Shown: positions 1-64,000 of the stretch, in pieces
How the letters are laid out: each line of letters opens with the position of its first letter
How positions within the stretch are numbered: the stretch's first letter is position 1
Origin: a virus
Taxonomy: Duplodnaviria; Caudoviricetes
Length of the DNA: 64,000 bases
IMG/VR virus record: IMGVR_UViG_3300034093_003299
Coordinates: 22,900 to 86,899 of that record
Reading direction: 5' to 3' (one strand)
Position numbers and translations under genes: made by a program
The notes under the pieces: model-generated
Database searches by the model: none
What the model was told of the DNA's origin: nothing
Seen by the model: the letters and a program-made list of their open reading frames with translations, nothing else

Positions 1-99
1 CTGGTTTTGAATGAGTTTCAGTTGGTTGAAGTTTATGAAAACGAAGTGAAAGACTTGTCAGAGCAGTTTTTCAAAGACAAATTTAATATCAATCTTTAA
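1..99 (+). CDS. 3' end of an upstream hypothetical protein (partial, runs off the window start)
   Basis: Frame 1 is open from base 1 (LVLNEFQLVEVYENEVKDLSEQFFKDKFNINL*). Its TAA at 97-99 overlaps the helicase ATG at 99 (TAATG coupling). Confidence 0.7.
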   Translation: MVLNEFQLVEVYENEVKDLSEQFFKDKFNINL

Positions 100-1562
100 T
101 GGCCATTTATTCTCTCCAAGTAGAAAAATACGTATTGTCTGGATTAATTAGGCATCCAACTTCTTTTGCCGACGTTGAATCTTTTATCAGTGACAGTGAT
201 TTTATCAATGAGGTTCATTATACTATCTTTTGCGTTTTTAAAGAGACGTTCAATAAAGGGGAGCAAATTGATAAGGTCTTGATTTCTCAAAAATGCAAGA
301 ACCTTGGCATCACATTTAAGGACCAGTCTATTGATATCTTTAATTATGTCAACAGCATTTGCCTTGTGCCCACCTCTCAGGCCGGTTTAGTTGAAGGATC
401 TAAAGAACTTCTTAAGCTCAGGATCAGAAGAGAGATAGAGCAGACCGGAGACGATATTAAAAAGTTTGCTAATTCATGCGCAGAAAAACAAATTGAAGAA
501 ATCATTACCGAATCAGATAAGATCTACAATAGCAAAATTTGCGTTTACGCTGCCGAGAATAACAAGCCAGAAGATATTACTGCTAATGTAATAGAAATAA
601 TTGAAGAGCGCGGAAACAATCCAATTCAAGATACTGGCTTAGCTACTCCTTATCCAAATTTTAATCGCCTTTATGGCGGCATTCGTCCCGGTAATATATA
701 TGCATGGGTAAGCAGACCTAAGCATGGCAAATCAACCATATTGAACGACCTAGCCATTAAGGTCACAAGCATGAATAAAGGGTGCCGAGCACTTGTTCTA
801 GACACTGAAATGTCTACTATAGATATGAAGTTCAGAATAGCTTCTTCTATTACCGGCATTCCTGTTTGGCACTTAGAAACAGGTAACTGGAAAAAGAACG
901 CTAATCTTTTCCAAAAATTTGAAGAAAGCAAAAGCAAAATCAAAGCCCTTAGCAATCAAGTAGACCATCTTCAAGTAGCTGGAAAGCCTATCGAGGAAGT
1001 GGCGTCTATTGTCAAGCGCTGGTATTTCTCAAAGGTTGGTCGCGGAAATCAATGCGTTATTATTTATGATTACATTAAGCTAACAGGCGAATCTGATAAA
1101 AACAAACAAGAATACCAATTAATTGGCGACAAAGTCAATGCTCTTAAAGAGCTTTGCTTGGAATTAAATGTCCCGATTCTAACAGCTTGCCAGCTTAACA
1201 GAAGCGCAGAGAACGGCGTAGATGACAGCAGCGCGATTTCTCAGTCTGATCGGCTACAATGGTATGCATCTTTTGTCGCTATTTTCAGGCGCAAGAGCGT
1301 AGAAGAGATTGCTGACGATGGAATAGAGTTCGGTTCTCATAAGCTGATTCCTCTAGCGACCCGCTTCCAAGGAAAAGACTCCGCTGGGCATCACGATTTA
1401 GTTAGAATCAAAGAGGGCAAAAAGATTAAGTATGCCCCGAATTATATAAGTTTTAATATTAACAATTTTAATGTTGAAGAAACTGGGACTTTGGAAGATA
1501 TTATATCTGCTAAGTCATTGCGCCCTGAGCTAGACGACTCTGGCGATGGAGAAGTATTATGA
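99..1562 (+). CDS. dnaB: Replicative DNA helicase, DnaB family (SF4)
   Basis: 487 aa. Walker A SRPKHGKST, H1a LDTEMS, Walker B IIYDYIKL, H3 CQLNRS, plus a DnaB-type N-terminal domain (EKYVLSGLI). Confidence 0.93.
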   Translation: MAIYSLQVEKYVLSGLIRHPTSFADVESFISDSDFINEVHYTIFCVFKETFNKGEQIDKVLISQKCKNLGITFKDQSIDIFNYVNSICLVPTSQAGLVEGSKELLKLRIRREIEQTGDDIKKFANSCAEKQIEEIITESDKIYNSKICVYAAENNKPEDITANVIEIIEERGNNPIQDTGLATPYPNFNRLYGGIRPGNIYAWVSRPKHGKSTILNDLAIKVTSMNKGCRALVLDTEMSTIDMKFRIASSITGIPVWHLETGNWKKNANLFQKFEESKSKIKALSNQVDHLQVAGKPIEEVASIVKRWYFSKVGRGNQCVIIYDYIKLTGESDKNKQEYQLIGDKVNALKELCLELNVPILTACQLNRSAENGVDDSSAISQSDRLQWYASFVAIFRRKSVEEIADDGIEFGSHKLIPLATRFQGKDSAGHHDLVRIKEGKKIKYAPNYISFNINNFNVEETGTLEDIISAKSLRPELDDSGDGEVL

Positions 1563-2494
1563 ATGACTGCGAATCCGTAAGGCAGATATTGACCGACATT
1601 GGCTACTCGCTTGTCGATCACGGAAGAGAGTACAGAACAAGGCCTCTTTATAGAGATTCCGGTAACGATAACGTTTTAAGAATTTGGAAAAATTCTGGGC
1701 AATGGGTAGACTTTAAAGAAAACATCAGCGGCTCTATTGAAGATCTTGTAAGACTAACTCTTAAGCTTAAAAATATAGACGAAGCAAAGAAGTGGATTTC
1801 TGAAAAAGGAATCGACACTTCTCGATCTGAAGAGAATCAACAAAAAGTAACTACTAGTCAAACAACTATTTTTGATAAGTCTTTGCTTATAAAGCTTTCG
1901 CGAGATCATTCTTATTGGGAAAATAGAGGCATCTCTAGCCAGACTCTTCTTCCATTCCAATGCGGCGTTGCTTCTACCGGAAAAATGTTCAATAGATATG
2001 TCTTTCCTATATTCAACTGCAAGGACGAGATAGTCGGATTCGCCGGCAGAGATATATCTAAAATGAGCTTAGAAGGAAGACCAAAGTGGAAACTAATTGG
2101 AGACAAGAAAGAATGGGCTTTTCCGCTAAAAGTAAACTCTAAAGACATCAAAAATTCTAAATTTATTATCCTTGTCGAAAGCATTGGCGACATGCTAGCG
2201 TTAAGAGAGAATGGGATTAATAATTCTATAGTCTCTTTTGGCTTGAATCTTTCTCCAAAAATTATATATTCCCTTATTGGTTACAATCCAAAAAAGATAA
2301 TAATAGCATTTAATGACGACAGCTTCGATAATGCAGCTGGAAATATAGCAGCAGAATCCGCGAAGCAAAGGCTTCTGAATTACTTCGACTCCAATCAAAT
2401 AGAAATCAAACTCCCATTTGGCGCAAAAGATTTCGGAGAAATGCATTTAAAAGATAGATCTCTTATCGGTAATTGGTATAATTCAATTCAATGA
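1559..2494 (+). CDS. dnaG: DNA primase, DnaG-like TOPRIM
   Basis: 311 aa. RYVFPIFN...IVGFAGR (DnaG catalytic N-domain), TOPRIM IILVESIGD and IAFNDD(S)FD, C-terminal KDFGE. Adjacent to DnaB with an ATGA overlap. Confidence 0.85.
   Translation: MNDCESVRQILTDIGYSLVDHGREYRTRPLYRDSGNDNVLRIWKNSGQWVDFKENISGSIEDLVRLTLKLKNIDEAKKWISEKGIDTSRSEENQQKVTTSQTTIFDKSLLIKLSRDHSYWENRGISSQTLLPFQCGVASTGKMFNRYVFPIFNCKDEIVGFAGRDISKMSLEGRPKWKLIGDKKEWAFPLKVNSKDIKNSKFIILVESIGDMLALRENGINNSIVSFGLNLSPKIIYSLIGYNPKKIIIAFNDDSFDNAAGNIAAESAKQRLLNYFDSNQIEIKLPFGAKDFGEMHLKDRSLIGNWYNSIQ
2474..2482 (+). promoter_or_regulatory. Extended -10 promoter element TGnTATAAT
   Basis: tggtataat at 2474-2482 ends 8 nt before the nuclease ATG at 2491. 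No Shine-Dalgarno lies between. Confidence 0.45.
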
Positions 2495-3438
2495 GCACCA
2501 CTGAAAAAATAAAGCTTAGCGCCAGCAAAATTAAAACCGCTGAAGGCTGTAGCTGGCTTTACTATACTAAATATGTTCTTAAAGTGCCAGACATTTCTAA
2601 TTCCGGAGCTTCTAGAGGAACAATCTGTCATTTAATTTTTGAGCTTCTTTTAAAAGATAGACACAAGAAATATTTCGAAGACTTGTGTTCTGGCAAAGCC
2701 GGTGTAATTAAAAACCCCTGCATCCACAGACTAATTCTAAAAAACGCAAAGAAACTCAAAGTCAACGACGAAGAAAATTTGGATCTTATTTACATGATGA
2801 TTCAAACAGGCCTTCAAAATGATTTTTTTTGCAACGGATCTGTTTTATTAGAAGCCGAGTCGGAGTTCAAACTAGAAGAAGATGACTATATCATAAATGG
2901 CTTTATTGATAAGCTAGCAAAATTTAACGATAAAGAATATAAGATTTACGATTATAAATCAAGCAAAGCTAAATTCTCTAAAGAAGAGATAGACTTTAAC
3001 TTGCAAAACTTGATGTATTCTTTGGCTGTGTTTAAAACAAAGGGACATATTCCAACAGTGTCCTTTGTATTTTTAAAATTTAAAAAACAACCGATCCAAC
3101 AGGCACCCACCCCCACCCAAGAGCAGTTAGAAGGATTCAAGACTTATTTAAGTTATATAGCTGGATATATATCTTCTTTTGATGAAAAGAAAGCCGTGCA
3201 AAATCTTGCCGCCAAATCTTTTAAGAAGAAATGGATGTGTGGCAGCGATGTGGAAGGCAAATGGATCTGCCCGTCTAGACTACCAGCAACATTTTACATA
3301 GGCTCGGATGAGAAAGATAAATTTATTAAATCTTCATTCGATAAAGAATTGCTGTTGAAAGACCCCAAGGTAAAATTAATAAACAAAAAAGAATACAAGG
3401 GCTGCCCATTTTGGAGCAAAGATACGTTGACTTTTTGA
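2491..3438 (+). CDS. PD-(D/E)XK exonuclease (RecB/AddB/Cas4-like), probable recombination nuclease
   Basis: 315 aa. LSASKIK..C, RGTICH, GFIDKL...IYDYKSSK, QNLMY. One N-terminal and three C-terminal Cys (WMCG, WICP, GCPF) fit an Fe-S staple. Confidence 0.85.
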   Translation: MSTTEKIKLSASKIKTAEGCSWLYYTKYVLKVPDISNSGASRGTICHLIFELLLKDRHKKYFEDLCSGKAGVIKNPCIHRLILKNAKKLKVNDEENLDLIYMMIQTGLQNDFFCNGSVLLEAESEFKLEEDDYIINGFIDKLAKFNDKEYKIYDYKSSKAKFSKEEIDFNLQNLMYSLAVFKTKGHIPTVSFVFLKFKKQPIQQAPTPTQEQLEGFKTYLSYIAGYISSFDEKKAVQNLAAKSFKKKWMCGSDVEGKWICPSRLPATFYIGSDEKDKFIKSSFDKELLLKDPKVKLINKKEYKGCPFWSKDTLTF

Positions 3439-3466
3439 TTGACTTTCTCGAAAAAGCAGCCACAAT
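3439..3466 (+). promoter_or_regulatory. sigma70-like promoter TTGACT-N16-CACAAT
   Basis: TTGACT at 3439-3444 and CACAAT at 3461-3466, with an in-frame GTG at 3472. Same geometry as the elements at 7412 and 11012. Confidence 0.55.
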
Positions 3467-4236
3467 TAAGCGTGTACTCGGCTGTCCCTTTATTTAAATC
3501 TCATTATAGCCTTGGCAAATCTGTGCTTACCCTGTCTAAAGCAGGGTCTAGCGACCCAGACGAGCCAAGCTCTATTATTGACATCGCGAAGAAGCTTAAT
3601 CTAGACAAAGTTCATCTTGTCGATGACTCTATTTCTGGACTGCTAGAAGCTTACAAGTCTTGCGAGGACGCAAATCTAAATTTAAGATTTGGCTTGCGTT
3701 TAACCGTGTGCGACGATATTGACAACAAGACTGCTGAATCTAGAGAAAAAGAACACAAAGTAATCGTCTTCTTGTCGAGATCAGAAGGGTATCAAAATCT
3801 GATCAAGATATCTACTGTTGCCAGTACAAATGGATTTTACTATTACCCAAGAATAGACTGCAAAACTCTTAAAGAAATTTGGAGCAAGGAAAATCTTTTG
3901 CTTTGCATTCCTTTCTATGATTCTTATGTGTTCAAAAATAATTTGACTTATAGCGTTTGCATTCCTGATTTTAGTTTTTGCGATCCTGTTTATTTTGTAG
4001 AGGATAATAATTTGCCATTTGATGAAATTCTTAAATCGAAAGTCGAAGAAATTGTCTCAGACAAACAATTGGCAGTCAAAACACAGTCTATCTATTATGA
4101 AAACAAAGAAGACTTCTTGGCTTACCTTACGTTTAGGTGCATCTCCGAAAGAACCACTTTGAGCAAACCTAATCTAAATCATTGCTCTTCAAACGAATTC
4201 TGCGCCGAGTCATTCAAGGAAAAATATGGAAAATGA
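3439..4236 (+). CDS. Stand-alone PHP domain of DNA polymerase III alpha (probable true start GTG 3472)
   Basis: FKSHYSLG, helix IIDIAKKLNL, LVDDSISG, HKVIVF...EGYQNLIKIS...GFYYYPRID match the DnaE N-terminal PHP domain. Several metal ligands look lost. The track's TTG start coincides with a -35 box. Confidence 0.85.
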   Translation: MTFSKKQPQLSVYSAVPLFKSHYSLGKSVLTLSKAGSSDPDEPSSIIDIAKKLNLDKVHLVDDSISGLLEAYKSCEDANLNLRFGLRLTVCDDIDNKTAESREKEHKVIVFLSRSEGYQNLIKISTVASTNGFYYYPRIDCKTLKEIWSKENLLLCIPFYDSYVFKNNLTYSVCIPDFSFCDPVYFVEDNNLPFDEILKSKVEEIVSDKQLAVKTQSIYYENKEDFLAYLTFRCISERTTLSKPNLNHCSSNEFCAESFKEKYGK

Positions 4237-4864
4237 ACTACTGAGATTTGACAAGTCTAAAAAGATTGTCTTTATCGACTGCGAAACATTAAATCTGTGT
4301 CTTAATTTTTGCCAAAATCTTCCATGGCAAGTTGCCATGCTAGACACTGTGGGTGGTAAGAAAATCGACGAGAGAGATTTCTTGATTAAATGGGACACCA
4401 ATCTTAAAATATCAGAAGATGCCAGACGAATCACAAGATATCCTGAAGGACTCATCCAAACAACTGGCAAGAAATTTGATGATGTCTTTGATACTATTAG
4501 GGATTGGCTTGACTCTTGTGACTATATTGTTGGTCATAACATTCTTGGCTTCGATTTCTATCTTATAAAAGAGATGTATTTGCTTAAAGGATTGCGAGCG
4601 AATCATTTAGTTAATAAAATTTTAGATACTAATTGCTTGGCTAAGGGAATCAAATATGGAATCCCTAAGATGTCAAAAGAAACTTTGATCGAATATCAAT
4701 ATAAATTACTTCATACTTACAGAAAAGGTATAAAAACTAATCTTACAGCTTTGGGCAAGGATTATAATATAGATCATGACTATGATAATTTGCACAATGC
4801 AATTGTTGATTTGGATTTGAATTTGAAAGTCTGGAATAAAATTAAATTTCAAGTGGAGATATGA
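4226..4864 (+). CDS. DEDDh 3'-5' exonuclease (DnaQ/epsilon-like proofreading subunit)
   Basis: 212 aa. ExoI IDCET, ExoII GHNILGFD, ExoIII HNAIVD. AAGGA Shine-Dalgarno upstream. Lies between the PHP and DnaE ORFs. Confidence 0.88.
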   Translation: MENELLRFDKSKKIVFIDCETLNLCLNFCQNLPWQVAMLDTVGGKKIDERDFLIKWDTNLKISEDARRITRYPEGLIQTTGKKFDDVFDTIRDWLDSCDYIVGHNILGFDFYLIKEMYLLKGLRANHLVNKILDTNCLAKGIKYGIPKMSKETLIEYQYKLLHTYRKGIKTNLTALGKDYNIDHDYDNLHNAIVDLDLNLKVWNKIKFQVEI

Positions 4865-7428
4865 ATAATTTTAATAGCTATTTTACTGATTTTAAGTTGC
4901 CATTATATGGCGTTAGACTTCCAGAGTTCAATATTGAAAGCCGCCTTAAGAAAGAGTATGGCTTAAAAGAAGAGTCTTCCAACTACGACTTCTTGATGCA
5001 AGTGTGCAGAGCTAATTTTAAAAAGCTAAACATAGCCAAAGAAGATTTTCCTAAATATTCAGAGAGAGTAAAATACGAATTGGAGACCGTTAAAGACCTC
5101 GGGTTTCTTGACTATATTCTTTTGGTTTGGAATGTTATTAATTATTGCAACGAAAACTCCATTCCTGTGGGTCTTGGGCGCGGTTCTGCTGCTGGTAGTC
5201 TTATTCTTTATCTGCTGGGAGTCACCAAGGTAGATCCGATTAAATACGAGCTATTCTTTGAGCGGTTTATATCTAAGATCCGTGCGAAGAAACAAGTGGT
5301 TGATGGTATAACTTACCTTGACGGATCGCTCATGTGCGACGTAGATATCGATATCTGTTACTATAATCGACATAAAGTAATCAAATACTTAGACCAGCTA
5401 TTCTCAGGCAGAACATCTAAGATCCTGACTCTTACAACTCTAAGCGGGAAAATTCTAATTAAAGAATGCGGCAAAATCATAGATGAAAAACCTGAGTCAG
5501 AAATGAATGAAGTAAGTTCTTTGATCCCTAAAACTTTCGGCCAAGTGATGGACCTTAAGCAAGCTTATGCTGAAGTGCCTGACCTACAAGCTTGGTGCGA
5601 TAACAATCCTAGAGCTTATAAGACTGCGCTAAAGTTGCGCAATTTAATTAAGAACAAGAGCGTCCACGCTTCAGGGATGATGCTTTCGTACCATCCAATA
5701 GATCAAAGCTGTCCTACCGAACTTACCAGCGACAAAGAACAGGTCTCTAGTTACGACATGAATTGGGTTTCTATCTTTAATGTTAAACTAGATCTTCTTG
5801 GCTTAAGAAGCGTATCGATTGTAGACCGTGTCTGTAAATTAATAAATATTAAAACCTCAGACATTGATTTTAATGATCCGATAATATATCAGCAGCTACA
5901 AGACTTTAAAACTCCTCACGGATGCTTCCAAATTGAAGCTGAAACAAATTTCAAAGTTTGTAAGAAGGTAAAGCCAAAAAACCTCGAAGAACTAAGCGCA
6001 GTCCTTGCTCTTGCTCGCCCCGGAGCTTTAGAGTTCGTTGATCAGTATGCTAACTTCACTAACAACAATCAATACGAAGGCATCCATGAATTTTTTGATT
6101 CCGTATTGAGCGGCAGCGGTGGCGTTGCATTGTATCAGGAGCAGTTGATGAAAATGTCCAATAAGATTGGATTTACTCTTGATGAAGCAGAAGTTCTTCG
6201 CCGAATTGTCGGTAAGAAGAAAGTCGAAGAAGCCAAAAAATGGCAAGAAAAGATCAAAGACAAGATCAAAGAGAATAATCTAGCCCCAGAGATCGGAGAC
6301 ATCCTTTGGCGCATTCTTGAAAACTCAGCAAATTACTCATTTAATAAATCGCACTCCATGAGCTATGCGGCTCTTGCCGCGTGTACTGTTTATCTTAAAT
6401 TCAAGCACCCTAAAGAATTTTTCTTAGCTTTGCTAGAAATGACAAAGCATGAGCCGGCTCCTTTAGAAGAGATATCTAAGATTCAGAAAGAGCTTCGCCA
6501 CTTTGGCGTAACTCTGCTTGGGCCTCACATATTAAAATCTGATACTGATTTTTCTATCCAAGGAAATGATATTAGATTTGGATTATCTTCTATTAAGGGC
6601 ATCTCAGAGAAAACTATGGAAAAGCTCAAACTCTTTAAGAGCGAGCAATCTAGTAAATTTGAAGTATTCCAAGCCGCTAAAGAAGTTGGGCTTTCTATCG
6701 GTGTTTTATCAGCACTGATTCAGGCTGGTGCCTTGGATGGGTTCTCTGTTTCCCGCAGCAGAGTCGTCCTAGAGGCTCAATTGTGGAACGTGTTAAGCGA
6801 AAAGGAAAAAGTCCTTGCCATGCAGTATGGCCCAGAGTGCGGTAACGACTTACTTAAAACAGTCAAAAAGCTATCTGAAACTAAAAACGAAAACAGCAAG
6901 CTTCTTATAAAAGAAACTCGTTTAGTCACAATAAAGAAAAAGTATGATCTTTATTTAAAAATATATCAACAAAACAATAAATCAGAAAGCTTTGCTAATT
7001 GGTACTATGAAAATAAATTGCTTGGGTATAGTTACAATAACACACTGATAGATATATTCCACCCTAAGATGCCGTCGCTTGTTTCAACCGCTCAGATATC
7101 TGAATTAGGTAATAACTCTATTGTTTATCTAGTTGGCAAGGTGGAAGAAGCCTCGGAATGGACTTCTAAAAACGAGAAAAAAACTAAAGTATTCAAAATG
7201 ATCGTTTCTGATGAATTTGGATCTATACCTGTTCTTACTTTCAACGACAAAATAGAATTCAATAAATCCTCTAATGGCGACAAGCTGCCCGAAAAGGAAG
7301 ACATCGTTATCGTTAAAGCCACGAAAAAACAAGATTGCTTGTTTGGGGATTCCATTGGAATTCAGACCTTGAAAATTTACACCAAGCTTTCAGAATTGAA
7401 AGAAAAAAATCTTGACAATCAAGAGTAA
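4861..7428 (+). CDS. dnaE: DNA polymerase III alpha catalytic core (DnaE family, lacking PHP)
   Basis: 855 aa. GF.DY.L.VW, GRGSAAGS, LFFERF, DVDIDI, HASG, KLDLLGL, LARPG, YQEQLM, YSFNKSH, IRFGLSSIKG, and a C-terminal OB fold. Confidence 0.95.
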   Translation: MNNFNSYFTDFKLPLYGVRLPEFNIESRLKKEYGLKEESSNYDFLMQVCRANFKKLNIAKEDFPKYSERVKYELETVKDLGFLDYILLVWNVINYCNENSIPVGLGRGSAAGSLILYLLGVTKVDPIKYELFFERFISKIRAKKQVVDGITYLDGSLMCDVDIDICYYNRHKVIKYLDQLFSGRTSKILTLTTLSGKILIKECGKIIDEKPESEMNEVSSLIPKTFGQVMDLKQAYAEVPDLQAWCDNNPRAYKTALKLRNLIKNKSVHASGMMLSYHPIDQSCPTELTSDKEQVSSYDMNWVSIFNVKLDLLGLRSVSIVDRVCKLINIKTSDIDFNDPIIYQQLQDFKTPHGCFQIEAETNFKVCKKVKPKNLEELSAVLALARPGALEFVDQYANFTNNNQYEGIHEFFDSVLSGSGGVALYQEQLMKMSNKIGFTLDEAEVLRRIVGKKKVEEAKKWQEKIKDKIKENNLAPEIGDILWRILENSANYSFNKSHSMSYAALAACTVYLKFKHPKEFFLALLEMTKHEPAPLEEISKIQKELRHFGVTLLGPHILKSDTDFSIQGNDIRFGLSSIKGISEKTMEKLKLFKSEQSSKFEVFQAAKEVGLSIGVLSALIQAGALDGFSVSRSRVVLEAQLWNVLSEKEKVLAMQYGPECGNDLLKTVKKLSETKNENSKLLIKETRLVTIKKKYDLYLKIYQQNNKSESFANWYYENKLLGYSYNNTLIDIFHPKMPSLVSTAQISELGNNSIVYLVGKVEEASEWTSKNEKKTKVFKMIVSDEFGSIPVLTFNDKIEFNKSSNGDKLPEKEDIVIVKATKKQDCLFGDSIGIQTLKIYTKLSELKEKNLDNQE

Positions 7429-7439
7429 AGCGTCACAAT
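7412..7439 (+). promoter_or_regulatory. sigma70-like promoter TTGACA-N16-CACAAT
   Basis: TTGACA at 7412-7417 and CACAAT at 7434-7439. The ATG at 7447 follows after 7 nt with no Shine-Dalgarno. Confidence 0.55.
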
Positions 7440-7446
7440 AACCTGT

Positions 7447-8022
7447 ATGCTTCAATTTTATAAACCGAACCCTAAGAACACTGGCTGCGGATGCTCCTTC
7501 AAATACTCCGCCAAGGACGACTGCGTTTTCGTCAACATGATCAAGCAGGCGAGTTGGGACGACCAAGCTAAGCGCGGATCATTCGCTGGCAACTCTCAAA
7601 ACCCAAAGGCTTCATGCTCTATTAAGCTAAGTCTTACTGAAGCTTCAGATATCATCTCGGCAATTAGACGCAATGGTGAGATTTCAGCTTTTCACGACTC
7701 AGCTAAGCAAGTAACTAGAATCAAGTTCTCTCCTTACATGCGCGGCACAAAGGATGATCCAAGCAAGATAGCTCAAGTTGGCTATTCCTTTTCCGTGTCA
7801 AAGGAAAGCAAGGAAAACGCTCAAGACAAGACCTCTTTCTTGATTGGCTTTACATTCGGAGAGGGAACCCGCCTTGAGGCTTTCTTCTGCTTTGCTCTTG
7901 CGAAAAGTTTTGAAAAGGCTTCGCTAGATCAAGATAATAGATCAGCCGCCGCTCCTCAAGCAGTCCTTCCCAAGAAAGAAGAGGCTCCGAAGCAGGAGAC
8001 GCCGGACGACGATCTATGGTAA
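7447..8022 (+). CDS. Putative single-stranded DNA-binding protein (PC4/Whirly-like fold suspected)
   Basis: 191 aa in the replication operon. Beta-rich aromatic/basic core, Pro/Ala linker, and an acidic tail ending in an aromatic residue (ETPDDDLW), typical of SSB C-termini. Confidence 0.6.
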   Translation: MLQFYKPNPKNTGCGCSFKYSAKDDCVFVNMIKQASWDDQAKRGSFAGNSQNPKASCSIKLSLTEASDIISAIRRNGEISAFHDSAKQVTRIKFSPYMRGTKDDPSKIAQVGYSFSVSKESKENAQDKTSFLIGFTFGEGTRLEAFFCFALAKSFEKASLDQDNRSAAAPQAVLPKKEEAPKQETPDDDLW

Positions 8023-9881
8023 AAAAGAAAAAAATCCTTTATCACAGCGATTTCGCTTTATCTAAAACTGGCTTTGGTAGAAATACCAAGGCCGTTCTTT
8101 CTTATTTATATAACACAGGAAAGTACGATATAGTTTCTCTCGCAGGCGGGCTTACTAAAAACCATCCAGAATTAGAAAGGACTCCTTGGAAAAGCTATGG
8201 AAGCTATCCCGTCTCTGGCGCGGAATTAAACGATTCAAATTCTAGCACAGACAAAAGCAGGCTTTATTCTTATGGAGCCTTTGAGTTGGACAGAATTGTG
8301 GAGCTAGAAAAGCCCGATGTCTATATCGGAGTGCAAGATTTTTGGGGAATTGATTACGCGATAAATAAACCGTGGTTTAATAAGATAAATCACGCTCTTT
8401 GGATTACATTAGATTCGCTGCCTTTGCTACCATCTGCTGTGGAAGCAGCTCCTAAAATTAAAAACTATTGGGTATGGTCTAGTTTTGCTGAAAAAGAAAT
8501 GCATAAACTCGGGCACGCGCACGTTAAAACTCTGCATGGGGCTATAGATGTTTCTGATTTTAGGCCTTTCTCAGAAGATGAAAAAGCAAGCCTAAGAAAT
8601 AAAAACAAGATATCTTCTGATGATTTTATTATTGGATTTGTTTTTAGAAATCAACTCAGAAAATCTGTACCAAATTTACTTCAAGGCTTTAAGATCTTTA
8701 AAGAAAAAAATCCTGAATGTAAACCAAAGCTTTTATTGCACACTCATTGGAAAGAAGGGTGGGGAATTGAAAAGCTAAGCAAAGAAACTGGAGTTGATAT
8801 TAAAGATATATTAACTACATATATTTGTAAAAAATGCCGCAATTATCATGTAAGCTCATTTTCGGGTCACGAAACAGATTGCTCAAAATGCGGAAGTCAA
8901 TCTTCTTGCGTCACAACCTCGATTAACCTTGGCACTACAGAAAAACAATTAAATGAAATTTATAATTTAATGGATGTTTATTGCCACCCATTCACAAGTG
9001 GTGGTCAAGAAATCCCGATCCAAGAAGCGAAGTTGGCTGGACTAATTACTTTAGTCACTAATTATAGTTGCGGGGAAGAAATGTGTTGCCCTGAGGCTAA
9101 TTCTATCGCTTTAAATTGGAGCGAGTATAGAGAATTCGGAACCGAATTCATTAAAGCGTCTACTTGCCCGATTTCAATATCAGATAATTTAACTTCTGTT
9201 TTTAAGATGCCAGTTAATGAAAAAATTAAAATGGGGAAATTAGCTAGGAAATGGACTATAGATAATTTCTCTGTAGATAGTGTTGGCGGTAAAATAGAAA
9301 AATTTTTAGACTCTTGTGAATTAAAAGAGTATTCTTTAGACAAAGAACCAGGCAAATTGTGCAATCCAAATGCTTTTGTTCCAGAAATAGAAGATAGTGT
9401 GCTTTGGTTGAAGTCTTTATATTCTTTAATACTACTAAGAGACATAGCTGATGGCGATGATGGATTATTACATTGGGTTGATAAAATTAAAAATAATACT
9501 CCACGACGAACTATAGAGCAGTATTTCAGAGAGGTGGCGTACAAGGAAAACGAAAAAAATAAAAAATTTAAAATAGAAGATCTTTTTATTGACACAAAGC
9601 CAGAAGAAAGAATTTTTGTTTCTATCGATTCTTCTTTAGAGAACATTTTCTTGTCTACAAAAATCATCTCGGCAATAAAAGAAAAATATCCAGACAAAAA
9701 GATATTTGTTTCTTCCAACGAGCTTTGCCAATCTGTCTTTTCAGGAAACACTATGATTCATTCTGCTATAATTAAAACATCAGAGTTCGACGATCCGACT
9801 TTCCTTGGCGCTAATTTTTTTCAGAGTTATCGTTTAGACAACTTTTCTATAAACAATAGCCACTCTCTATTAATCAAATGA
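8016..9881 (+). CDS. Glycosyltransferase, GT-B fold (GT4-like), with Zn-ribbon insertion and extra C-terminal domain
   Basis: 621 aa. TGFGR N-terminal loop, VFRNQLRKSVPNLLQGF, and YCHPFTSGGQEIPIQEAKLAG (EGFGLP..EA-like). CKKC...CSKC insert. Confidence 0.85.
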   Translation: MVKKKKILYHSDFALSKTGFGRNTKAVLSYLYNTGKYDIVSLAGGLTKNHPELERTPWKSYGSYPVSGAELNDSNSSTDKSRLYSYGAFELDRIVELEKPDVYIGVQDFWGIDYAINKPWFNKINHALWITLDSLPLLPSAVEAAPKIKNYWVWSSFAEKEMHKLGHAHVKTLHGAIDVSDFRPFSEDEKASLRNKNKISSDDFIIGFVFRNQLRKSVPNLLQGFKIFKEKNPECKPKLLLHTHWKEGWGIEKLSKETGVDIKDILTTYICKKCRNYHVSSFSGHETDCSKCGSQSSCVTTSINLGTTEKQLNEIYNLMDVYCHPFTSGGQEIPIQEAKLAGLITLVTNYSCGEEMCCPEANSIALNWSEYREFGTEFIKASTCPISISDNLTSVFKMPVNEKIKMGKLARKWTIDNFSVDSVGGKIEKFLDSCELKEYSLDKEPGKLCNPNAFVPEIEDSVLWLKSLYSLILLRDIADGDDGLLHWVDKIKNNTPRRTIEQYFREVAYKENEKNKKFKIEDLFIDTKPEERIFVSIDSSLENIFLSTKIISAIKEKYPDKKIFVSSNELCQSVFSGNTMIHSAIIKTSEFDDPTFLGANFFQSYRLDNFSINNSHSLLIK

Positions 9882-11038
9882 ATCTTTTAAAATCTTTTTC
9901 TGTTACAACTGGGCTAGATCCTGGCAATTCATATCTATATGAGAGCCTGTATCCATTAGATTTTGATAAGTATATTGTTTTAGATACGCAGTCAACTAAT
10001 CCAAATTTTCATTATATTTTCTGGTTTAGAGTTATAGAATTGATAGAGCCAATCTTGTCTAATCATAATATAAAGATTGTTCATTTTGTCGAAGACAAGC
10101 GCTATCACTTTAATCACACTTACCTAGATAATTCTAATTCCCTTTCTCAAAGAGCTTATATTTTGAAGAAGGCTTTATTCTTTTGCGGATCTTCGAAATT
10201 GTATTCATTGATGGCTTCTGAATATTCAGTGAATCAATGCTTTATAAAGACCGACTATACTTTGGACAACGTTTTAGCAAAAGAAGATCAGATTATCCAT
10301 TCCAATACTGAAAGAAAGAATTTCTTAAACCCTACAGGAGCAAGAATAAATAATATCCGGCCAGAGGAGATAGCGAAAAAAATCCTTAAGTCTGCTCTTA
10401 ACGAAGACCACTGTTTCGATAATACCATATCTGTAGGAAAAGTTTTCTCCGCTCAGAATTTAGAAGTTATACCCGATTGCGCTTTTAAAATAAACAATAA
10501 TCTAAAAAATGAAATTGTTATCCGAATGGATTATTTGTTTTCTGAAGAAAATTTAGATCTTCTTTTGTCTTACCATTCCTGCTCGGTTGTTACCAACAAA
10601 GCAATCAGTAAAAGTTTATTAATTAAAAGATTAAATAAAATTAAAAAGATATATCTTAAAGTTGAAAAAAATTCAGATCCATCATTCATTGATATCATTG
10701 AAGAGTTAAAAATAGATTATGAAATAATTACTACTTTAAGCAGCGCTGACCTAGAAAGAGAAAAGATGAAATTCTTTGATTATAAAAAAATCAATAGGCT
10801 CAATGTCTTGGGCTTAGAATTTTTAGAAGGATTAGATAAATCAAAAATTTACTTTAAGACAAATAAAATAGTAATAAAAGGCGGGAAAACTTTTGCCAGC
10901 AAATGGCATTCCAGATCGAACATCAATAGCCCGGATGTTCGTAATTCAAGTTTCCAAATACCGCCTGTTATCGATCAGTCTTTTAAAGATGAGGCCGATT
11001 ACTTTTATTTCTTGACTAAAGAGCAATTCGAAGCATAA
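9878..11038 (+). CDS. Glycosyltransferase-like protein (degenerate GT9/heptosyltransferase-like) or GT accessory
   Basis: 386 aa coupled to the GT by an ATGA overlap. Weak GT9-type pattern (KFHYIFWFRVIELI..., KKALFFCGSS, INNIRPEEIAKKI). Confidence 0.4.
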   Translation: MNLLKSFSVTTGLDPGNSYLYESLYPLDFDKYIVLDTQSTNPNFHYIFWFRVIELIEPILSNHNIKIVHFVEDKRYHFNHTYLDNSNSLSQRAYILKKALFFCGSSKLYSLMASEYSVNQCFIKTDYTLDNVLAKEDQIIHSNTERKNFLNPTGARINNIRPEEIAKKILKSALNEDHCFDNTISVGKVFSAQNLEVIPDCAFKINNNLKNEIVIRMDYLFSEENLDLLLSYHSCSVVTNKAISKSLLIKRLNKIKKIYLKVEKNSDPSFIDIIEELKIDYEIITTLSSADLEREKMKFFDYKKINRLNVLGLEFLEGLDKSKIYFKTNKIVIKGGKTFASKWHSRSNINSPDVRNSSFQIPPVIDQSFKDEADYFYFLTKEQFEA

Positions 11039-11039
11039 T
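11012..11039 (+). promoter_or_regulatory. sigma70-like promoter TTGACT-N16-CATAAT
   Basis: TTGACT at 11012-11017 and CATAAT at 11034-11039. An in-frame ATG at 11047 follows after 7 nt. Confidence 0.55.
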
Positions 11040-11739
11040 GAATGAGATGAGTACACCTCCCAAGCTTCTCACTCGAAATGAATTCGGTCTTTTAGAAGAT
11101 CCTCCCATTCCATACGTTTTCAACGAAGATGGATACGTTAATTGGCGCAAGATGATTCGACCTGAATTTCTAGTGCCGAATAAGCAGCGCACCCAAGAAA
11201 CAGATATCACAAAGCTAGAAGACAAGGATCTTTTAATTTTGCTAGGCGGAATTAAAGAGCTTGCCCAAATCAGAGGCTTCACTTGCGTATCTTACGATGT
11301 GCCAGAAGCCGGCCCAAATTATGTTTTAGCTAGTTGTTATATAAATTGGATAGGTAACTACGAAACGGCTGATAAGGATATCTCTTTCCAATCCCTAGCA
11401 GATGCCTCGCCGGACAACACTCAAAGTTTCGCTCGTAATTATTTAGCAGCTATCGCTGAGAACAGGGCGTTCGTAAGATGCGTACGGAACTTCTTAAAGA
11501 TTAACATTGTCGGCCAAGAAGAGGTCGGAGTCAAGGTCGTAGACGACCCGACTATAGACAATCCTATGTCTCCCGCTGCGGTGCTTCAGAACATTATGAA
11601 AGAGAAAGGCATTTCTTTCGATCAAATTCAAAAGCGATTAGTCAAAGACAAGTATGAAAAAGCTGAAGAAATAACTTCTATTAATGAACTTTCTAAGCCT
11701 AAGATTTTTGAGCTTATTGAAAGAATCAAAAAAGCTTAA
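11038..11739 (+). CDS. Single-strand annealing protein (Rad52/Sak-like recombinase); probable true start ATG 11047
   Basis: 233 aa. GGIKELAQIRGF...CYINW...AIAENRAFVRCVRNFLKI resembles the Rad52-type AETRA.GRA helix. C-terminal INELSKPKIFELI module is seen in Sak/Erf proteins. Confidence 0.6.
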   Translation: MNEMSTPPKLLTRNEFGLLEDPPIPYVFNEDGYVNWRKMIRPEFLVPNKQRTQETDITKLEDKDLLILLGGIKELAQIRGFTCVSYDVPEAGPNYVLASCYINWIGNYETADKDISFQSLADASPDNTQSFARNYLAAIAENRAFVRCVRNFLKINIVGQEEVGVKVVDDPTIDNPMSPAAVLQNIMKEKGISFDQIQKRLVKDKYEKAEEITSINELSKPKIFELIERIKKA

Positions 11740-12003
11740 TTACCATTTGCCAGATGGGCAACTTTCATAGTCAGCTTTTACTTTAGCTGCTACAAAACAT
11801 CCGCATACAGTGCATCGACCTAGATTTTTGTCTAGGTCTTTGCATTTACTGCAAACATCTAACCTCTCTTGGGCTTTATTTTTTTGAGCGATAATGGGTT
11901 TTCCATTTGAAATCGCCACCCCAGCTTTCACTGCCGATCCAGCCAAGCTTTTAGACATTTTTGCTGCTTCTTTAAATAAATTACTAAAATTATCTAAACT
12001 CAT
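11740..12003 (-). CDS. Small Cys-rich (Zn-binding) phage protein, DUF6171-like
   Basis: 87 aa. ERLDVCSKC...RCTVCGCFVAAK....ESCPSGKW pattern. Confidence 0.7.
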   Translation of the reverse strand: MSLDNFSNLFKEAAKMSKSLAGSAVKAGVAISNGKPIIAQKNKAQERLDVCSKCKDLDKNLGRCTVCGCFVAAKVKADYESCPSGKW

Positions 12004-15000
12004 ATCCTTATCGTTCCAGGAAACATATTTGCGTAAGTGAAGTCTATTGATTTAGAATACGCGTCTCCGCAACTAGAATCAAAAAATACTGGTACTCCAT
12101 TTACCTGACCATCAGGCAAAGATAAAGATTGAGCTGTTGCCGGCGAAGTTGTTTCAATAGTGCCTCCAGAATCAAAAAATTGAAAATAAACATTAGAGTT
12201 AACATTTTCAATTGGATACGTCGTTCCGACAGGAACAGGGTATGAATCCCCGACATACGTTACTCCACCCGCGTCTGTAGGCGCTATATTATTAACGCAT
12301 GAAGTTGTTGATTCTGTTACTATGCCTAATAGTCTTCTTTTGAATGTTTTTAAATAACTTTCTTTAAAAGATCTCGACATTAAAGGATGAATAAATGGTT
12401 TGAATGATTGAGTGGTGGAGGAGTCTGTAGATAATTTATATGTTATATTTTGAGATAAACCCAAAGATCTCGCTACATCTGGGTAAAGGCTGGTTCTCGC
12501 AACGCTTCTAGAGCTACCAGCTGACAATAGAGAATTTATTGGCAAATATTCACTAGACCGGGCCGTCCCCCCGATTCCTAATCCTGATGCGCTAAAATTA
12601 ATTAATTTAAATCTATCTGGCTCTGAATCTTGCTCGTACCACTCGGTTACTGAATTTGTACTATCTACTGCCCAGATCATTGGCAATATAACTCTTACTT
12701 CGTTAAGATTATTTATACCCATTACCAATCTATTAAACATCTCAGCTCTTGGGGCCATGTTCGGCAGCGGACCAAATCCATACTGCCCATCTGCTCGTAC
12801 AGAAAGAGGCAATAGAGTCAACCAAGGAGGAGGCGCAAATTTACTTGCTATAAAAACAGCAGCGCTAGCATCTGGGACAACGGTCAAATTATTTAAAGAA
12901 AACAACTCTGGAACCCCTCCAGTCGCGCTCTTTTGCTCTGCTTCTGGATTCAACGATGTAGCGGTAATTGAGCTAGAATCTTTAGAGCTATTTATAGTAC
13001 TCGGGACGCTTGATTCTTCTATTTCGCTTACGCCAGCATCTGTATCTTCAGTATAGATCTCACTTTCCTGCATTGGATTTGTATACTTATCTGCGTATAG
13101 CTTGGAAATAATATTCCAAATTTCGTCTAATACTCCAATAGACGAGACGTCTTTTTCTGCTACCGAGTAAGTAACATCGTATGGCTTGACTGAATTTTCT
13201 GCTTCGGGAGTCTCTTGTGGTAAATAGTTGTTTAAATATTCATCTAATTTTGTTTTCTGCTCTACAGAGAACGAGTTTCCTCCATTCTGGTCGAGCCTCT
13301 GCTTGTCTGCGTATGCGCTTGCTAGACGTACTCCACCTTTCAGAGAAGCTTTCAGATTATCCTTATCGAAAGAGCTATTTTGAATAACTAGAACTTGTCT
13401 ATTAATATTTAAATCACTTGCGACTATTTGATAAGATTTTTTTACAAATGGAATTAAATCTGTGAAAGACTGATCTCTTTTGCTTTGAGCTGTTTTAAAT
13501 AAAGAATACCCATGTCCCGGATCAGTTATTTGTAATCCAACTATTTTTCCATATTCATTTATCGTAGCTATTCCTTCAGCTCTTTTCCCGCCAGCAGATT
13601 CTGGAGTAAAATTCGGAGGAGGTATTTCCAGAGTAGGGGCTATTAAAAATACATCATTAGGCACTGATGGCAAAAGCACTGAATTTACTGTTCCCTCTAA
13701 GATTGGGTCTTCATAAAATACATCGTAATCGCACGATAGCTTGTATAAAATTTTAAAATTAAACTCAACTAAAGCCCCCTTATCTTCTTGTCTTTTTAAT
13801 TTACTAAGCTGATCGTATTTATAGAAGCCGCTTTCTGGTAATTTTATTCCTCTTAAAAATTTACTATTTAAATCAAGATTTATTTTTTTGTCAATATCAG
13901 TTCTAATGTCAGTATCATTTGGAATATACTTATCATATGCTATATATCTCCATTCTGGGGGCATTAGCATTTTATTGAAACTATAACTCCTTGTAATCCC
14001 TCCTGAATAACAATCAACATCGTGCTTAACTACAAGCAATCTTAAATTACTGCCAGAGTTATCTCCTTCATTTATTCTATCGAATATACCCCTAACCGAC
14101 TCTATTACATCTATATTTCTTTCTATAGATAAAACGAATTTTTGATATTTCGAAAAGAATCCAAATTTTTTATTTTCTACCGCAGATATTGCTATTGGAT
14201 CCTTTGTTATAGTAATTGGCTTAGTCAAATCGATATAAGAGTTAGAGCTCTTGTATTGCAATTTTACTTTAAAATCGGTGGTGGTTATTGACACTTCATT
14301 CTGAAAAAAAGAATAATTAAAAAAGTTATCATTAATTTTCCAATATAATACAACAGAGCTATTTAATAAATTATCCTTATTAGTTATTATGCATGGGTAT
14401 ATTTCAGACACAGAAGCTGGATAAAAATATCCTTTTGTGTTTTTTTCTTGCCCTAAATAATTATATTCATAATAGAACAAAGAACTTCCGTCTTCGCCTA
14501 TAGATTTGTAGCTTCCTAAAGTTAATCCTTTATATTTATTAGTATCTAAAAAAATATGTTGATAAGAATCTTCTACAGCGACCTCTTCATTTACGTATGA
14601 CGAATTATTTGTTATTGTATATACTTCTGAAAATCTAGTAGTTATTTCGTATCTTAATGAAGCAGGATTATTAATATCTTTTATATTCGTAGATATAGAA
14701 GAGTCTGTCGGCCTTTGAGGAGAAGTGTTATCTATACTCTCGAAAGAAAGAGTTTTTTTATCTGTTAGCTGCGAATCACTATTTGCAAAGATTATCTTAA
14801 TATAAAAATCAAAATTTCCTCCTAAATTTGACCTAATTATTGATTGCTTTTTAAAATTAAAAACATACTTAGACTCTCTGCCGTTTTCGTCTTTGGATAT
14901 GTCATATTTATAAATGCCAAGATTTATTGATTTGAATTGCTCAGCATTTCTGTTTTTATAAATTAACTCTAGACCAGACAATCTTGAAATATCAAAAGCA

Positions 15001-15467
15001 TCAGTAATTAATAACGATAGCTGTATATTTACTAAATCTGATGTTTTTGGCTCTCTGGCTATTACAAAATCAGAAGCGACTTCATCTGGCAAATTTATCA
15101 CAGACGTATTTGCTGGGTCAATTATTAAGGAATCAGTAGAAGTCCCAATAGAATTGGTGGCAGTCAAAACAAACTCAGTAGAGTAAGCCCGGTCCTTATG
15201 GAATGTCATTAAAGACAAATCTTTTACATCAAAAATCTTCTTATCTCCTATCTGAGAAGGGGTAGACCCATCTTGAGGAACCGAAATCCACCTTTCAGAC
15301 AGCGTAGCGGTTAACGCATTAGACACAACTATTATAAGATCAAATTTATTTAAATTATTAAGATAACCTATAATCCGCAAGCTAACTGTTGGCGGCAAAG
15401 ATGTGCCTGGGATTTCATTGGGCCCAGCTATTGCATAGCTTTTCTTTGCTGTTATTTTTATTCCCAT
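12000..15467 (-). CDS. Large hypothetical virion (tail-tip/fibre) protein
   Basis: 1155-aa ORF coupled to both neighbours. Beta-rich, with one GIAT.....IV..ITDPGHGY repeat typical of phage tail proteins. Confidence 0.6.
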   Translation of the reverse strand: MGIKITAKKSYAIAGPNEIPGTSLPPTVSLRIIGYLNNLNKFDLIIVVSNALTATLSERWISVPQDGSTPSQIGDKKIFDVKDLSLMTFHKDRAYSTEFVLTATNSIGTSTDSLIIDPANTSVINLPDEVASDFVIAREPKTSDLVNIQLSLLITDAFDISRLSGLELIYKNRNAEQFKSINLGIYKYDISKDENGRESKYVFNFKKQSIIRSNLGGNFDFYIKIIFANSDSQLTDKKTLSFESIDNTSPQRPTDSSISTNIKDINNPASLRYEITTRFSEVYTITNNSSYVNEEVAVEDSYQHIFLDTNKYKGLTLGSYKSIGEDGSSLFYYEYNYLGQEKNTKGYFYPASVSEIYPCIITNKDNLLNSSVVLYWKINDNFFNYSFFQNEVSITTTDFKVKLQYKSSNSYIDLTKPITITKDPIAISAVENKKFGFFSKYQKFVLSIERNIDVIESVRGIFDRINEGDNSGSNLRLLVVKHDVDCYSGGITRSYSFNKMLMPPEWRYIAYDKYIPNDTDIRTDIDKKINLDLNSKFLRGIKLPESGFYKYDQLSKLKRQEDKGALVEFNFKILYKLSCDYDVFYEDPILEGTVNSVLLPSVPNDVFLIAPTLEIPPPNFTPESAGGKRAEGIATINEYGKIVGLQITDPGHGYSLFKTAQSKRDQSFTDLIPFVKKSYQIVASDLNINRQVLVIQNSSFDKDNLKASLKGGVRLASAYADKQRLDQNGGNSFSVEQKTKLDEYLNNYLPQETPEAENSVKPYDVTYSVAEKDVSSIGVLDEIWNIISKLYADKYTNPMQESEIYTEDTDAGVSEIEESSVPSTINSSKDSSSITATSLNPEAEQKSATGGVPELFSLNNLTVVPDASAAVFIASKFAPPPWLTLLPLSVRADGQYGFGPLPNMAPRAEMFNRLVMGINNLNEVRVILPMIWAVDSTNSVTEWYEQDSEPDRFKLINFSASGLGIGGTARSSEYLPINSLLSAGSSRSVARTSLYPDVARSLGLSQNITYKLSTDSSTTQSFKPFIHPLMSRSFKESYLKTFKRRLLGIVTESTTSCVNNIAPTDAGGVTYVGDSYPVPVGTTYPIENVNSNVYFQFFDSGGTIETTSPATAQSLSLPDGQVNGVPVFFDSSCGDAYSKSIDFTYANMFPGTIRI

Positions 15468-18244
15468 TAGACAATCTCCGGATCTATTATTGGTATATAC
15501 TGAGCCTGGAATACCGCGTTAGTATCATTAAATTTACTGCCATTATTTATTTTAAATTTAAAAGTATATTTGTCCACTCTTTCTGAGATTACACCTTCTA
15601 AATCATTATTCTCATCTCCTGTGGATTCTAAAATAAAAATTTCTGGCTGATAGCCCTCAGCTATGTAGCTAGAATAGTTAGAGCTAGGATTTAACACTAT
15701 ATTACCGTCAATGTCTTTGATCTGAAGAAAAGCCCAAAAATATTCTCCTTTTTTTATTCCAGCTGTTTGAGTTATTACAGTAGTTAACGTTTCGTCAGAG
15801 TATAGGATTACTTCAGCAGCGCTTATTAGCAATGGTAACAAATAATCAGGACTAGACACTTCGGTGTCTTCTATTTTTATAGGGTTAGATGCTGAGTATA
15901 AATTTCTTACCGTAGCTGAAACTCTTAATGAGGTCGCAGATTTTGGTATAGTTAAATCATTTATTTGCACAGGTCTTTGCCTTGTTGTTCCTAATAAAAA
16001 ATAAGTTTCTATATCTCTAAATCTTTCCTTTATTAAAATACTATATAAAGAATTACCATCTTGATCTATCACACGATATTCTACTTCATCGGCGTAAGTA
16101 TATTGTAGAGTAAAGCTTATTGAAGCTTTCGGGTAAGAAACCTGAACTCTAGACAAAGAAAAAGCATTACATACCGGAGAGTTTGCTTGAGATGTATTTA
16201 AAAAAGTAAATGGAAAATTAAAGGGAACCTCTCCATTTGCTAAAAAAGATAATATTATTTGATTTTTATTATCCAAAGATTCAAATAGATCTTTTTTTGA
16301 TATTGTAAAAGATGCTGTCCCGGAAGCTAAAACCATCGCATGCAAAGTCGGATCATTACCAAACTTTAAGAACATTGACGAATATTTAGTCCCCGCAAAA
16401 CTATATGTTAAAACAAACGAATAAGAACCCGTATTAGTTATATAATCTGAATATACAAAATAATTTTCTATTTGATCTTGCGATAAATCAGTAAAAGATA
16501 AAGAAGAAGACGACGCGCCGCTTTGATCATAAATTGTTTTTGTAGAGCCGCCTATTTTGACTGCTAAAGTAAAAGACGGTATAGTTATACTCCTTATCAA
16601 ATCTAATGACATTTCTCTAGAAGAATATAAAGGCCTTGTGGATCCATTAAAATCATAATAATAATTAAAAGCTTTGCAATGAAAATACCCAAATTTGCCG
16701 CTTGAACTTATTGTAGTTATTTGATTCGTGCCGTCTGCGGTGTCTGTAATATTGATAGACGAATTGGCCTCTTCATTAAATCCATATGTCAAGCGCGTGG
16801 CGTAATTAGTTTTTATTGTTATTTGATTAGCTTCCACATCTTCATCTATCGAAACTATTTGCGGCAATAAAACGTTTACTGGCACATCAATAGAATAATC
16901 AGTAGCGTCACCATCTGTTTCAGCTATTTTATAAATTTTGAATTTGAGAGTTATTGCTACTATTTTTCCAGAATCTGATAAAACTCGACCATCAGACTGC
17001 TCTTTGACACTAAAAAATTTTGATAAGTCTAATGTCTCGTTGATATAAATGATAGTAGCTGATGCCACGCTTCCGTAATCTTTAAAGATGTAATAAGAAG
17101 CCCCTTGCTCATATTTTATATATCTAAAATTATAACCCCAGACGTCTGCTTTGACTGTTGTTACAGATGAAAAATCTTTATATAAAGTCAATAAACCTAA
17201 AGCCTTTAAAGAAAAAACAGCTATTACAGTTTTAGCAGTTCCTCCGATAGGACAAATTTGTTGATCATCAAAAAGCTTTATTACTCCGCCGACGTTTACA
17301 GAAACTTGTCCAGGATTACTTGTGCAAGAGATTGTATTGTTAGCGCCTACCGTAGTGGATGATTTGCATACATTTGCATATGGATAAGTAATTTCATAAG
17401 AAACATTGTCTAAAGTTGTGTCGTTTTTAGATTCTAACTGTAGTTTTACTGACCCATGGAATGTCGATTTTGTAAGCCAAGAGTTAGAAGATACTGAAAG
17501 AATATATGGAAAAAAATAATCAGATACATCAACCGAGCATTCGGTAAGCGAAGTGTCTAAATAATATCTTTGAGTGGCTGGATCATAATAAAATTGATTA
17601 GAAAAGTCTTCTAAATAATCTGAATTTTTATCTTCAATTATTATTATACTAACATACCAAAATACAGTCTGATTGAGAGGAGAAATTTTAAAGTTAACAA
17701 CGATGCAATTACTATAGTTAATATACATATTGTTGGTTGGCACCTTGCTTATCTCATCATCAACCATGTTTATAGCCACCATCGTGGCAGAAGACCCGTC
17801 TCCAGAAGGAAGCATTTTATGATAGGCTTTATTTACTACTATCCCAACGCTGGTATTAGCTTCTACAGTAAAACCTGAGTTATCGTCCCCGAAAATATTC
17901 TCTTTGTATAAAAAATTATATCTTAACTGTGCATTTCCTATTGTATCCTTAGTGTCTAAACATTGCGAATTCTCATCTTTATATTTGCTAGAAAGATACA
18001 AGTTACTCACATCGAAAATATTTCCATCATCCTGCAATCGTATTGAACCTCCAGCGGCTCCATTACTTCCATCCCTGCCGGCTCCTCTTAGATCCAAGCT
18101 TTCTACATAAGACTGAGCGAGTCCTTTTATAAATGACTCATTATTAAAATTTTCAGATTCAATAACTACAAATTGATTTAGCAAGAATAAAGGATTCGGA
18201 ACTTCGTCTTCAAAAAAATCTGCTCTTAAATAAAAATATGACAT
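15467..18244 (-). CDS. Large hypothetical virion protein (beta-sandwich rich)
   Basis: 925-aa ORF in the tail operon with 1-nt overlap coupling. S/T/Y/V-rich. Confidence 0.6.
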   Translation of the reverse strand: MSYFYLRADFFEDEVPNPLFLLNQFVVIESENFNNESFIKGLAQSYVESLDLRGAGRDGSNGAAGGSIRLQDDGNIFDVSNLYLSSKYKDENSQCLDTKDTIGNAQLRYNFLYKENIFGDDNSGFTVEANTSVGIVVNKAYHKMLPSGDGSSATMVAINMVDDEISKVPTNNMYINYSNCIVVNFKISPLNQTVFWYVSIIIIEDKNSDYLEDFSNQFYYDPATQRYYLDTSLTECSVDVSDYFFPYILSVSSNSWLTKSTFHGSVKLQLESKNDTTLDNVSYEITYPYANVCKSSTTVGANNTISCTSNPGQVSVNVGGVIKLFDDQQICPIGGTAKTVIAVFSLKALGLLTLYKDFSSVTTVKADVWGYNFRYIKYEQGASYYIFKDYGSVASATIIYINETLDLSKFFSVKEQSDGRVLSDSGKIVAITLKFKIYKIAETDGDATDYSIDVPVNVLLPQIVSIDEDVEANQITIKTNYATRLTYGFNEEANSSINITDTADGTNQITTISSSGKFGYFHCKAFNYYYDFNGSTRPLYSSREMSLDLIRSITIPSFTLAVKIGGSTKTIYDQSGASSSSLSFTDLSQDQIENYFVYSDYITNTGSYSFVLTYSFAGTKYSSMFLKFGNDPTLHAMVLASGTASFTISKKDLFESLDNKNQIILSFLANGEVPFNFPFTFLNTSQANSPVCNAFSLSRVQVSYPKASISFTLQYTYADEVEYRVIDQDGNSLYSILIKERFRDIETYFLLGTTRQRPVQINDLTIPKSATSLRVSATVRNLYSASNPIKIEDTEVSSPDYLLPLLISAAEVILYSDETLTTVITQTAGIKKGEYFWAFLQIKDIDGNIVLNPSSNYSSYIAEGYQPEIFILESTGDENNDLEGVISERVDKYTFKFKINNGSKFNDTNAVFQAQYIPIIDPEIV

Positions 18245-18245
18245 A

Positions 18246-21200
18246 TTATTTTCTATTTATAATTTTAATTACTGACGATTTAGAAAAGTCTTCAAAAGAT
18301 ATATCTGGCATATCCTTTATTTTACTTATAGTTATATTGACGTTAAGATCAGACTCGTCTACTATAGATGACGTTATTTGATTGTCTTTTGCGCCTTCTA
18401 CAGAAAATAAACTATCAACAAGAAATCCGCCTACTTGGATCTCTTTTTCTGGGAATAATGTATCTCTATCATTAGCAGCGCGCTCTTGACCTAAACTTCT
18501 TTTGATTTCTTTTATTTGATCTGGAGCTAAATCAGAATCTAAACCTATAACTAGTTGTTGACTGTCTGGCATTTGCTTTACAGTTTGCAACGCAGAGTAG
18601 TAAGAATAGGCAAATTCAAATAAAATTGTTTTTAGACCTGTTTTCTTTATTTCGCATTTTGTGAATGTGATTGTTTTATTCGTATCAGTGGCTATCGTTA
18701 ATGTTTGCGCGTTGTCTGCTTTGTCTACGACCCACCAATCGTCTGAATAATTTGAATTAAGCCAAAAAGCCGATTGCCCTTTCGGAATCCAAGATATAAT
18801 GCTTTGACTTAGCGTTCTGTACTGCTCCAGTATCGCGGCTTTAAAAAGATCAAGCCCACTAGCGCTTACGTTTTCTTCTTCTGTTATAGATGGGTCTACT
18901 CCCCCCTCTTCTCCTTTGTCGGTCGGCTTAAGTATAGGAAATGACTTGTCTATATCTTCGACTACCTTATATACAGTCACAAAGTTTGGATATTTTATTT
19001 CATAAACACTAACGTCTCCTCCCGTGAAAGTGCCACCATCCTTAGCAAAAATCTCACCATTATATTTTACAAAAGGAGTCTCTTCTGCATTAGTGAAAGC
19101 TGTATCGGTTGAAATATTTACATTATCAAAAAACCCTTTGTTTATGCTCACTTGATACTTCACGCCCTTTTGTATTCCTGGCAAAGTATATGTAGAAATC
19201 GAAGGATCAAAAAACAAAAATCTATAAATTGTTTCATGCCCTATGCCCACTTCATAACCGACAACGTCAGGGGCAGAATCAGTAGGAATATCTTTGCCAT
19301 TATAGTAGTTTCTCAAGGCTAAATTTATTTTGCTTGATGATCCATCTTTAGATAATAACTTAATGTAAGATTTTTGCTCTATTTCATTGTCGTCTACTAT
19401 AGGAATAAGATCTTCATTTCTGATTATGCCAAAAACTAATGCGATTTCTCTTTGAGTTGATATTACTGTATTTGGATTAAATACGCAATAAAATTCATCT
19501 CTAGATTTGGCTTTTTTAAGATATTTAAATTCTAAGTCGCCAGTCTGCCCCCGCTGGATAACAAGGACAGAGTTTCTATAAACTTTTCTCCTTCTACTCT
19601 CTTGGCCCAAAACAGTTATAAAAATATCTCTAGGACAATTGTTAATTAAGAAAATCTGCGGCCCATATGTTGCTGGAGGTGTTACGCTTAGATCATTATT
19701 ATTATCGTTTAATAAATAGTGCCCAGCAGAGCTAATACTATAAACGGGCTTAACAATATTCTTTATGTTTTGAGATTTAGACAAATCCATATCTGCCAAA
19801 GTGGGCATAGATATAATTCTAAAATTGTCAAACACATCATTATAAAAAAATTGTTCAGCGCTCCAATATGAATAAGAAATAGCCTCCTCGTCTTTAACAA
19901 CGCTAGTAATTAATATATTTTCTTCTTGGTTCTCTTTTTCTAAGTCACCTTTAAAATTTACATAATCAAGCAAGCCGTTAATGTATATTTTTAAGTCTGT
20001 TTTAATTATGTAGTTTATATTTGGCGAGTTTTTGGAAACATAATACTTTCCCTTTTCATATGTGCCTAAGAAATTAAGCGCAGAATCAGTTATTTCTGCA
20101 AAAACTTTTGGAGGTACATCAAGAGACTTCTGCGTTTCAGAATCAAAAAATATCTTTAAAAAGTATGGTGTGTTATTATAAATGTAGAATTTTTCAACCC
20201 CAAGCTTTGTAGCATTTAATAGCTTGACGTAGTAATTATCAAAATAACCACCAGCCTCATTCACCTGAGAAGAACCATAGACAAATAATTTGCTAGAAGA
20301 CGAATACTGCAAAAGATCCTGCAAGTCTAAAACCCCGTAGTCTCTATCTTTTATTTCTATTTCTGTAGCTGTGCCATTAGAAGGGTATTCGAACAATCTA
20401 GTTTCTGTAGTTGTTCCTACTATATATATTATTTTTATTTTAGATCCAGGCTTTAGTTTCGGAAACGCCTTATTCACTTCATCAGCAAGAATTTCTGGAG
20501 CTCTATTTGCCTCATATTGTAAAGTAGTTACAGAAAAAATTGAAGACCCATTCAAATCTAAACTAGTTCCAGTAAATAAATTGCTTGTTGTTGCGTCTCT
20601 GGTCACTCTGGTTAAAGCCCCATTCGATAATAGAGAATTAGTCGAGCCAATATAAATCCTATACTTGCATGGATTAAAAACATAAAAATCTCTGAAAGAC
20701 TTATCCTCAAAACTGTCTAGGTCTACATAAAATCTATTAAAATTAGGAAGATACAAAAACTCCTTGCCGCCAGTTATTTCTGTAGTTGATGTGTCAGATA
20801 TTCCTTTTAGATTTTTAGCTGTTGGGATAACCGGTTTGACAACCGGTAAATTAGACACGCCTTGCGCCCAATTTTCTCCGCTAACACTATATAAAGCTAA
20901 AGAATTAATATCTAGCAAATTCGTTGTAGCAGACAAATAGTAATTATAAATAGAATTTGGATCAGAAGAATCTGATTTTGTTAAATTTACAAACACGATT
21001 TTTTTGCCAACCATCAATGTAGATATTTTTACTAGATCTCCATCATTATTTTTTATTTCAGATTTTAAATTTGGAAGATAAAATTTAGACGCATAATTTA
21101 CTATCGGTATAAATATTACATTTGGTAAAGCAGCTATTTCATTTTCAGTAGTAAAAAATTTAGTTAAATCATTATGGTTTTTGTCAATTATATTTAAATC

Positions 21201-24200
21201 ATAAACGTTTTCATTTAATATTTCACTAGTGCCTGGAGCTATATAAAACTGCTCTCTATTTATAATCCAACCTCCATATTTGACAAATAAATAAAAATCA
21301 TTAACTATATATTTTTTATCAGCTAAAGTATTTAAATTTACAGGCTTTCTTCCGTAGCAATATATTGTAGGAGAACTAGAAACTGGCACAGATGAATATA
21401 TGTCAAATATTGTATAATCGGTAGGAGTGTCATTATTAGTTATTAAAACAGAAGCCTCGTCTCCACTTTCTCCCGTCAAATCTTTATCTATAGAATTTAT
21501 AACAAATTCGCTACTTTTAAAACTCCAAAAAGAAGCTAAAGGATGCTCGAATTCTAAATCAAGATATTGATTAGCTGAACGAATAGATGTCGGAGGGTTT
21601 ATAACCGAAAGATCATCAAAATCTACAGTATCAGTGGTTACAGTATATGGGGCCCCAGTGTAAATAAATAGTTTTTGATCATTTGGCAGCAGAGAATAAA
21701 CGTTCTGCCCGCTTAACGTCTTAACTTGGTATGGTCTTCCTGAATCATTTTTAATTACAAAATCAGTAGTGACAGTAGAGTCTGGCAAGATTATTGATTC
21801 TATATCTACTTCATTTGCTTTTATAATGTAATAAAATCTTGTTCCACCATTTACTCCAGTATTCGTTCTGGATGAGTTGGTTAAAGCAATAAAGAATTCT
21901 TTTTTATTGTAAACTGGAAAAATAAAATCACCTAAAGAGTTCTTGACTAGCCTATTCTTTACTAAAGTTTTTGTCGAAGAATTTACTGAAACTGTCACTG
22001 TATCGTAAGAAAAATTTATTAATATTTGATCTGTAGCTAACGCATTCGGGAACGATCTAGTTGTTGAACCAGCCTCGCTTTCTTTACTATATATTTTAGC
22101 GTCAGGCTCGTCTGTCTTTTTTACCTGTAGTCTTCCATTAACATAATCGTCTGGAGAATAATCAAAATCTACGGAATCTCTTTCTCTAATTCTAAATAAA
22201 TTGTTTCCGTCTACCGAGTCGAAAGATTGCACCACCAACGATTGGCTCGATGTCGGTAAGAATATTTTTCCTTTAAATTCAGTTTTTCTATTATAGAAAT
22301 CTTTAATTGTAAAAGTATCTATATTTTTATTTCTAATATAAAAACATTTGAAAGAATCTTCAGTCGTTGTGAAGTCCTGGGTGTCTATCGAAGATCCTCT
22401 GAAGCTTTTTTCTAAGAAACTTGTTCTCTCTACCGTTGGCAAAGAGTCGTTCCCATCTCTGAAGACCCTCAAAGATATCGAATTAGAAGCCAAATCTCCT
22501 ATTTCATTTATTTCTGATGTGCTTGGATCACTTTCAGTAGATATTATAGATCCCTTGTCTTTTATTTTTTGTTTATCTATTTTATTTGGAATAAATCTGT
22601 TCCTACAGATTAGGAATAGATCTTTAGAAGCCAGATCAGCAGCAGGCGGCAAAGAGATGCTAGTGCAGCAGAAATTTAAATCTAATATATTAATTGTTGA
22701 TGGTATTAGAGTCGAGTCTACATTAAAATAAAAATGACTTAAAGTATCGTTCAAGATCTCTAGCCTTACGTTATTTGTTGATCCCGATGTCTGAAGCGTT
22801 CCTCTCGCGATTTGATTTTGCGTCAGGGTATAAACAACATTCTCGCGCGTATGTCTATAAAAATAAACAGATGCACTATTTTTATTAACAAAATAAATGA
22901 AAGATTCTTTTTTTAGCCCAGAATCTAAAGATTTTAAATCAACGTACTGTATTAAATCTCCCTTTAGGAGAACCAATTGTTCTGTAGAATTTGATATCTG
23001 AAAAGTTGGCGACCCAGATGGATAAATTATTGAATAAGTAATTATAGACTTATTTGTTCTGTTGACAGTCAATTTAAAATCTTGATTTTGCTTAGATATC
23101 AATTGAGTAGAACCCCCATTAGTTATCTTAATATTTAATGATCTATTTATAGATTCATCTTTTAGGAAAAAGTATTCTTTAGTGGTCCCTAATATTGTAG
23201 AGAACTGAGAAAGGATTATCTCGTAGTCATCTTTTAATAATTTAATGCTGTCTTGATTGTTCTCATTTCCTCTTAAGTACACCTTAAGGTCATCAAAATA
23301 ATCTTTTTGATCTTTAGATGCAGTCGCAGTCGCTCCGATCCAATCAACATAATTAAAAGAATCGGCTTTCAAAGTAAGGCCGTTCATTACGAGATCCTCT
23401 TTCGAAAAATTATATATAGGTAAATCTGTAAAATCATCAGCAGTGGAAAATGTTCCAGTAGTATGATTAAGATTTACAAATCCATCTTTTGGATAATAAA
23501 TTTCTGAATCTTGAGCGATTATATTAGAGTAAGTTTTATTTGAAGTAATTGTTTTATTCGTGCCATCATCATTGAATGTAAGCTGTTCGCTTTCGTTAGC
23601 GGCTATAGATTCTACAGGGCCTGAAGATCCAAATGTGATATTTATAGAAGAATTTGAATCATTTACTATAGTTAAAGTTTTACTTGTAATATTCGTGCTA
23701 TTCAGAATAGTTAGATGAGAGGACAAGTATACGCAATCCTTATCTTCAGCGTCAATCAAGTCGAAAGAATAACTCGGCAAAGATGCCGCCGCAGCAGAAG
23801 TCACCGTGCCGTTAGACGATATCTTAGCGTAGTGATTAGAAGATATAGAAGAAGACCCAACGGAACAATTGGCATTCCCAGTATTTAAAACGTAACTTTC
23901 AAAAGAAGATGGGATATTAACAAGAGTAGCGTCTTTTTTGTCTGTTACAAAATAGTAATTATTGTAATTTTGATTAATTTCAAAATTAGATGTTTTAGAT
24001 TCTGGATTGTTGAAATTTAATAATTGGCTATATATTGGAGGAGACACGCTAACTGGAGTGTAGGAGGCCGTTTGTGAAAATTTTGTTATTTTATTTTCAG
24101 AAAAATCAGAGTTTCCTATTTCGAACCCATACTCATTTGTAAGAGTTTCTTGTGTTTTTGTGACTGATGGCTTTATACCAGACACTACTATGTCATAATA

Positions 24201-27200
24201 GTTTAGCCCATTAGCAGGAAAATTATAAACACCAAGATCTACGTTTTTTTGCTTTACATCTGGTATCGCATAAGAAAAACTATTCACCCCTGAAGGCTCA
24301 GACTTCAAAAATATAAGATTGCTGTCTCTATCTTTTTGATAAATGTTATAATAACTACACCCAGCCACCTCATTCCAATCTATTTTGATTGGTAAAAAGT
24401 TTGTTTTCTTTATTACATTAGCAGAATCAGAATAAACTATTAATTTTTCTCTCTTTAAAACTCTGAACTCATAATTTTTATCATCTAAGAAAAGAGGCAA
24501 GTTAGTTTTAAATGCCACCATAGCCAACGAGTTTGGGTTATCTAAATCTTCTGGGGTAAAATAATAAGGAGAGATAACAGAATATTGACTAGAAATGACG
24601 TCTTTAGAAAAAGCTCCTTCTTTTGACATTATTGCCCAGTCTGTTATCGAGTTCTTCTTTTTAAACTGCAAGTCGTATTCCCAGCCAGCGTTGAAGTTAG
24701 TGGAATATGGGGTAGACGCATCGCCTATCAGAACCAAATCTTTCGTATAAAAATTATATTTAATTTTTGTAATTGGAAGTCTTCTAGTACTCTCAAACAA
24801 GGCCGAGCCAGCAATTGCAGATGCAGGAGTATTTTGTTTTGTTATAGATCCATTGTCTGCCACTTCTAAAACATAATTAGATTCATAAACAGCTGCTGTT
24901 TGTTGGTTTTCTTCTTTTATGTAAATGTTATTTTCAAACAAACCATCGCTTAATGCCTTTATTGATTCTCCTAATACTGGTTTGCCTTCGTAATTTTTAG
25001 AAGTGAACGGTCCATTAGGGAAAAAGAATAATGTTGATAACGCGTCTTGAGTTTCCTCAGCGTCATCTTCGAAAAATCTTGGCTCAGAAAGATCTGAGCT
25101 TTTTCTATTTCCATAGATATTATTGTTTATTGGATTTTGGTTGAATATAGTCCACTGATGACTTTCTGAATTAACTGTTAATTTATAATCATATTTTTGT
25201 ATGTTGACCCTTACTTTTGATTCAGGTATTAAATTTGCATTAGAGTCCACTACGGAAGAATTGATTGCCGATAGTGTTTTTTTAGCATTATTTTCATTTA
25301 CTTCATAATTAAATACCGCATCAGTTAAGTCTTGTTTTATAAATTTTAAAACTACTAAATTTGAATAACCGGCAGACACATCAGCAGCTACAGCTTGCCC
25401 ACTTTGTACGTTGCTTCTTAGGAAAGATAAATCAGCAGAAGTGCTATTATATCCATACAAATGATAAGAGTAATTTTTAGTATTTTGATTAGTTATGTTA
25501 ATATTAGGAGGCGGACTTGACGCTGCGCTCCAAGCTCTGAAGCCTGGAGTGTCTGCGTAACTAAAAGTATTTCCAGTCACATACTCTGCTCTGAATAATG
25601 TGTTAGGTGCTGCATCATTATCAATGAATGAAATCGTTCCAACAGCCTCTCCCGTAGAATAAGATAAACCAGCACTTGAATTTTCTAAGAATTTTCTGAA
25701 AGAAATTTGTTCGCTATAGTCTTGCGCTGGGTAAAAATATGACTGCTTATCTTTTGCAAAACTATCCGCATCATTTGGCTCGTAAGTATGGACGCAATAA
25801 AGTTTTTCTATTTCTTCACTAGCCAAGTCTGCTCCTGACGGAATGTAGACGCCGCTTAATATAGCTTGATTTATTTTAGAAGATTCGTTTTTTCTATAAG
25901 ACTTGGTATATATTTCTCTTTCGACAAAAATTCTCGCGCCACTAGCGCCATTAGAATAAAAAGAATTGCTTACATTATTATTCGATGCCACGCCTATTTC
26001 ATTATTTACTCCTGAGATAGCTTGAGAGAACAAGGTCGGGTAATCTGATTCAGAAAAATTAGAATACACATTAAAAGACGCAACGTAGTTTTTTGTGTAA
26101 AAATAATTAATAGCTTTTAACCAAGATTCTTGATTTGTGTAATTATCTTTTGAAATTATTCCATTATTTGGTATTTCTGTGATAAGTCCATTTTGTATTT
26201 TTACACCATCTGCTGTTGATTTTTGATTGCTATAAATAGCAGAGTCTCCTTTGCAAAATCCGGTTGCGTCTACATAAAGACCATCGCAAGTAGTGTTAAC
26301 TACAGATCTGAAATATTTCTCTGATCCTTCAGGGCTCTCTTTGTCATTTCTAATGAAATAACCTAAAACCCCAAACTCATCTCCGCAAGCGGAGAAAGTT
26401 TTCACTAAACCATAATTACTTAATGGCGTTAGAACGTATTCTTCTCCTGAATTTATATAATTAGAATAAAAATCTTTTGTTACCGTTTTCTTGGGCAGGA
26501 AGAAATTTGGCAGGGCAGTCTTGTAATGCAAAATTTCGTTATTCTCTTGGGTCAATAATTTGCTATCTTCATCGTCTATTTCTGATCTAGCTTCCCATGC
26601 CGCTGATGGCTCCTCTTCCCCTTCTTCTTTCGGATCCTCCCATTGTCCATTTAGAGCCCTCAGTAAAGCATCGTTATTATCGTTAATCACTTTCGCTATT
26701 TTTTCGACATCTTCGCCTCCAGCGTCTGGGATTTTAATCTCTTGCGTGTATTTTTCTGATTCTTTAATCTGTTCTACATCAATTAAATCTTGTAAATTAT
26801 CATAACCAAATGGCAATCCATCTTCATTCACTCTTGGAAAAACATTCGTGACCTGAGCAGTTAATGGAATACTTACTGTCCCATCTCCTGTATTATAACT
26901 AGTCATTACATACCCTGAGACACTCGGCTTCTCTTTAGTGTAAAACCTTTCCAATGAAACATCTACTTTATATATATCATTAAAGTCCCCAGTAGATTGT
27001 AATGTAAATTTAAATAAATTATCGTTTTTGCTTATCTTAAAGCCTGTTAAAGTAAGATCATCAATAGCTCTTTGTTCTATTTTATCATTTTCGTAAATGT
27101 CTTTAAATCCACTTTTAGTGAATGACAATTCCGCTATATTTTCAAAAGAATAAACTATTTGCCCATCTACGACTCCTGAAACCTCGTCCCTATACTTAGA

Positions 27201-27944
27201 GTAATCTATTATAGCTTTTCCATCTGCTGTTAATTCTGCAAAATCATAAATCCCCAAAGGCTCGCTTGCTCTAGATACTCTATATTTTAGAGACGTTTGA
27301 TTTTCCAGCTGGAATGGGATTTCAAAAATAGAATGATCTTCTACTATTGAATTAGCGCTGTCATCATATAAAAATTTATATCTTAGAGTTACTTCGTTCT
27401 TGTAGCCAGTAGATCCCACATCAGAATATGTGTAAATTTCATCAGTATTTGCATAATTTACAGATATATTAGTTTTAACCCAATCTTCTCCAGATACAGT
27501 TAATATATTATTATTAGTGGCATTTGATTTAGTTAGCCCAGTGATTTCATATCTCCGATACAGATTTCCAGAATAATCCATATCTGGCATGATTATATTC
27601 GGGCTATAGCCAGAGACAAATCTGTCAGTTATCTCAAACTCTTTTATATAATCATAACCATCTAAACCCAATAAACCTTCTGTTAAGAAAAATCTAGCTT
27701 TGGCAGCCTTTCCATCAAAATTAAATGTTGAAAATTTCTTACCTGTTACCGGAGCCTTATAAGAAACAATGTCTTCTAATAATGGCGTTGGTATAGAATA
27801 ACCATTTTCACTATGATTAGGATTTTGAAAAATAGAAACCCATAGCCCATAAGTATATTTAGAAAAATCTGGAGTTACTACAGAAGGCCCGATATTGGCT
27901 AAAACTGTAGTAATAAAATTTTTGTTTTGAATTTCTGTACTCAT
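18246..27944 (-). CDS. Giant hypothetical virion protein (3232 aa), FN3-like and fibre-like segments
   Basis: Uninterrupted 9.7 kb ORF. KIDWNEVAGCSYYNIY (FN3-like) and several xLP...x.i.N segments (SISLPPAADL, SIILPDSTVTTDFVIKN, TYTLPGIQKG). Confidence 0.65.
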   Translation of the reverse strand: MSTEIQNKNFITTVLANIGPSVVTPDFSKYTYGLWVSIFQNPNHSENGYSIPTPLLEDIVSYKAPVTGKKFSTFNFDGKAAKARFFLTEGLLGLDGYDYIKEFEITDRFVSGYSPNIIMPDMDYSGNLYRRYEITGLTKSNATNNNILTVSGEDWVKTNISVNYANTDEIYTYSDVGSTGYKNEVTLRYKFLYDDSANSIVEDHSIFEIPFQLENQTSLKYRVSRASEPLGIYDFAELTADGKAIIDYSKYRDEVSGVVDGQIVYSFENIAELSFTKSGFKDIYENDKIEQRAIDDLTLTGFKISKNDNLFKFTLQSTGDFNDIYKVDVSLERFYTKEKPSVSGYVMTSYNTGDGTVSIPLTAQVTNVFPRVNEDGLPFGYDNLQDLIDVEQIKESEKYTQEIKIPDAGGEDVEKIAKVINDNNDALLRALNGQWEDPKEEGEEEPSAAWEARSEIDDEDSKLLTQENNEILHYKTALPNFFLPKKTVTKDFYSNYINSGEEYVLTPLSNYGLVKTFSACGDEFGVLGYFIRNDKESPEGSEKYFRSVVNTTCDGLYVDATGFCKGDSAIYSNQKSTADGVKIQNGLITEIPNNGIISKDNYTNQESWLKAINYFYTKNYVASFNVYSNFSESDYPTLFSQAISGVNNEIGVASNNNVSNSFYSNGASGARIFVEREIYTKSYRKNESSKINQAILSGVYIPSGADLASEEIEKLYCVHTYEPNDADSFAKDKQSYFYPAQDYSEQISFRKFLENSSAGLSYSTGEAVGTISFIDNDAAPNTLFRAEYVTGNTFSYADTPGFRAWSAASSPPPNINITNQNTKNYSYHLYGYNSTSADLSFLRSNVQSGQAVAADVSAGYSNLVVLKFIKQDLTDAVFNYEVNENNAKKTLSAINSSVVDSNANLIPESKVRVNIQKYDYKLTVNSESHQWTIFNQNPINNNIYGNRKSSDLSEPRFFEDDAEETQDALSTLFFFPNGPFTSKNYEGKPVLGESIKALSDGLFENNIYIKEENQQTAAVYESNYVLEVADNGSITKQNTPASAIAGSALFESTRRLPITKIKYNFYTKDLVLIGDASTPYSTNFNAGWEYDLQFKKKNSITDWAIMSKEGAFSKDVISSQYSVISPYYFTPEDLDNPNSLAMVAFKTNLPLFLDDKNYEFRVLKREKLIVYSDSANVIKKTNFLPIKIDWNEVAGCSYYNIYQKDRDSNLIFLKSEPSGVNSFSYAIPDVKQKNVDLGVYNFPANGLNYYDIVVSGIKPSVTKTQETLTNEYGFEIGNSDFSENKITKFSQTASYTPVSVSPPIYSQLLNFNNPESKTSNFEINQNYNNYYFVTDKKDATLVNIPSSFESYVLNTGNANCSVGSSSISSNHYAKISSNGTVTSAAAASLPSYSFDLIDAEDKDCVYLSSHLTILNSTNITSKTLTIVNDSNSSINITFGSSGPVESIAANESEQLTFNDDGTNKTITSNKTYSNIIAQDSEIYYPKDGFVNLNHTTGTFSTADDFTDLPIYNFSKEDLVMNGLTLKADSFNYVDWIGATATASKDQKDYFDDLKVYLRGNENNQDSIKLLKDDYEIILSQFSTILGTTKEYFFLKDESINRSLNIKITNGGSTQLISKQNQDFKLTVNRTNKSIITYSIIYPSGSPTFQISNSTEQLVLLKGDLIQYVDLKSLDSGLKKESFIYFVNKNSASVYFYRHTRENVVYTLTQNQIARGTLQTSGSTNNVRLEILNDTLSHFYFNVDSTLIPSTINILDLNFCCTSISLPPAADLASKDLFLICRNRFIPNKIDKQKIKDKGSIISTESDPSTSEINEIGDLASNSISLRVFRDGNDSLPTVERTSFLEKSFRGSSIDTQDFTTTEDSFKCFYIRNKNIDTFTIKDFYNRKTEFKGKIFLPTSSQSLVVQSFDSVDGNNLFRIRERDSVDFDYSPDDYVNGRLQVKKTDEPDAKIYSKESEAGSTTRSFPNALATDQILINFSYDTVTVSVNSSTKTLVKNRLVKNSLGDFIFPVYNKKEFFIALTNSSRTNTGVNGGTRFYYIIKANEVDIESIILPDSTVTTDFVIKNDSGRPYQVKTLSGQNVYSLLPNDQKLFIYTGAPYTVTTDTVDFDDLSVINPPTSIRSANQYLDLEFEHPLASFWSFKSSEFVINSIDKDLTGESGDEASVLITNNDTPTDYTIFDIYSSVPVSSSPTIYCYGRKPVNLNTLADKKYIVNDFYLFVKYGGWIINREQFYIAPGTSEILNENVYDLNIIDKNHNDLTKFFTTENEIAALPNVIFIPIVNYASKFYLPNLKSEIKNNDGDLVKISTLMVGKKIVFVNLTKSDSSDPNSIYNYYLSATTNLLDINSLALYSVSGENWAQGVSNLPVVKPVIPTAKNLKGISDTSTTEITGGKEFLYLPNFNRFYVDLDSFEDKSFRDFYVFNPCKYRIYIGSTNSLLSNGALTRVTRDATTSNLFTGTSLDLNGSSIFSVTTLQYEANRAPEILADEVNKAFPKLKPGSKIKIIYIVGTTTETRLFEYPSNGTATEIEIKDRDYGVLDLQDLLQYSSSSKLFVYGSSQVNEAGGYFDNYYVKLLNATKLGVEKFYIYNNTPYFLKIFFDSETQKSLDVPPKVFAEITDSALNFLGTYEKGKYYVSKNSPNINYIIKTDLKIYINGLLDYVNFKGDLEKENQEENILITSVVKDEEAISYSYWSAEQFFYNDVFDNFRIISMPTLADMDLSKSQNIKNIVKPVYSISSAGHYLLNDNNNDLSVTPPATYGPQIFLINNCPRDIFITVLGQESRRRKVYRNSVLVIQRGQTGDLEFKYLKKAKSRDEFYCVFNPNTVISTQREIALVFGIIRNEDLIPIVDDNEIEQKSYIKLLSKDGSSSKINLALRNYYNGKDIPTDSAPDVVGYEVGIGHETIYRFLFFDPSISTYTLPGIQKGVKYQVSINKGFFDNVNISTDTAFTNAEETPFVKYNGEIFAKDGGTFTGGDVSVYEIKYPNFVTVYKVVEDIDKSFPILKPTDKGEEGGVDPSITEEENVSASGLDLFKAAILEQYRTLSQSIISWIPKGQSAFWLNSNYSDDWWVVDKADNAQTLTIATDTNKTITFTKCEIKKTGLKTILFEFAYSYYSALQTVKQMPDSQQLVIGLDSDLAPDQIKEIKRSLGQERAANDRDTLFPEKEIQVGGFLVDSLFSVEGAKDNQITSSIVDESDLNVNITISKIKDMPDISFEDFSKSSVIKIINRK

Positions 27945-27945
27945 A

Positions 27946-30900
27946 TTATTGTCTTCCTACCATATTAGGACTTATGGGGACAGACTGATCGCTTCCATTA
28001 TCATAAGAGTTTCTCATCAGGTCTTCAAACAAATAGTCTCCTATGGCCGAATCATAGCCCCCAGCAGAACTAATACCGTCAAGTCCCGCTTGTATTATAG
28101 CTTGCACTTGTCCTGGGTGCATTTCTGATCCTCTATTTATAAAACCATTGCACATAGCTCGTAAATAATATTCCATTTGAATATAGTGATCAGAATACAT
28201 TACAGTGTTTTTGGATACTTTAGGTATAAGTTTTACAAAATAAAATCTAGGATAGCAGCACCCGAATGGCTTTTGATTTTGCCAAAAGCCTCCATTATCC
28301 ATAGAAACATCTCCAGCAATTCCTCTAGGGCATTGTATTCCAGCCATAGTGTGGCAAAGATAATTTATTAAAGCATTTTCATCGGTTCTATAAAGCTCTA
28401 CATTAGATTTTGAGTATTTTATAAAATCTTGTAATTTATTACTTAACCTTCCCTGCGGAACATCAGAAGCGCTTCCCAGTGCGATTGATGGATCTACATT
28501 TTTTCCTGTATTTTGCAAACGGTTATCTATTATTACTTTAATAACATCTGAGGCGGGATCATAAGGATTTAATCTAACTATTGATTTAATCTTGTAAGGC
28601 GGTCTGTAAATTGGACAACTAGCTGCGAAATTACTTGGATAATCTAAATTGCCTCTCCAATCTCCATATTGAGGTTTAGTATTTGCTCCTTCTATATAAT
28701 TGTAAGCGGACGGTGCTTCAACTATAAGTGGCAAATCGTTTGGGTTGGTAGAAACATTTGCCAAAGCTCGCTTAACATTTTTAGACGTTCCACTCATTGG
28801 CTCAAGAGATCCGCTTGCGGTTAAGCATCGAGCATTTAAAGCCCCCATAATGTCTCCGTACATCGAAGGCTTCCAGTAAGAGCTATTTGACCAATGATAT
28901 AAATTATAAGTCATAAACATTGTCCATTCATTGCTTATGTTTCCAGAAGGCTTTTGTTTTATTCCATCAATTAATATTTCTTCCTTGTCTACTCCTTGAA
29001 TTAAATTTGATGCAGTTATCCCGTCTAAATCATAAACCCCAATCGTTCCTGAACTATAAGCAGACACAAAATAATAATCTCCACCTTGGAACGTCGATGC
29101 GTGTTTTAGTATTTTTATTTTATTATTAAAAACATAAGACAAGGTAGAAGACGCTCTAACCTTGGAGTCTAGTTCTATAACTATATACCATTTATTTTTT
29201 ATAATAGGAACAAAAGTTTCTGCTTTAGAGCCTCTTATTGATCTATTCCCTACTTCAGTTATAGACGGCCCCATATGCCTAAATATGTCTACTCCAGTAT
29301 TTTTCATGCCCATTGCATATCTATTAAAATAAAGCACAGAATCTCCATTAGCGTCTATTTCATAATCAAGAAGAGCTGTTCTGTCTGCCATTCTTACGTT
29401 ACTTGAAATAGATTTTCTAGCAGATTCGTATACCGGATTTGCGCTTACGTAAGCATCATTTTGGTATAGAGTTTTTTTTCTAAAATTATATACAACCGCA
29501 TATCTACTATAATTTGTGAAGACTGTTTTAGATGTGTCTACGTTAAAATGCCCAACTGGGTCCATTTGCCCAGCGTCTGATCCAGCTCCTTCTGTTGTCG
29601 CCACTCTCATCATTACATAAGCATCAGCCGCGCTTGGTTTCATTTCCAAAACATGAGCGAATTGAATAAATATAGAAAAAGAATTTTGAGTTGTAGTTAT
29701 CCTTTTCCCAAGCTGAAGCCTTCCAAAATTATTGTAAGCAGGGTTTTGAATTCCTTCAGATCCCCTCACTTTGAAAGAAACGTTTCCTTTCACTGGATAA
29801 ACAAAGTAATGTATTTTATTAAATTGATAAATTCTATATTGTTCGCCCAAGTTGACAGAAACATTGTTCACATTTCCAGTTCTATTACTTATTAAATATT
29901 TATCATTTCCATTGATGGGAATTGATTCGTATATTTGTCCATTGACATAAACATCTATAAATAATCCAGAAAGCAAAATCCCATCTGAATCAGTGTAATT
30001 AGATGCTATATCTGATGTTTGAATAAATATAGCTGACAAGCAAAACCGGTTATTCGACCCAGTCGGGTTAGTATTAAACGATCTTAACTCTTTGCCATTG
30101 TCTTGTCCTTTGAACAAGAACGCATCGCTTGCATTTGTTTGTACAGAATATAGCCCTGATCGAGTATCTAAATAAGCATTATCATATTTTGCGGTCCAAA
30201 TAAAACTGCCCGGGCCTTCTGGGAAAAGCTCTGGATAACCAAAAGAATCGTATTTTATTTTTTTATTTCCTAAGTTATCTATTTTTACTTTGCCATTAGA
30301 ATCTAATTCATATTTCGGTCTAGAGTAGTTAGGGGCAAGAAGAAATTGTTTAGAAAAGAATTTTTCAAAATCAAATCCATAAGTAGCTACGTTTTTTCCT
30401 TTTATGGAATGCTTTGCTCTTTGGTCTTCTGTTCCTCTAAAAAAACTTAAATAATAAAAAATTGCCTGCTCGATTTGATCTTTTGAAGCGTTCTTTTTTC
30501 TGAATACGCCCCCTTTTCCCTCTGGATCTGGCACGTAACTTGGAGCATATCTTCCAGCAGATATTGCTTCTGTAACATATCTTAAATGTCTTCTTGCCGC
30601 TGAGCAAATACCTAGAGAAGCTAGTTCTAAAGTTTTAGTGCCCTGCGCCCCTCCTCTATCTAAATATCTATAGCTAGATTCAAAAGCTAAGCATCCTCTT
30701 TGTATTTCTGAATCACTCCAAACCATATTAAGATTAGGGTCTCCATTAATTTTAGCCGGCATGTTAGTTGGAGGAGCCAGCTCCAAGCCAGATAACCGTA
30801 TTGGTTCTGACCAATAGCCATGGACGCCATCTTTGGTATCGTCTTTAGTGCCGTTCGCCTGTGTTATCCTAGTCGCTCTGCCGAATATCCAAGCCATGAA

Positions 30901-31206
30901 CGGATTCGCCACATTCGCGCCTTCAGCTTCTCCAGCTTGAGCCTCTGGCCATCCAAATTTACCGTAAGTCATCTTCGGCTCTAAATTAGCATAAAATTTA
31001 AACCATTCGTCTTGAGCTGGAAAATTGCTCTCTTGAGGATTCCTGACGCCTCTAAACATGGAGAACGCGTAGTAGAATATTCTCCAAGAACAATCTCCTA
31101 GACCAGAAAGAATTTTTTCATTGAAAGCTTCCGCCAAAAGATTATGATGCTCGTAATCAGTTCGTTGATTTATTTTTACTTTTTTAGCTAAAGGAAGGTT
31201 TGGCAT
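27946..31206 (-). CDS. Large hypothetical virion protein
   Basis: 1086-aa ORF in the tail operon. No recognisable motif. Confidence 0.6.
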   Translation of the reverse strand: MPNLPLAKKVKINQRTDYEHHNLLAEAFNEKILSGLGDCSWRIFYYAFSMFRGVRNPQESNFPAQDEWFKFYANLEPKMTYGKFGWPEAQAGEAEGANVANPFMAWIFGRATRITQANGTKDDTKDGVHGYWSEPIRLSGLELAPPTNMPAKINGDPNLNMVWSDSEIQRGCLAFESSYRYLDRGGAQGTKTLELASLGICSAARRHLRYVTEAISAGRYAPSYVPDPEGKGGVFRKKNASKDQIEQAIFYYLSFFRGTEDQRAKHSIKGKNVATYGFDFEKFFSKQFLLAPNYSRPKYELDSNGKVKIDNLGNKKIKYDSFGYPELFPEGPGSFIWTAKYDNAYLDTRSGLYSVQTNASDAFLFKGQDNGKELRSFNTNPTGSNNRFCLSAIFIQTSDIASNYTDSDGILLSGLFIDVYVNGQIYESIPINGNDKYLISNRTGNVNNVSVNLGEQYRIYQFNKIHYFVYPVKGNVSFKVRGSEGIQNPAYNNFGRLQLGKRITTTQNSFSIFIQFAHVLEMKPSAADAYVMMRVATTEGAGSDAGQMDPVGHFNVDTSKTVFTNYSRYAVVYNFRKKTLYQNDAYVSANPVYESARKSISSNVRMADRTALLDYEIDANGDSVLYFNRYAMGMKNTGVDIFRHMGPSITEVGNRSIRGSKAETFVPIIKNKWYIVIELDSKVRASSTLSYVFNNKIKILKHASTFQGGDYYFVSAYSSGTIGVYDLDGITASNLIQGVDKEEILIDGIKQKPSGNISNEWTMFMTYNLYHWSNSSYWKPSMYGDIMGALNARCLTASGSLEPMSGTSKNVKRALANVSTNPNDLPLIVEAPSAYNYIEGANTKPQYGDWRGNLDYPSNFAASCPIYRPPYKIKSIVRLNPYDPASDVIKVIIDNRLQNTGKNVDPSIALGSASDVPQGRLSNKLQDFIKYSKSNVELYRTDENALINYLCHTMAGIQCPRGIAGDVSMDNGGFWQNQKPFGCCYPRFYFVKLIPKVSKNTVMYSDHYIQMEYYLRAMCNGFINRGSEMHPGQVQAIIQAGLDGISSAGGYDSAIGDYLFEDLMRNSYDNGSDQSVPISPNMVGRQ

Positions 31207-31209
31207 AAG

Positions 31210-31791
31210 TCAACTCCATACCCCTACTCCGCCGCCTCCTCCAGATTGAGATTTCAAAGTTCTTCCGGCCATATTAGAGTCTCTGTAAACTAAAAAATTT
31301 ACTCCAGCACTTGGTTTGCCTCTTATCGGTCCTTGCCTTAATGCAACTGCTTTTCCATTAATTGTTGGCACTTGCCTTCCGTTCGCCGCATCATTACCAT
31401 TAACAGACTCGACTGAGACAGAAACCCTTAGCCTTTCTCCATATTGATAATCACTAGATAGATTTCCTTTTTGAGATTTAAATGTAGAAGGCATCCTAAC
31501 TAATGTAAAACGCAAAGTCTTTTTAAAATTCTCTTTTACATTAATAATTTGAGATGTAAAAGCTATATTTAAATTATCAGGAATATTCTGGCATAGAATG
31601 TATCCAGCATTATAATTCAAAAAGTCACCATCGAACAAGCTGAGGGCTTGCGCTCCTATATGAGAAACTACCATTTGTTTGAGTTCCGCATTCACCTTTA
31701 ATCCAGTTGCGATACTGGAGTTCGATCCATTCCATGTCGCCACAAAAAGGTAAGCGTCTGATGGTGATAAATTTTTTTGTCTAATTGCCAT
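31210..31791 (-). CDS. Hypothetical tail protein
   Basis: 193 aa, coupled to the upstream ORF. Gly-rich C-terminus SQSGGGGGVGVWS. Confidence 0.55.
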   Translation of the reverse strand: MAIRQKNLSPSDAYLFVATWNGSNSSIATGLKVNAELKQMVVSHIGAQALSLFDGDFLNYNAGYILCQNIPDNLNIAFTSQIINVKENFKKTLRFTLVRMPSTFKSQKGNLSSDYQYGERLRVSVSVESVNGNDAANGRQVPTINGKAVALRQGPIRGKPSAGVNFLVYRDSNMAGRTLKSQSGGGGGVGVWS

Positions 31792-33176
31792 TATTTAACT
31801 CCTGTTATATATCTTTCTATGATGTTGTTGTTTATTCCGCTTAAGGTTAATTTAGCCACTAGTGGTTCTTCATCGAATTTGGTATCGTAAGTTACTAGCA
31901 CTGATATAGAAGAAGAGTCATAAATTGAAACTCCGGTTTTAACATATCCAGCAGATCCAGATGTAAAAGCATTATCTCGATAATTTATTAAATTTGTTCC
32001 GATACCTGTAGATAAATTGAAAAATCCAGTAACACTTTTTGTATAGAATGATGTCGTTGCTATCCCAGAAGCCAAGCTAGGATTAAAATTATTTAAAATG
32101 CCAGTACCTCCAGAGAAAATGATTGTAGGGGCAGAAGTGTATCCAGATCCAAAATAAGACATATCCACATCGACTACAGAGTCGTATGTAATGCTATCTA
32201 CTCCCAACAAAGCCTGCCCAGAAGCAGCCACAGAAGCTCCTCCTCCACTGAAAATAACCGTTGGAGTAGAAAGATACCCATTGCCCCCGCTTGTTATTGT
32301 TACATCGCTTACCATTCCCATATAGCCTGTGATTCCTGAAAAATAAGTAAGAGAAATACTAATCGGCAATGAAGCCGGCACTAGTTCTGATCTATTGGTT
32401 TCATATCCATAATTAAGAACCAGCGACCCGACTTTTGAAACGCCACTTGTAAAAGTCTCTTGGGTTATAGAGTTCAAAGTATCCGAGCCTTCGTCTACGC
32501 TAAAAATATAATTTATAAATGGAACGTCTACTCCAGTTACCCTTAATTGATTGTCGTAATCACCAGCACTTGTACTTAAAGTATAGTCAGATATAAAGTC
32601 TCCTAAAGCAGGGTAATTTTGTTGTATTAAAACTTGTTGGCTTGACGAAGCCTTTACTAGCTGTGTCGGTATACTATAAAAAGAAAACGTAGAGTCAGAA
32701 TCAAAAGACCCTGAAAAAATCTTAACCCCGCTCGCAGAATTAGAAGAAAGAGTTCCGGTTATATAAGATCCCGTTATGAAAGTCTGATTAGTGGATAACG
32801 TTAAAGATGGCTTTTCAGATTTTATTTGTATTGATGAGTCCAAGACACACCCAGTTAAATTAACAAAAAATCTTTCCGCATAAAAATCATCTTTTGCGCC
32901 AGACTTAACTATTAGATCGCCATTTATAGAATAATCGTACGCTGTTCCAGAAAAATTTGTATTTATATTTATTTGATTATCTGGCAAGTACGAGCCACAA
33001 TATCTTTTTTCGTTATCTAATATTTTCCCACTTACAAACGATATCTTATAAGTTTTATTTTGTCCACTGAACCCAATATCACAAACACCCGTGCATGAGT
33101 CAAAAGACAAACCAAAGTCTGCTGAAAAACGATTTTCTCTAAGTACGCTTCTGAATGTGTTGCCGGAAATAATCAT
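31791..33176 (-). CDS. Tail/baseplate-associated protein with GxGY.sxPt repeats
   Basis: 461 aa. Two repeats, VTITSGGNGYLSTPTVIFSGG and VDMSYFGSGYTSAPTIIFSGG, of a type common in phage tail/baseplate proteins. Confidence 0.6.
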   Translation of the reverse strand: MIISGNTFRSVLRENRFSADFGLSFDSCTGVCDIGFSGQNKTYKISFVSGKILDNEKRYCGSYLPDNQININTNFSGTAYDYSINGDLIVKSGAKDDFYAERFFVNLTGCVLDSSIQIKSEKPSLTLSTNQTFITGSYITGTLSSNSASGVKIFSGSFDSDSTFSFYSIPTQLVKASSSQQVLIQQNYPALGDFISDYTLSTSAGDYDNQLRVTGVDVPFINYIFSVDEGSDTLNSITQETFTSGVSKVGSLVLNYGYETNRSELVPASLPISISLTYFSGITGYMGMVSDVTITSGGNGYLSTPTVIFSGGGASVAASGQALLGVDSITYDSVVDVDMSYFGSGYTSAPTIIFSGGTGILNNFNPSLASGIATTSFYTKSVTGFFNLSTGIGTNLINYRDNAFTSGSAGYVKTGVSIYDSSSISVLVTYDTKFDEEPLVAKLTLSGINNNIIERYITGVK

Positions 33177-36100
33177 TAGCTTAAAAAGTTTGTATTTACT
33201 AATTTGATATTAGGTCTATTTTTATTAATTAAAGTTTGAAAATTAGTAGCTTTCGCAGGGTGACTTTGGAAGGAGCATTGAATGCTTAATCCATTTTCTG
33301 CTAATGCAATATTTAATTTTGTTAATCCATTCTGCACAGAAAGAGCCGATTTCAAATCATCTGTTATGCTTGAACAAAATAAATCCGCTGAATAAGAAAC
33401 ATTAGGCTGCAATAAAGATAACGCCTTGTCATTATAATAGTCTTTTAATTTATTATGATACGATTGGAATGTGTCAAACTCATATTTTGGTATTGTTTCG
33501 TCTGAATAACCTTGAAAATTCATTACTACTGGAGTTCCGTCTCCAAAAGCAGAACCAATTGTTTGATCCGTGGAGTAACTGAATGCCGTCGCGTCAGCGT
33601 AAAGCTCTCTTACATTTGGAGTTATATTATTTACATCTAACTCTAAAGAAAATCCTTCATTATTTAAAATTTTATTTATGTCATCTTTATCTTCCAATCC
33701 TCCTGCAATAAAATTTCTAAATGGAATAAATGTTTGAGTACTGCTTTTGCTTTTCAACGTTATCGTATAGTTTAATTGCGACGGTAGTGTTATGTATTCT
33801 ATTTCTTGTCTAGTTTTTACATAATCCCACGGCGATGGGTTTGGATGCCTTGTGCTTTGTATATTTATCGTAGTCAAGGCCGGAGACTCTAAAGAGAGCA
33901 TTCCGTTATTTGCTTGCAAAGATTTATTTACATGAGCTTGCAAGAACGCTGAGCTAGGCATGTTTCTTGTGATTTTCAACCTTTGACACCGATCTGGTAG
34001 AGGCCCGAGCCCGTTTAATTGAGCGGCATTATTTAATTGCGTCTCCTTTTGCTCTTGTGGCTGAACGCAAACAGAGTAAAAAATTGTTTTATTGCAACTT
34101 TTTTGGCCCTCTCTAAGAGAGGTCAATGCTCCTGCTTGCGAAAGTTCTCTTAATTTCTCACATCTTTCTGCTATAGAATTTTGATATTCTATTGGATTTG
34201 TAAATACTGCCCTTGGAAAAAATTGAAATTTAAATATCTGCCCGACATTTTCTATATTTGGTGCGGAAATAGTAGAAGAAATAATATCTTTATAACCCAA
34301 TAAAACTCCAAATGAATAATTACCTAGCGGTAAATTAGTAAGGTCTACTGGCAAAGCGGCCTGCAAAACGCCTAAGGTCACCGGCGAAAGCTCTTTAAAA
34401 ATTGGAGCATAAGCTTCTGCTAAATTTATTCTTATTAATTGATTGCTACTAGAAGACGCGCCAGGAGAGCCAGACGAAATGTAATAATCTAAATACTCCA
34501 AACCTCTTATCAGCTCTTGGAATACGCCATAAGCAGCGTCTGTTCTTGCTGTGTAGAACACCACCGCTTTCAAACGATTTAGATCTGTTAAATACTTAAG
34601 ATAAGAAGCCTGAGCTTTAGCGCAAATATCTTGAGTATTTGACACCAATGTATCAAATTCTGCAAAAGCTTTGAAGTAGCTTTCTGTGCCATTAAATAAG
34701 CTAGCTATGCTTGACATTAAAAAGCGAGCATCTCGAAAAACAGGCAATTTATATAATTCATTTGCAAAAACTTTTTGAGTTGGAGGTACTGTTTCTACAG
34801 AGTATTGCATTAGAACGTCTCCATTCCCTGCCATTCCATCCGAAACATTTAGCACATCTGTCCAATAATGCTTGCCTATGAAATCTGCGATATAAGACTC
34901 TATAGCTGAAACATTAGTAGCTAAGGATTCGTTATAGAATCCTAAATTCATATCTATCAACAAATTACCATTATAGTCAAAAATTAATTCGCTTTGCAAT
35001 TCAAGAGCTCTAGTTACAGCTTCATAAGCTACCAAATTATCATTGTCTAAATAAGCTAATTTAGAAGAACCGGCGGTTCCGCCAATAGGCAAAAAACCTA
35101 AAGCTTGATATGCTCCTATGCTATAGTTATAAATATCCCTCATTTTTGGAGAATACTTGCCAAGGATAGCTGAAGTTAAAACTTGCTCATAAGTTCTTTT
35201 CGATCCGCAAAAATCATAAGTAGTGTATCCATTTGAAAACAATTGAGGAAACACCTCATAAATTTTTATGTTTTTGAATTGTCTAGCGCCTAGTGATCGT
35301 TCAGATTCTATTGTTTGCTCTTTTGCGTCTTTAAAATACAATGACGAATATAGTTTTAAGTTTTTCTTGCTTAAATCATAATCGAAATCCTGAGATCTAA
35401 TAACGAATTCTGAAGACTGCGATGCTTCTAAATCTTCAAGATTTAATTTAGTGCGCAGGACTTCTTCTTTAGATAAAGAATCTGCTAAATCTATTCCTTT
35501 AATTTTTACTTGATTTATCGACGACGATGACTCGTAAGAGAAATCAACAACATAAGAATAAGAAAACTCTTCGCACCATTGGGCTAAAACATTTTTTAAA
35601 GTGCCAGAATATTTTCTTTTTATTTGCCCTTCAGATTTATCTACTAGAGAGTCTTTTTGTGTACTGCTGCCAGGCGCTGCGCTAGAATTCGCTGGCAATA
35701 TTATTATGCCCAGAGCCTTCATAGCTTTTATCAAAGATTTAAATGAGTAATAAATTTCAGAAGCTTTGCATATGCTGTCTTTGAAGTCTTCTTCTCCTAA
35801 AAGAATTACAGCTCCATATCCATTATTGATTTGCTTTAATGGATCAGTAGATTTTATAATTATATAATTAGACCTATCTTTTCCAGAGGCTGTGTCGGAT
35901 ATAATTTGAGTCTTCCCTGTATTATTTTTTAATTGTAATTGTCCCGCCAATGTTTTTTCAGCAAAATGTAATTTTTGTTTGAAATTTTCAACCGTTACTG
36001 AGCCAGCTATAGATCCCATAACAGATGGGCAGTTTAATTTTATTTGATCTACTACAGCGTCTATCTCTGATCTGACGTCTATAGCCACCTCAACTCCTAA

Positions 36101-36652
36101 TACGCCAACGTAAATCTTGTCTAAAACAAAGGAGTTGTCTTTTAATGTTACCGTGAGTATCTTCTCATTATTTCTTTTTGATAATGAGTAGGAAGATATT
36201 TTGAAATTCTTAAGTTGATAAGTTTTTTTTCCTTCTCCATTTATAATTGTGACATTGTAACTTGTTGTAGCCCCGATATATTTATCTTCTATATTAAAAT
36301 CTTTATCTATAAGCTGAGACAAAGTGTTCGTTGTTCCTTGAAAAGTTTCACTTTGATTATTTGTTTGATCTCTTGGAGTACTTTGAGCCTGTCTTGATGC
36401 ATTAAGTTGATTAAGAGTAGCTATATCTCTGCTACGCTGGTCTTTAACGGAAGATGCGTCTTTGGCTTCTTTTATCGTCTTATTTAGAGCCAAATTGAGA
36501 ACTAAAGTTGTAGGTGCGCCATCGAATCCGACATCAAGAGACAATGCGTAAACATATCCATTAAACAACCTATTCCCTAACTCCTTTGGAGGCCCAGAAG
36601 AGAATTCCGTTCTTGTTATATTTATACTGCTATTATTCTTTACTTGAGCCAT
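33176..36652 (-). CDS. Putative tail hub / Tal-like protein
   Basis: 1158 aa downstream of the TMP and Dit-like genes. LFNGYVYALSLDVG..PTTLVLNL and YSGTLKNVLAQWCEEFSYSYVVD fit hub-type elements (inference). Confidence 0.5.
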   Translation of the reverse strand: MAQVKNNSSINITRTEFSSGPPKELGNRLFNGYVYALSLDVGFDGAPTTLVLNLALNKTIKEAKDASSVKDQRSRDIATLNQLNASRQAQSTPRDQTNNQSETFQGTTNTLSQLIDKDFNIEDKYIGATTSYNVTIINGEGKKTYQLKNFKISSYSLSKRNNEKILTVTLKDNSFVLDKIYVGVLGVEVAIDVRSEIDAVVDQIKLNCPSVMGSIAGSVTVENFKQKLHFAEKTLAGQLQLKNNTGKTQIISDTASGKDRSNYIIIKSTDPLKQINNGYGAVILLGEEDFKDSICKASEIYYSFKSLIKAMKALGIIILPANSSAAPGSSTQKDSLVDKSEGQIKRKYSGTLKNVLAQWCEEFSYSYVVDFSYESSSSINQVKIKGIDLADSLSKEEVLRTKLNLEDLEASQSSEFVIRSQDFDYDLSKKNLKLYSSLYFKDAKEQTIESERSLGARQFKNIKIYEVFPQLFSNGYTTYDFCGSKRTYEQVLTSAILGKYSPKMRDIYNYSIGAYQALGFLPIGGTAGSSKLAYLDNDNLVAYEAVTRALELQSELIFDYNGNLLIDMNLGFYNESLATNVSAIESYIADFIGKHYWTDVLNVSDGMAGNGDVLMQYSVETVPPTQKVFANELYKLPVFRDARFLMSSIASLFNGTESYFKAFAEFDTLVSNTQDICAKAQASYLKYLTDLNRLKAVVFYTARTDAAYGVFQELIRGLEYLDYYISSGSPGASSSSNQLIRINLAEAYAPIFKELSPVTLGVLQAALPVDLTNLPLGNYSFGVLLGYKDIISSTISAPNIENVGQIFKFQFFPRAVFTNPIEYQNSIAERCEKLRELSQAGALTSLREGQKSCNKTIFYSVCVQPQEQKETQLNNAAQLNGLGPLPDRCQRLKITRNMPSSAFLQAHVNKSLQANNGMLSLESPALTTINIQSTRHPNPSPWDYVKTRQEIEYITLPSQLNYTITLKSKSSTQTFIPFRNFIAGGLEDKDDINKILNNEGFSLELDVNNITPNVRELYADATAFSYSTDQTIGSAFGDGTPVVMNFQGYSDETIPKYEFDTFQSYHNKLKDYYNDKALSLLQPNVSYSADLFCSSITDDLKSALSVQNGLTKLNIALAENGLSIQCSFQSHPAKATNFQTLINKNRPNIKLVNTNFLS

Positions 36653-36666
36653 AATCCTTAAAATTA

Positions 36667-36673
36667 ATTACAC
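36667..36673 (-). promoter_or_regulatory. GTGTAAT late-promoter-like motif
   Basis: attacac on the + strand. Lies 14 nt upstream of ATG 36652 with AAGGA in between. Confidence 0.45.
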
Positions 36674-38458
36674 GTTAAAATACCCTGTTTCATTATTATA
36701 TACAACTTGAGAGAATGGCTCCAAAGAAAAGGTTGTGTATTTCAAACTGGCGTCTGCTAGCTTTAGATAATCTAAATCTTTTATTTGCCTCAAACCGTTT
36801 ACCCAAACTTGTTCGTCGAATAATGGAATGTTTGTATCAAAATTATTAGCGTTGTTTCCTGTATATCTTACTCTATTCGTATCATGCTTTGGCAACAAAA
36901 GCAAATCTCCGTCAATAAGATTTGTTGTATAAATAGTGACTGCACCTGCCGCAGCGTCGTAATCTATTCCAGAAATTAATTTATTACCATTCAAATAAAG
37001 ATCTCTATTATTGACATAATTATAATTTAAGACTTTGGTTGTGTTTGTTATGTCTTGAGTAGATATTCCAGTTAACGACCCAGAGCCAGATATCAAATCA
37101 TAAATAGCAAAATCTGTAACATCAAAAAAACTGCTAGAATCTACAAAACCCCCCGAAACAGTAAAGTCGCCTTCTTTATCTCCAGTTATTCCAGTGACGT
37201 GAGTACACGCCAATCCATTAACGTATAGATTTATAGCTTCTCCAGAACCAGTATTTAATATGGTGTATCTCGTATCAGATTGAGAAAATTGTGGTATTAA
37301 ATTAATATCTTCAGAATTTCTACCTGAAAAACTATAAACTTCTTTATTAGAATCATCGAAATCAGCTAAAAGTAAAATTTTAGAATTTCCAAATGGCACT
37401 GAATATCCATAATCCACTAAGCCGCTTGGAGGATGATAAAGTGTTATTTCTGAAGTGCCAGTGGTAATACCAGTTAGTTCTACTAATCTATAATCATATA
37501 AATATCCTGTGGTTCCAGAATAAGCATACCCAGTTACAGCCGAACTATCTGATGTTTTTGTTTCCCCAGATATTTGAGTGTATCCTGTTATTCCAGTGCC
37601 GACTACTACATTTTGGTACTCTATTCCTGTAACAGACAAAAATGATTCGACTTGAGTTTCGTATCTTCCCGACGCGTAGCCAGAACAATAGAATGCTTTC
37701 GCGAAAGTATTCCTTTCTGCAAAAGCTAATCCTAAATTAAACAGCATGAAATTATCTATAAATCCGCTAAAATTTTTGTAATTTACTCCAGAAACCCCTA
37801 GCCCGCCTAAATAAAAATCATTAGAATTAGAGAAACCATCAATATCAAATTGCACATTAAGAGATTTTTTATTTAAAATATCATCAAATTGATGAGTAGA
37901 CAATTGAATAGAAGAGTCTATTTTTGCTATTGATATAACATTTTTGTTGTCTAATTCTTGCCCTAAAGTGTAAATCCTTTTGCCTTCCGAGGGAGTATTA
38001 TGCTCGCAGAATAATCTATTGCATCCATTTATTCCTATAGAAAATCCAGAAATAGAAGATTCAGAATTTTGTGACGAAACAATAATTTTACTCTTGTCAA
38101 ATACTCCTGTATCTAAATTTTTAAACACTATGAATGCGGTCCAGTCTGCATCATTAATTTCGCCTAATATTTTAAATTTATTTTGCCCATTAAATTGCCC
38201 ACTTACTATTGACGCGTTTACACTGGCTCCTCCCACTTCGTCGCTGTATGATAAAGCTGGATTTTCTGTAGAATAAATTTTTGAACCAGAGTATTGATAG
38301 CTTATTCCTATTTGATTATTAAATATTAAATAATTAGAGTACGAAGAGGAGTCTGTTATTCCTGTGTAAGAAGGATTGCGAAAATCGTAATCAATAGATA
38401 TTGAAGATCTATCGCAAAATATTGTTTCTAAGAATCCTGATTTTATAGCTTCGTTCAT
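36668..38458 (-). CDS. Tail protein with LamG/concanavalin-A-like domain
   Basis: 596 aa. WTAFIVF...GFSIGING...FYLGG...FSGFIDNFMLFN is LamG-like. Very rich in [ST]-G dipeptides. Confidence 0.6.
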   Translation of the reverse strand: MNEAIKSGFLETIFCDRSSISIDYDFRNPSYTGITDSSSYSNYLIFNNQIGISYQYSGSKIYSTENPALSYSDEVGGASVNASIVSGQFNGQNKFKILGEINDADWTAFIVFKNLDTGVFDKSKIIVSSQNSESSISGFSIGINGCNRLFCEHNTPSEGKRIYTLGQELDNKNVISIAKIDSSIQLSTHQFDDILNKKSLNVQFDIDGFSNSNDFYLGGLGVSGVNYKNFSGFIDNFMLFNLGLAFAERNTFAKAFYCSGYASGRYETQVESFLSVTGIEYQNVVVGTGITGYTQISGETKTSDSSAVTGYAYSGTTGYLYDYRLVELTGITTGTSEITLYHPPSGLVDYGYSVPFGNSKILLLADFDDSNKEVYSFSGRNSEDINLIPQFSQSDTRYTILNTGSGEAINLYVNGLACTHVTGITGDKEGDFTVSGGFVDSSSFFDVTDFAIYDLISGSGSLTGISTQDITNTTKVLNYNYVNNRDLYLNGNKLISGIDYDAAAGAVTIYTTNLIDGDLLLLPKHDTNRVRYTGNNANNFDTNIPLFDEQVWVNGLRQIKDLDYLKLADASLKYTTFSLEPFSQVVYNNETGYFNV

Positions 38459-40281
38459 GATTTTATGACTCTCCTATTTTCTGCTTGGAGCGGGTCTAAA
38501 GCAAAAGAAAATATTGAATTCGCCGAAACTACAGATCCATATTTATCTGTAGTAAGTATATTTGATGTAGTTGAACTAAAATTACTATTAGCTATAGAAA
38601 CAGAAGAAGACTCTTCTTGCACGGTATCTAATGAAGATCTACCCGTCACGTTTAATAATGGCTTAATAAAATTCTCTTTAAAATTAAGAAGCAGAGTGTT
38701 TTTATTAGCCAAAAGAGCATCTTCCGAAGTCGCCGGCTTAGTGATTGATATGTTTATTCCAGCTTTTTCTCTTTTTAGCGTGTTCATATCTACAGCAATA
38801 TGCCCCAAAGAATTATTACACGAAAATCCATATGTAAAAATAGTATTAGTTGGAGTGTATTCTATATTATAATCTGAATTAGATAGAGACAAAAATTTAT
38901 CTTTATTGTCGTAAGACGCCGATATCGTAACAGTTCCTAAGAGCGGGTTAGCGTCTACCACTAACGAAGTTGGCTCAGAGTTCAAAGTGAACTTAGGAGA
39001 GCCAGAATAATACGCGCTATAATAATCATTTATTAATGTATATAATCTCGGCGCAACATTGCTTGTCCCGGCTGTAAATAATTGGGTTACATAATCTAAA
39101 GATTTAGCGTATTTATTCTTAACAGATCCACGACATTTAACTTCTCCTTTTATTTCTAGAGTATCTATGAAAGATAAATCATCAATAACATGAGATATAG
39201 AAGCGTCTAGATAACAGCCACTAAATACTGTTGGGTCATTAGCTGAATTGTAGAATTCTAAATTATCGTAAGAAATATTGAATGCTATTTTTCTAGCTTT
39301 ACGGTCTTCGTTTATTGATAATTGAATCGGGTCTTCGCAAAATTTAAATCCATTTGGAGACCCATATTTTCCTGATATTATCGCGTACGGATTCAATCCA
39401 GAAAGCTCATTAATAAGCCCAGATATTAAATAATCTCCTGTCGCTCCAGTGATTCCAGCTTTTATCTCTCCTTGTATAGACGCGGTGACAAAGTCGTCTC
39501 CAGCTCCAGAAATTAAATTCGTACTGTAAGAGACTAAATTATAATTATTAAAAGAATAATTCTGCGCAGATTCTGAATCTCCAGTTATTGTTTTAAATTT
39601 ATAAGTTTCTTCTATAGAGTAGCTTAAATTAAGCCTATCTAAATTTTCTGATATGCTTACTAGCACAGGAGTAAAAGAAGTAGAATTATCTATGCTGGTA
39701 GCAAGAGGTAAAGTTAAAATTCTTGAAATCCCAGTTCTTGACGCTACATAAGATTTAACATTATCTATGGCATTGTCAATTGTATCTATCACGAAACCTT
39801 TAGCAGAAACAGAATGCATTGCCGTACCAATTCCATCGTTTCCTGGAGAGATGTTTATTTCATCTTTAGGATCTAATATGCCATAATTTCCCGAGAAAAA
39901 ACCAGTAAGCCCAGATGGATAAGACAAAAGCTCAACCGAATAATTCACTACTCTATTATATGGCGCATTGTCGAAAGAAACGCTTTGCACAGAACACCCA
40001 GAAAAAGCCGCTGCTTCTGAAGTTGGCACAGTGTCATCAGCTCCTTCTAAAACCTTTAAAATTTGATAAGAAGAGGAGAAAACATCTACCAATCCAGTTT
40101 GCGCTGTATAAAGGTCATCAAATGTATTTCCTGTTATAACTCCATTAAGAACAATCCTTTGCGAGATGCCCCACCTATTACCGTAGCTAATGACATCGTC
40201 ACTAACAGACAAGTAAGGCGTCGGGCCAGTGCCGCTAACTGGGACTCTCTTATTATTGTATTTAATAAGTACATCTGACAT
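38455..40281 (-). CDS. Distal-tail-like protein with tandem beta repeats (paralog of 40283-42175)
   Basis: 608 aa. Located just after the TMP, with repeated xSIxGxIK-type strands. Confidence 0.5.
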   Translation of the reverse strand: MSDVLIKYNNKRVPVSGTGPTPYLSVSDDVISYGNRWGISQRIVLNGVITGNTFDDLYTAQTGLVDVFSSSYQILKVLEGADDTVPTSEAAAFSGCSVQSVSFDNAPYNRVVNYSVELLSYPSGLTGFFSGNYGILDPKDEINISPGNDGIGTAMHSVSAKGFVIDTIDNAIDNVKSYVASRTGISRILTLPLATSIDNSTSFTPVLVSISENLDRLNLSYSIEETYKFKTITGDSESAQNYSFNNYNLVSYSTNLISGAGDDFVTASIQGEIKAGITGATGDYLISGLINELSGLNPYAIISGKYGSPNGFKFCEDPIQLSINEDRKARKIAFNISYDNLEFYNSANDPTVFSGCYLDASISHVIDDLSFIDTLEIKGEVKCRGSVKNKYAKSLDYVTQLFTAGTSNVAPRLYTLINDYYSAYYSGSPKFTLNSEPTSLVVDANPLLGTVTISASYDNKDKFLSLSNSDYNIEYTPTNTIFTYGFSCNNSLGHIAVDMNTLKREKAGINISITKPATSEDALLANKNTLLLNFKENFIKPLLNVTGRSSLDTVQEESSSVSIANSNFSSTTSNILTTDKYGSVVSANSIFSFALDPLQAENRRVIKS

Positions 40282-40282
40282 A

Positions 40283-42175
40283 TTATAATTTCTCTTTCTT
40301 AACTAGGAATTTGTATTCAATCGAAACTTTTAAGTTGTAATTATTATCAATTGATAAATTTAAATTTTCCATGAAATAAGTTAGATCTCCTAATTGAAAT
40401 CCAAATTTTTCGTTATATATTTTAGAGAATGCTTTTATTCCATACTGATATTGAGGATATGTCGTGCCGAATAATCGTCCTGTATCTTTGTGCAGCATTT
40501 CAGCAGTAAATAGATCTTTTATTTTTCCGAAAACGATTACTGAATTTGTATTCGATCCAGCCGGAGTAGAAGAGTATAATTGATTTCTATTTATTTTCAT
40601 ATCTATAGAAATAGATTTTACTCCTTCTGTTAATTGACGAGTTTGATAAATTGTCTCTTGGAATCTTTCCATTTTATTTTCATTCCATGATCCAGGGATA
40701 TTTGCGTTAGAAAATCTGTTAACAGGAAGATTTGTATTTTCACTTATAATTAATTGCTTTACCAAGCCAGAGCTGCTCAATGTAGGAGAATCTGAATACG
40801 ATTTAGTGTATGTGGTTTCTACGCCGAATTTTAAATGATTTATTGATGTATTAGTTTTTACTCCAGCAAAAGTTCCTGATCCAGCTACAGCAGCGTAATA
40901 AGGGTCTATTTTAGAAGAGTCGCTCTGGTCTATTATTCCTTTGATGGTTGTTAAATTTCCGCTGAATGATTTATTTTTATTTGTATATAGTTTTATAGAA
41001 CCATTAACTGTTGAATTATATATTCCTTGAGCGTCTTTATTCAAAGAAACAGAATAAGAATGAATAGTAGTGGCATCGGAGTAAGCTGCATTAGTTGTAA
41101 AGCGAATTTCATATCCTATTTCTGGTTGTGTTTCTGTTAAATCTTTTGTTATTGATATAGGATTGCTTTTTAAAGTATCTAAAGCATCATATTTCGGAAG
41201 CAATTTGCTAAATCTAGAATAATCACTAGAGAAGTATCTATTAAACACATTGTTGCATCTTGTGTAAGCTGAAGATATATTAGAATTAAGCTTTGCTATT
41301 GCGTTAGCTCTTGCTGCTGCGAAGCTTGAGCCTTTTCCTTTTATTCTTCCTTTCTCTGATATTTCTATAAGGCCATCAGAATTAAAAATGATATCTGTTA
41401 GTAGCGTTTCTGTAGTATTGGTTCCATTATCTGAAAATACAGTATATTGCTTGGAGTAAGAAAAATTAAAATTAATTAAATCAATAGTTTGATCTATTAA
41501 AGAAGAGCCATAATCTGTATTTGATAGTTGAAAATTTGTAGAACTATAAAAAGACCTAATGCTAGATAAAGAATCTAACCCTTGACCAAAAAACGTGTTA
41601 GCTATATCTCTAGCATCCGTTACGACAGAGGCGTCTGAAACTTTATCTATATTATCGTATCCAAAAGATATTCTGTGAGATGCTAAAAAATTTCCATCGT
41701 CTTGCAAATTAAAAGAAAACGATTCATTGAATTCTTTTAGCTTGTACCATATATTTGTTAAACTTCCTACTGCTGCCGGTAAATTAGCCGAAGCAAAAGC
41801 ATTAGATGAGTCATCTTTTAAAACCTCTAGCGTTATTGTAAACTTAGTAAATCTTACTGAATTCTCATCAAAATTAACAGAAGTCGGAAAAGAGTAACTT
41901 AAAAATCTAGCCTTACCATAAGATTTATTATTAAGAAATATCTCTATAAAATCAGTAGAACTCTCTAATAGTAATTTAACTTGCCTGAAATGCTCGCTGA
42001 TTGGCACCTCCGATTCTCTATTAGAAAAATATCCATCTATAGAAATATTCTCTTTTCTTCTATAGTCAAAAGCCCCAGCTTTTTCATTCTTAATAGAATA
42101 ATTTAATAAAGTGGCCACAGCAAAATTTATTGCTGTAGATCCAAATTTTATTACTGTTTCAGAAGTGAATGCCAT
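40283..42175 (-). CDS. Distal-tail-like protein with tandem beta repeats
   Basis: 630 aa immediately downstream of the TMP. Repeated ISIDG / ISEKGRIK / TVNGSIK strands. Confidence 0.5.
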   Translation of the reverse strand: MAFTSETVIKFGSTAINFAVATLLNYSIKNEKAGAFDYRRKENISIDGYFSNRESEVPISEHFRQVKLLLESSTDFIEIFLNNKSYGKARFLSYSFPTSVNFDENSVRFTKFTITLEVLKDDSSNAFASANLPAAVGSLTNIWYKLKEFNESFSFNLQDDGNFLASHRISFGYDNIDKVSDASVVTDARDIANTFFGQGLDSLSSIRSFYSSTNFQLSNTDYGSSLIDQTIDLINFNFSYSKQYTVFSDNGTNTTETLLTDIIFNSDGLIEISEKGRIKGKGSSFAAARANAIAKLNSNISSAYTRCNNVFNRYFSSDYSRFSKLLPKYDALDTLKSNPISITKDLTETQPEIGYEIRFTTNAAYSDATTIHSYSVSLNKDAQGIYNSTVNGSIKLYTNKNKSFSGNLTTIKGIIDQSDSSKIDPYYAAVAGSGTFAGVKTNTSINHLKFGVETTYTKSYSDSPTLSSSGLVKQLIISENTNLPVNRFSNANIPGSWNENKMERFQETIYQTRQLTEGVKSISIDMKINRNQLYSSTPAGSNTNSVIVFGKIKDLFTAEMLHKDTGRLFGTTYPQYQYGIKAFSKIYNEKFGFQLGDLTYFMENLNLSIDNNYNLKVSIEYKFLVKKEKL

Positions 42176-42190
42176 ATTTTATTATATAGT

Positions 42191-45100
42191 TTATTTCTTG
42201 AAATTCAATGCCGCTGGTCCTAATTTTTTTAACTCTGGGATCTTGTCAAATAATATACTGATAATTCCCTGCATTGCTTCATCAGGAGCATTTTGTATAG
42301 ATGATCTTCCATCAATATTAATAACATTAGAATTAGAAACAGTACTAGAAGACCCGCCCCCGCTCGGGAATGCTGATGTTATTCCAGTCTTTAAAGCTTC
42401 TGTCACAGCATTGGTAAAGTCTCCGGCAGCGAAATTAGGCACAGATCCTTGAGCGTAAGAAGGAGCAAAATTTCTAGGAGCAGACGATCTCATTCTAGAA
42501 TACACATCTCCAGAAGACATCATCCCGTTGCTCATTGCCGCGAAGTTAGGAACTCCGCCGCCAGCTCTTTCCTTCATTACTTGCTCAGCAGGGACTCTTC
42601 TTCTCATGGCTTCTTCTAGAACATCTTTGGGGAAGCCTGTTTCTCTAGTCGCTTGTTCATTTATTTCTGATAAAGATCTGCCTTGAGCAAGCCCTCCTGT
42701 TCTTACATTAGCTTCATCAGCAGTCATAAACCCCCCTCCGAAACCAGCCCTGTCTTGCATGACTCGTTCAGCGCTTTCTCTTCTTCTCGCAGCCTCTTCT
42801 AAAACGTCTTGAGGAAAACTGGGTATTGCCCTGTCTCTGAACTCTATGGCTGATTTAGGAATGACTCGATTAGCTTCTCTGCCAGCTTCTGCTTCTTTTG
42901 CTGTTTTATATATCTCGAAAGACTTAGCGAATCCTGGGTCTTTAAAGTCTGTAGGTTTGAACGATCCAAGACCGTATTGACCCTCTTGCTCTAATAAATA
43001 ATTTGCTTTATCTCTGGTAGTCGTGTAGCCATTAGCTTCCGCATTTTTATCAAAAGACTCAAGGAAAGATTTTCTTAGCTTTGAGCTTCTCGCTTCTTCT
43101 TGCTCGGATGATTCCTTATTTAATCTAGCTGTTTCCGCGTCTCTTATAGCATTACCTCCTGAAATTATACGCGCTATATTAGCTTTACCTTGTTTTTCTA
43201 ATTCCTTTGCGAGTTCTTTTGTTCTTTCTGTCTCTTCGAATTCCTGGCCTCTTTTAGACGCAGACATTTGAAAGTCTCTAGAAACTAATGGATTCCCAGA
43301 TATTTCATTGTACTTATTTAACTCTGCTAGTAGTTCTGCTTTTTTAGCTATTAATTGATTTGATTGAACGGCTTGATTAACAGTCGTTCCGCCTTTTGGT
43401 CTAACTCCAGCCTCGTAACTAGCTTTTGTTGTTCTTAAGCCAGATGCAAAATCGCCTAATTTATTTCCAATGCCTAATTTATTTTCTAAAATATTGCCAG
43501 TTCTATAACCTAAAAGCCCAACCGTGGCTGGCGCGGATCCTATAGCGCCCAATGCTGTTCCTATTGCGTCTCCAATACCAACAGACTCTTCCTCTCCTTT
43601 TCTTCCGAATATATCTTTCCATTCTCTTGCAAGGGTTAAGTCCTTAGTCTCGAAGTCTCCTAATCCGCCTAATATTACTCCCGCTGGACCAGCTACTTTC
43701 CCGACCCCCTTGGACAATCCGGCGAAGCTCGCGGCAGAAGATAACCCAGCCAATGTTGCTTGCCCATATTTCCCTTCTTTAGCTGATGAATAAGACTCAA
43801 GGCCTTGCGCTATTCCGAAACCTACAGATCCCGCTATGCCCAAGCCTTTCAATCCAAATTTTCCTGCTCCTTTAAGTTTATTTAGAACGCCAGAGGTCGC
43901 TGGCGAAGGAGATCCAGGAGGCTTTATTGCGCTAACGGGGCCAGTTGGAGCAGTTCCTGAAGTAGGAGCTGTAGGTTTTTTAGAAAGAAATTTATTTACT
44001 TCTTCAGGAGTGTATTCTTTAAAATTTGTAGCGCCAGCATTTAAATTTATAGTGTCTATATTTTCAATCACGCTTCTTAAATCAGCGCTTCTTCCTTTAG
44101 CGAAAGCTGGCTTCCCATATCTTCTAACCACATCCGATAAGTCAATTTTTTGCCCACTTCTAATTTTATCTGCCGCTTCTTTAGCCAATCGCTTGTTCAG
44201 TTTTGCCTGCTCAGCCTCTGAGAAAGCTTTCATCTCAGCTCTTTGCGGCGCTGTTCTTTCAAAATATCTATTCGCAGCAGCTTGTCTTTCTTGTTGCTGC
44301 GCCAATTTAAAATTCTCTCTGATCGCTTTCTCCAATATACTCTTGCTCTCTTTTTCGCTACCCGCCAAGAAAGCGTCTAAATAAGGATTCTTATTAGGCT
44401 TATTAGGCAGTTTTAAAGAAGGAGTCACTCTTTCAGATTGCATTTTTAGACTCCGAGATCTAATTCGAGTTCTGGTTTCCCCTTGAAGCTCACGGACGCG
44501 ATCGGCTGCCCTGCCCGTTGGCACGTAAGCTTGGTCTCTAAAAGTTACTTGCCCTTTCGGGAGCAAACCTAACGGGGATGTCTTTGTTTTGTTTTTATCA
44601 GAGAAAAGAGTGGATTGGCCCGGGGTAAACACGCCGGCCGCGGGAGTCTCTGTTCTGTTTTTACCAGAGAAAAGAGGTCTAGAAGATTGCCCTCTTGGTA
44701 GCATTTTCAAACCTCCAGATTGTGCGCCAGGTTGAAATTCAGAAGCTTTTTGAGCCAAAAAGGTATTCTGATATGCTGCCATCTGAATGTTTCCAGCTCT
44801 TCGGTTTGATTCAAGCATTCCTCTTTGTATTCTAACTTGCTCTTCTTGAGTTAACTGAAGCGCTTCTTGTAGTCCTGGTCTTTTTAAATAACTAGAAAAT
44901 CCAGAAATAGAACCCTGTGCTAATTGACCTTTTTTCGCTTCTTTAAGAAGCTTGCCCTGCTCTATATTTGCTTTTAATGTTTGCGCGGCAGTCATTTTTT
45001 GTGGCTTAACAGTAGGATTTACATTACCCATGCTTGGCCTGTTCCCGTATGGATAAATCTTGTTAACTAATCTTTCTGGGTAGAAAGGCATCGTTTTTTG

Positions 45101-48100
45101 AGATACTCCTAGAATCGGAGCTGGATCAGAAGGAATAACTGGCTTAGGGGCATCCGCTCTTGGGCCATATATTCTTTCTAGTAATTCTTCCATTCTAGAT
45201 TTAGCGAAATTAGGAACTTTTCCTTTCTTCATCCACTCTGGACTTGGATCAATTAAATCATTTCCTAATCTACTATTATAAGCGTCAGAAGGCTTTGCAA
45301 TATTACTTTTTTCTGGTTTCGCATATAATGAATTATACATGCGGTCAGCAAGATAATCAGTTAAGCCAGCCTTTTCACTCAAAGGCTTAACTATATATTC
45401 TCCTATATCTAATCCTAATCCAGCAGCTCCCAATCCCGCTTTTTTAGCGACATTTTTTGTTAAAAATTTAGCTGCATCTAAAGCTGGCCCAGCTAAATCC
45501 GTAGCTATTCCACCAGCATTTCCCTCTTGAACATTACCAATCAAAGATTGAGCATCATCTGCATTTGTGAACATATTACGAGCTTCATCTAAATTATCAC
45601 GAACTTTATCTAAATTACTCGCGTTCATCCAAGATGGCATTTTCATCCAAGATGGCATTGCGTAATTTGGAACAAATCCACTAGATCTCATTCCTAAACT
45701 TCTTAAGCCATTTTTTTCATCAATGCTATTTGTTACTCCAAAGCCTTGAGGGTTAGAAGCGGTTACTAAATTTGGGCTTCTTTCTAAGTTAATAGATGCC
45801 ATTGCAAAGTTAGGAACTCCCATTATTCCTCTCTTAGCTAGGGCCATTTTTTCTCTAGTTATTGCATCGTTTACAGGATTAGCAAAATTCTTTACAGGTG
45901 GACCGTCGCTCGCTTGAGCAGCGCCAGATTCAGATGCGTTACCCTTTACTTGGCTTGCGACAAGATTTACTACGTCAGCTCGTATGCCTTTATCTCCGAA
46001 AGTGGATTTTAAACTAGCTTCAAAACCGCTAACTAAACCTTGCCCCAGTGCTGTCGCTTGTTCTGTGATTTGTTGCTTTATAGGTACAAGAAGATCTTCC
46101 ACTCGCTTGAGCTCCGAGTCATCTGCTTTGGCTTGCTTAGCAGATTGGACTCCAAATTTTTCGTAATCTTGCATCGAGCTTTTCACTTCTCCTGGCACTT
46201 CTGGACTGCCAAATAAAGCATCGGCTTTCAAACCAGCAGATTCAAAAAGATATTTTGAATCAAAAGCTTTGTTTCTTAATAATCCAGATGTTTGCCCAAG
46301 GCCCATCATTTGAGCCATGTTAGCTCTCTTTAGCAAATCTCTTTGCATGTCCATAGCGTTGAGGCCAGTAAGCTCTCTCTTTACTCCTGATATGTCTGCT
46401 GGTTCTTTACCGTTTTTGGTTTGAAGAAGTCCAGGATATTTTTGCATTGTTTCTGTTAAGAAATCAGTAGCGCCTCCCACCTGAGTTCTTCTAGATCCAA
46501 ATAAAGTTCCTAATTGATAAGTAAGAGGCCCGCGTAACCCAGCAGACATAGACTCTGCTCTCATTTGTGGATTTATAGAAGTCTTAATATCTCCACCAAA
46601 AGCCAATTTCTCTTGTAAAGCTAAAAATTTAAGTTGTATGTTTTTAGTCTCATTAGCTATAGTTCCAGCTTTTTGTATTTCTCTTGTTTGTAAAGAGTTA
46701 AATTGTATTAGTTTTTCTATGCCAGCTACTTGAGCTTTGCTAAGACCAGGAAGTTGTTTTATTGACTCTAAGTCTCTTCCTGTTGCTACACCGGGAGTTT
46801 CTATTGCATTAAGCTTTGCTTGTACTTGAGACGGCAATCCTTTGGTAAATTCTTTGTCAGAAAGTTGCGCTAATAATGAATTTTGAAAAGATACCGAAGA
46901 TTGTGTAGTTTTAATTGCTAAAGAAGCATCAGAAGCGGCTGAAATTCCTGCTCTTTTGCTAAAGCCGCCTGCAAACGAAGCTAATTCTGGCAATTGGTCT
47001 TCTAAAGCTTTACTTATGCTTGATCTTATTTCTCTGCGGTCTTCGGTTTGTTGTTTTTTTCTTGTTAGCGGTTTTGAAACATCAATTATCGCTGCTTCTT
47101 GATTAGAAGAAATTTCGTTTAATTTTTGAGTTAATTTAAGCGCGTCTAAGAAGCCCTTTTTTAATTCATCAGTTTTAAATACATTAGAAAATTCTTCTAC
47201 ATTTAATCCTCCTTTAGAAAGAACTTCAGAAAAATTTGCTGGACCAGCTTTAGACAAGTCTTGCTTTAATAAATCTTGATTTCCCGAATTGATTACAGAT
47301 CTGAAAAATGAATCAAGTTCTTTTGGTGCGTCTTTGCCAAGAATGGTGCCTTTGCTTGAAAACTTTAAAGCTTCTTGTCTTACGGATTGTATTCTTTGGC
47401 TTTCTTTAGCGTTATCTTCAAGGATAGCTTGTTTACCAGCTAGGGTTGTCTCTGAAGCTAATTTAGATACAAGCCCTGGATTAGATCCCTTAACTTTAGA
47501 CAGTAAATCTGCTATACTCGCGGACAACTTTAATATTTGTTTAGGATCAGCTTTTGGATCTCTATAAGCGTCATCTAATTTAGCTAAAGAATTGGAAAGC
47601 TCTAATGTGTTCTCTGTTAAGTCTTGAAATGTTTTTTTAGAACGGTCCAAAGCTTGTTCGAATTTTTTTGTGTTTATTCTATTACCTAAGTCTGCTCCGC
47701 CTTGGAATCCCGCGAGGGTTCCTGCTGTTAATTGCCCTACGCCAGACGCAACCGCTATGCCTCTCTGCGTTTTAGAACCTTTTCCAAAAATTCCTTTGCC
47801 AATATTTTTTAGTCCAATAGCCCCAGGAATAGCAACATTAGCGAATGTCGAAGCTCTGGGGTCAATCAATTCGTTTTCAGCTAATGTATCTAAAGTGCTA
47901 CTAGCGGCAGAGCCGGCAAACAATTCAACACCCGCTGAGATAGGGTTCGCTAGATTATTTCTGCCCTTTAGCAATCCTAATCTTGACAAAACAGTAACCA
48001 GCTGTCTGCTAGGCAGAGCAAAATTTGGTACATCTTTTAGTCCATTAGGCTCGTCTATTTTGTTTGTAACTGCTATAGGATTTCCGCCTCTATCAAAATG

Positions 48101-51100
48101 AGCCATTATCTGAGAAGCCGGGACGCCTCTTTGTGCTAATGCTGTTTTTTCTCTACTTACTGCATCTGATAAGCCAGAAAAATTAGGAATATATCCTCCA
48201 GAGAAGCTATCTTTGTATTCAGCTGGGATATTTTTGATACCAGCAAATTGAGCTAATGTAAAACGATGATTTCCATCTTTAACTTCAGAATAAGAGTCGG
48301 GATAATTTGTTATTTCAATTGGCTCTTGTTTTAAGAAGTTGTATAATTTTAATTTATTTTCTTTTGAGGATAACGCGTCTGTTAAACCTTTTTTATTTAT
48401 ATTATCTAACTCAATCGGGATACCAATACTATTTAATATCTTATGTAAACCTGGGGCCGAAGCTTTATTAGCTTGACCAACATAGCCGCCCATTTTTTTA
48501 ATTTTTTCTGCATTGAAAGTTGATGCAAAATTAGGAATATATCCTTGCGATAATCCTAATAGCTTAGATGCCGCATCTCCTTTTTCGAACCTAAATCCTA
48601 TTGGTAATTTTGCGACTCTTACAGTCCCAAAAAGTTTTTTTGTTTCTTTATCAGATAAGCCTCCTGCTGTCTGAAAAAGTTTTTGTGCATTAACTGGCTC
48701 TATTCTAGACAAAGCTTTTCCATGTATCGCGGCAGGATAAATAGAATGCTGCGAAGACGAAGCTTGAGTTAAGCTTTCTGATCCAAATTCAGCAAGTCTA
48801 CTTATAGAAGATCCGAAATTTTTATTTTTTTGATAAAATTTTAGTATATCAGGTTCAATAAATGGAGAAACAATTTCTCTCATCTTATCGGGCCCTAAAG
48901 TTTTATAAAATTTATCAAACAGAGAAGTTAAGTTAGCAGTAGAAGTGCCTTCTTGAATGAATCTCGAAGTTAACTTAGGATAAGAAGCCTTCAATGCCTC
49001 TACAACCATTTTATTTCCAGCTAAACCTTGTATTAACCCTAAATCTCCTCCCATTCTTCCAGCTTGCGCCCCGAAAATAACTCTAGATCCAGATTCAACA
49101 AAAGGCTTTATGAGTTTAATCATATCATTCGTTTTTTCTTTATTCAAGAAAGCCGCTCCCATCCCGGGTCTTGCGAATGGATATTCAGGCCCGCCTCCGT
49201 GTTCGCCTGATAATGTATCGTATAAAGAAGAAACAAATAGATTAGAACCTTGCCCTACTATTCTTGGATTAGCGAAGTTAGGAATACGCCCAGAGGCGAA
49301 CGAATCGTTTCTTGTGCGTGAACCGACTTGCGTTCTCGCCCACGCCCATGTCCTGGCTTGTAATTCTCTGACTGGTACGCCTAGCTCTTTTGCTGCTGCG
49401 CCGTATTCCTTTACAAGTTTATTATAATATTTATATCCTCCAGCTGATTGACTGAAAACCTTTGATTTTTGCTTTTCTGATACTGCTCCTCTGTCATATT
49501 TTTCTTTTAAAGCTCCACCATTTCTTACGTATATAGCCCAACTGTCCATTACAGATGGAGTATTTAGTGGATTTTTATATTTACCAAATCCAGAAAAGTT
49601 TTTAGATAACAATAGACTCTGAGCAAAATTTTGAGTCTTAGCGCCTTTCCCCAATATAGACATTAACTCTTCCGTAGACCCAGAAGAAGCTAGCATTTTT
49701 TTTACTTTTTCTATGTTTTCAGGAAGCAATACTAAATCATCATAAGGTTGATTATTGGCAATCCTCTGTATGCCTTTTCTAGCAGCAGAATCCGCAGTGT
49801 TACCTGATAAGGCAGCCAAACCATAAGCTAATTTTTCTAAACTAGCGCCAGAAGAAGCGGATAAGTTTTTTAATTCAGAATTAACATTCGGATAATAGTT
49901 TTCATTTTTTTGCGCTGCGTTAAATCTTATTGGATCTTTTTCGGTTAAAGATGCTTTATAAGAATCAATTATATTTTGAATAAATTTAGATTTAGCAAAA
50001 TTAGGAACATATCCTTGGTTTAAAAAAGTAGGCCCATAAGCAAATTCATCTTTATACCCTAATTTAGATAAGCCTTTAGTTCTTTTTTTAGCCAAATCAG
50101 CATTCAATCCGAAAACCCCAGTATCAACGATATTGATTTCTCCGCCTTTTTTTGCTATAGAAGTTAAAATTCTATCCATTTGAGCTTCGCTCTCTTCGAA
50201 GTCTTTTGATTCTATTGATTTGATTAGTTTACCATAATTTCTTCTGAGAACTTTAGATAAAATAGTCTCAGATTTTTCATTAAACATTAAATTATCATAC
50301 TTGCCAACCAAATCGTCAGCTTTCATTCTGCCGCCCATATCTATTTGCATTTGGGCTCTACCAGCTATTAAATTGTAAAACTTATCAAAGCCTTGTCTTT
50401 CTCCAGTGTATGGATCCAAATCTAAGGCTAAATCTTTGCCTGTTTTGCCAGCTATTACTTTTTTATAAATAGAACTTTTTTGTATAGATTTTTCTAAAGA
50501 TCCATAAATTTCAGGAGTCTTAAATATTGGATTTAATTGTCCAGCGCCGATCATCTGCCCCAACTCTTGAGCGGCTACATATTCATTGGCAACGTTGGTT
50601 TTAGTTCTATTTGACTTTGGATCAAAAAAATCTTTCCTTCCCAAAGAACCTCTTAGCCCGAAAAATTCTCCGAAAAATCCTCCTCCTAAACGTTGTTTTG
50701 CAAAATTAGGAATATATCCTTTAGCGTAAGAAAAGTCTTCTCTATTTCCAGATATCGCTTCTTTTATAAAAACAGTATTTCCAATTTGGATAGCTTGCTG
50801 GCCGCCTACTATTGGTTTTTTTGTTTTTCTATCGTAATAATAAGAGTGTCTGTCTGGGTTGTATCCTACTTGAGTCCAATTTTTTAAATCTTTAGGCAAA
50901 GATTGATCTTTAGATAAAGTACCTGATATTTTTAATAATGGACTTTTTTCTTTTCCTGCTCCTATGTTTAAGGAGGCCCTTTCTAAGCCAGCAGACTTAC
51001 CCATTGATGGATTATCAAATGCAACAAATGAATCGTAAGATTTAAATCCTCCAGAGCTTTCTGTTTTCACTACTCCCACTCCTTTTCTTGTCATTGAAGG

Positions 51101-53314
51101 AACATCTTGGCGCACAGTTATTTCGCTTCCCGCAGGCAGCTCTGATAATTTATTTGCTCTTTTTGCTTGCTCTTTATCTAATGCGTTTTTAATCAAAGCC
51201 TGACTAGGTAAATCTTTTACGGAAGAAGGAGCTATTACTTCTCTTATCGGAATGTCTCTTTCTATTAAAGCATCTAGTAAATCTCTATCTATTTTTTCTC
51301 CAGTCTGGAGTTTTTGCAACATTGCTCTGGCTTCTGGAGAATACATGCGGCCAGCTTTGATTGCAGCTTTGCTTTGCGGATATTTTATCAAAAAGTCTTT
51401 GGGCATTTTATTGCTCTTAGACCAAGCGAAATTAGGAATGTATCCTTTAGACATTCTTGGTATTTCATCAAGATTTCTGTAATTAGGAATTATTGCTGTT
51501 TCTCCAGTTCCTCCATAATTTGGAATTATTTTTTCTTTATCGTTTACAATTACAGGGCCAGTTTTGCCTTGGATTGTGGCTTGAACTACTTCCGCTTTCG
51601 GATTAACAGCGCCCATTCTTCTAGCTGTGTTTTCTTCTAATTGGAAAGCCGCTGCTTCTACGCCCGTGTCAGGAATATAGCCCTCAGCGAATAGTCTTCC
51701 TATTCCTTTTCTAGAGGCTTTCTGGGCTGTGCTTACGGTAGAAGTGACTCTTCCCGTTATTCTAGATTGAGTTAAAAGAGATCTATTTTGTTCTTGAATT
51801 AGCCTCAATACCTCTGCTTCGGCTTGCGCTAAATTCATTTTGCGACTTATGACGCTATCAATTATCGCAGGATTCTCTCTTAAGGTATCGTTAATTCTTT
51901 TTTGTATTTGTAATTCTTTTTCAGAAGTAAACATTTCGGAGCTAGCTCTCCCCAACTGCTTTAATGAGCTCACTCCGAATTTAGCAAATTTTGCAGCCAG
52001 CAACCCTCCTGTAGCGGCTAAAATTGGTAAGCCACCTGCCCCTAAAGTTTTTCCTAATATCGAAGCCGCGCCTTTGCGTAGCCCATCGGCAAATTTTTTG
52101 CCAGAGTCTTCTCCTTGACCAAATAAATCAGAATTTGGACTTACTAATTTTAAAAGAACCTCTGAAACTGTGCTACCCAATTTAACTAATGGATCTAGCA
52201 AAGATGATCCTAGCGCAGCGGCAGCTTCTTGAGCGGATGTTTTAGTCTGCTGCAATACAGCAGACAGGCTTTTATTTAATTCTTCGTTCTTCTTTTTCGC
52301 TTCGTCTGTCGCGGCGCTGGAAACTCTTAAAGCATCAGCATAAACGCTATTAGAACTAGAAAGATCTTTAATTAAAGCATTTACTTGGTTAATCTGGTAA
52401 ATGCCACCAACTAGTTCTGCTGTTCTTGATTTTTCTGTTTGACTTAAATTTTTTGTAGCGTCAGAATAATTTTTTAAGATACTTATGCCATCTAATAGAT
52501 ATCCATTTTGGTCTTTAACTGCGACTCCTAACATCTCAAGCTGACTCAATACTTCTGGTCTTTGTAAGCGAGTAAATATTGTTTTTAAAGCGTTACCAAT
52601 TACAGCGCCGCCGCGTCCAGTTATTTGCTGTGCAGCAGTGACTGTCGCTATTAGCTTATCGATGCTTAGACCGCTTTCCTCAGCAGAGCTACCCACGCGC
52701 GAGAGGGCTTCGTTCAACTGAGCGGAACTAACAGCAAATCTTGTATCAACAGCGATTAACTTGTTAGTAATATCTTCCGAAGTCAAAGCTTCTTTATTAA
52801 AACTGTTAATTGCTGTAGTTATACCATTTACAGCTTGTGCATAACTAATACCAGCTATTCTTGCTAGGGTTAGGGCACTTCCTGTTCTTTTTAATATTTC
52901 ATTAGCAGAAAGACCTTGTCTTGCGAACTCTTTCGCGGCTTCGGCAGCGGCTTCGAATGGAACTGCCGAGTTTTTGGCTACTTTAAATAAAGACTGAGAA
53001 AAACCTTCTAATTCATTTCTTGATTTGCCTAGATATGTATTTAATTCTACTAATTGTTTATCTACTTCTATAGTAGCTTTAGCGCCTTCTCTAATAGCTT
53101 GAGAAACTTTATAAATAGCTCCAGCAGTTAAACCGAAAGCTGTAACGCGAGCAGTGGCTGCTGATAATGATTTGGTGAACTCCGCTGCGTCTCCGCTGAT
53201 TCTTCCAAGAGGCTGAGCAAATTTTGCAGAACCGATAGCTGCCGTGAAGCTATTAAAAGACGCTTGCGCCGGAGCAGTATTTAAAGTAAGATTGGCTTGA
53301 ATATTCGTTGGCAT
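42191..53314 (-). CDS. Tail tape measure protein (PhageMin_Tail/TP901-type N-terminus) carrying internal enzyme-like cassettes
   Basis: 3707 aa. The N-terminal core (EAAKEFARQGLS..E...AL.LA...V.GIT.AINSF...NKL.AVD..FAVSS..L.EAL.R.GS.A...G.......G..IGNALKTIF.RL) is a classic TMP. Gene lies after the major tail protein and chaperones. AAGGA Shine-Dalgarno upstream. Confidence 0.92.
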   Translation of the reverse strand: MPTNIQANLTLNTAPAQASFNSFTAAIGSAKFAQPLGRISGDAAEFTKSLSAATARVTAFGLTAGAIYKVSQAIREGAKATIEVDKQLVELNTYLGKSRNELEGFSQSLFKVAKNSAVPFEAAAEAAKEFARQGLSANEILKRTGSALTLARIAGISYAQAVNGITTAINSFNKEALTSEDITNKLIAVDTRFAVSSAQLNEALSRVGSSAEESGLSIDKLIATVTAAQQITGRGGAVIGNALKTIFTRLQRPEVLSQLEMLGVAVKDQNGYLLDGISILKNYSDATKNLSQTEKSRTAELVGGIYQINQVNALIKDLSSSNSVYADALRVSSAATDEAKKKNEELNKSLSAVLQQTKTSAQEAAAALGSSLLDPLVKLGSTVSEVLLKLVSPNSDLFGQGEDSGKKFADGLRKGAASILGKTLGAGGLPILAATGGLLAAKFAKFGVSSLKQLGRASSEMFTSEKELQIQKRINDTLRENPAIIDSVISRKMNLAQAEAEVLRLIQEQNRSLLTQSRITGRVTSTVSTAQKASRKGIGRLFAEGYIPDTGVEAAAFQLEENTARRMGAVNPKAEVVQATIQGKTGPVIVNDKEKIIPNYGGTGETAIIPNYRNLDEIPRMSKGYIPNFAWSKSNKMPKDFLIKYPQSKAAIKAGRMYSPEARAMLQKLQTGEKIDRDLLDALIERDIPIREVIAPSSVKDLPSQALIKNALDKEQAKRANKLSELPAGSEITVRQDVPSMTRKGVGVVKTESSGGFKSYDSFVAFDNPSMGKSAGLERASLNIGAGKEKSPLLKISGTLSKDQSLPKDLKNWTQVGYNPDRHSYYYDRKTKKPIVGGQQAIQIGNTVFIKEAISGNREDFSYAKGYIPNFAKQRLGGGFFGEFFGLRGSLGRKDFFDPKSNRTKTNVANEYVAAQELGQMIGAGQLNPIFKTPEIYGSLEKSIQKSSIYKKVIAGKTGKDLALDLDPYTGERQGFDKFYNLIAGRAQMQIDMGGRMKADDLVGKYDNLMFNEKSETILSKVLRRNYGKLIKSIESKDFEESEAQMDRILTSIAKKGGEINIVDTGVFGLNADLAKKRTKGLSKLGYKDEFAYGPTFLNQGYVPNFAKSKFIQNIIDSYKASLTEKDPIRFNAAQKNENYYPNVNSELKNLSASSGASLEKLAYGLAALSGNTADSAARKGIQRIANNQPYDDLVLLPENIEKVKKMLASSGSTEELMSILGKGAKTQNFAQSLLLSKNFSGFGKYKNPLNTPSVMDSWAIYVRNGGALKEKYDRGAVSEKQKSKVFSQSAGGYKYYNKLVKEYGAAAKELGVPVRELQARTWAWARTQVGSRTRNDSFASGRIPNFANPRIVGQGSNLFVSSLYDTLSGEHGGGPEYPFARPGMGAAFLNKEKTNDMIKLIKPFVESGSRVIFGAQAGRMGGDLGLIQGLAGNKMVVEALKASYPKLTSRFIQEGTSTANLTSLFDKFYKTLGPDKMREIVSPFIEPDILKFYQKNKNFGSSISRLAEFGSESLTQASSSQHSIYPAAIHGKALSRIEPVNAQKLFQTAGGLSDKETKKLFGTVRVAKLPIGFRFEKGDAASKLLGLSQGYIPNFASTFNAEKIKKMGGYVGQANKASAPGLHKILNSIGIPIELDNINKKGLTDALSSKENKLKLYNFLKQEPIEITNYPDSYSEVKDGNHRFTLAQFAGIKNIPAEYKDSFSGGYIPNFSGLSDAVSREKTALAQRGVPASQIMAHFDRGGNPIAVTNKIDEPNGLKDVPNFALPSRQLVTVLSRLGLLKGRNNLANPISAGVELFAGSAASSTLDTLAENELIDPRASTFANVAIPGAIGLKNIGKGIFGKGSKTQRGIAVASGVGQLTAGTLAGFQGGADLGNRINTKKFEQALDRSKKTFQDLTENTLELSNSLAKLDDAYRDPKADPKQILKLSASIADLLSKVKGSNPGLVSKLASETTLAGKQAILEDNAKESQRIQSVRQEALKFSSKGTILGKDAPKELDSFFRSVINSGNQDLLKQDLSKAGPANFSEVLSKGGLNVEEFSNVFKTDELKKGFLDALKLTQKLNEISSNQEAAIIDVSKPLTRKKQQTEDRREIRSSISKALEDQLPELASFAGGFSKRAGISAASDASLAIKTTQSSVSFQNSLLAQLSDKEFTKGLPSQVQAKLNAIETPGVATGRDLESIKQLPGLSKAQVAGIEKLIQFNSLQTREIQKAGTIANETKNIQLKFLALQEKLAFGGDIKTSINPQMRAESMSAGLRGPLTYQLGTLFGSRRTQVGGATDFLTETMQKYPGLLQTKNGKEPADISGVKRELTGLNAMDMQRDLLKRANMAQMMGLGQTSGLLRNKAFDSKYLFESAGLKADALFGSPEVPGEVKSSMQDYEKFGVQSAKQAKADDSELKRVEDLLVPIKQQITEQATALGQGLVSGFEASLKSTFGDKGIRADVVNLVASQVKGNASESGAAQASDGPPVKNFANPVNDAITREKMALAKRGIMGVPNFAMASINLERSPNLVTASNPQGFGVTNSIDEKNGLRSLGMRSSGFVPNYAMPSWMKMPSWMNASNLDKVRDNLDEARNMFTNADDAQSLIGNVQEGNAGGIATDLAGPALDAAKFLTKNVAKKAGLGAAGLGLDIGEYIVKPLSEKAGLTDYLADRMYNSLYAKPEKSNIAKPSDAYNSRLGNDLIDPSPEWMKKGKVPNFAKSRMEELLERIYGPRADAPKPVIPSDPAPILGVSQKTMPFYPERLVNKIYPYGNRPSMGNVNPTVKPQKMTAAQTLKANIEQGKLLKEAKKGQLAQGSISGFSSYLKRPGLQEALQLTQEEQVRIQRGMLESNRRAGNIQMAAYQNTFLAQKASEFQPGAQSGGLKMLPRGQSSRPLFSGKNRTETPAAGVFTPGQSTLFSDKNKTKTSPLGLLPKGQVTFRDQAYVPTGRAADRVRELQGETRTRIRSRSLKMQSERVTPSLKLPNKPNKNPYLDAFLAGSEKESKSILEKAIRENFKLAQQQERQAAANRYFERTAPQRAEMKAFSEAEQAKLNKRLAKEAADKIRSGQKIDLSDVVRRYGKPAFAKGRSADLRSVIENIDTINLNAGATNFKEYTPEEVNKFLSKKPTAPTSGTAPTGPVSAIKPPGSPSPATSGVLNKLKGAGKFGLKGLGIAGSVGFGIAQGLESYSSAKEGKYGQATLAGLSSAASFAGLSKGVGKVAGPAGVILGGLGDFETKDLTLAREWKDIFGRKGEEESVGIGDAIGTALGAIGSAPATVGLLGYRTGNILENKLGIGNKLGDFASGLRTTKASYEAGVRPKGGTTVNQAVQSNQLIAKKAELLAELNKYNEISGNPLVSRDFQMSASKRGQEFEETERTKELAKELEKQGKANIARIISGGNAIRDAETARLNKESSEQEEARSSKLRKSFLESFDKNAEANGYTTTRDKANYLLEQEGQYGLGSFKPTDFKDPGFAKSFEIYKTAKEAEAGREANRVIPKSAIEFRDRAIPSFPQDVLEEAARRRESAERVMQDRAGFGGGFMTADEANVRTGGLAQGRSLSEINEQATRETGFPKDVLEEAMRRRVPAEQVMKERAGGGVPNFAAMSNGMMSSGDVYSRMRSSAPRNFAPSYAQGSVPNFAAGDFTNAVTEALKTGITSAFPSGGGSSSTVSNSNVINIDGRSSIQNAPDEAMQGIISILFDKIPELKKLGPAALNFKK
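42429..51445 (-). repeat. Dispersed in-frame repeat G-x-[IV]-P-N-[FY]-[AS] (about 12 copies) in the TMP
   Basis: + strand copies of about gcaaaattaggaatatatcc start at 51426, 50700, 49995, 49272, 48525, 48177, 48018, 45804, 45660, 45204, 42540 and 42429. Weaker xxNFA variants occur near 45882 and 42465. Confidence 0.9.
45624..45659. repeat. Perfect 18-bp tandem duplication (MPSWMK-MPSWMN)
   Basis: ttcatccaagatggcatt occurs twice, at 45624-45641 and 45642-45659. Confidence 0.95.
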
Positions 53315-53333
53315 AACCTTGGTCCTTATTTAG

Positions 53334-53340
53334 ATTACAC
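53334..53340 (-). promoter_or_regulatory. GTGTAAT late-promoter-like motif
   Basis: attacac on the + strand. Lies 19 nt upstream of the TMP ATG with AAGGA in between. Confidence 0.5.
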
Positions 53341-54335
53341 TATAATCCATGCATTTTGATAAAGTCTTCTGTTGTAAGCTTGTTGCCTTTTTTAGCTGCA
53401 ATTTCATTTAAGGTCACAGCCTTTCCTCCGGCCATTTTTTCCAGCTCTTCTCTTGTTGCTCCTGTATATCCAACTCCGCTAGATTGACCAGATGAGTTCC
53501 CAGTTCTTGCTGAGCTTTCTACAGATTCGTACCATTCTACCATCTTGTCTGGATCTGAAACGACATCTGAAGGAGGATTACTCTGGGCTTGGCTTTCTAT
53601 CAAAGATTTAAAATATCTAGCTTGAGAAAATAAATTTACTTGCAATATTGTCAAATCTTTAGTATATTTACCAAAAAAACTATAAGCACTATTATCACAC
53701 AAAGCAAAAAGACTCATAAAAAAAGAAGAAGCGCAGATTCTTTTAATATTTTCGTAATCGAATCTAGTGTAAAAATTTCCCAATATGTCTACCAAATTCG
53801 ACAACTCTTTCGGCGACAAATCGTCAAACTCTTCTTGAGTAAAAAATTTCTCTTTAAAATCCTGGTCTTTGTAGAACGATAAATGAATAATTAACTCATT
53901 AAGTTTTTTGCCGGTATAGTCTTCAGCGCAAAATCCTAATAGGTCAGCTTTCTCATTTTCTAAATTTAAGAGAGATTTTTTTAGGCCTTTGATCTTGTTC
54001 TTGGCTTCATTGATTTGCCTTTTTATTATAAGATTTCTTATTAGCATTTCAGTGTCAGAAATCTGCTTGGAAATTTGATCTATATCTTTTTCTTTTTCGT
54101 TAGACCAAAGTTGATTTTTTATTAAAAAACTTAGCTTCTCTTCTTTCTCTTCTAGTCCTTTTTCCAAGGCTTCTCCGCTGAAAAATCTTCTGTTTTTATC
54201 TAAATCGCCATTCTCTAATTCTGTGAAATGTTTAATGAAAATAGGCTTTTCCAAGAATTTATCCTCAGAAAAGCCCACTGCTATTTCTTTATACAAGCCT
54301 TTATAAAAACTTATTTTTTCATAAAGATCACTCAC
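53340..54335 (-). CDS. Tail assembly chaperone-like protein
   Basis: 331 aa (GTG start) directly upstream of the TMP. Central coiled coil. Paralogous to 54342-55055. Confidence 0.6.
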   Translation of the reverse strand: MSDLYEKISFYKGLYKEIAVGFSEDKFLEKPIFIKHFTELENGDLDKNRRFFSGEALEKGLEEKEEKLSFLIKNQLWSNEKEKDIDQISKQISDTEMLIRNLIIKRQINEAKNKIKGLKKSLLNLENEKADLLGFCAEDYTGKKLNELIIHLSFYKDQDFKEKFFTQEEFDDLSPKELSNLVDILGNFYTRFDYENIKRICASSFFMSLFALCDNSAYSFFGKYTKDLTILQVNLFSQARYFKSLIESQAQSNPPSDVVSDPDKMVEWYESVESSARTGNSSGQSSGVGYTGATREELEKMAGGKAVTLNEIAAKKGNKLTTEDFIKMHGL

Positions 54336-54341
54336 AGATTA

Positions 54342-55055
54342 TTAACCAATCAGGTCTTCTTTTGGCACCCCAGAGTTTAGTTGGCCGATAAGGAAACCAC
54401 CCTTCTCTACAACACTACTCAAGAATTCGTCTTCCGACTCTTCTATCTGAGAAAGCTTTTGAAGTTTCTGTTCAAATGATCCATCTCCAAACAAACAAGT
54501 TTGAGAACCTTCTTCTCCTTGATAAAGTAAATTCAATACAAACCACAAATTCAAAGCGTCAGAAGCTCTCTTTTCTGCCGTGTTATCAAATAGAGAGTTT
54601 TGCACGTTTTCATAATCGAAAATCTTTTGGCGCAAGATCTGATATTCGGGATTCAGATTGCCATTCTTCAATTCTCTTTCTGCTTCGCTAAGCGTAGAAT
54701 CTTGCTTTGTTTTTTCTAAATCTATTTCTATAGCTATAGCTTTGGAGTAATTTTCTGCGTGGGCCTTCTTCTCGTCTTCAGAAGCTAAAATTCCGTCTTG
54801 CTGGAATTTGCGTAAAAGGTAATTTTTAGTAACTAGCCCAAGCTTAATTCCTTCAGAAACCTTTACGGCGTAGAAGATGCTTGCTTCGTCTTGTATTTTA
54901 CGGTTTGGTTTTAAAATATAAAACTTCTGAGGGACTTTCTTCTCTACTTCTTTAGTGATCTGAAGCTCTTCTCCAGCTTCGTTTACTTCTGTTGTAGTTT
55001 CTTTTACCTTTTGAGTTTTTTGTACTTCAAAATTATGTAGCCATTTTTCTTTCAT
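54342..55055 (-). CDS. Tail assembly chaperone-like protein
   Basis: 237 aa between the major tail gene and the TMP. Acidic and helical/coiled-coil. Confidence 0.6.
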   Translation of the reverse strand: MKEKWLHNFEVQKTQKVKETTTEVNEAGEELQITKEVEKKVPQKFYILKPNRKIQDEASIFYAVKVSEGIKLGLVTKNYLLRKFQQDGILASEDEKKAHAENYSKAIAIEIDLEKTKQDSTLSEAERELKNGNLNPEYQILRQKIFDYENVQNSLFDNTAEKRASDALNLWFVLNLLYQGEEGSQTCLFGDGSFEQKLQKLSQIEESEDEFLSSVVEKGGFLIGQLNSGVPKEDLIG

Positions 55056-55058
55056 ATT

Positions 55059-55340
55059 TTATTTTAGAGAAATATTTATAGACTTAAAGCTGGTATCTAT
55101 ATTTCTAATAGCGTCGTTCCCAGAATCTAAAATCTTTTTCCTTATATAATTATATTTATCATTGTCAAAATAATCAATATTTTTAGCAAAGCTTTCAGAA
55201 GAGCTCTCTGCTACTTTTTTTAACAAAAGATCGTGGTCTTGTTTGAGGTCATCAATCATTTCAAAGTATTTCTTATAGAGAGTAATAATATTTCTGCTAT
55301 ATTGAAACTTTAAATATTCCTTTAGTTTTTCGTCGTCCAT
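55059..55340 (-). CDS. Small hypothetical protein (tail assembly region)
   Basis: 93 aa. AAGGA Shine-Dalgarno and TATAAT (55355-55360) upstream. Confidence 0.65.
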   Translation of the reverse strand: MDDEKLKEYLKFQYSRNIITLYKKYFEMIDDLKQDHDLLLKKVAESSSESFAKNIDYFDNDKYNYIRKKILDSGNDAIRNIDTSFKSINISLK

Positions 55341-55380
55341 ATTCCTTTTGCTATATTATATAAAAATAAGATAAAATATA

Positions 55381-55415
55381 AAAATAAAAAACCCCCGCCG
55401 GTTAAGGCGAGGGTT
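55381..55415 (-). terminator. Rho-independent terminator after the major tail gene
   Basis: On the - strand: stem AACCCTCGCC, loop TTAACC, stem GGCGGGGGTT (10 bp with one G-U pair), then a T-rich tail. Confidence 0.9.
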
Positions 55416-55434
55416 AGTTCAAATTTTATTTAAT

Positions 55435-56565
55435 TTAGTTTGCCAAGAAATGCAATCCAGAATTCTTACCGACTTGAGCAGAAAGCTCTAGAGTTACCGT
55501 TTGATTAGGCCCAATTGAAGAAGTGAAGTTTTGAGAGTCTAGTTTCGCGCCCTTAAGCATGACATAAGAAGAGTGCGGAGTGGCTCCTTGATAACCTGTT
55601 AATTTAAGTTCGCAATAGAATTTTGTAGAGTCTCCATTCGTAGTCATCAGTGTAAAAAGCTTATTTGAAGCAGATGCTCCAACAATAGCATTAACAGTCA
55701 TAGTGCAATTAATTGGGAATGTGATTTCTCTTGTAAAGGCGAAAGCTTTACCAAGCTTTCTGATTGGCTCGCGACCAATAGTCATCGAAACTGAAGCGCT
55801 TTGTATTTTTAGATCAGATTCATTTAATCCAAACATTGGAGAATTATCTGAGTCTGAAGAGCCTAGCACCAGAGTGATATCCCCTGGTCTTACTGCCGAA
55901 ATTTCAGTGGCAGCAGCGAATAATCCAGCGCCATTAGGAAGAACAACCAGAGTAGCTGACTGGTCAGTGCCATCTACTACAGCAGGATTTCCAATAGAAA
56001 CGGGGATAGCACTGCCTGTTCCCCCAGTGAACACTATGTTTTGCCCTTCCAAAGCGCAACTCACGGTAGGGATTGCTCCCACAGAAGCTTCTAGAGACCA
56101 AGACGTAACGAATGCGTTGCCAATACCGATAATGCCGTCAATTGTGCCTGACGCCACCGCACCGGTGTCATTAGCATCAATACCGGCGTCACTGACTAAA
56201 ACATAAACATTCTTTTGATCATAACCACTTCCGCTAGAAATAATATAATCCAACATGTGATCTGAAACTGTAGATGTTCCAGTGACAGCGTTAGTTCTAA
56301 AGCCTAAATGGCCTTCATTAAAACCAGTTGGCTCAAAATAATAAGACAAGTCTACAGCGACAGTAGGCTCTTGTAAGATCAACCTGTCAATAGCTCCTAG
56401 TTCGCCATATTGATTAATGTCTTGGCGAGACACTGAGAAATTATAATTACAGCTTTGGACTCTTCGCAGGCCATGCGAAGCCGCAGAGACAGATACTTCC
56501 CCGGTCGGAGCAGCAAACAAAGCTTGACTTTGATAAATTACGCGATTTCTTGATGTAGTACTCAT
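55435..56565 (-). CDS. Major tail (tube) protein
   Basis: 376 aa. RVQSCNYNFSVSRQDINQYGELG...PTVAVDLSY and KIQSASVSMTIGREPIRKLG tube-type strands. Strong Shine-Dalgarno, own promoter-like motif and terminator, upstream of the chaperones and TMP. Confidence 0.8.
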   Translation of the reverse strand: MSTTSRNRVIYQSQALFAAPTGEVSVSAASHGLRRVQSCNYNFSVSRQDINQYGELGAIDRLILQEPTVAVDLSYYFEPTGFNEGHLGFRTNAVTGTSTVSDHMLDYIISSGSGYDQKNVYVLVSDAGIDANDTGAVASGTIDGIIGIGNAFVTSWSLEASVGAIPTVSCALEGQNIVFTGGTGSAIPVSIGNPAVVDGTDQSATLVVLPNGAGLFAAATEISAVRPGDITLVLGSSDSDNSPMFGLNESDLKIQSASVSMTIGREPIRKLGKAFAFTREITFPINCTMTVNAIVGASASNKLFTLMTTNGDSTKFYCELKLTGYQGATPHSSYVMLKGAKLDSQNFTSSIGPNQTVTLELSAQVGKNSGLHFLAN

Positions 56566-56592
56566 TTGGTTTCCTTATTTATTCTATTGAAA

Positions 56593-56599
56593 TTTACAC
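56593..56599 (-). promoter_or_regulatory. GTGTAAA variant of the late-promoter-like motif
   Basis: tttacac on the + strand, in the intergenic gap 27 nt upstream of the major tail ATG, with AAGGA in between. Confidence 0.45.
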
Positions 56600-56626
56600 A
56601 TAATAAATCAACTATAGAAAATTATT

Positions 56627-57472
56627 TTAATAAGCATGCGGGGCTCTTACTATTTCTAGATCAAAATCAACAAAAGCCGAAACAATATTTGGATTTAGAT
56701 TCTTGAATTCTGCTGAGGTTGATGTTTTGAGTTGAGAAACCGATACGCTAGACATGTACACGTTATCTCCAGTGGCTATTCCTGTATAATTATAAGAAGT
56801 TCCAGTATAAGAACTCATAGCGTTAAGCTTTAAGTCAGCATTGCTTACTGTTCTAAAAAAATCGTGAGCAGAATCTCTTAAGACCCCACACGCTGCGTCT
56901 AATGTGTACATTGAATTAGACATGACTAACGCTCGGAAATAGCAAGAGGTCATATCTGTGCCGCCGAATCCGAATGGTTCGTTTTGAGAATTGACTAGTC
57001 TTAAAAATATAGCTGGATAAGTTAATTCATTTACATCTAATCCAGTGATTGTTTGGGGTTTCCTGTTCTTTGGCTCAAATTTTGTAGAGAATAGCAAAGT
57101 TTCTTCAGATTTATCTGTTAAATAAACATTGAAATCTTTTATTGCATAATTTCCGCTGATAGTGTTGGAGTTTTTATTAGATGAAAAAATTACTTCTCCA
57201 TCGTAGTGATTTATTGCGACTAATCCACTTTGCCCCGGCACTATGAAATTACCATCTAAATACACTCCTGTTAATTGATTCGCGCCAGCTATAGAAGAGT
57301 CGCTTACTATTTGTTTGTATGGGGCTGCGTATGTATAGTAATTATTGTAGATTCCAGAGACTGGATAAAATTTAGAGCTAACATTCGAATAACCTTCTCC
57401 TCTTTTTAGAATAGTGTGGTCTACATATAGCAAAAAGCTACTGGTTAAAGTATTTTGGAAATTGGCTTTCAT
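56627..57472 (-). CDS. Tail completion/terminator-like protein
   Basis: The track gives 57517, but the in-frame ATG at 57472 (MKANFQ) just follows the upstream stop at 57477. YPAIFLRL motif and position before the major tail gene fit tail terminators. Confidence 0.55.
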   Translation of the reverse strand: MKANFQNTLTSSFLLYVDHTILKRGEGYSNVSSKFYPVSGIYNNYYTYAAPYKQIVSDSSIAGANQLTGVYLDGNFIVPGQSGLVAINHYDGEVIFSSNKNSNTISGNYAIKDFNVYLTDKSEETLLFSTKFEPKNRKPQTITGLDVNELTYPAIFLRLVNSQNEPFGFGGTDMTSCYFRALVMSNSMYTLDAACGVLRDSAHDFFRTVSNADLKLNAMSSYTGTSYNYTGIATGDNVYMSSVSVSQLKTSTSAEFKNLNPNIVSAFVDFDLEIVRAPHAY

Positions 57473-57476
57473 TTTA

Positions 57477-58136
57477 TTACTCTGTATTATTAGTAAAATT
57501 TTTCTTAAAATTATCAATAATTTCAGTTATGTAAGGTCTAGTTGTAAAACTTGACGGCCTTGGTGTCTCGCTTGAGCTTTCTTCTATTGGGCCTCTTAAC
57601 TGTAAACCTCTCTCTGACCGACCTCTTGGGTAGTCGGCGTAATAAGGAACTCCAGAGATGCCTCTTTCTATTCCTTTGACCCAATTTCTACCGCCGGTCC
57701 ACATGTCTTCAAATTTAGATGCCTTAGCAAAATCATCCAAATCAGGGACTTGAATATTAATCTTTAATTCTTTTGTTCTTGTGCCGGTAGCAAATTGACC
57801 CTTTGCATTTCTAGGATAAATAATTGATAGATTTGTATTTTTGAATTTTATTTTCGATTGTAAAGCTAATCTTACTGGCGATATAGGATCAAATCCAGCG
57901 TTGAAACCAATAAAACCAAATAAATCCCCGTAGCCTCCTAAGGTCTCACTCTGATTTCCGTCTTCTGGATTCAGCAACTCTTTCGTGACATCGTGGTCAT
58001 CAAACTCTTTAATAGCTTTTGCTTTTTGTAATTCAAATTGTTCTTTTACGTCTTTTTCTATCTGGTCTTGAACATTAGGATTAGAAAGAATATCATTAAT
58101 AATATTTCCTTTTATTACTATGTTTGTGAGTTGCAT
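57477..58136 (-). CDS. Neck/tail completion protein (HK97 gp10-like position)
   Basis: 219 aa between the head-closure and terminator genes. HDVTKEL...LFGFIGF and WVKGIERGISG segments. Confidence 0.45.
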   Translation of the reverse strand: MQLTNIVIKGNIINDILSNPNVQDQIEKDVKEQFELQKAKAIKEFDDHDVTKELLNPEDGNQSETLGGYGDLFGFIGFNAGFDPISPVRLALQSKIKFKNTNLSIIYPRNAKGQFATGTRTKELKINIQVPDLDDFAKASKFEDMWTGGRNWVKGIERGISGVPYYADYPRGRSERGLQLRGPIEESSSETPRPSSFTTRPYITEIIDNFKKNFTNNTE

Positions 58137-58576
58137 TATCTTTCCCTTTCTAAATAGTAAGTAAAAAATTCAGAAGAAATATAAGGCCTCGGGGCTTGAG
58201 ACGAAATAAATTTAAACATTAATCCATCCAAAGACGCATAAAGAGTTTTGCCGTTTTGAATAAAGTCATTAGCGTCACTCTTGACTTTCATTTCGACTTC
58301 TCCTTTGTCTATTATATTATCTGCTTCTTCTAGTCTTTGTTGAGATTGTTTTTTTGTAAAAGTAACTAGAGCCGGGAATACTCCAGTGACTGGAATGTAA
58401 TTAATATTATCAATATCTGATCTTTCATTGTAACCATACATTCTTGGTTGATTAATATTAGTTATTTCTATTCGGGCTTCCTTATAAATGATTACATCTT
58501 GGCTAAAAGTATCAAATAAATTAGCCATTGCTTTCTCAAAACTAGCTTTCTGCGCGGCAGACAATAAAGAAGCCAT
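58136..58576 (-). CDS. Head-tail joining (head closure/stopper-like) protein
   Basis: 146 aa, beta-rich, first gene of the neck block. Confidence 0.45.
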   Translation of the reverse strand: MASLLSAAQKASFEKAMANLFDTFSQDVIIYKEARIEITNINQPRMYGYNERSDIDNINYIPVTGVFPALVTFTKKQSQQRLEEADNIIDKGEVEMKVKSDANDFIQNGKTLYASLDGLMFKFISSQAPRPYISSEFFTYYLERER

Positions 58577-58583
58577 GCTTTTT

Positions 58584-58590
58584 ATTACAC
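58584..58590 (-). promoter_or_regulatory. GTGTAAT late-promoter-like motif
   Basis: attacac on the + strand, only 7 nt before ATG 58576, with no Shine-Dalgarno. Confidence 0.5.
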
Positions 58591-58618
58591 TCTATCCAGA
58601 GAGAATCTCTTATTAAGT

Positions 58619-59500
58619 TCAAATTATAACATTCAAATGAGCAACATTACTCAAGACTTCCCCAGCAGCATTATATACTTTAACCGTATAATCTCCGGCT
58701 TGATTCTCTTGCAAATCTGATAAATTATATCCTGCCCAGACAACTCCAGAAATCTCAGAACCATTAAGCATCCATTGGTAAGATGGAGTCGGGTATCCCG
58801 TCGCCATTACACTAAATATAAATGAAGATCCAGTAACGGCTTCTCCTCCTACTGGTTGATCTACTATCACTGGAACAACTGGCGGAGCAACAGAAATTTG
58901 GCATCCAGAACTCGTAACTGAGCCCAAAGAGTTTGATACTACAACATCATAGAGCCCAGCTTGATCTAGTTGTATGTTTAAAATTTGTAATCCGTCTCCA
59001 TTCACTCCTGATAGATTTTCAGAATCTTTTCTCCATTGATAATTTAGAGGTTGCCCAGCGGCCATTAATGACACATAGATATTCTGCCCAGACCATAAAG
59101 AAATGCCAGATTGAGGCTGTATTGTAATGGACGGGGCAATGACTGGAAATATATCAGCAGGCCAAGGAGACGGAGGAGTTACAACCGGAGGATTAATTTG
59201 GTTGACTATTTGTTGAATTGATGAGTTTTCAAATCTTTCTTTATCTCCAGATTGAAAAACCGAATAAACCCAATTAAACACTTGATTTTCCTGCAAGTCA
59301 AGGTAAGGGGTAACTGTCCCAGAATACGCTGGAATACTAGTTACGCTATAAACTCTACCGTAGTATGGCCCGCCGCTTACGCCATTATAATAAGACAAGC
59401 AGTCCCAGTGGACATTAAACACATAATCGGTTGCGCCGCTGAACTCAGGGTAGCAGTCCATTGCTGTTACTTTCCACTTTAGTTGCATGTCTTCGCTCAT
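58619..59500 (-). CDS. Virion surface protein with two immunoglobulin (I-set-like) domains
   Basis: 293 aa. PSITIQP...LNYQWRKD...GLYDVVVSNSLGSVTS and PVIVDQP...YQWMLNG...GDYTVKVYNAAGEVLS. The N-terminal domain is a common small phage domain ending PPVVTPPSPW. Confidence 0.8.
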   Translation of the reverse strand: MSEDMQLKWKVTAMDCYPEFSGATDYVFNVHWDCLSYYNGVSGGPYYGRVYSVTSIPAYSGTVTPYLDLQENQVFNWVYSVFQSGDKERFENSSIQQIVNQINPPVVTPPSPWPADIFPVIAPSITIQPQSGISLWSGQNIYVSLMAAGQPLNYQWRKDSENLSGVNGDGLQILNIQLDQAGLYDVVVSNSLGSVTSSGCQISVAPPVVPVIVDQPVGGEAVTGSSFIFSVMATGYPTPSYQWMLNGSEISGVVWAGYNLSDLQENQAGDYTVKVYNAAGEVLSNVAHLNVII

Positions 59501-59523
59501 AGTTTTGTTATTATATAAAATTT

Positions 59524-59530
59524 ATTACAC
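59524..59530 (-). promoter_or_regulatory. GTGTAAT late-promoter-like motif
   Basis: attacac on the + strand, intergenic, 23 nt upstream of ATG 59500. A TATAAT also lies at 59510-59515. Confidence 0.45.
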
Positions 59531-59550
59531 TGTTTAAAATGATTTGGGCG

Positions 59551-61554
59551 TTATAATCCAAATCTTCCTTTTGTGGCATTGTAATTTTGTGTAATTTCTG
59601 TAACGGAAAGCGCCCGGTTATACATTTTTAACATTGCACATTTACCATTCACCATGTAACTACCATAACCACTAATTCTTATATCTCCAGCGGTATTATC
59701 GAATATCACACCATTAGTTGAACCTATGTTTACATTATTTAAATAAAGTTTATTTATTGTTCCGTCAGACGTTGCTACTATATTGTTCCAAGAATTTAAT
59801 GTAAAACCCGGACCTGATGTAAGACCCGCGTTAGGATTTTTATTGTAGCGTATTAAACCATTCAAATCTGACCACACTTCAAAACCACTGCTTGATTGAT
59901 ATACAAATACGGACCCCCCAACATCATATGCATTAATATATACCCAAATATCAATAGTTGCTGCTGTAAAATTTATATCAGGGATTGATACATAATCATT
60001 CGTGCCATCAAATACAATAGCGCCACCAACATCAGAACTATAAGTTGGTCCATTTGTTAATGTTCCATTATTACTATTTCCACTTACATCATAAAATGTT
60101 GTACCTGATCCAGCATAACTATATATATTACCAGCATCAAGATTTAATACTAATCCTTGTTGTACAATTGTATTTGCAAATTTTGACTTTTGAGCTTCGT
60201 AATTTTGAGATATTTCTGTTGCACTTAATGCTCTGCTGTATATTAATGTATTACTAATATTACCATCTAATGGCCTTCCATCTCCATAAAATCCATCTGG
60301 AGAATATCCTATATAATAATTTTGAGTTGTTCCTATGCTAGTAAAATTACTTGTTTGAGTACTTCCACCATTTTGTGATCCATTTATATATAATTTCCAG
60401 CCAGAACCATCTACTGTTACTACAAAATTTTGCCATGTATTTGCGACGACTACCGCAGATGAATATCCATCAGGAGACCAAGTATTGCTTGATCTAACTG
60501 CCCAATGTAATTGAGAATTTTCTATTTCAAAAATTATTTGATTTGCGGAATCTTTTGAAGATTTAAAAAGCATACCTTTTGTTGTCAATGTTTTAAGATA
60601 TGCCCAAATTGATATTGTAAATGTGGAAAAAGATGAAAATGAATTTGATGTTAAAATTGAATAATCATTTGAACCATCAAATTTTAAAGATCCTTTATTA
60701 TAAAAATCATAAAGCGGCATATTTGCGACATTTTGACTACCTGATGCCCCACCAAATGATCCATTATTATTATTGTTACTCAAATCAATTATACTTCTAT
60801 CAGTATTTGATATACCCCATTTTTGTCCAAGATATGTGTGAACTTGTTTCATTTCTGTAGAACTTAATGCTCTATTAAAAATAAGGATTTCCGCAATTTC
60901 GCCGCTCCAATATTCTCCGCTTGATGAACCTGTATAATACGCACCCACTCTATAGCCTCTTGTATTTGTTAATGATCTTGAATTACTTGTTTGAGAAGAT
61001 CCATTTAAATACAATGTTTCTGACCCAACAGATGAAACATTTGTAGAAAACAAGTACCAGACATTTAAAGATATTGGATTGGAAGTATAAACATTAGACC
61101 AATTACCAAGTTTTCCAGAAGAAGCTTGTTGATATAAATAAATATCAGCACTTTGAGCAGCAGTTGTAGATGTAATAATATCTCTTTCGCCAGTCGCCGA
61201 TGATTTAACTATAGTAAACGCAGTGTAACCATTTGCAAGAGTCAAAGCGCTGGTCCCATCTAAAAAATCATTTGTGCCGTCAAAATTTACAGTTTTTCTA
61301 CTATTTTGGAACGTACTTCTACTTGGTTGATTTCCAACAGTTGCTTGCGATGAATGATTATTTAATCCACTTTTGTCTCTCCATTGACTCACTATATTTC
61401 CAGAGCTATAACTAAAAGTAGAGTCATCGGCAGCGTCAAGCCAAAGCAACAATCCCCCTTTCACAGGCAAATCAGTTGGATATGATTTATTTTGTGATGC
61501 ATCTAAACACATCACTAAACTATCCGTAATAATTTTGGGGCTATATTGTAGCAT
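59551..61554 (-). CDS. LamG/concanavalin-A-like adhesin with three lectin-like domains (one nested)
   Basis: 667 aa. LxLDA...DxSGNxNNG starts and IYxRALSxxEIxQNYxAxKxRF ends. An LLLWLDAAD...YLGQKWGI domain is inserted in the first LamG. Confidence 0.85.
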   Translation of the reverse strand: MLQYSPKIITDSLVMCLDASQNKSYPTDLPVKGGLLLWLDAADDSTFSYSSGNIVSQWRDKSGLNNHSSQATVGNQPSRSTFQNSRKTVNFDGTNDFLDGTSALTLANGYTAFTIVKSSATGERDIITSTTAAQSADIYLYQQASSGKLGNWSNVYTSNPISLNVWYLFSTNVSSVGSETLYLNGSSQTSNSRSLTNTRGYRVGAYYTGSSSGEYWSGEIAEILIFNRALSSTEMKQVHTYLGQKWGISNTDRSIIDLSNNNNNGSFGGASGSQNVANMPLYDFYNKGSLKFDGSNDYSILTSNSFSSFSTFTISIWAYLKTLTTKGMLFKSSKDSANQIIFEIENSQLHWAVRSSNTWSPDGYSSAVVVANTWQNFVVTVDGSGWKLYINGSQNGGSTQTSNFTSIGTTQNYYIGYSPDGFYGDGRPLDGNISNTLIYSRALSATEISQNYEAQKSKFANTIVQQGLVLNLDAGNIYSYAGSGTTFYDVSGNSNNGTLTNGPTYSSDVGGAIVFDGTNDYVSIPDINFTAATIDIWVYINAYDVGGSVFVYQSSSGFEVWSDLNGLIRYNKNPNAGLTSGPGFTLNSWNNIVATSDGTINKLYLNNVNIGSTNGVIFDNTAGDIRISGYGSYMVNGKCAMLKMYNRALSVTEITQNYNATKGRFGL

Positions 61555-61569
61555 TTTATTCCTTTATAA

Positions 61570-63216
61570 TTATAATTCGAATCTTGTTTTTGTTGCTTGA
61601 AAATTTTGAGATATTTCTGCGGCTGATAAAGCTCTGTTATATGCTCTAGCGCTAGCTACATGTCCGCCAAAAGCTTTATAATTAACAGTCCCTCCGGCAT
61701 CAATTTGAGATTTTGATATTCCTATATTGCCAGCAGATGGAGTTAAAGAAGAATCATATGGCAATGTTGCAGTAGCAACTGAACTAAATAAAGTTCCATT
61801 TATAAAAAGAGATATAGTTCCTCCGCCAATATTTACTAAAACACAATGATACCATAGATTTAATGAAAAGTTATATCCAGAAGTATTCCTATACGCATCG
61901 GCTCCTCTAATAAATCCAAATAAATTAAAAGCATTTCCTGAAGCATTTCCACTCCAATAAAGCGCCACTCCGCTATAATAAGTCGCACCCATTAATACTC
62001 CGGCTTGAGTTGTTATTCCAGATGCATTTGCAGCTAAAGCTGCTGGATATGCTGTAATTTTTGCCCAAGTTTCAAATGTAAAATTAGAAGAAGCTGGAAA
62101 ATTAGTAAGAGGAAGATTCGTAGTTATTTCATCATCCGATCCATCAAATAAAATATTTCCTTTATTAGAAGTATCAAATGTAGGACCATTTGTTAATGTT
62201 CCATTATATCCATTACCACTCAAATCTACAAAAAATGCGCCTGTAACAAAAGTCCCGCTGCTAGTAAATGTATGGACTGTTTCAGTGCCTACCGTAGTAA
62301 CTGTTCCGCCAGTTGCTTTTTGTGGTCCTTTATAACGAATTATAACAATGCCAGAGCCACCATCGCCGCCTTTGTTATTTGAGTTATAATGACTGCCGCC
62401 GCCGCCGCCACCTCCAGTATTTGCTCCTGCATTGCCGCCGGGAGTATTTGCCCATGAATTGGGACTGCCACCACCACCAGCAGAACCGTTATTTAAACCA
62501 GCGCCGCCAGTTGTGATTCCAACCGCGCCACCACCACCACCGCCAATACCACCATCACCACCGGATGATAATGAATATGCAGAACCACCGCCACCACCAC
62601 CAAAATAATATTGACTCATCGTTGGATAAAGTACACCGGGGCCTCCATTTGGTTTATTTGGTCCTGAAACACCAACCCCTCCTGCACCACCACCACCACC
62701 AGAATAATACTGCCCACTACTTGAACCGCCATTAAATCCTTGTCCAGCAGATCCAGTACCAGCCCTTCCTGTACTTCCGTCACTATATCCAGATGCACCA
62801 CCACCACTTCCGCCAGGACCACCATATCCATTATTAGGTGAATATCCGAAATAAGAACTACCACCATATCCACCACCAGTCGCCGTAATTGATCCAAATA
62901 CACTGTTTCCACCTTGAGTTGCTGAAATATTATATTGATGTCCTGTATTTTGTCCATTTGTTCCTGCGGCTGGCGCTCCTGTTCCTCCATTTCCAACAGT
63001 AACTGTAATCGTCGATCCTCTAGTTATTGCGTAAGACGAACTATAAATCACACCACCGCCACCGCCACCTCCACCCATATCCATACCACCCCCGCCGCCG
63101 CCAGCGACAACTAATACTTCAGCTTTAATTGGACCATACGAATTTGCACTCGATGCATCCAAATCTAAAACCAATCCACTCCTAACTATTTGCGGCCCAT
63201 TATTTACTGTACTCAT
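61570..63216 (-). CDS. LamG adhesin with inserted glycine-rich domain
   Basis: 548 aa. GLVLDLDASSANSY, then the phage glycine-rich domain (VLVVAGGGGGG...GGSGIVIIRY...VHTFTSSGTF), then DLSGNGYNGTLTNGP and a LamG ending RALSAAEISQNFQATKTRF. Confidence 0.85.
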   Translation of the reverse strand: MSTVNNGPQIVRSGLVLDLDASSANSYGPIKAEVLVVAGGGGGGMDMGGGGGGGGVIYSSSYAITRGSTITVTVGNGGTGAPAAGTNGQNTGHQYNISATQGGNSVFGSITATGGGYGGSSYFGYSPNNGYGGPGGSGGGASGYSDGSTGRAGTGSAGQGFNGGSSSGQYYSGGGGGAGGVGVSGPNKPNGGPGVLYPTMSQYYFGGGGGGSAYSLSSGGDGGIGGGGGGAVGITTGGAGLNNGSAGGGGSPNSWANTPGGNAGANTGGGGGGGSHYNSNNKGGDGGSGIVIIRYKGPQKATGGTVTTVGTETVHTFTSSGTFVTGAFFVDLSGNGYNGTLTNGPTFDTSNKGNILFDGSDDEITTNLPLTNFPASSNFTFETWAKITAYPAALAANASGITTQAGVLMGATYYSGVALYWSGNASGNAFNLFGFIRGADAYRNTSGYNFSLNLWYHCVLVNIGGGTISLFINGTLFSSVATATLPYDSSLTPSAGNIGISKSQIDAGGTVNYKAFGGHVASARAYNRALSAAEISQNFQATKTRFEL

Positions 63217-63219
63217 ATT

Positions 63220-63999
63220 TTATATTCCATAAGTTTTACGGGTTGCATTGAAATTTTGCAATACTTCTGCGGCAGTTAATAGTCTACTGTATATTTTAAA
63301 ATTAGATATTTGACCATTAAAATCATAAGCAGTATTTGTTGTTTGTCTTCCTATTCTCCGATCATTTCCAGAATTAGGAGTTGCATTTTTAGCTGCAAAT
63401 CCTGTTCCTGTAGTTGATAAAGATCCGTTTACATAAAAATAAACATAATCTCCGTCTCTTACAAATCCTATATAATTCCAAGATCCATTTGTTACATTCA
63501 CAGTATTATTATGAGGTAAATCACCAATCCACACTCTGCATCCACCATTACTAGGTTGAGTTAAAAATTGAACACCTAAAGTTCCTGCGACATTCATGTT
63601 ATTAAAAATATTTCCAAAATTACCCGTAGCAGAAGATTTAATCCAAGTAAATATAGAAAAATTATTTAAATTAAAATCTAAAAATGTAGAAGACGGTAAA
63701 TCAATATAATTAGCAGACCCACCAAAAATATATCCTGTACTATCAAAAGATACATTTGTCAAATCTGCATTAACATTATTTCCACTCATATCCAACAAAC
63801 CACCACCACCAGCAACAGTATTAGCAGCGCGAGATGTTGGTGTAAATTCTGAGGCGTATGATTTTTGTTCTACTTGTAATTCTGCTATATCTACTGTTAA
63901 TGGAAGTGTTCCAGTATCATTAAAAATATAAGTATATAAAACACCACTAGTTGCAGAAGCAGTGAATGTTGCAGTCCATCTTTGCCAATTAGTTGTTAG
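63220..63999 (-). CDS. LamG adhesin, 5' truncated by the window end, with an upstream CBM-like domain
   Basis: The frame is open from 63999 (LTTNWQRWTATFTAS...ELQVEQKSYASEFTPTSR...GGGGLLDMSGNN), so the track's TTG start at 63798 is internal. Ends YSRLLTAAEVLQNFNATRKTYGI. Confidence 0.8.
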   Translation of the reverse strand, partial: LTTNWQRWTATFTASATSGVLYTYIFNDTGTLPLTVDIAELQVEQKSYASEFTPTSRAANTVAGGGGLLDMSGNNVNADLTNVSFDSTGYIFGGSANYIDLPSSTFLDFNLNNFSIFTWIKSSATGNFGNIFNNMNVAGTLGVQFLTQPSNGGCRVWIGDLPHNNTVNVTNGSWNYIGFVRDGDYVYFYVNGSLSTTGTGFAAKNATPNSGNDRRIGRQTTNTAYDFNGQISNFKIYSRLLTAAEVLQNFNATRKTYGI

Positions 64000-64000
64000 G

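Follow-up and report, generated by a model that had tools for sequence, protein, structure and literature searches.

A short peptide repeated at the cassette boundaries of giant tape measure proteins in uncultured aquatic phages

Introduction

What is the role of a short peptide that occurs a dozen times along one giant phage gene? The question was raised by a 64-kb stretch of DNA from an uncultured aquatic phage, referred to here as the window at its full length. An earlier note, made from the letters alone, had described a G-x-[IV]-P-N-F-A peptide that might act as a cleavage site, as a chaperone-binding or threading signal or as DNA microhomology for the shuffling of cassettes. The copies of the peptide, the segments that they bound, their codons and the related loci were analysed here.

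Results

The tape measure gene and its repeated peptide

The gene that carries the peptide was found to occupy the following position:

42191..53314, minus strand: giant tail tape measure protein (TMP) gene (P0001), 3707 aa, from the ORF list and its translation

By its profile matches, the product is a TMP of the TP901 family. The N-terminus contained a TIGR01760 match at aa 68-389 (NCBIfam, 126 bits, cut-off 28.8), and the N-terminal region also matched PF10145 (Pfam, 93 bits, cut-off 33.2) and phrog_4211 (PHROGs, E=7e-46). Of the regions compared with deposited phages, only the N-terminal domain gave matches, namely distant TMPs of about 25% identity.

A six-frame scan of the whole 64 kb was found to contain 12 strict matches to [IV]PN[FY][AS], all 12 in the ORF and frame of the TMP, which bears out the earlier count of about 12 copies in one gene and none in the other ORFs. 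The strict copies at the extreme positions were located at 42428-42442 and 51425-51445, in agreement with the earlier coordinates. The TMP also contained two IIPNY copies (aa 597 and 609) and four decayed copies, GYIPD at 545, EIPRM at 617, VKNFA at 2474 and PRNFA at 3613. From the composition of the TMP 0.011 strict copies would be expected by chance, and in 20000 shuffles of the TMP the average was 0.012 copies and no shuffle had more than one. The 22-mer said to be shared by the copies at 48525 and 50700 was found to be identical, the copies at 49995, 48177 and 51426 differed from it by 1, 2 and 2 bases, respectively, and the residues upstream of the motif agreed with their earlier description.

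Across the family, the logo of 350 unique contexts was found to contain [AS]-x-G-[YF]-[VI]-P-N-[FY]-[AS], with [YF] at 63% and [VI] at 97%, the Pro being fixed by the search pattern. The Asn was near-invariant in the close family, and in distant relatives it was replaced at the same junctions by S, A, D or G (PSF, PAF, PDF, PGF, PDT). The [IV]-P core was constant in all variants, and the G-Ar-[IV]-P half outlasted the decay of the N-F half. In 120 loci the TMP ORFs had a motif density of 2.18 per 1000 aa, versus 0.04 in other ORFs. The spacing of the motif varied widely.

Layout of the cassettes and mini-modules

The segments of the TMP and the motif copies at their borders were as follows, the DNA junctions being those found by comparison of the window with three near-identical relatives (L128, L129 and L131):

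51428..51682, minus strand: motif cluster of GYIPD, a mini-module-like stretch, IIPNY, IIPNY, EIPRM and GYIPNF, aa 545-629, after the N-terminal TMP domain
48179..51427, minus strand: cassette array 13 (242 aa), 9 (235 aa), 14 (241 aa, DUF7178), 6 (249 aa) and 11 (116 aa), from segmentation and clustering
50699..50725, minus strand: motif AKGYIPNFA, aa 868, cassette 13/9 junction; DNA junction with L129 and L131 at gene nt 2615
49994..50020, minus strand: motif NQGYVPNFA, aa 1103, cassette 9/14 junction; DNA junctions at gene nt 3307 (L131) and 3324 (L128)
49271..49297, minus strand: motif ASGRIPNFA, aa 1344, cassette 14 (DUF7178)/6 junction; DNA junction at gene nt 4031 (L128)
48524..48550, minus strand: motif SQGYIPNFA, aa 1593, cassette 6/11 junction; DNA junction at gene nt 4788 (L131)
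48017..48202, minus strand: mini-module M2, motif-helix-beta-hairpin-motif, aa 1705-1766; DNA junction at gene nt 5118
45659..45895, minus strand: mini-module M3 with VKNFA, VPNFA and VPNYA, aa 2474-2552; DNA junction at gene nt 7644 (L128)
45203..45229, minus strand: motif KKGKVPNFA, aa 2700, cassette 17/scaffold 12 junction; DNA junction at gene nt 8114 (L129, L131)
42428..42565, minus strand: two C-terminal motif copies, aa 3588 and 3625, separated by the decayed PRNFA and followed by a conserved 79-aa C-terminus

The cluster at 51428..51682, in which five motif copies are packed into the 85 aa of aa 545-630, was paralogous to segment families 16 and 8 of the relatives. Segmentation of 46 proteins gave 510 segments, which fell into 115 clusters of fixed length. 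The order of the segments was permuted between proteins and tandem duplication was present; between relatives, whole motif-bounded cassettes were gained or lost, duplicated, exchanged for others or placed in another order.

The TMP contained at least five unrelated cassettes of fixed length, for which the sole assignments were DUF7178 and the domain also present in polyvalent proteins, with no enzymatic activity assigned to any of them. Cassette 14 matched DUF7178 and phrog_3842, and these were the only matches when the single cassettes and the mini-module alignment A1 were searched against Pfam, PHROGs and NCBIfam. Cassette 13 was homologous (41-48% identity) to a domain of giant proteins that are not TMPs, some of them with ART-PolyVal PF18760, and no motif was found in the polyvalent proteins having cassette 13. 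The ESM Atlas gave no usable match for cassettes 9 and 13. Among the matches listed, nine shorter proteins were homologous to a cassette (eight of 769-2000 aa and one 55-aa fragment on a 687-nt contig), none of which was a plausible stand-alone cassette gene.

The mini-module alignment A1 contained invariant A, RE, NP, VTN, DE and G residues. In the AlphaFold2 (AF2) monomer model of M2 the core had a pLDDT of 74-79, and both motif copies had values below 50. The motif is thus predicted to be unstructured and to adjoin a conserved helix-hairpin mini-module of about 50 aa, although its low pLDDT may be due to the missing oligomeric context and not to true disorder. Foldseek gave nothing significant for the mini-module model, and a search of PDB sequences with A1 gave no match. 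A presumed resemblance of the mini-module to the AbrB/SpoVT hairpin ('DE-x-G-x-x-IP') is unsupported in view of the Foldseek result.

A large family of motif-bearing tape measures

A profile search recovered 1116 representatives (clusters at 50% identity), and a degenerate GYIPNFA DNA pattern had matches in at least 120 stretches of IMG/VR, in about 113 cases within giant ORFs with multiple copies. TMPs of this kind contained 12-23 motif copies bounding many internal cassettes, and the peptide was still present in relatives of only about 31-36% identity. A gene split at the motif was found in none of 120 IMG/VR loci. The cassette regions aa 624-1765 and aa 2705-3707 and the mini-module of a relative gave no tblastn match in deposited phages. 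On these searches the motif is the hallmark of a large uncultured family that is without relative among deposited phages in its cassette regions and mini-module. A scan of genome contigs gave only seven MAG contigs, from several phyla, which did not point to a single host.

Neighbouring genes

The genes directly upstream of the TMP were found to be conserved:

53340..55055, minus strand: pair of conserved genes just upstream of the TMP, encoding 331 aa and 237 aa; their homologues adjoin TMPs that carry the motif in 63 and 52 loci

A block of 296, 376, 237 and 331 aa upstream accompanied the TMP in most related loci, and these four proteins did not match named tail families in Pfam, PHROGs or NCBIfam. 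The 331-aa and 237-aa products are candidate tail-assembly partners. For the 331-aa protein AF2 gave an all-alpha model (pLDDT 84); it contained no protease fold and no recognisable peptide-binding fold and had no PDB match, and Foldseek and VIA-align gave generic helical-hairpin matches only. The next gene downstream of the TMP was a 630-aa ORF of structural size, conserved in close relatives only.

Recombination junctions and codons

All 8 distinct sharp DNA junctions between the window and the three relatives were located no more than 3 nt from a 21-nt motif stretch, and 54% of protein HSP ends lay within 10 aa of a motif versus 7.6% at random. Different motif positions were linked by a match of 24-27 nt, and the identity between different motif copies extended over 22-27 nt. 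The check proposed earlier, whether cassette breakpoints in related genomes fall at the motif, thus supported cassette exchange there. We infer motif-mediated crossover from these positions, although crossovers in identical flanks around differing cassettes could give the same junctions.

In 268 motif copies from 112 ORFs the codon use was close to the ORF background, the Pro codon being CCA in 114 copies and CCT in 116. The sharing of codons between motif copies within a gene was slightly raised (55.6% versus 48.7% expected), and about half of this excess was also present between unrelated genes. The synonymous sites of the motif are almost free, which argues that selection acts on the peptide; and with codon use near background and only a small excess of sharing, the microhomology is a by-product that recombination can use. 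The DNA identity between copies comes mostly from AT-biased codon use, which had been proposed as a possible sole cause, a proposal that proved largely right. The idea of cassette shuffling through microhomology stood in part: the junctions do fall at the motif, but microhomology is not the property under selection.

Discussion

An interpretation of the motif

The reading preferred here, to which a probability of about 0.5 is given as a whole, is that the motif is an unstructured junction peptide under selection at the protein level, which serves as a crossover point and possibly as a docking handle. The peptide would mark each boundary between the TMP scaffold, the helix-hairpin mini-module and the exchangeable cargo cassettes. 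A constant peptide written in AT-biased codons would make 15-27 nt identical at every boundary, and this identity would provide in-frame crossover points, non-allelic copies included, without harm to function. With less assurance, the peptide would act as a docking handle on either side of each cassette, recognised repeatedly by one partner. This partner might be a tail-assembly factor of the phage or, on the host side, a periplasmic chaperone or prolyl isomerase of the SurA/FkpA type; a periplasmic partner would handle the unfolded TMP during ejection. No cognate partner was identified for the motif.

A chaperone of the SurA type is a lead for the binder of the motif, suggested by a resemblance in sequence. 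The peptide WEYIPNV binds the P1 domain of SurA with a Kd of 1-14 uM, the consensus being Ar-X-Ar-X-Pro (PMC7195389, PMC11401910), and its Y-I-P-N core is the same as in the most frequent form of the motif, although it was selected against E. coli SurA, which may not be that of the host. The aromatic-nonpolar-Pro core of the consensus is present in the motif, whereas the first aromatic, two residues upstream, is absent and position -3 is mostly occupied by S, G or K. The consensus covers only [YF]-[IV]-P and leaves the near-invariant N-F-[AS] unexplained. The TMP-dependent injection of HK97 is known to require the periplasmic PPIase FkpA. A bolder form of the docking idea, which we regard as doubtful, is that the motif is a portable handle that plugs any cassette into the TMP, recruits a SurA-like host chaperone or a dedicated phage factor and doubles as a crossover point; the recruited factor would hold the adjoining cassette in an unfolded state in which it can be stored in the tail tube and pass through it.

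Alternative explanations

A processing site, at which a phage, host or autocatalytic (Asn-dependent) cut would free each cassette after assembly or ejection, is a rather unlikely explanation that still has several observations on its side. The motif is present at every cassette boundary, it is predicted to be disordered, and it contains small residues before the aromatic ([AS]-x-G) followed by the Asn conserved in the close family. Polyvalent proteins, moreover, were proposed to be processed into domains by embedded zincin-like peptidases (PMC5512222). No peptidase domain was found with Pfam, PHROGs and NCBIfam in the TMP or its cassettes, searched at relaxed E-values, nor in 10 flanking ORFs, the embedded types (zincin-like MPTase, assemblin-like, LonC) included for the TMP and its cassettes, and the 331-aa neighbour is all-alpha. 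Many motif copies are separated by only 12-53 aa, so that cutting would give tiny peptides, a ruler in fragments. The replacement of the Asn by S, A, D or G in distant relatives is at odds with Asn cyclisation; the strictly required Asn of autocleavage is thus missing from the distant members, and copies that keep it could still be active. The enzyme fused to the TMP of phage P23-45 is proposed to act uncleaved. Because 44% of 1096 inter-motif spacings are below 75 aa and there is precedent for a TMP-fused enzyme that stays uncleaved, our analysis leans towards docking over a cut site, and the lack of genes split at a motif in the 120 loci points the same way.

The constant hydrophobic-Pro core and the presence of the motif on both sides of a folded mini-module would also suit a structural joint, that is, a hinge or an inter-chain strand holding three TMP chains in register or to the tube wall, and motif copies do crowd at scaffold transitions. 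This explanation is considered improbable, as the monomer model contained no structure for the motif, no fold was matched, and the variable spacing gives no register with the rings of the tube. A pure DNA recombination signal, whose peptide would have no function of its own, would account for junctions at the motif, for the long identities between different copies and for the slightly raised codon sharing within genes. It is regarded as very improbable since a DNA signal would fix bases and not residues, whereas all synonymous codons were near background and the peptide persists in relatives of as little as about 31-36% identity. Among further candidates, an N-glycosylation sequon was rejected as N-F-A is not N-x-S/T, an OMP beta-signal was rejected as Pro stands where an aromatic is needed, and 2A-like ribosome skipping, clamp-binding and TonB-box motifs were rejected as none matched.

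Comparison with known systems

Demarcation motifs are present in polymorphic toxins, as VENN of CdiA and PxxxxDPxGL of Rhs proteins, and in the tail-fibre adhesins of T-even phages conserved motifs bound swappable segments. Systems with demarcation motifs usually contain one border, before a C-terminal toxin accompanied by an immunity gene. The peptide described here likewise is short, conserved and borders exchangeable modules where recombination joints coincide, and in both cases a conserved Asn or Asp invites a reading as autocleavage. It differs in bounding many internal cassettes (12-23 copies) of a virion protein, with no single C-terminal toxin and immunity gene, and no sequence similarity to those systems was seen.

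TMPs with one fused enzyme are already known. Thermus phage P23-45 contains gp96, a TMP of 5002 aa to which a virion RNA polymerase is fused; the enzyme was proposed to act in this fused state (PMC10770324). Both proteins are giant TMPs, and gp96 has an enzyme that is delivered through the tail; gp96 contains one N-terminal enzyme, with no cassette array or repeated junction peptide reported, and no sequence relationship to the cassette region was found by tblastn of the two cassette regions and the mini-module against deposited phages. In the polyvalent proteins of phages and conjugative elements, disparate domains are present in one injected polypeptide (Iyer et al. 2017, PMC5512222), a likeness that extends to the homology of cassette 13, but these proteins are without the motif and are not TMPs. 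For an array of swappable cassettes bounded by one universal peptide, as seen from sequence in more than 1000 clusters of uncultured aquatic phages, no published description was found.

Significance

The motif would be a natural example of a conserved peptide that creates its own recombination hotspots. If the portable handle were true, it would amount to a modular cargo-injection system in tailed phages. Should the compatibility of a cassette with the tail depend on the peptide, the loading and exchange of injected proteins by phages would follow a rule, and the motif would then also be a simple tag for hundreds of candidate injected effectors in metagenomes.

Motif copies in the tape measure protein

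The junction peptide [AS]-x-G-[YF]-[IV]-P-N-F-[AS] (the motif) was found in the gene whose product is the tail's tape measure protein (TMP):

42191-53314, (-): TMP gene, a single ORF of 3707 aa

In a six-frame scan of the 64-kb window, the strict form [IV]PN[FY][AS] gave 12 matches, 12/12 inside the TMP ORF and none outside it, against a chance expectation from composition of 0.011 copies and a maximum of 1 in 20000 shuffles. Beyond these strict matches, the TMP contained IIPNY twice and the motif in decayed form four times (GYIPD, EIPRM, VKNFA and PRNFA). The earlier note's observation of about 12 copies in one gene and none in other ORFs, with an identical 22-mer at 48525 and 50700 and three other copies differing from it by 1-2 bases, was confirmed and stands as written.

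The window was phage-like and AT-rich in composition (32-41% GC), with abundant very large structural ORFs. The TP901-type tape measure core occupied TMP residues 1 to ~450 (TIGR01760, 126 bits; PF10145; phrog_4211, E=7e-46), and DUF7178 (aa 1134-1328) was the sole Pfam match beyond this N-terminal core. Gly/Ala-rich hydrophobic stretches were read by eye in the translation of both long scaffold segments (45806-48019 and 42542-45205, (-)), as would be expected of TMP parts inserting into the host membrane.

Distribution of the motif in other phages

TMP residues 590-1800, used as query, recovered 60 giant proteins. Those that are TMPs contained 3-18 motif copies each, most 9-18, with the family logo [AS]-x-G-[YF]-[VI]-P-N-[FY]-[AS]. 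The strict motif was absent from those non-TMP polyvalent proteins of the 60 that share cassette 13, one of the numbered segment families fenced by motif copies. This cassette (50702-51427, (-)) was 41-48% identical to a domain within non-TMP giant proteins, some of which contained ART-PolyVal (PF18760).

A degenerate GYIPNFA DNA pattern matched at least 120 IMG/VR stretches. Among the matches listed, ~113 were located in giant ORFs bearing 2-8 copies, most giant ORFs with their N-terminus inside the locus contained an N-terminal TMP domain 33-91% identical to that of the window (mostly 35-50%), and motif density was 2.18 per 1000 aa in giant motif ORFs versus 0.04 in the remaining ORFs of the same loci. 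A profile search with the motif-flanked mini-module hit the representatives of 1116 clusters made at 50% identity, 874 of them at E<=1e-10; most of these proteins were 2000-5000 aa long, and longer proteins contained more motif copies (r=0.77). No similar sequence was found in 50,697 deposited phage records by tblastn with two cassette regions and a relative's mini-module, and literature searches found neither the motif nor the cassette-array architecture. The mini-module was also present on seven contigs binned as Flavobacterium, Verrucomicrobiales, Puniceicoccaceae, Halobacteriovorax and Cellvibrionales MAGs. The contigs are probably of phage origin and were carried along in the binning, and the bins, all diderms, give a weak hint to the host.

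Mini-module structure and motif decay

The mini-module contained invariant A, R-E, N-P, V-T-N, D-E and G residues. Its core was modelled by AlphaFold2 as a helix followed by a beta-hairpin (pLDDT 74-79), with both flanking motif copies below pLDDT 50, and neither a PDB sequence match nor a fold match was found for it. Distant relatives carry the motif in the decayed form G-[YF]-[IV]-P-x-[FL] (PSF, PAF, PNL, PDT), with a hydrophobic-Pro core preceded by an aromatic residue kept constant.

Cassette arrangement and breakpoints

Cutting of 46 proteins at the motif gave 510 segments in 115 clusters, many of exactly fixed length (e.g. 183, 248, 103, 116 and 37 aa). A common scaffold emerged. It starts with the N-terminal TMP domain and a motif cluster, continues with an array of variable cassettes and mini-module M2 (~50 aa), and then has a helical segment of ~750 aa that includes Gly-rich hydrophobic stretches. 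Mini-module M3 comes next, with optional cassettes after it, and the scaffold ends in a segment of 800-1200 aa, a unit of 37 aa and a C-terminus of 79 aa. Relatives differed by entire cassettes. Cassette family 13 was first in the window TMP and last in the relatives' proteins P0016 and P0018, and family 20 was tandemly duplicated in P0006 and P0043; such duplication and permutation imply crossovers between non-allelic motif copies. Permuted order among relatives was observed for cassette families 13 and 14.

Independently of this motif-based segmentation, 54% of 260 BLASTP HSP ends from 59 relatives were located within 10 aa of a motif, versus 7.6% for random positions. DNA junctions were read from three relatives with 95-99% identical backbones (L128, which equals L130; L129; L131). 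Outside the hypervariable part of the 888-aa segment, no sharp junction was more than 3 nt away from a 21-nt motif window; the junctions took eight distinct positions (gene nt 2615, 3307, 3324, 4031, 4788, 5118, 7644 and 8114) at seven motif copies, the motif windows making up ~3.4% of the gene. Identity ended directly after GC-x AAA, restarted at TTCCTAAC..., or broke after the Val codon, and matches of 24-27 nt linked different motif positions across genomes. The proposal that the motif is a site of cassette exchange is thus supported by the relatives' breakpoints. Non-motif junctions were found only in the hypervariable part (gene nt 8500-10018), which is a second mode of variation without motif use. 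In this 888-aa scaffold segment (42542-45205, (-)), the otherwise 95-99% identical relatives diverge or fall to 83-94% at about these positions.

Neighbouring genes

53340-54335, (-): 331-aa protein directly upstream of TMP, adjoining motif-bearing TMPs in 63 loci at 25-55% identity
58619-59500, (-): 293-aa virion-region protein; DUF7936 domain at the N-terminus, plus two Ig-like domains (Ig_3, I-set)

The 331-aa protein was confidently modelled by AF2 (pLDDT 84) as all-alpha with one hairpin; searches for a family and a solved fold gave no match, and a role as an unusual chaperone of tail assembly is possible. For the 293-aa protein, a role in decoration or at the tail surface is probable.

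Cleavage or docking

The motif may be a cut site. Its presence at every boundary, its predicted disorder, the small residues ahead of its aromatic residue and the processing analogy from polyvalent proteins (PMC5512222) are consistent with cleavage, but no peptidase was detected in the TMP or 10 neighbouring ORFs, the conserved 331-aa neighbour being predicted all-alpha without a protease fold. The motif Asn was also replaceable, 44% of 1096 inter-motif spacings were below 75 aa, with five copies in 85 aa at aa 545-630, and no TMP gene was split at a motif among the IMG/VR matches listed. Moreover, an enzyme fused to a TMP may act uncleaved, as is proposed for P23-45 gp96, a Thermus phage TMP with a virion RNA polymerase (PMC10770324). 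We lean towards a candidate docking site, since a hydrophobic linear peptide repeated in tandem at short spacing is what a multivalent docking site would look like.

A possible partner is the periplasmic chaperone SurA, whose P1 domain binds the phage-display peptide WEYIPNV (Kd 1-14 uM) with a reported consensus Ar-X-Ar-X-Pro (PMC7195389, PMC11401910). Y-I-P-N is shared exactly with the commonest motif core, whereas the first aromatic of the consensus is missing from the motif and N-F-[AS] is unexplained. As the match is partial and was picked from among many known motifs, SurA on its own is an improbable lead. The periplasmic PPIase FkpA is required for HK97 injection.

Selection on the peptide

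Motif copies in the window shared 56.5% of codons versus 43% predicted by gene usage (P=0.004), the excess being driven by ATT, GTT, CCT and GGA. Across 268 copies in 112 ORFs, every synonymous codon was near background frequency (for Pro, CCA 114, CCT 116, CCC 22 and CCG 16), with mild avoidance of ATA and GGC. The earlier suggestion that AT-biased codon choice could explain the DNA identity was thus largely right. Codon sharing within ORFs was 55.6% versus 48.7% expected; pairs from unrelated ORFs were also in excess (49.3% versus 45.5%), so only ~3 points represent within-gene similarity. The peptide was kept in relatives with flanks just ~31-36% identical. Together with the near-background codons and the small within-gene excess, this indicates that selection acts on the peptide; the microhomology is its consequence, which recombination can exploit.

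Follow-up and report, generated by a model that had tools for sequence, protein, structure and literature searches.

The tape measure protein (TMP) of an uncultured phage carries, directly after its conserved N-terminal core, a series of mutually unrelated segments fenced by copies of a short PNF peptide, and among related phages these segments, or cassettes, have been gained, lost, swapped and reordered at that peptide. We consider it fairly probable that this region is a cargo slot, whose exchangeable modules would be ejected with the TMP and act in the host. The window referred to below is the whole stretch of 64,000 nucleotides that was analysed, and all features described lie on its minus strand.

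Results

The TMP gene and its surroundings

The gene (42191..53314) encodes a cysteine-free protein of 3,707 amino acids that we identify from its family matches as a TMP, in agreement with the preliminary description. The Pfam scan found PF10145 (PhageMin_Tail; 93 bits, cut-off 33.2, E 2.9e-26) at aa 115-299, inside an N-terminal core of aa 1-596 (51527..53314), and 14 of the 15 PHROG families matched by the ORF are labelled TMP, the best being phrog_4211 (E 4e-47). This core is 32-63% identical to those of related TMPs. The source is most probably an uncultured long-tailed phage. Directly upstream of the TMP, in what gene order suggests is the tail assembly chaperone position, are two genes of 331 and 237 aa (53340..55055); neither had a match in family scans, and the same layout was seen in every relative examined. 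Gene order around the TMP is kept in nine relatives, running from the tube through the chaperone-position genes and the TMP to the distal tail genes. In one relative, L008, the TMP lies within a lambda-like tail module with gpM, gpL and gpK, and one relative has a faint tube-protein match two genes upstream of the TMP.

None of the 3,707 residues is cysteine, whereas its frequency is 0.92% in the window's other 29 ORFs (P about 1e-15), and 12 related TMPs lack it too. Scans with Pfam, PHROGs and NCBIfam found no peptidase family in the whole TMP; cassettes without a family could hide one. Nor were metallopeptidase and membrane domains detected, which TMPs typically have, and no cultured relative turned up when 50,697 phage records were searched by tblastn with the cassette array.

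The fencing motif

The DNA pattern GGNNNNRTNCCNAAYTTY occurs nine times in the window, always on the minus strand and always within the TMP ORF, against about 0.06 matches expected by chance; none of 100 shuffles reached nine. The encoded consensus in the TMP is [AS]-x-G-[YF]-[IV]-P-N-F-[AS]. The protein has 14 copies of [VI]PN[FY], at residues 597, 609, 626, 868, 1103, 1344, 1593, 1709, 1762, 2500, 2548, 2700, 3588 and 3625, and the motif is absent from all other real ORFs of the window. Six copies of G-[YR]-[IV]-P-N-F-[AS], beginning at residues 624, 866, 1101, 1342, 1591 and 1707 (DNA starts 51428, 50702, 49997, 49274, 48527 and 48179), delimit the array. Their spacings of 726, 705, 723, 747 and 348 nt, all in frame, match exactly those given in the preliminary description, which had missed the remaining copies of the motif. 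Copy 1 is GYIPNFA (aa 624-630; 51425..51445), copy 4 is GRIPNFA (aa 1342-1348; 49271..49291), copy 5 lies at aa 1591-1597 (48524..48544), and copy 6 is GYIPNFS (aa 1707-1713; 48176..48196). Two copies of the form IIPNY precede the array (aa 597-600 and 609-612; 51479..51526), and two are C-proximal (aa 3588 and 3625; 42431..42553). Two long stretches that are not cassettes, of 738 and 888 aa, likewise have the motif at their limits.

Among 109 distinct instances of the motif from 15 related proteins, glycine stands at -2 in 91 and [AS] at +4 in 93, with [YFL] at -1 and [VI] at 0. The peptide is kept in TMPs whose N-terminal cores are merely 32-40% identical, and copies within this one gene spell it with different codons (ATT/GTT/GTG/GTA, CCT/CCA, AAT/AAC, TTT/TTC), which argues for selection on the protein sequence of the motif. 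Several copies nevertheless have 18-21 identical bases in common. In the predicted models the motif copies sit in linkers of low pLDDT.

The cassettes

The six motif copies bound five cassettes, S1 to S5, which, as had been proposed, show no relationship to one another in BLASTP (best E 0.053). Their composition is globular, not coiled-coil, with more aromatic residues than elsewhere in the TMP (F+Y+W 9.5% vs 5.5%). NCBIfam gave no match on any cassette, and a search of the whole array against PDB sequences found nothing. For structure prediction, S2 and S3 were folded with collinear alignment rows and the whole array (a 1,143-residue model) without S2 or S3 rows, because in multi-cassette alignments MAFFT placed rows holding a single cassette against the wrong one. 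Against the PDB, the 1,143-residue model had just weak matches to long helical proteins; these were driven by low-confidence regions, so the searches are uninformative on the folds of S1, S4 and S5.

Cassette S1 (aa 631-865; 50720..51424), a helical N-terminal part followed by a beta-rich core, folds confidently in the predicted model. In the S1 alignment, R112, D114, K167 and H200 (alignment numbering) are invariant. The core appears to be related to Pfam Phage_L5_gp82 (PF25735), which 5 of 14 members of the S1 family match (best 2.2e-8; the copy in the window, E 0.11), and in BFVD it is matched by small proteins of Bacillus, Streptomyces and Mycobacterium phages (TMt 0.44-0.74). S1 also matches large phage proteins in BFVD (E 1e-14 to 4e-10) that are annotated as ART-PolyVal-like, Zeta toxin, tail lysozyme and LT_GEWL; a search of its profile against PDB sequences found nothing. 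The domain is common in giant proteins of phages, including "polyvalent" ones, and more than 100 giant proteins outside the TMP clade carry it with the PNF motif absent (0-1 chance matches each). S1 and DUF7178 also occur together in giant proteins without the motif, and domains of the array are found in proteins of tail-less elements such as the integrase island L010.

Cassette S2 (aa 873-1100; 50015..50698), previously called kinase-like, is predicted to be a minimal protein-kinase-like domain with intact catalytic residues. Across six sequences that are 29-36% identical, residues G7, G10, K22, E39, D129, L130, N136, D192 and G194 are invariant, and the kinase motifs are all present, namely the Gly-rich loop, the beta3 Lys, the alphaC Glu, D-L...N, and V-D-x-G with its Mg-binding DxG. 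The predicted model is a bilobal kinase fold (pLDDT 75-90). All 50 Foldseek matches listed have kinase folds (protein kinases, small-molecule or atypical kinases), the best among those listed being PRPK/Bud32 (E 7.7e-3, prob 1.0, TMt 0.46). The same is true of the 50 VIA matches listed, which include BRAF (Z 8.3, rmsd 4.2, 141 residues) and Rio2 (Z 8.2, rmsd 3.8, 151 residues). These scores are middling, with Foldseek E above 1e-3 and VIA Z about 8, and the S2 profile drew only weak kinase matches from PDB sequences (E 0.04-1.2).

Cassette S3 (aa 1108-1341; 49292..49993) is mostly helical and, as had been suggested, is assigned by its profile match to DUF7178 (PF23802), which covers profile positions 14-191 of 193 and scores 40.1 bits (cut-off 27; E 4.9e-10); it also matches phrog_3842 (E 5e-8). 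The HhH-like part of the earlier label stays putative, the predicted model being poor there. Cassette S4 (aa 1349-1590; 48545..49270) has a conserved SLYD..GGGPEYP block, could be assigned to no named family, and has homologues solely inside long proteins. Word-index searches of proteins of 125-424 aa found no free-standing homologues of S2, S3 or S4, and the ESM Atlas gave no usable match for S2 or S4. Cassette S5 (aa 1598-1706; 48197..48523) is a small domain with a DGNHR motif, on which its earlier designation as ParB-like had rested. We regard that designation as weak. The S5 of the window has no Pfam match at E up to 1, one of seven homologues weakly matches Pfam ParB_N (E 0.007), and the S5 profile retrieved no ParB from PDB sequences; its best match there was a spectrin chain with DGNHR (non-significant, E 0.17), so the motif is not specific to ParB. 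Comparison of the S5 family with P1 DdrB by hhalign gave no similarity (probability 0.3%). The predicted models of S3, S4 and S5 are poor; in that of S5 just about 40 residues reach pLDDT 74-82, and low-confidence helices of the whole-array model swamped the fold searches. S2 is thus, on its predicted model, the sole cassette of the five recognised as an enzyme fold, and the proposal that the cassettes are enzyme-like holds for that one, the other four not being demonstrably so.

The array ends in a further small module, which we call c0 (aa 1714-1766; 48017..48175), with VPNF at its end. Of 11 full-length relatives that were split at the motif, 9 have a module of this type, of 50-78 aa, at the end of the array. 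A second c0-like module in the TMP (aa 2481-2552; 45659..45874) contains the motif copies at aa 2500 and 2548.

Exchange at the motif

Exchangeability of the cassettes had been proposed from the one sequence, and a collinearity test with homologous TMPs bears it out, since these proteins are not collinear. The clearest cases come from phages nearly identical to the one in the window, in which the genes flanking the TMP are 97-98% identical over 5-10 kb: two phages, L001 and L002, are 97-99% identical to the window in the flanks and yet have different cassettes, and the three near-identical phages have TMPs that range in length over 3,453, 3,531 and 3,707 aa. The TMP of L002 is 98.8% identical to that of the window over aa 1-871, shows no DNA homology over aa 872-1705, and is again 95.7% identical over aa 1706-2704. 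The breakpoints coincide with motif copy 2 (aa 866-872; 50699..50719) on the left of this block, with copy 6 (aa 1707-1713) on its right, and with the copy at aa 2698-2704 (residue 2700; 45206..45217). Within the array, L001 differs by the replacement of S3 alone (aa 1108-1344), bounded by copy 3 (aa 1101-1107; 49994..50014) on the left and copy 4 on the right, and the motif at aa 2548 marks a further break in its homology. In these near-identical phages homology stops within a few bases of the motif copies, and the reading frames are open across every cassette junction.

The same holds on a larger scale. Related TMP N-terminal cores are encoded on at least 529 IMG/VR contigs, and 90 distinct TMPs of the clade yielded 220 motif-bounded segments that fall into 86 families, with 0-8 segments per TMP and families taking varying ordinal positions. 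Among the families scanned, one of the 86 has a Pfam match above the cut-off. A Pfam search of 20 further cassettes from relatives gave one DUF7178 above the curated cut-off and, below it, HATPase_c (24.2 bits) and GNAT (19 bits). The comparative data all come from metagenome assemblies; the same architecture is seen in assemblies made independently, from IMG/VR, JGI, ENA and Logan.

Discussion

Since near-identical phages swap modules exactly at a shared fencing peptide, we suggest that the tail probably also delivers ready-made proteins. The cargo slot would lie directly after the conserved N-terminal core of the TMP scaffold and would consist of a string of independently folding modules, each followed by the short linear peptide in a flexible linker and the whole closed by a small c0 module. 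The modules may be drawn from the pool of polyvalent-protein domains of phages and other mobile elements, of which the minimal kinase, DUF7178 and the L5-gp82-like domain would be members present in this TMP, and recombination at motif copies would exchange, add and delete them. As a virion component, the TMP most likely exits before the DNA, in the usual manner of TMPs, and most likely takes its cysteine-free modules through the envelope, unfolded or compact; having been delivered into the host, these would refold and, with enzyme activity in the case of the kinase, act on host targets as soon as infection begins. Host-takeover or anti-defence roles, and the tail-length arithmetic of the preliminary description, are putative in the same way. 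The lumen of a phage tube is about 4 nm wide, too narrow for three copies of a folded 25-kDa domain, so the model needs an unfolded or staggered state. In this scheme the PNF motif could be a processing site or a docking site for the tube or a chaperone. More tentatively, if the peptide were cut by a protease or by asparagine-driven self-cleavage, the TMP would be a polyprotein that frees up to eight exchangeable effectors just before the DNA; we regard this as possible but doubtful.

There are rival readings of the array. The modules might simply be ruler material, with swaps tuning tail length and the motif marking a periodic contact with the tail tube or assembly chaperone. The differing lengths of the TMPs of near-identical phages fit this reading, as do the motif-bounded non-cassette stretches and the motif's belonging to the TMP scaffold and not to the domains, as the many motif-free S1 copies elsewhere indicate. 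Nevertheless, kinase catalytic residues stay invariant across such divergent copies, 86 unrelated families exceed the needs of a spacer, the composition is globular, and the same domains are found in proteins of elements that have no tail; we therefore think it unlikely. It is less likely still that the motif matters as DNA alone, as a recombination site of about 20 nt of microhomology (GGATATATTCCTAATTTTGC) whose encoded peptide is a neutral linker. Identical bases common to several copies, and homology that ends so close to them, are what this would produce, but it does not explain a peptide that outlasts the divergence of the N-terminal cores and is written in different codons within one gene. 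A role of the motif in DNA and a role of the peptide are in any case mutually compatible.

The remaining two alternatives question the gene and the data themselves. Family scans named almost none of the TMP's neighbouring genes and gene order is the main basis for the tail module, so the protein might be a polyvalent head-packaged or internal protein with a TMP-like N-terminus and not the tail ruler. It is, however, the sole TMP-like gene in the structural block, it takes the TMP position in every relative examined, including the gpM/gpL/gpK module of L008, and one relative has the faint tube-protein match upstream; we consider this reading very improbable. That the mosaics are assembly chimeras, as the sole reliance on metagenome assemblies might suggest, is scarcely credible given the recurrence of the architecture in independent assemblies, the open frames at every junction and the breakpoints at one peptide motif.

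The cargo-slot reading has clear precedents, and the preliminary description's statement that no account of the architecture was known needs qualifying accordingly: we found no description of a motif-fenced TMP in the literature searched on TMPs with such features and on DUF7178, but P23-45 gp96 and the polyvalent proteins come close. The latter are giant proteins in which unrelated effector-type domains are strung together (Iyer, Burroughs, Anand, de Souza, Aravind 2017, PMC5512222), as are the modules of the TMP. That study describes, from Bacteroidetes and Verrucomicrobia phages, a minimal kinase without the C-terminal subdomain, a description that S2 fits; it also lists ParB-type and GNAT domains, proposes cassette-like recombinational variability, and suggests an embedded zincin-like metallopeptidase (MPTase) as processing agent; the S1 matches annotated as ART-PolyVal-like and Zeta toxin point the same way. 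In contrast, tape measure proteins are not mentioned in it (0 occurrences), nor are the PNF fence and exact exchange at the fence, and no zincin-like metallopeptidase was found in the TMP of the window.

Thermus phage P23-45 gp96 is a 5,002-aa TMP with a fused N-proximal virion RNA polymerase (Chaban et al. 2024, PMC10770324). The polymerase is active and is located on phage DNA 5 min into infection. As is proposed for the TMP described here, a giant TMP thus carries a cytoplasm-acting enzyme near its N-terminus; unlike it, gp96 has a single fixed enzyme in place of an exchangeable array, no reported fencing repeat, and the metallopeptidase and membrane domains that we did not detect. T5 pb2 is cut at a defined site after FVPR; the cut splits off an enzyme domain, which stays in the tail together with the ruler (Linares et al. 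2023, PMC10038345). The site, ...NSFVPR/AEGG, has F-V-P and then A, as in G-F-V-P-N-F-A, a likeness of merely 3-4 residues, and PN[FY] is absent from pb2. T5 pb2 has one site and a muralytic domain, whereas the TMP of the window has 14 motif copies at which cleavage is putative. TMPs with muralytic domains, such as P1 Sit (annotated as "structural injection transglycosylase; putative tail ruler"), likewise hold a catalytic domain within the tail ruler and, as is proposed here, deliver it at infection, but theirs is fixed and acts on the cell wall, whereas the modules here are numerous, exchangeable and, to judge by the kinase, of intracellular type.

If the modules are delivered, the tail lumen would be a second cargo route beside the capsid in a large phage clade, and recombination at one short peptide would rewrite the cargo set. 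This would account for some TMPs far exceeding the length that they need, and the 86 families in 90 TMPs would be a large pool of uncharacterised early-acting phage proteins. The slot would also offer a defined insertion site for studying protein passage through a phage tail and, if the peptide is cleaved, a natural plug-and-play protein-delivery slot common to hundreds of uncultured phages. The window, L001 and L002 form a natural experiment in this respect, with phages alike and cassettes different.

Results

Judged by its family matches, the single 3,707-aa ORF at window 42191-53314 (minus strand) is a tape measure protein (TMP), as the preliminary description had held: PF10145 is matched at aa 115-299 (E = 2.9e-26), and aa 1-623 match 15 PHROG families, of which 14 carry a TMP label (best E = 4e-47). 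Cysteine is absent from all 3,707 residues, against a mean of 0.92% in the window's other 29 ORFs (P ~1e-15), and is likewise absent from 12 related TMPs and from six giant proteins bearing the S1 domain described below. Such avoidance would suit proteins that have to pass in an unfolded state along a narrow channel and across an oxidising compartment. Histidine is also scarce (7 of 3,707 residues, or 0.19%, vs 0.84% in neighbouring ORFs), and all seven lie inside the cassette array.

The six motif copies that had been listed earlier proved exact in position and in frame, with spacings of 726, 705, 723, 747 and 348 nt. Nine matches to the DNA pattern for G-x-[IV]-P-N-F were counted in the window, with 0.06 expected, all of them within the TMP ORF; the protein has 14 copies of [VI]PN[FY], which was not found in the window's other real ORFs. 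Over 109 distinct motif instances from 15 related proteins, the consensus is a hydrophobic residue or R, [AS], x, G (91/109), [YFL], [VI], P, N, [FY] and [AS] (93/109). The motif sits in low-confidence linkers in both structure models, and as modelled its behaviour is that of a short linear motif, not of part of a fold. Directly after the array comes a 53-aa module, c0 (aa 1714-1766), which is repeated at aa 2481-2552 (E = 5.7e-8); of 11 full-length relatives that were divided at the motif, 9 have an array ending in a module of this type, 50-78 aa long.

The five segments between the motif copies, cassettes S1 to S5, are mutually unrelated, as had been claimed (best pairwise BLASTP E = 0.053), and contain 9.5% aromatic residues vs 5.5% in the remaining TMP. 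Structure models were poor for three of the five, and the large model, compared with solved structures (PDB), drew only weak matches to long helical proteins, owing to its low-confidence regions. S1 (aa 631-865; window 50720-51424, minus strand) is the best modelled, with a helical part ahead of a beta-rich core (most pLDDT values 88-97); R, D, K and H are invariant across its family. Pfam Phage_L5_gp82 is matched by 5 of 14 family members (best E = 2e-8), and reaches only the C-terminal core of S1. In BFVD, S1 matches large uncultured-phage proteins annotated as ART-PolyVal-like, Zeta toxin, tail lysozyme and LT_GEWL (E = 1e-14 to 4e-10), together with small Bacillus, Streptomyces and Mycobacterium phage proteins. 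At E up to 1e-3, a search of all databases gave 939 representative proteins, and in most of them S1 is embedded in a chain of 1,500-6,200 aa. Two tandem copies are frequent in such giant proteins (a set that includes the homologues P0011-P0151), and S1 defines a very large, unannotated domain family.

S2 (aa 873-1100) had been called kinase-like, and the label holds. Six family members, 29-36% identical, conserve a Gly-rich loop, Lys, Glu, D-L...N and V-D-x-G, and the confident domain model (pLDDT 75-90) matched kinase-fold proteins (protein, small-molecule and atypical kinases) in each of the 50 Foldseek rows and 50 VIA rows listed. The scores are middling and the listed rows unanimous, with small atypical kinases at their head: PRPK/Bud32 (E = 7.7e-3, probability 1.0, TMt 0.46), BRAF (Z 8.3, rmsd 4.2 over 141 residues) and Rio2 (Z 8.2, rmsd 3.8 over 151 residues). 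Polyvalent proteins include a minimal kinase without the C-terminal subdomain (Iyer et al., PMC5512222), which S2, at about 225 aa, fits. The DUF7178 assignment of S3 (aa 1108-1341) was likewise upheld, its 40.1 bits exceeding the cut-off of 27; its poor-quality model is mostly helical and leaves the HhH-like label given earlier a conjecture. S4 (aa 1349-1590) has a conserved SLYD..GGGPEYP block, and searches with it gave no known relative. For S5 (aa 1598-1706), the proposed ParB label was unconfirmed: the window copy has no Pfam match, one of seven homologues matches ParB_N (E = 0.007), and no similarity to P1 DdrB was seen. Its DGNHR motif aligned to a spectrin chain without significance (E = 0.17).

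Two other assemblies, L001 and L002, are the same phage within 2-3% over 5-10 kb of flanking genes. The DNA of the window and L002 is 98.8% identical to aa 871, shows no identity until aa 1705 and is then 95.7% identical to aa 2704, with motif copies at the breakpoints (aa 866-872, 1707-1713 and 2698-2704); in the gap, S2-S5 of the window face three different cassettes in L002 (183, 248 and 258 aa). In the array of L001 only S3 differs, being replaced by a 248-aa cassette between the motifs at aa 1101-1107 and 1342-1348, and a further break in homology falls on the motif at aa 2548. In more distant TMPs these cassette families recur in changed orders: the homologue P0002 reads c6, S4, u143, S1 (c6 and u143 being other segments); P0004 begins with unassigned segments of 478 and 196 aa, followed by S3 and S1; and P0013 has nine motif-bounded segments of 182-417 aa, three of them S2-like.

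A profile of the N-terminal core found at least 529 relatives in IMG/VR. From 80 fetched loci and 12 proteins, comprising 90 distinct TMP sequences, 220 motif-bounded segments of 100-600 aa were grouped into 86 families (55 singletons), with 0-8 segments per TMP and varying ordinal positions. The preliminary description had proposed a repeat-fenced TMP delivering enzymes and had named collinearity of homologues as grounds for rejecting it; given the S3 swap, the block swap and the varied number and order, homologous TMPs are clearly not collinear. Among cassettes of related TMPs, one of 576 aa (L040:12435-14162) matches HATPase_c, a family of GHKL ATPases (E = 3.8e-5, 24.2 bits) and one of 157 aa (L052:13709-14179) matches GNAT (E = 0.0018), both below curated cut-offs.

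Elsewhere in the window, a run of very large structural-position genes lies downstream of the TMP (12000-42175, minus strand; 630, 608, 596, 1158, 461, 193, 1086, 3232, 925 and 1155 aa), the 3,232-aa product being nearly as long as the TMP. The 630-, 608-, 596- and 1158-aa proteins, the four scanned, had no Pfam match, nor did the 630-aa protein, the one scanned, match PHROGs. At 58619-63216 (minus strand), a 293-aa protein has PHROG matches to tail and Hoc-like Ig-domain families (E = 1e-24), and 667-aa and 548-aa proteins match the 'virion structural protein' phrog_8510 in separate stretches. Ten divergently oriented genes at 99-11739 (plus strand) contain 1.0-3.4% cysteine vs 0-1.1% in the structural block.

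Discussion

We consider it most likely that the cassette array is cargo. TMPs exit the tail at ejection, and cargo in the array would leave along with the TMP. The array adjoins the N-terminal core, as does the RNA polymerase of P23-45 gp96, an active enzyme found on phage DNA at 5 min post-infection (PMC10770324). The motif may be a cleavage site; a peptidase was sought in the window TMP and none was found. Self-cleavage is known from some viral capsid proteins, and the invariant Asn could support a reaction of that type here. In T5, pb2 is cut between an enzyme domain and the ruler (PMC10038345), and the site, ...SFVPR|A, has F-V-P...A in common with G-F-V-P-N-F-A, only 3-4 residues. Another possibility is that the chain attaches through the motif to the tube or to chaperones.

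That the array is ruler-only filler seems improbable to us. Somewhat less probable again is a motif with a role in DNA only. Several copies do share about 20 identical bases, and motif DNA may additionally serve as microhomology for exchange; yet the motif is retained in TMPs whose N-terminal cores are just 32-40% identical, and different codons encode it among copies of the window gene, which argues for selection on the peptide.

Family scans of the genes around the window TMP gave almost no matches, and gene order is therefore its main local support: in nine relatives with contigs, the order is a tube-position gene, two chaperone-position genes, the TMP and large distal tail genes, and the more distant L008 has a lambda-like module with gpM, gpL and gpK downstream of a 2,442-aa TMP. 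It is very unlikely that the 3,707-aa protein is not the real TMP, and hardly credible that mosaics breaking at motif copies are assembly chimeras.

There are separate precedents for polyvalent proteins, for TMP-fused enzymes and for TMP cleavage. Our literature search found no exchangeable, motif-fenced cassette array within a TMP, and tape measures go unmentioned by Iyer et al. (PMC5512222). Beyond this TMP clade, over 100 giant proteins have S1 copies that lack the fence; the motif belongs to the TMP scaffold and is not a feature of the cassette domains. A bacterial chromosome carries, between cinA and lepA, an island of about 12 kb (L010:5029-16619; identical in L011) with a phage-type integrase, a few small genes, a CHAP peptidoglycan hydrolase and a cysteine-free, motif-free 2,525-aa protein containing S1 and DUF7178 domains. 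With no visible capsid or tail genes, it is an odd minimal mobile element centred on one giant protein. The cassette domains thus form a pool that mobile elements share, much as polyvalent protein domains do. The TMP of L008 (L008:3001-10329) has one DUF7178 module but just one degenerate PNF motif, and therefore the insertion of cargo into TMPs seems to extend beyond the motif-fenced clade.

Follow-up and report, generated by a model that had tools for sequence, protein, structure and literature searches.

Analysis of a 64,000-nucleotide stretch of DNA (the window) from an uncultured lake phage of the Caudoviricetes (IMG/VR record IMGVR_UViG_3300034093_003299) supports the presence of a kinase-like cassette with catalytic motifs inside a giant tape measure protein (TMP), P0001. 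Our preferred reading, to which we assign a probability of roughly 60%, is that residues ~873-1100 of this protein form a genuine, catalytically competent minimal PKL kinase that is carried as a TMP cassette, is injected, and acts on its targets before phage genes are expressed. Of this reading, the predicted fold, the conservation of the catalytic residues, the setting within a TMP and the behaviour as a cassette are established. The kinase cassette is real; truncated phage kinases had been predicted before, and a TMP setting is not described in the earlier account of them (PMC5512222).

The carrier gene and its boundary peptides

The carrier is encoded by a single open reading frame, within which the following features were placed:

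42191..53314, minus strand: giant TMP gene, P0001, 3707 aa, carrier of the kinase (single ORF)
52148..53113, minus strand: TMP core of the TP901 type, aa 68-389 (TIGR01760, E 1.5e-36)
51968..52072, minus strand: hydrophobic, Gly/Ala-rich segment 1 of the TMP, aa 415-449, which may insert into a membrane (Kyte-Doolittle scan)
50699..50719, minus strand: upstream boundary peptide GYIPNFA, aa 866-872 (copy of a 26-nt DNA repeat)
50015..50698, minus strand: kinase-like module, aa 873-1100 (AlphaFold2 model, kinase-only top structural matches, family profile against CDPKs)
49994..50014, minus strand: downstream boundary peptide GYVPNFA, aa 1101-1107 (copy of the DNA repeat)
49331..49915, minus strand: neighbouring cassette DUF7178 (PF23802), aa 1134-1328 (E 3e-07 with the whole protein, 7.3e-10 with the module)

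P0001 is a tape measure protein, as its core scores above curated cut-offs and its gene is positioned among tail genes. In profile searches the N-terminal region (aa 40-450) matches TIGR01760 (126 bits against a cut-off of 28.8), PF10145 (E 2.9e-26, 93 bits against a cut-off of 33.2) and twelve TMP PHROGs, and a tail or major-tail-like protein is encoded upstream of the gene. The core is kept N-terminally in all 14 full-length homologues (>2000 aa) that start at their own N-terminus, and homologues combine PF10145 with similar tail-gene neighbourhoods, most clearly in L001; homologous loci share the same gene order. The protein contains no cysteine in its 3707 residues, a composition that is compatible with unfolded passage. 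The Kyte-Doolittle scan also identified hydrophobic segments at aa 1852-1870 and 3245-3269, with the kinase module falling between segments 1 and 2. An HExxH motif, the mark of an in-cis zincin protease that could cut cassettes, was not found in P0001 or in P0003, which is the TMP closest to it, and is present in several homologues of P0001.

The kinase is one swappable cassette between G-Y-[IV]-P-N-F-A peptides. This boundary motif occurs 11 times in P0001 versus 0.035 occurrences expected, and copies of the 26-nt DNA repeat family lie at 50699-50724 and 49994-50019. The neighbouring DUF7178 cassette is also carried by P0003. Elsewhere in the protein, a segment with a D-G-N-H-R motif (aa 1598-1708) was considered as ParB/Srx-like, an assignment that Pfam does not support at E<=1.

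Catalytic motifs and fold of the module

The original prediction described six kinase-like motifs in a given order inside the TMP, and all six are present in that order within aa 873-1100 of P0001 on the minus strand; a plus-strand reading of 50015-50699 was rejected, as its translation is full of stops. The elements of the putative active site are as follows:

50660..50692, minus strand: Gly-rich loop RLGGGFFGEFF, aa 875-885, with G877, G879 and G882 forming GxGxxG (conservation, alignment with the CDPK G-loop)
50633..50635, minus strand: K894, counterpart of the beta3 "VAIK" lysine (24 of 24 copies; aligned to the CDPK VAIK Lys)
50582..50584, minus strand: E911, counterpart of the helix-C glutamate (24 of 24 copies; aligned to the CDPK alphaC Glu)
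50279..50317, minus strand: catalytic loop, aa 1000-1012, with D1001, K1005 at N-3, N1008 and N1012 (aligned to HRDLKPEN of CDPK)
50150..50278, minus strand: family-specific helical hairpin of ~43 aa, aa ~1013-1055, between the catalytic loop/beta7 and the DxG strand (DSSP, AlphaFold2 model)
50111..50137, minus strand: DFG-equivalent INIVDTGVF, aa 1060-1068, with D1064, G1066 and F1068 (conservation in 24 copies)

In the AlphaFold2 model the Gly-rich loop corresponds to strands 1-2, and E911 sits in a long helix (module residues 36-57). The motifs LGRKDF, NEYVAAQEL and TPEIYG begin at aa 891, 910 and 933, respectively. The catalytic-loop motif DDLVGKYDNLMF lies at aa 1000 (50282-50317), its conserved catalytic Asp being the second D of "DDL" (D1001). 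This loop is indeed two residues longer than the D-x4-N pattern, reading D1001-x6-N1008. INIVDTG starts at aa 1060 (50117-50137), which places D1064 of the DxG 56 residues after N1008, and canonical kinases have about 13-20 residues between catalytic loop and DFG. The long distance arises because a helical hairpin is inserted; its two helices (module residues 147-169 and 173-189 by DSSP) are modelled with a pLDDT of about 87-96, and the hairpin is present in all homologues. A search for a second kinase-like copy within P0001 found none.

Structure prediction followed by Foldseek, which had been proposed as the check on the motif assignment, gave a confident bilobed PKL fold for which the top matches in the PDB and BFVD are all kinases. 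The AlphaFold2 model, built from a 15-sequence alignment, has a pLDDT of 84.2 and a pTM of 0.80, with elements ordered as in kinases (beta1-3, long helix, beta4-5, helices, beta7, beta8). When compared with 48,161 PDB chains by VIA-align, 299 chains had Z>=5 and the best 50 were all PKL kinases (Z 8.4-10.2), including BRAF, ULK4, Rio1/2, Rv3197, haspin, Bud32, ADCK3 and OspG. Foldseek against the PDB likewise returned kinases only (Ark1, Rio2, PRPK, APH(2'') and PINK1, and also MTR kinase and PsiK), the best being the RNA kinase Ark1 at E 2.4e-4. Fold matches in BFVD are almost only viral kinases, herpes tegument kinases among them. Judged by the bilobed model, the module is predicted to have the kinase fold of the PKL superfamily.

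At the level of sequence, the family profile gave 105 matches against PDB sequences at E<=10, with Ser/Thr kinases making up nearly all of the 60 matches listed. The best was a CDPK kinase (E 2e-4) that aligned with the G-loop, Lys, Glu and DxxxxN in register, and the only significant sequence matches of the profile are ePKs. Among 15 family members, recurring sub-threshold matches were to Pkinase (3 of 15, the best at E 2e-4), ABC1 (2 of 15), a PHROG kinase (3 of 15) and a MADS6 kinase (4 of 15), while Bud32 and RfaY were each matched by a single member alongside other, unrelated single-member matches. The P0001 module alone matched no Pfam family even at E 10, PF00069 Pkinase thus staying below its gathering threshold; it gave no kinase match by phmmer against the PDB, and a search of the ESM Atlas provided no usable match. 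As no kinase was matched by the single sequence, the call of homology is based on the profile match at E 2e-4 together with the predicted structure. Residue alignment indicates that the catalytic set (beta3 Lys, helix-C Glu, catalytic Asp, Asn and metal-binding Asp) is present.

The suggestion of an ePK/ELK fold holds for a kinase-like PKL fold with conserved catalytic K/E/D/N/D; it does not hold for a canonical ePK, as the domain is truncated and atypical. In the model D1064 is followed by one helix only (module residues 206-218) and then by a disordered linker that leads to the PNFA peptide. The module has no activation segment, APE motif or helices F-I, and its structural alignment with BRAF stops near helix F. 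The P0001 copy departs from the ePK pattern of D-x4-N with DFG 13-20 residues further on, as it has D-x6-N, DTG in place of DFG, ~55 versus ~20 residues before the DxG, and no alphaF-alphaI lobe. We therefore classify the domain, on the predicted structure, as a truncated, atypical PKL without the C-terminal substrate-binding subdomain.

Conservation and distribution of the domain

The P0001 module is a conserved domain of ~210 aa that is also found in about 21 other proteins, nearly all of them giant TMPs. Homologous TMPs have one to three copies at varying positions and, for 14 homologous giant proteins with the N-terminal TMP core, the kinase lies at positions 613-2737. Overall identity across 24 domain copies is 25-36%, and at this level K894, E911, N1008 and D1064 are kept in every copy, D1001 and N1012 in 23 copies each, and the glycines of GxGxxG in 22-23, with the G-loop lost in one copy within P0002. 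A D-x4-N loop, mostly D-L-H-x-G-N, is present in 15 of the 24. The DFG-equivalent has D in 24, G in 23 and F in 20 copies (family consensus h-h-D-P-G-x-F), and I-x-K-[E/K]-V describes the final strand of the N-lobe, where K951 is invariant (24/24) and position 952 is occupied by E (19), S (3), K (1) or Q (1). Five of the six motifs put forward as kinase hallmarks thus hold invariant or nearly invariant residues in the 24 copies, and for this reason the motif match goes beyond chance. TPEIYG contains the invariant P934 and is no kinase hallmark.

A phmmer search of the module over 1.84 billion representatives yielded 18 matches, nearly all giant proteins. Of 11 that were inspected, nine have PF10145; eight lie on metagenome or run contigs and three in NCBI assemblies that we take to be metagenomic. 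The carriers are a family of giant cysteine-free TMPs from uncultured, mostly metagenomic phages. By tblastn against 50,697 phage records (INPHARED) the module had no match at E<=0.01, and a pattern search based on a six-sequence alignment gave 22 pattern matches and no relatives among 185,579 species genomes. Neither the phmmer nor the pattern search brought up a protein of a named genome, and in IMG/VR the one match was a stretch of 99% identity on an 86.6-kb contig, which is probably the source of the window itself. A word-indexed search for stand-alone forms of the domain (124-448 aa) found none; one candidate, P0005 (385 aa), was rejected since it is only part of an 861-aa ORF, which itself lies on a short contig. 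Additionally, metatranscriptomic libraries contain contigs that overlap the module in part, an overlap that we do not count as proof of expression because DNA carry-over is possible. The domain is a compact kinase family of ~210 aa that is unrecognised by Pfam and undescribed at the sequence level.

Known systems, alternative functions and meaning

The closest described counterparts in architecture are the phage "polyvalent proteins", for which truncated Ser/Thr/Tyr-type kinase domains have been predicted (Iyer, Burroughs, Anand, de Souza, Aravind 2017, J Bacteriol; PMC5512222). As in P0001, these kinases sit within giant multidomain phage proteins whose genes are found among those for the virion; they have lost the entire C-terminal subdomain with the residues for ATP binding and phosphotransfer intact, and are predicted to be delivered with the DNA for a T7-kinase-like action. 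They also have an insert between the conserved His and the phosphotransfer Asp (PMC5512222); in the P0001 family a 43-aa hairpin separates the catalytic-loop H-x-x-N from the Asp of DxG, and this hairpin may correspond to the published insert. In contrast, polyvalent carriers are linked to MuF/portal or head packaging, with tape measure proteins mentioned nowhere in PMC5512222, and their last N-lobe strand has a conserved Gln whereas the P0001 family has K951 followed mostly by Glu. Published members of the polyvalent clade come from prophages of Verrucomicrobia and Bacteroidetes (PMC5512222).

The one proven precedent for an enzyme within a TMP is gp96 of Thermus phage P23-45, a 5002-aa TMP fused to the virion RNA polymerase (Chaban et al. 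2024, Nat Commun; PMC10770324). This protein is injected and acts pre-early, the TMP being regarded as metastable inside the tube and as forming the channel through the envelope (PMC10770324). Both gp96 and P0001 are giant TMPs with an enzyme, a working and injected one in gp96 and a predicted one in P0001; delivery has been proven by experiment for gp96, whereas we infer it for P0001. The gp96 enzyme is an N-terminal RNA polymerase of the two-barrel type as opposed to a kinase in mid-protein, and gp96 lacks an array of PNFA-fenced cassettes. Kinases have also been detected in the virions of cyanophages S-CRM01, S-TIM5, S-CBWM1 and S-CREM2 (PMC10665884). Like the proposed P0001 kinase, these and the herpesvirus tegument kinases are particle-borne and presumed active at entry, but they are separate proteins, probably of the capsid or tegument, rather than covalently part of a TMP. 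The Sle1-type effectors of actinobacterial contractile injection systems (CIS) are TMP-related and modular (PMC13277306) and share with P0001 a TMP-derived carrier with exchangeable domains. They are loaded in a tail-like tube and ejected, yet belong to a bacterial CIS rather than a phage TMP and have one C-terminal functional domain, with no kinase reported. T7 gp0.7, a phage Ser/Thr kinase for host takeover (cited in PMC5512222), is the functional model for a possible role of the P0001 kinase; unlike the latter it is an early gene product and not a part of the virion or TMP, and it shows no similarity to the module at BLAST sensitivity (tblastn, 50,697 phage records, E<=0.01). The literature searched contained no report of a kinase within a tape measure protein.

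Among cellular enzymes, RIO1/RIO2, Bud32/PRPK, Ark1 and OspG resemble the module in being small (about 170-250 aa) and in lacking an activation segment and substrate lobe, with structural Z of 8.4-10.1 and Foldseek E of 2.4e-4 to 1e-2; Rio1, Rio2 and Bud32 reach Z 9-10. The P0001 family differs from them in its ePK-like GxGxxG loop and, to our knowledge, a helical hairpin between beta7 and DxG is not known from these families. One family member has a weak NCBIfam Bud32 match (E 0.039), and Pfam RIO1 is not among the matches listed.

In the mechanism that we propose, the N-lobe would be of the ePK type, with the GxGxxG loop, beta3 Lys894 and helix-C Glu911 followed by a hinge, and Asp1001 and Asn1008 of the catalytic loop together with the metal-binding Asp1064 of DxG would complete the active site. 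The TMP would leave the tail before the DNA, the cassette having presumably been kept unfolded or metastable within the tail tube, and the kinase may then refold in the ATP-containing host cytoplasm and phosphorylate targets of the host, or ones injected along with it, ahead of all phage gene expression. The effect would resemble that of T7 gp0.7 with no need for transcription. Storage and refolding are assumptions of this scheme, because a folded domain of ~25 kDa should not fit the lumen of the tail tube beside other TMP copies. A virion-delivered kinase acting ahead of phage gene expression, as originally proposed, is plausible given the TMP context and the precedent of the P23-45 TMP-RNA polymerase. 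A more far-reaching version, which we advance tentatively and regard as a real but lesser prospect, views the TMP as a "magazine" of Cys-free enzyme cassettes that would be stored unfolded, threaded in before the DNA, refolded and possibly cut at the fence peptide, with the new minimal kinase phosphorylating host proteins of defence, transcription or translation seconds after adsorption, ahead of the reading of any phage gene, and with related phages exchanging kinase cassettes by recombination at the fence.

The term "protein kinase" is not assured for the module, because RIO and Bud32 are chiefly ATPases and the substrate of Ark1 is RNA. An active kinase with a non-protein substrate, such as RNA or tRNA (Ark1), a lipid or LPS sugar (Kdo/WaaP/RfaY) or a small molecule (APH/ChoK/MTR kinase), is an unlikely reading that nonetheless deserves consideration. 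It would fit Ark1 as best Foldseek match, the further matches to APH(2''), MTR kinase and PsiK, the weak RfaY match in one member, the missing peptide-binding lobe, and the D-L-H-x-G-N of homologues, which recalls the D-x-H-x-x-N of APH/ABC1-type enzymes. However, the sequence-profile matches are protein kinases, the GxGxxG loop is typical of ePKs, and matches to small-molecule kinases show lower TM-scores and higher rmsd. Somewhat less probable is a RIO/Bud32-like ATPase or nucleotide switch, in which the binding or hydrolysis of ATP in the host cytoplasm would power a conformational change of the TMP after its ejection, such as the opening of a channel, release or pulling in. The best structural matches include Rio1, Rio2, RIOK3 and Bud32/PRPK, RIO and Bud32 are mainly ATPases, and the substrate-binding C-lobe is missing. 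Against this, the G-loop, the beta3 Lys motif and K1005 at N-3 are ePK-like rather than RIO/Bud32-like, the profile matches are CDPK-type protein kinases, and one to three copies at varying positions suit cargo better than a fixed mechanical part.

We give a similarly low weight to a kinase that works in the producing cell, on host or virion proteins or in tail assembly, and is then buried or clipped off and never delivered. The TMP is made late and, before assembly, is folded and free in an ATP-rich cytoplasm, the folded domain is too large for the tube lumen, and the boundary peptides could serve as processing sites; yet P23-45 delivers a large active TMP-fused enzyme, the Cys-free composition and cassette swapping suit exported cargo, and P0001 has no protease motif. 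That the domain is a pseudokinase or inert spacer, a kinase-derived fold retained only as bulk to set the length of the TMP or to bind a partner, is quite improbable. The longer catalytic loop and DTG (in place of DFG/DPG) of the P0001 copy and the lost G-loop in P0002 would agree with it, but pseudokinases usually lose the catalytic residues, and all five of these are intact in P0001 and vary hardly at all among the 24 copies, whose identity is about 30%. Chance resemblance of motifs in a low-complexity structural protein would account for the single-sequence Pfam and PDB searches without a kinase match; it has a negligible probability, being refuted by the family conservation, the profile matches and the confident model of a kinase fold.

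The module, in which a helical hairpin replaces the usual tight beta7-beta8 turn and no substrate lobe is present, is of interest for kinase evolution and also as a minimal scaffold. It also sharpens the physical question of how a tail tube of ~4 nm can hold globular enzyme domains and let them pass. If the kinase is active and delivered, phages could modify host proteins at DNA entry without transcription, at the moment when restriction, CRISPR and abortive-infection systems decide the outcome. The P23-45 RNA polymerase, the only proven TMP-borne enzyme, would then be joined by one for post-translational modification, and tape measure proteins would be modular effector carriers and more than rulers.

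The tape measure protein and its kinase-like module

The original prediction described a protein-kinase-like cassette, delivered with the virion, inside a tape measure protein (TMP). The module in question lies within an uninterrupted minus-strand ORF (42191..53314) that encodes a protein of 3707 aa, here called P0001, while translation of 50015-50699 on the plus strand gives stops. On sequence grounds P0001 is a tape measure protein, as it matches TIGR01760 (aa 68-389, 126 bits vs a cut-off of 28.8) and PF10145 (E 2.9e-26), and its first ~450 aa match twelve TMP PHROGs. It carries a single kinase copy, located between the first two of three hydrophobic segments and enclosed by a pair of "fence" peptides, which mark the boundaries of cassettes in the TMP.

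Features of P0001 around the module
51968-52072 (aa 415-449), minus strand: Gly/Ala-rich segment 1, by hydrophobicity
aa 866-872, minus strand: upstream fence peptide, G-Y-[IV]-P-N-F-A
50015-50698 (aa 873-1100), minus strand: kinase-like module
aa 1101-1107, minus strand: downstream fence peptide, G-Y-[IV]-P-N-F-A
49331-49915, minus strand: DUF7178 cassette immediately following the kinase (PF23802; E 7.3e-10 with the module as query)
47705-47761 (aa 1852-1870), minus strand: Gly/Ala-rich segment 2, by hydrophobicity
43508-43582 (aa 3245-3269), minus strand: Gly/Ala-rich segment 3, by hydrophobicity

The three Gly/Ala-rich segments resemble, in sequence, the glycine zippers with which TMPs insert into membranes. 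There is also a striking bias against cysteine, with none among the 3707 aa of P0001 (42191-53314) and none in seven of eight other giant homologues checked (proteins of 3065-5354 aa; the eighth has one), and this absence would suit unfolded passage or exposure outside the cytoplasm. No HExxH motif is present in P0001 or in its closest relative, P0003; one to three occur in the homologues P0002, P0009, P0010, P0016 and P0018 (the first four at loci L002, L005, L006 and L011), where, as in polyvalent proteins, they may mark processing peptidases of the zincin type. A 111-aa cassette (aa 1598-1708, window 48191-48523) has a D-G-N-H-R motif suggestive of ParB/Srx-type domains, and Pfam returned nothing for it at E<=1. 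A weak HIGH_NTase1 match (aa 390-625, window 51440-52147; E 0.0087, 15.8 bits vs a cut-off of 27) is sub-threshold and may be due to chance. Two repeats also lie within the gene: a perfect 18-nt tandem duplication (45624-45659), which is translated as a repeat of M-P-S-W-M-x, and copies of a 38-nt sequence 66 nt apart (44573-44676).

Catalytic residues and predicted fold

All six predicted motifs were found in the order claimed, at aa 875, 891, 910, 933, 1000 and 1060 of P0001, and the catalytic loop is indeed longer than canonical (D-x6-N). Used alone as the query, this module had no match among Pfam families up to E 10, none to a kinase among PDB sequences and none in 50,697 phage records. 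When 1.84 billion representative proteins were searched exhaustively with phmmer, 18 relatives emerged (E 1.6e-25 to 2.8e-4), 13 of them 2369-5354 aa long, and a profile search added three more; some relatives carry two or three copies. PF10145 is present in 9 of the 11 relatives traced to their contigs, and most of these 11 are preceded by a short upstream gene run resembling that of the window. For example, the upstream genes of L001, the closest locus, correspond almost one to one with the 376/93/237/331-aa run of the window.

Identity among the homologous copies is only 25-36% overall. In an alignment of 15 copies (A1), K28, E45, D135, N142 and D198 (module numbering; K894, E911, D1001, N1008 and D1064 of P0001) are invariant. 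Protein kinases use precisely these five residues for catalysis, and their order here is the canonical one.

Conservation of module residues in 24 copies from 21 proteins
K894, E911, N1008 and D1064: kept in 24/24
D1001: kept in 23/24
G-loop glycines: kept in 22-23/24

The AlphaFold2 model built with A1 (pLDDT 84.2, pTM 0.80) begins with three strands, the long helix that carries E911, a second set of two strands and a hinge. A pair of helices then precedes the catalytic loop, which is accompanied by a short strand, and another pair precedes the strand that runs into D1064; after a final helix the chain is disordered as far as the following fence peptide. The bilobed PKL fold, whose absence from the predicted structure would have counted against the original prediction, is present. 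When the model was compared with 48,161 PDB representatives by VIA-align, the best 50 matches were kinases only (Z 8.4-10.2), including BRAF, ULK4, Rio1, Rio2, Rv3197, RIOK3, haspin, APH(2''), Bud32, ADCK3, OspG and Ark1, and 299 chains reached a Z of at least 5. Among the matches listed, Foldseek gave PKL proteins only from the PDB (best, the RNA kinase Ark1, E 2.4e-4) and almost only viral kinases from BFVD, among them tegument kinases of herpesviruses and kinases of Bacillus phages. Almost all PDB sequences listed as matching the A1 profile were Ser/Thr kinases; the best is a CDPK (E 2e-4), whose G-loop, Lys, Glu and HRDLKPEN each line up with the family's counterpart. Individual members gave recurring sub-threshold matches to Pkinase, ABC1, PHROG "kinase" and MADS6 kinase, while Bud32 and RfaY were matched by single members, among other unrelated single-member hits. 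The predicted structure and the sequence comparisons support the kinase reading, and together show that this TMP contains a conserved domain with a kinase fold and a complete set of catalytic residues.

As modelled, the module is a minimal, atypical PKL. Its N-lobe and G-loop resemble those of eukaryotic-type kinases, and the substrate-binding C-terminal subdomain (activation segment, APE and helices F-I) is wholly absent. Because a helical hairpin of ~43 aa (aa ~1013-1055) replaces the tight beta7-beta8 turn of canonical kinases, the DxG lies 56 residues past the catalytic Asn. The loop itself is D-x4-N in 15 of 24 homologous copies, mostly as D-L-H-x-G-N. At N-3 P0001 has K1005, as in D-L-K-x-x-N, and most homologues have His, which is found in APH/ABC1-type catalytic loops.

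A swappable cassette and its occurrence

In 14 full-length relatives the TMP core is N-terminal, while the kinase lies anywhere between residues 613 and 2737 and has differing neighbors, which shows the module to be a swappable TMP cassette. The DUF7178 cassette is shared with P0003. G-x-[IV]-P-N-F-A punctuation (strict [IV]PNF) occurs 11 times in P0001 (42428-51450, minus strand) vs 0.035 expected, and it recurs at module boundaries in most homologous giant TMPs. The underlying DNA forms a 26-nt repeat family of eight copies, some of which flank the kinase exactly. The fence peptide might be where the protein is processed, a signal for threading or a site of recombination.

Fourteen metagenome runs on lake water, dated 2020-2024, contain the same 4 kb with roughly 100% identity, and the window itself may come from some of them; fragments are present in freshwater RNA libraries. 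No relative was found among species-representative genomes. One freshwater RNA-library contig shows 13 differences from the window (49058-49503) in the DUF7178 cassette. The distances between the 11 listed positions are without exception multiples of three, the pattern that purifying selection would leave if the changes are synonymous and fall at third codon positions. Downstream of the TMP (12000-42175) are large minus-strand ORFs of 630, 608, 596, 1158, 461, 193, 1086, 3232, 925 and 1155 aa; a PHROG scan of four of these gave no match, and the products presumably form the baseplate or fibres of an unusual tail.

Relation to known systems and proposed role

Conceptually nearest are the kinases lacking the C-terminal part that Iyer et al. 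predicted as a clade in phage polyvalent proteins (PMC5512222); these have in common with our module the truncation, an intact active site and a proposed T7-like role, and perhaps also an insert. The carrier differs, that paper making no mention of tape measure proteins, and so does one signature, a conserved Gln in their clade and Lys-Glu in ours. The literature we searched contained no account of a kinase within a TMP. We place the module with known classes, the PKL kinases and the polyvalent virion proteins; its carrier is a TMP, and its sequence family and insert are undescribed.

TMPs of long-tailed phages are probably metastable in the tube and expelled into the envelope before the DNA; P23-45 gp96 is proof that a TMP-fused enzyme can be delivered and act before phage gene expression (PMC10770324). 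Kinases have also been detected in cyanophage virions (PMC10665884). Under the proposed delivery with the tail, the cassette would be stored unfolded in the tail tube, reach the host cytoplasm and refold there, and would then phosphorylate its targets with host ATP before any phage gene is expressed. The module may instead act as an ATPase switch, may have a non-protein substrate or may act in the producing cell. What a phage kinase can achieve is illustrated by T7 gp0.7.
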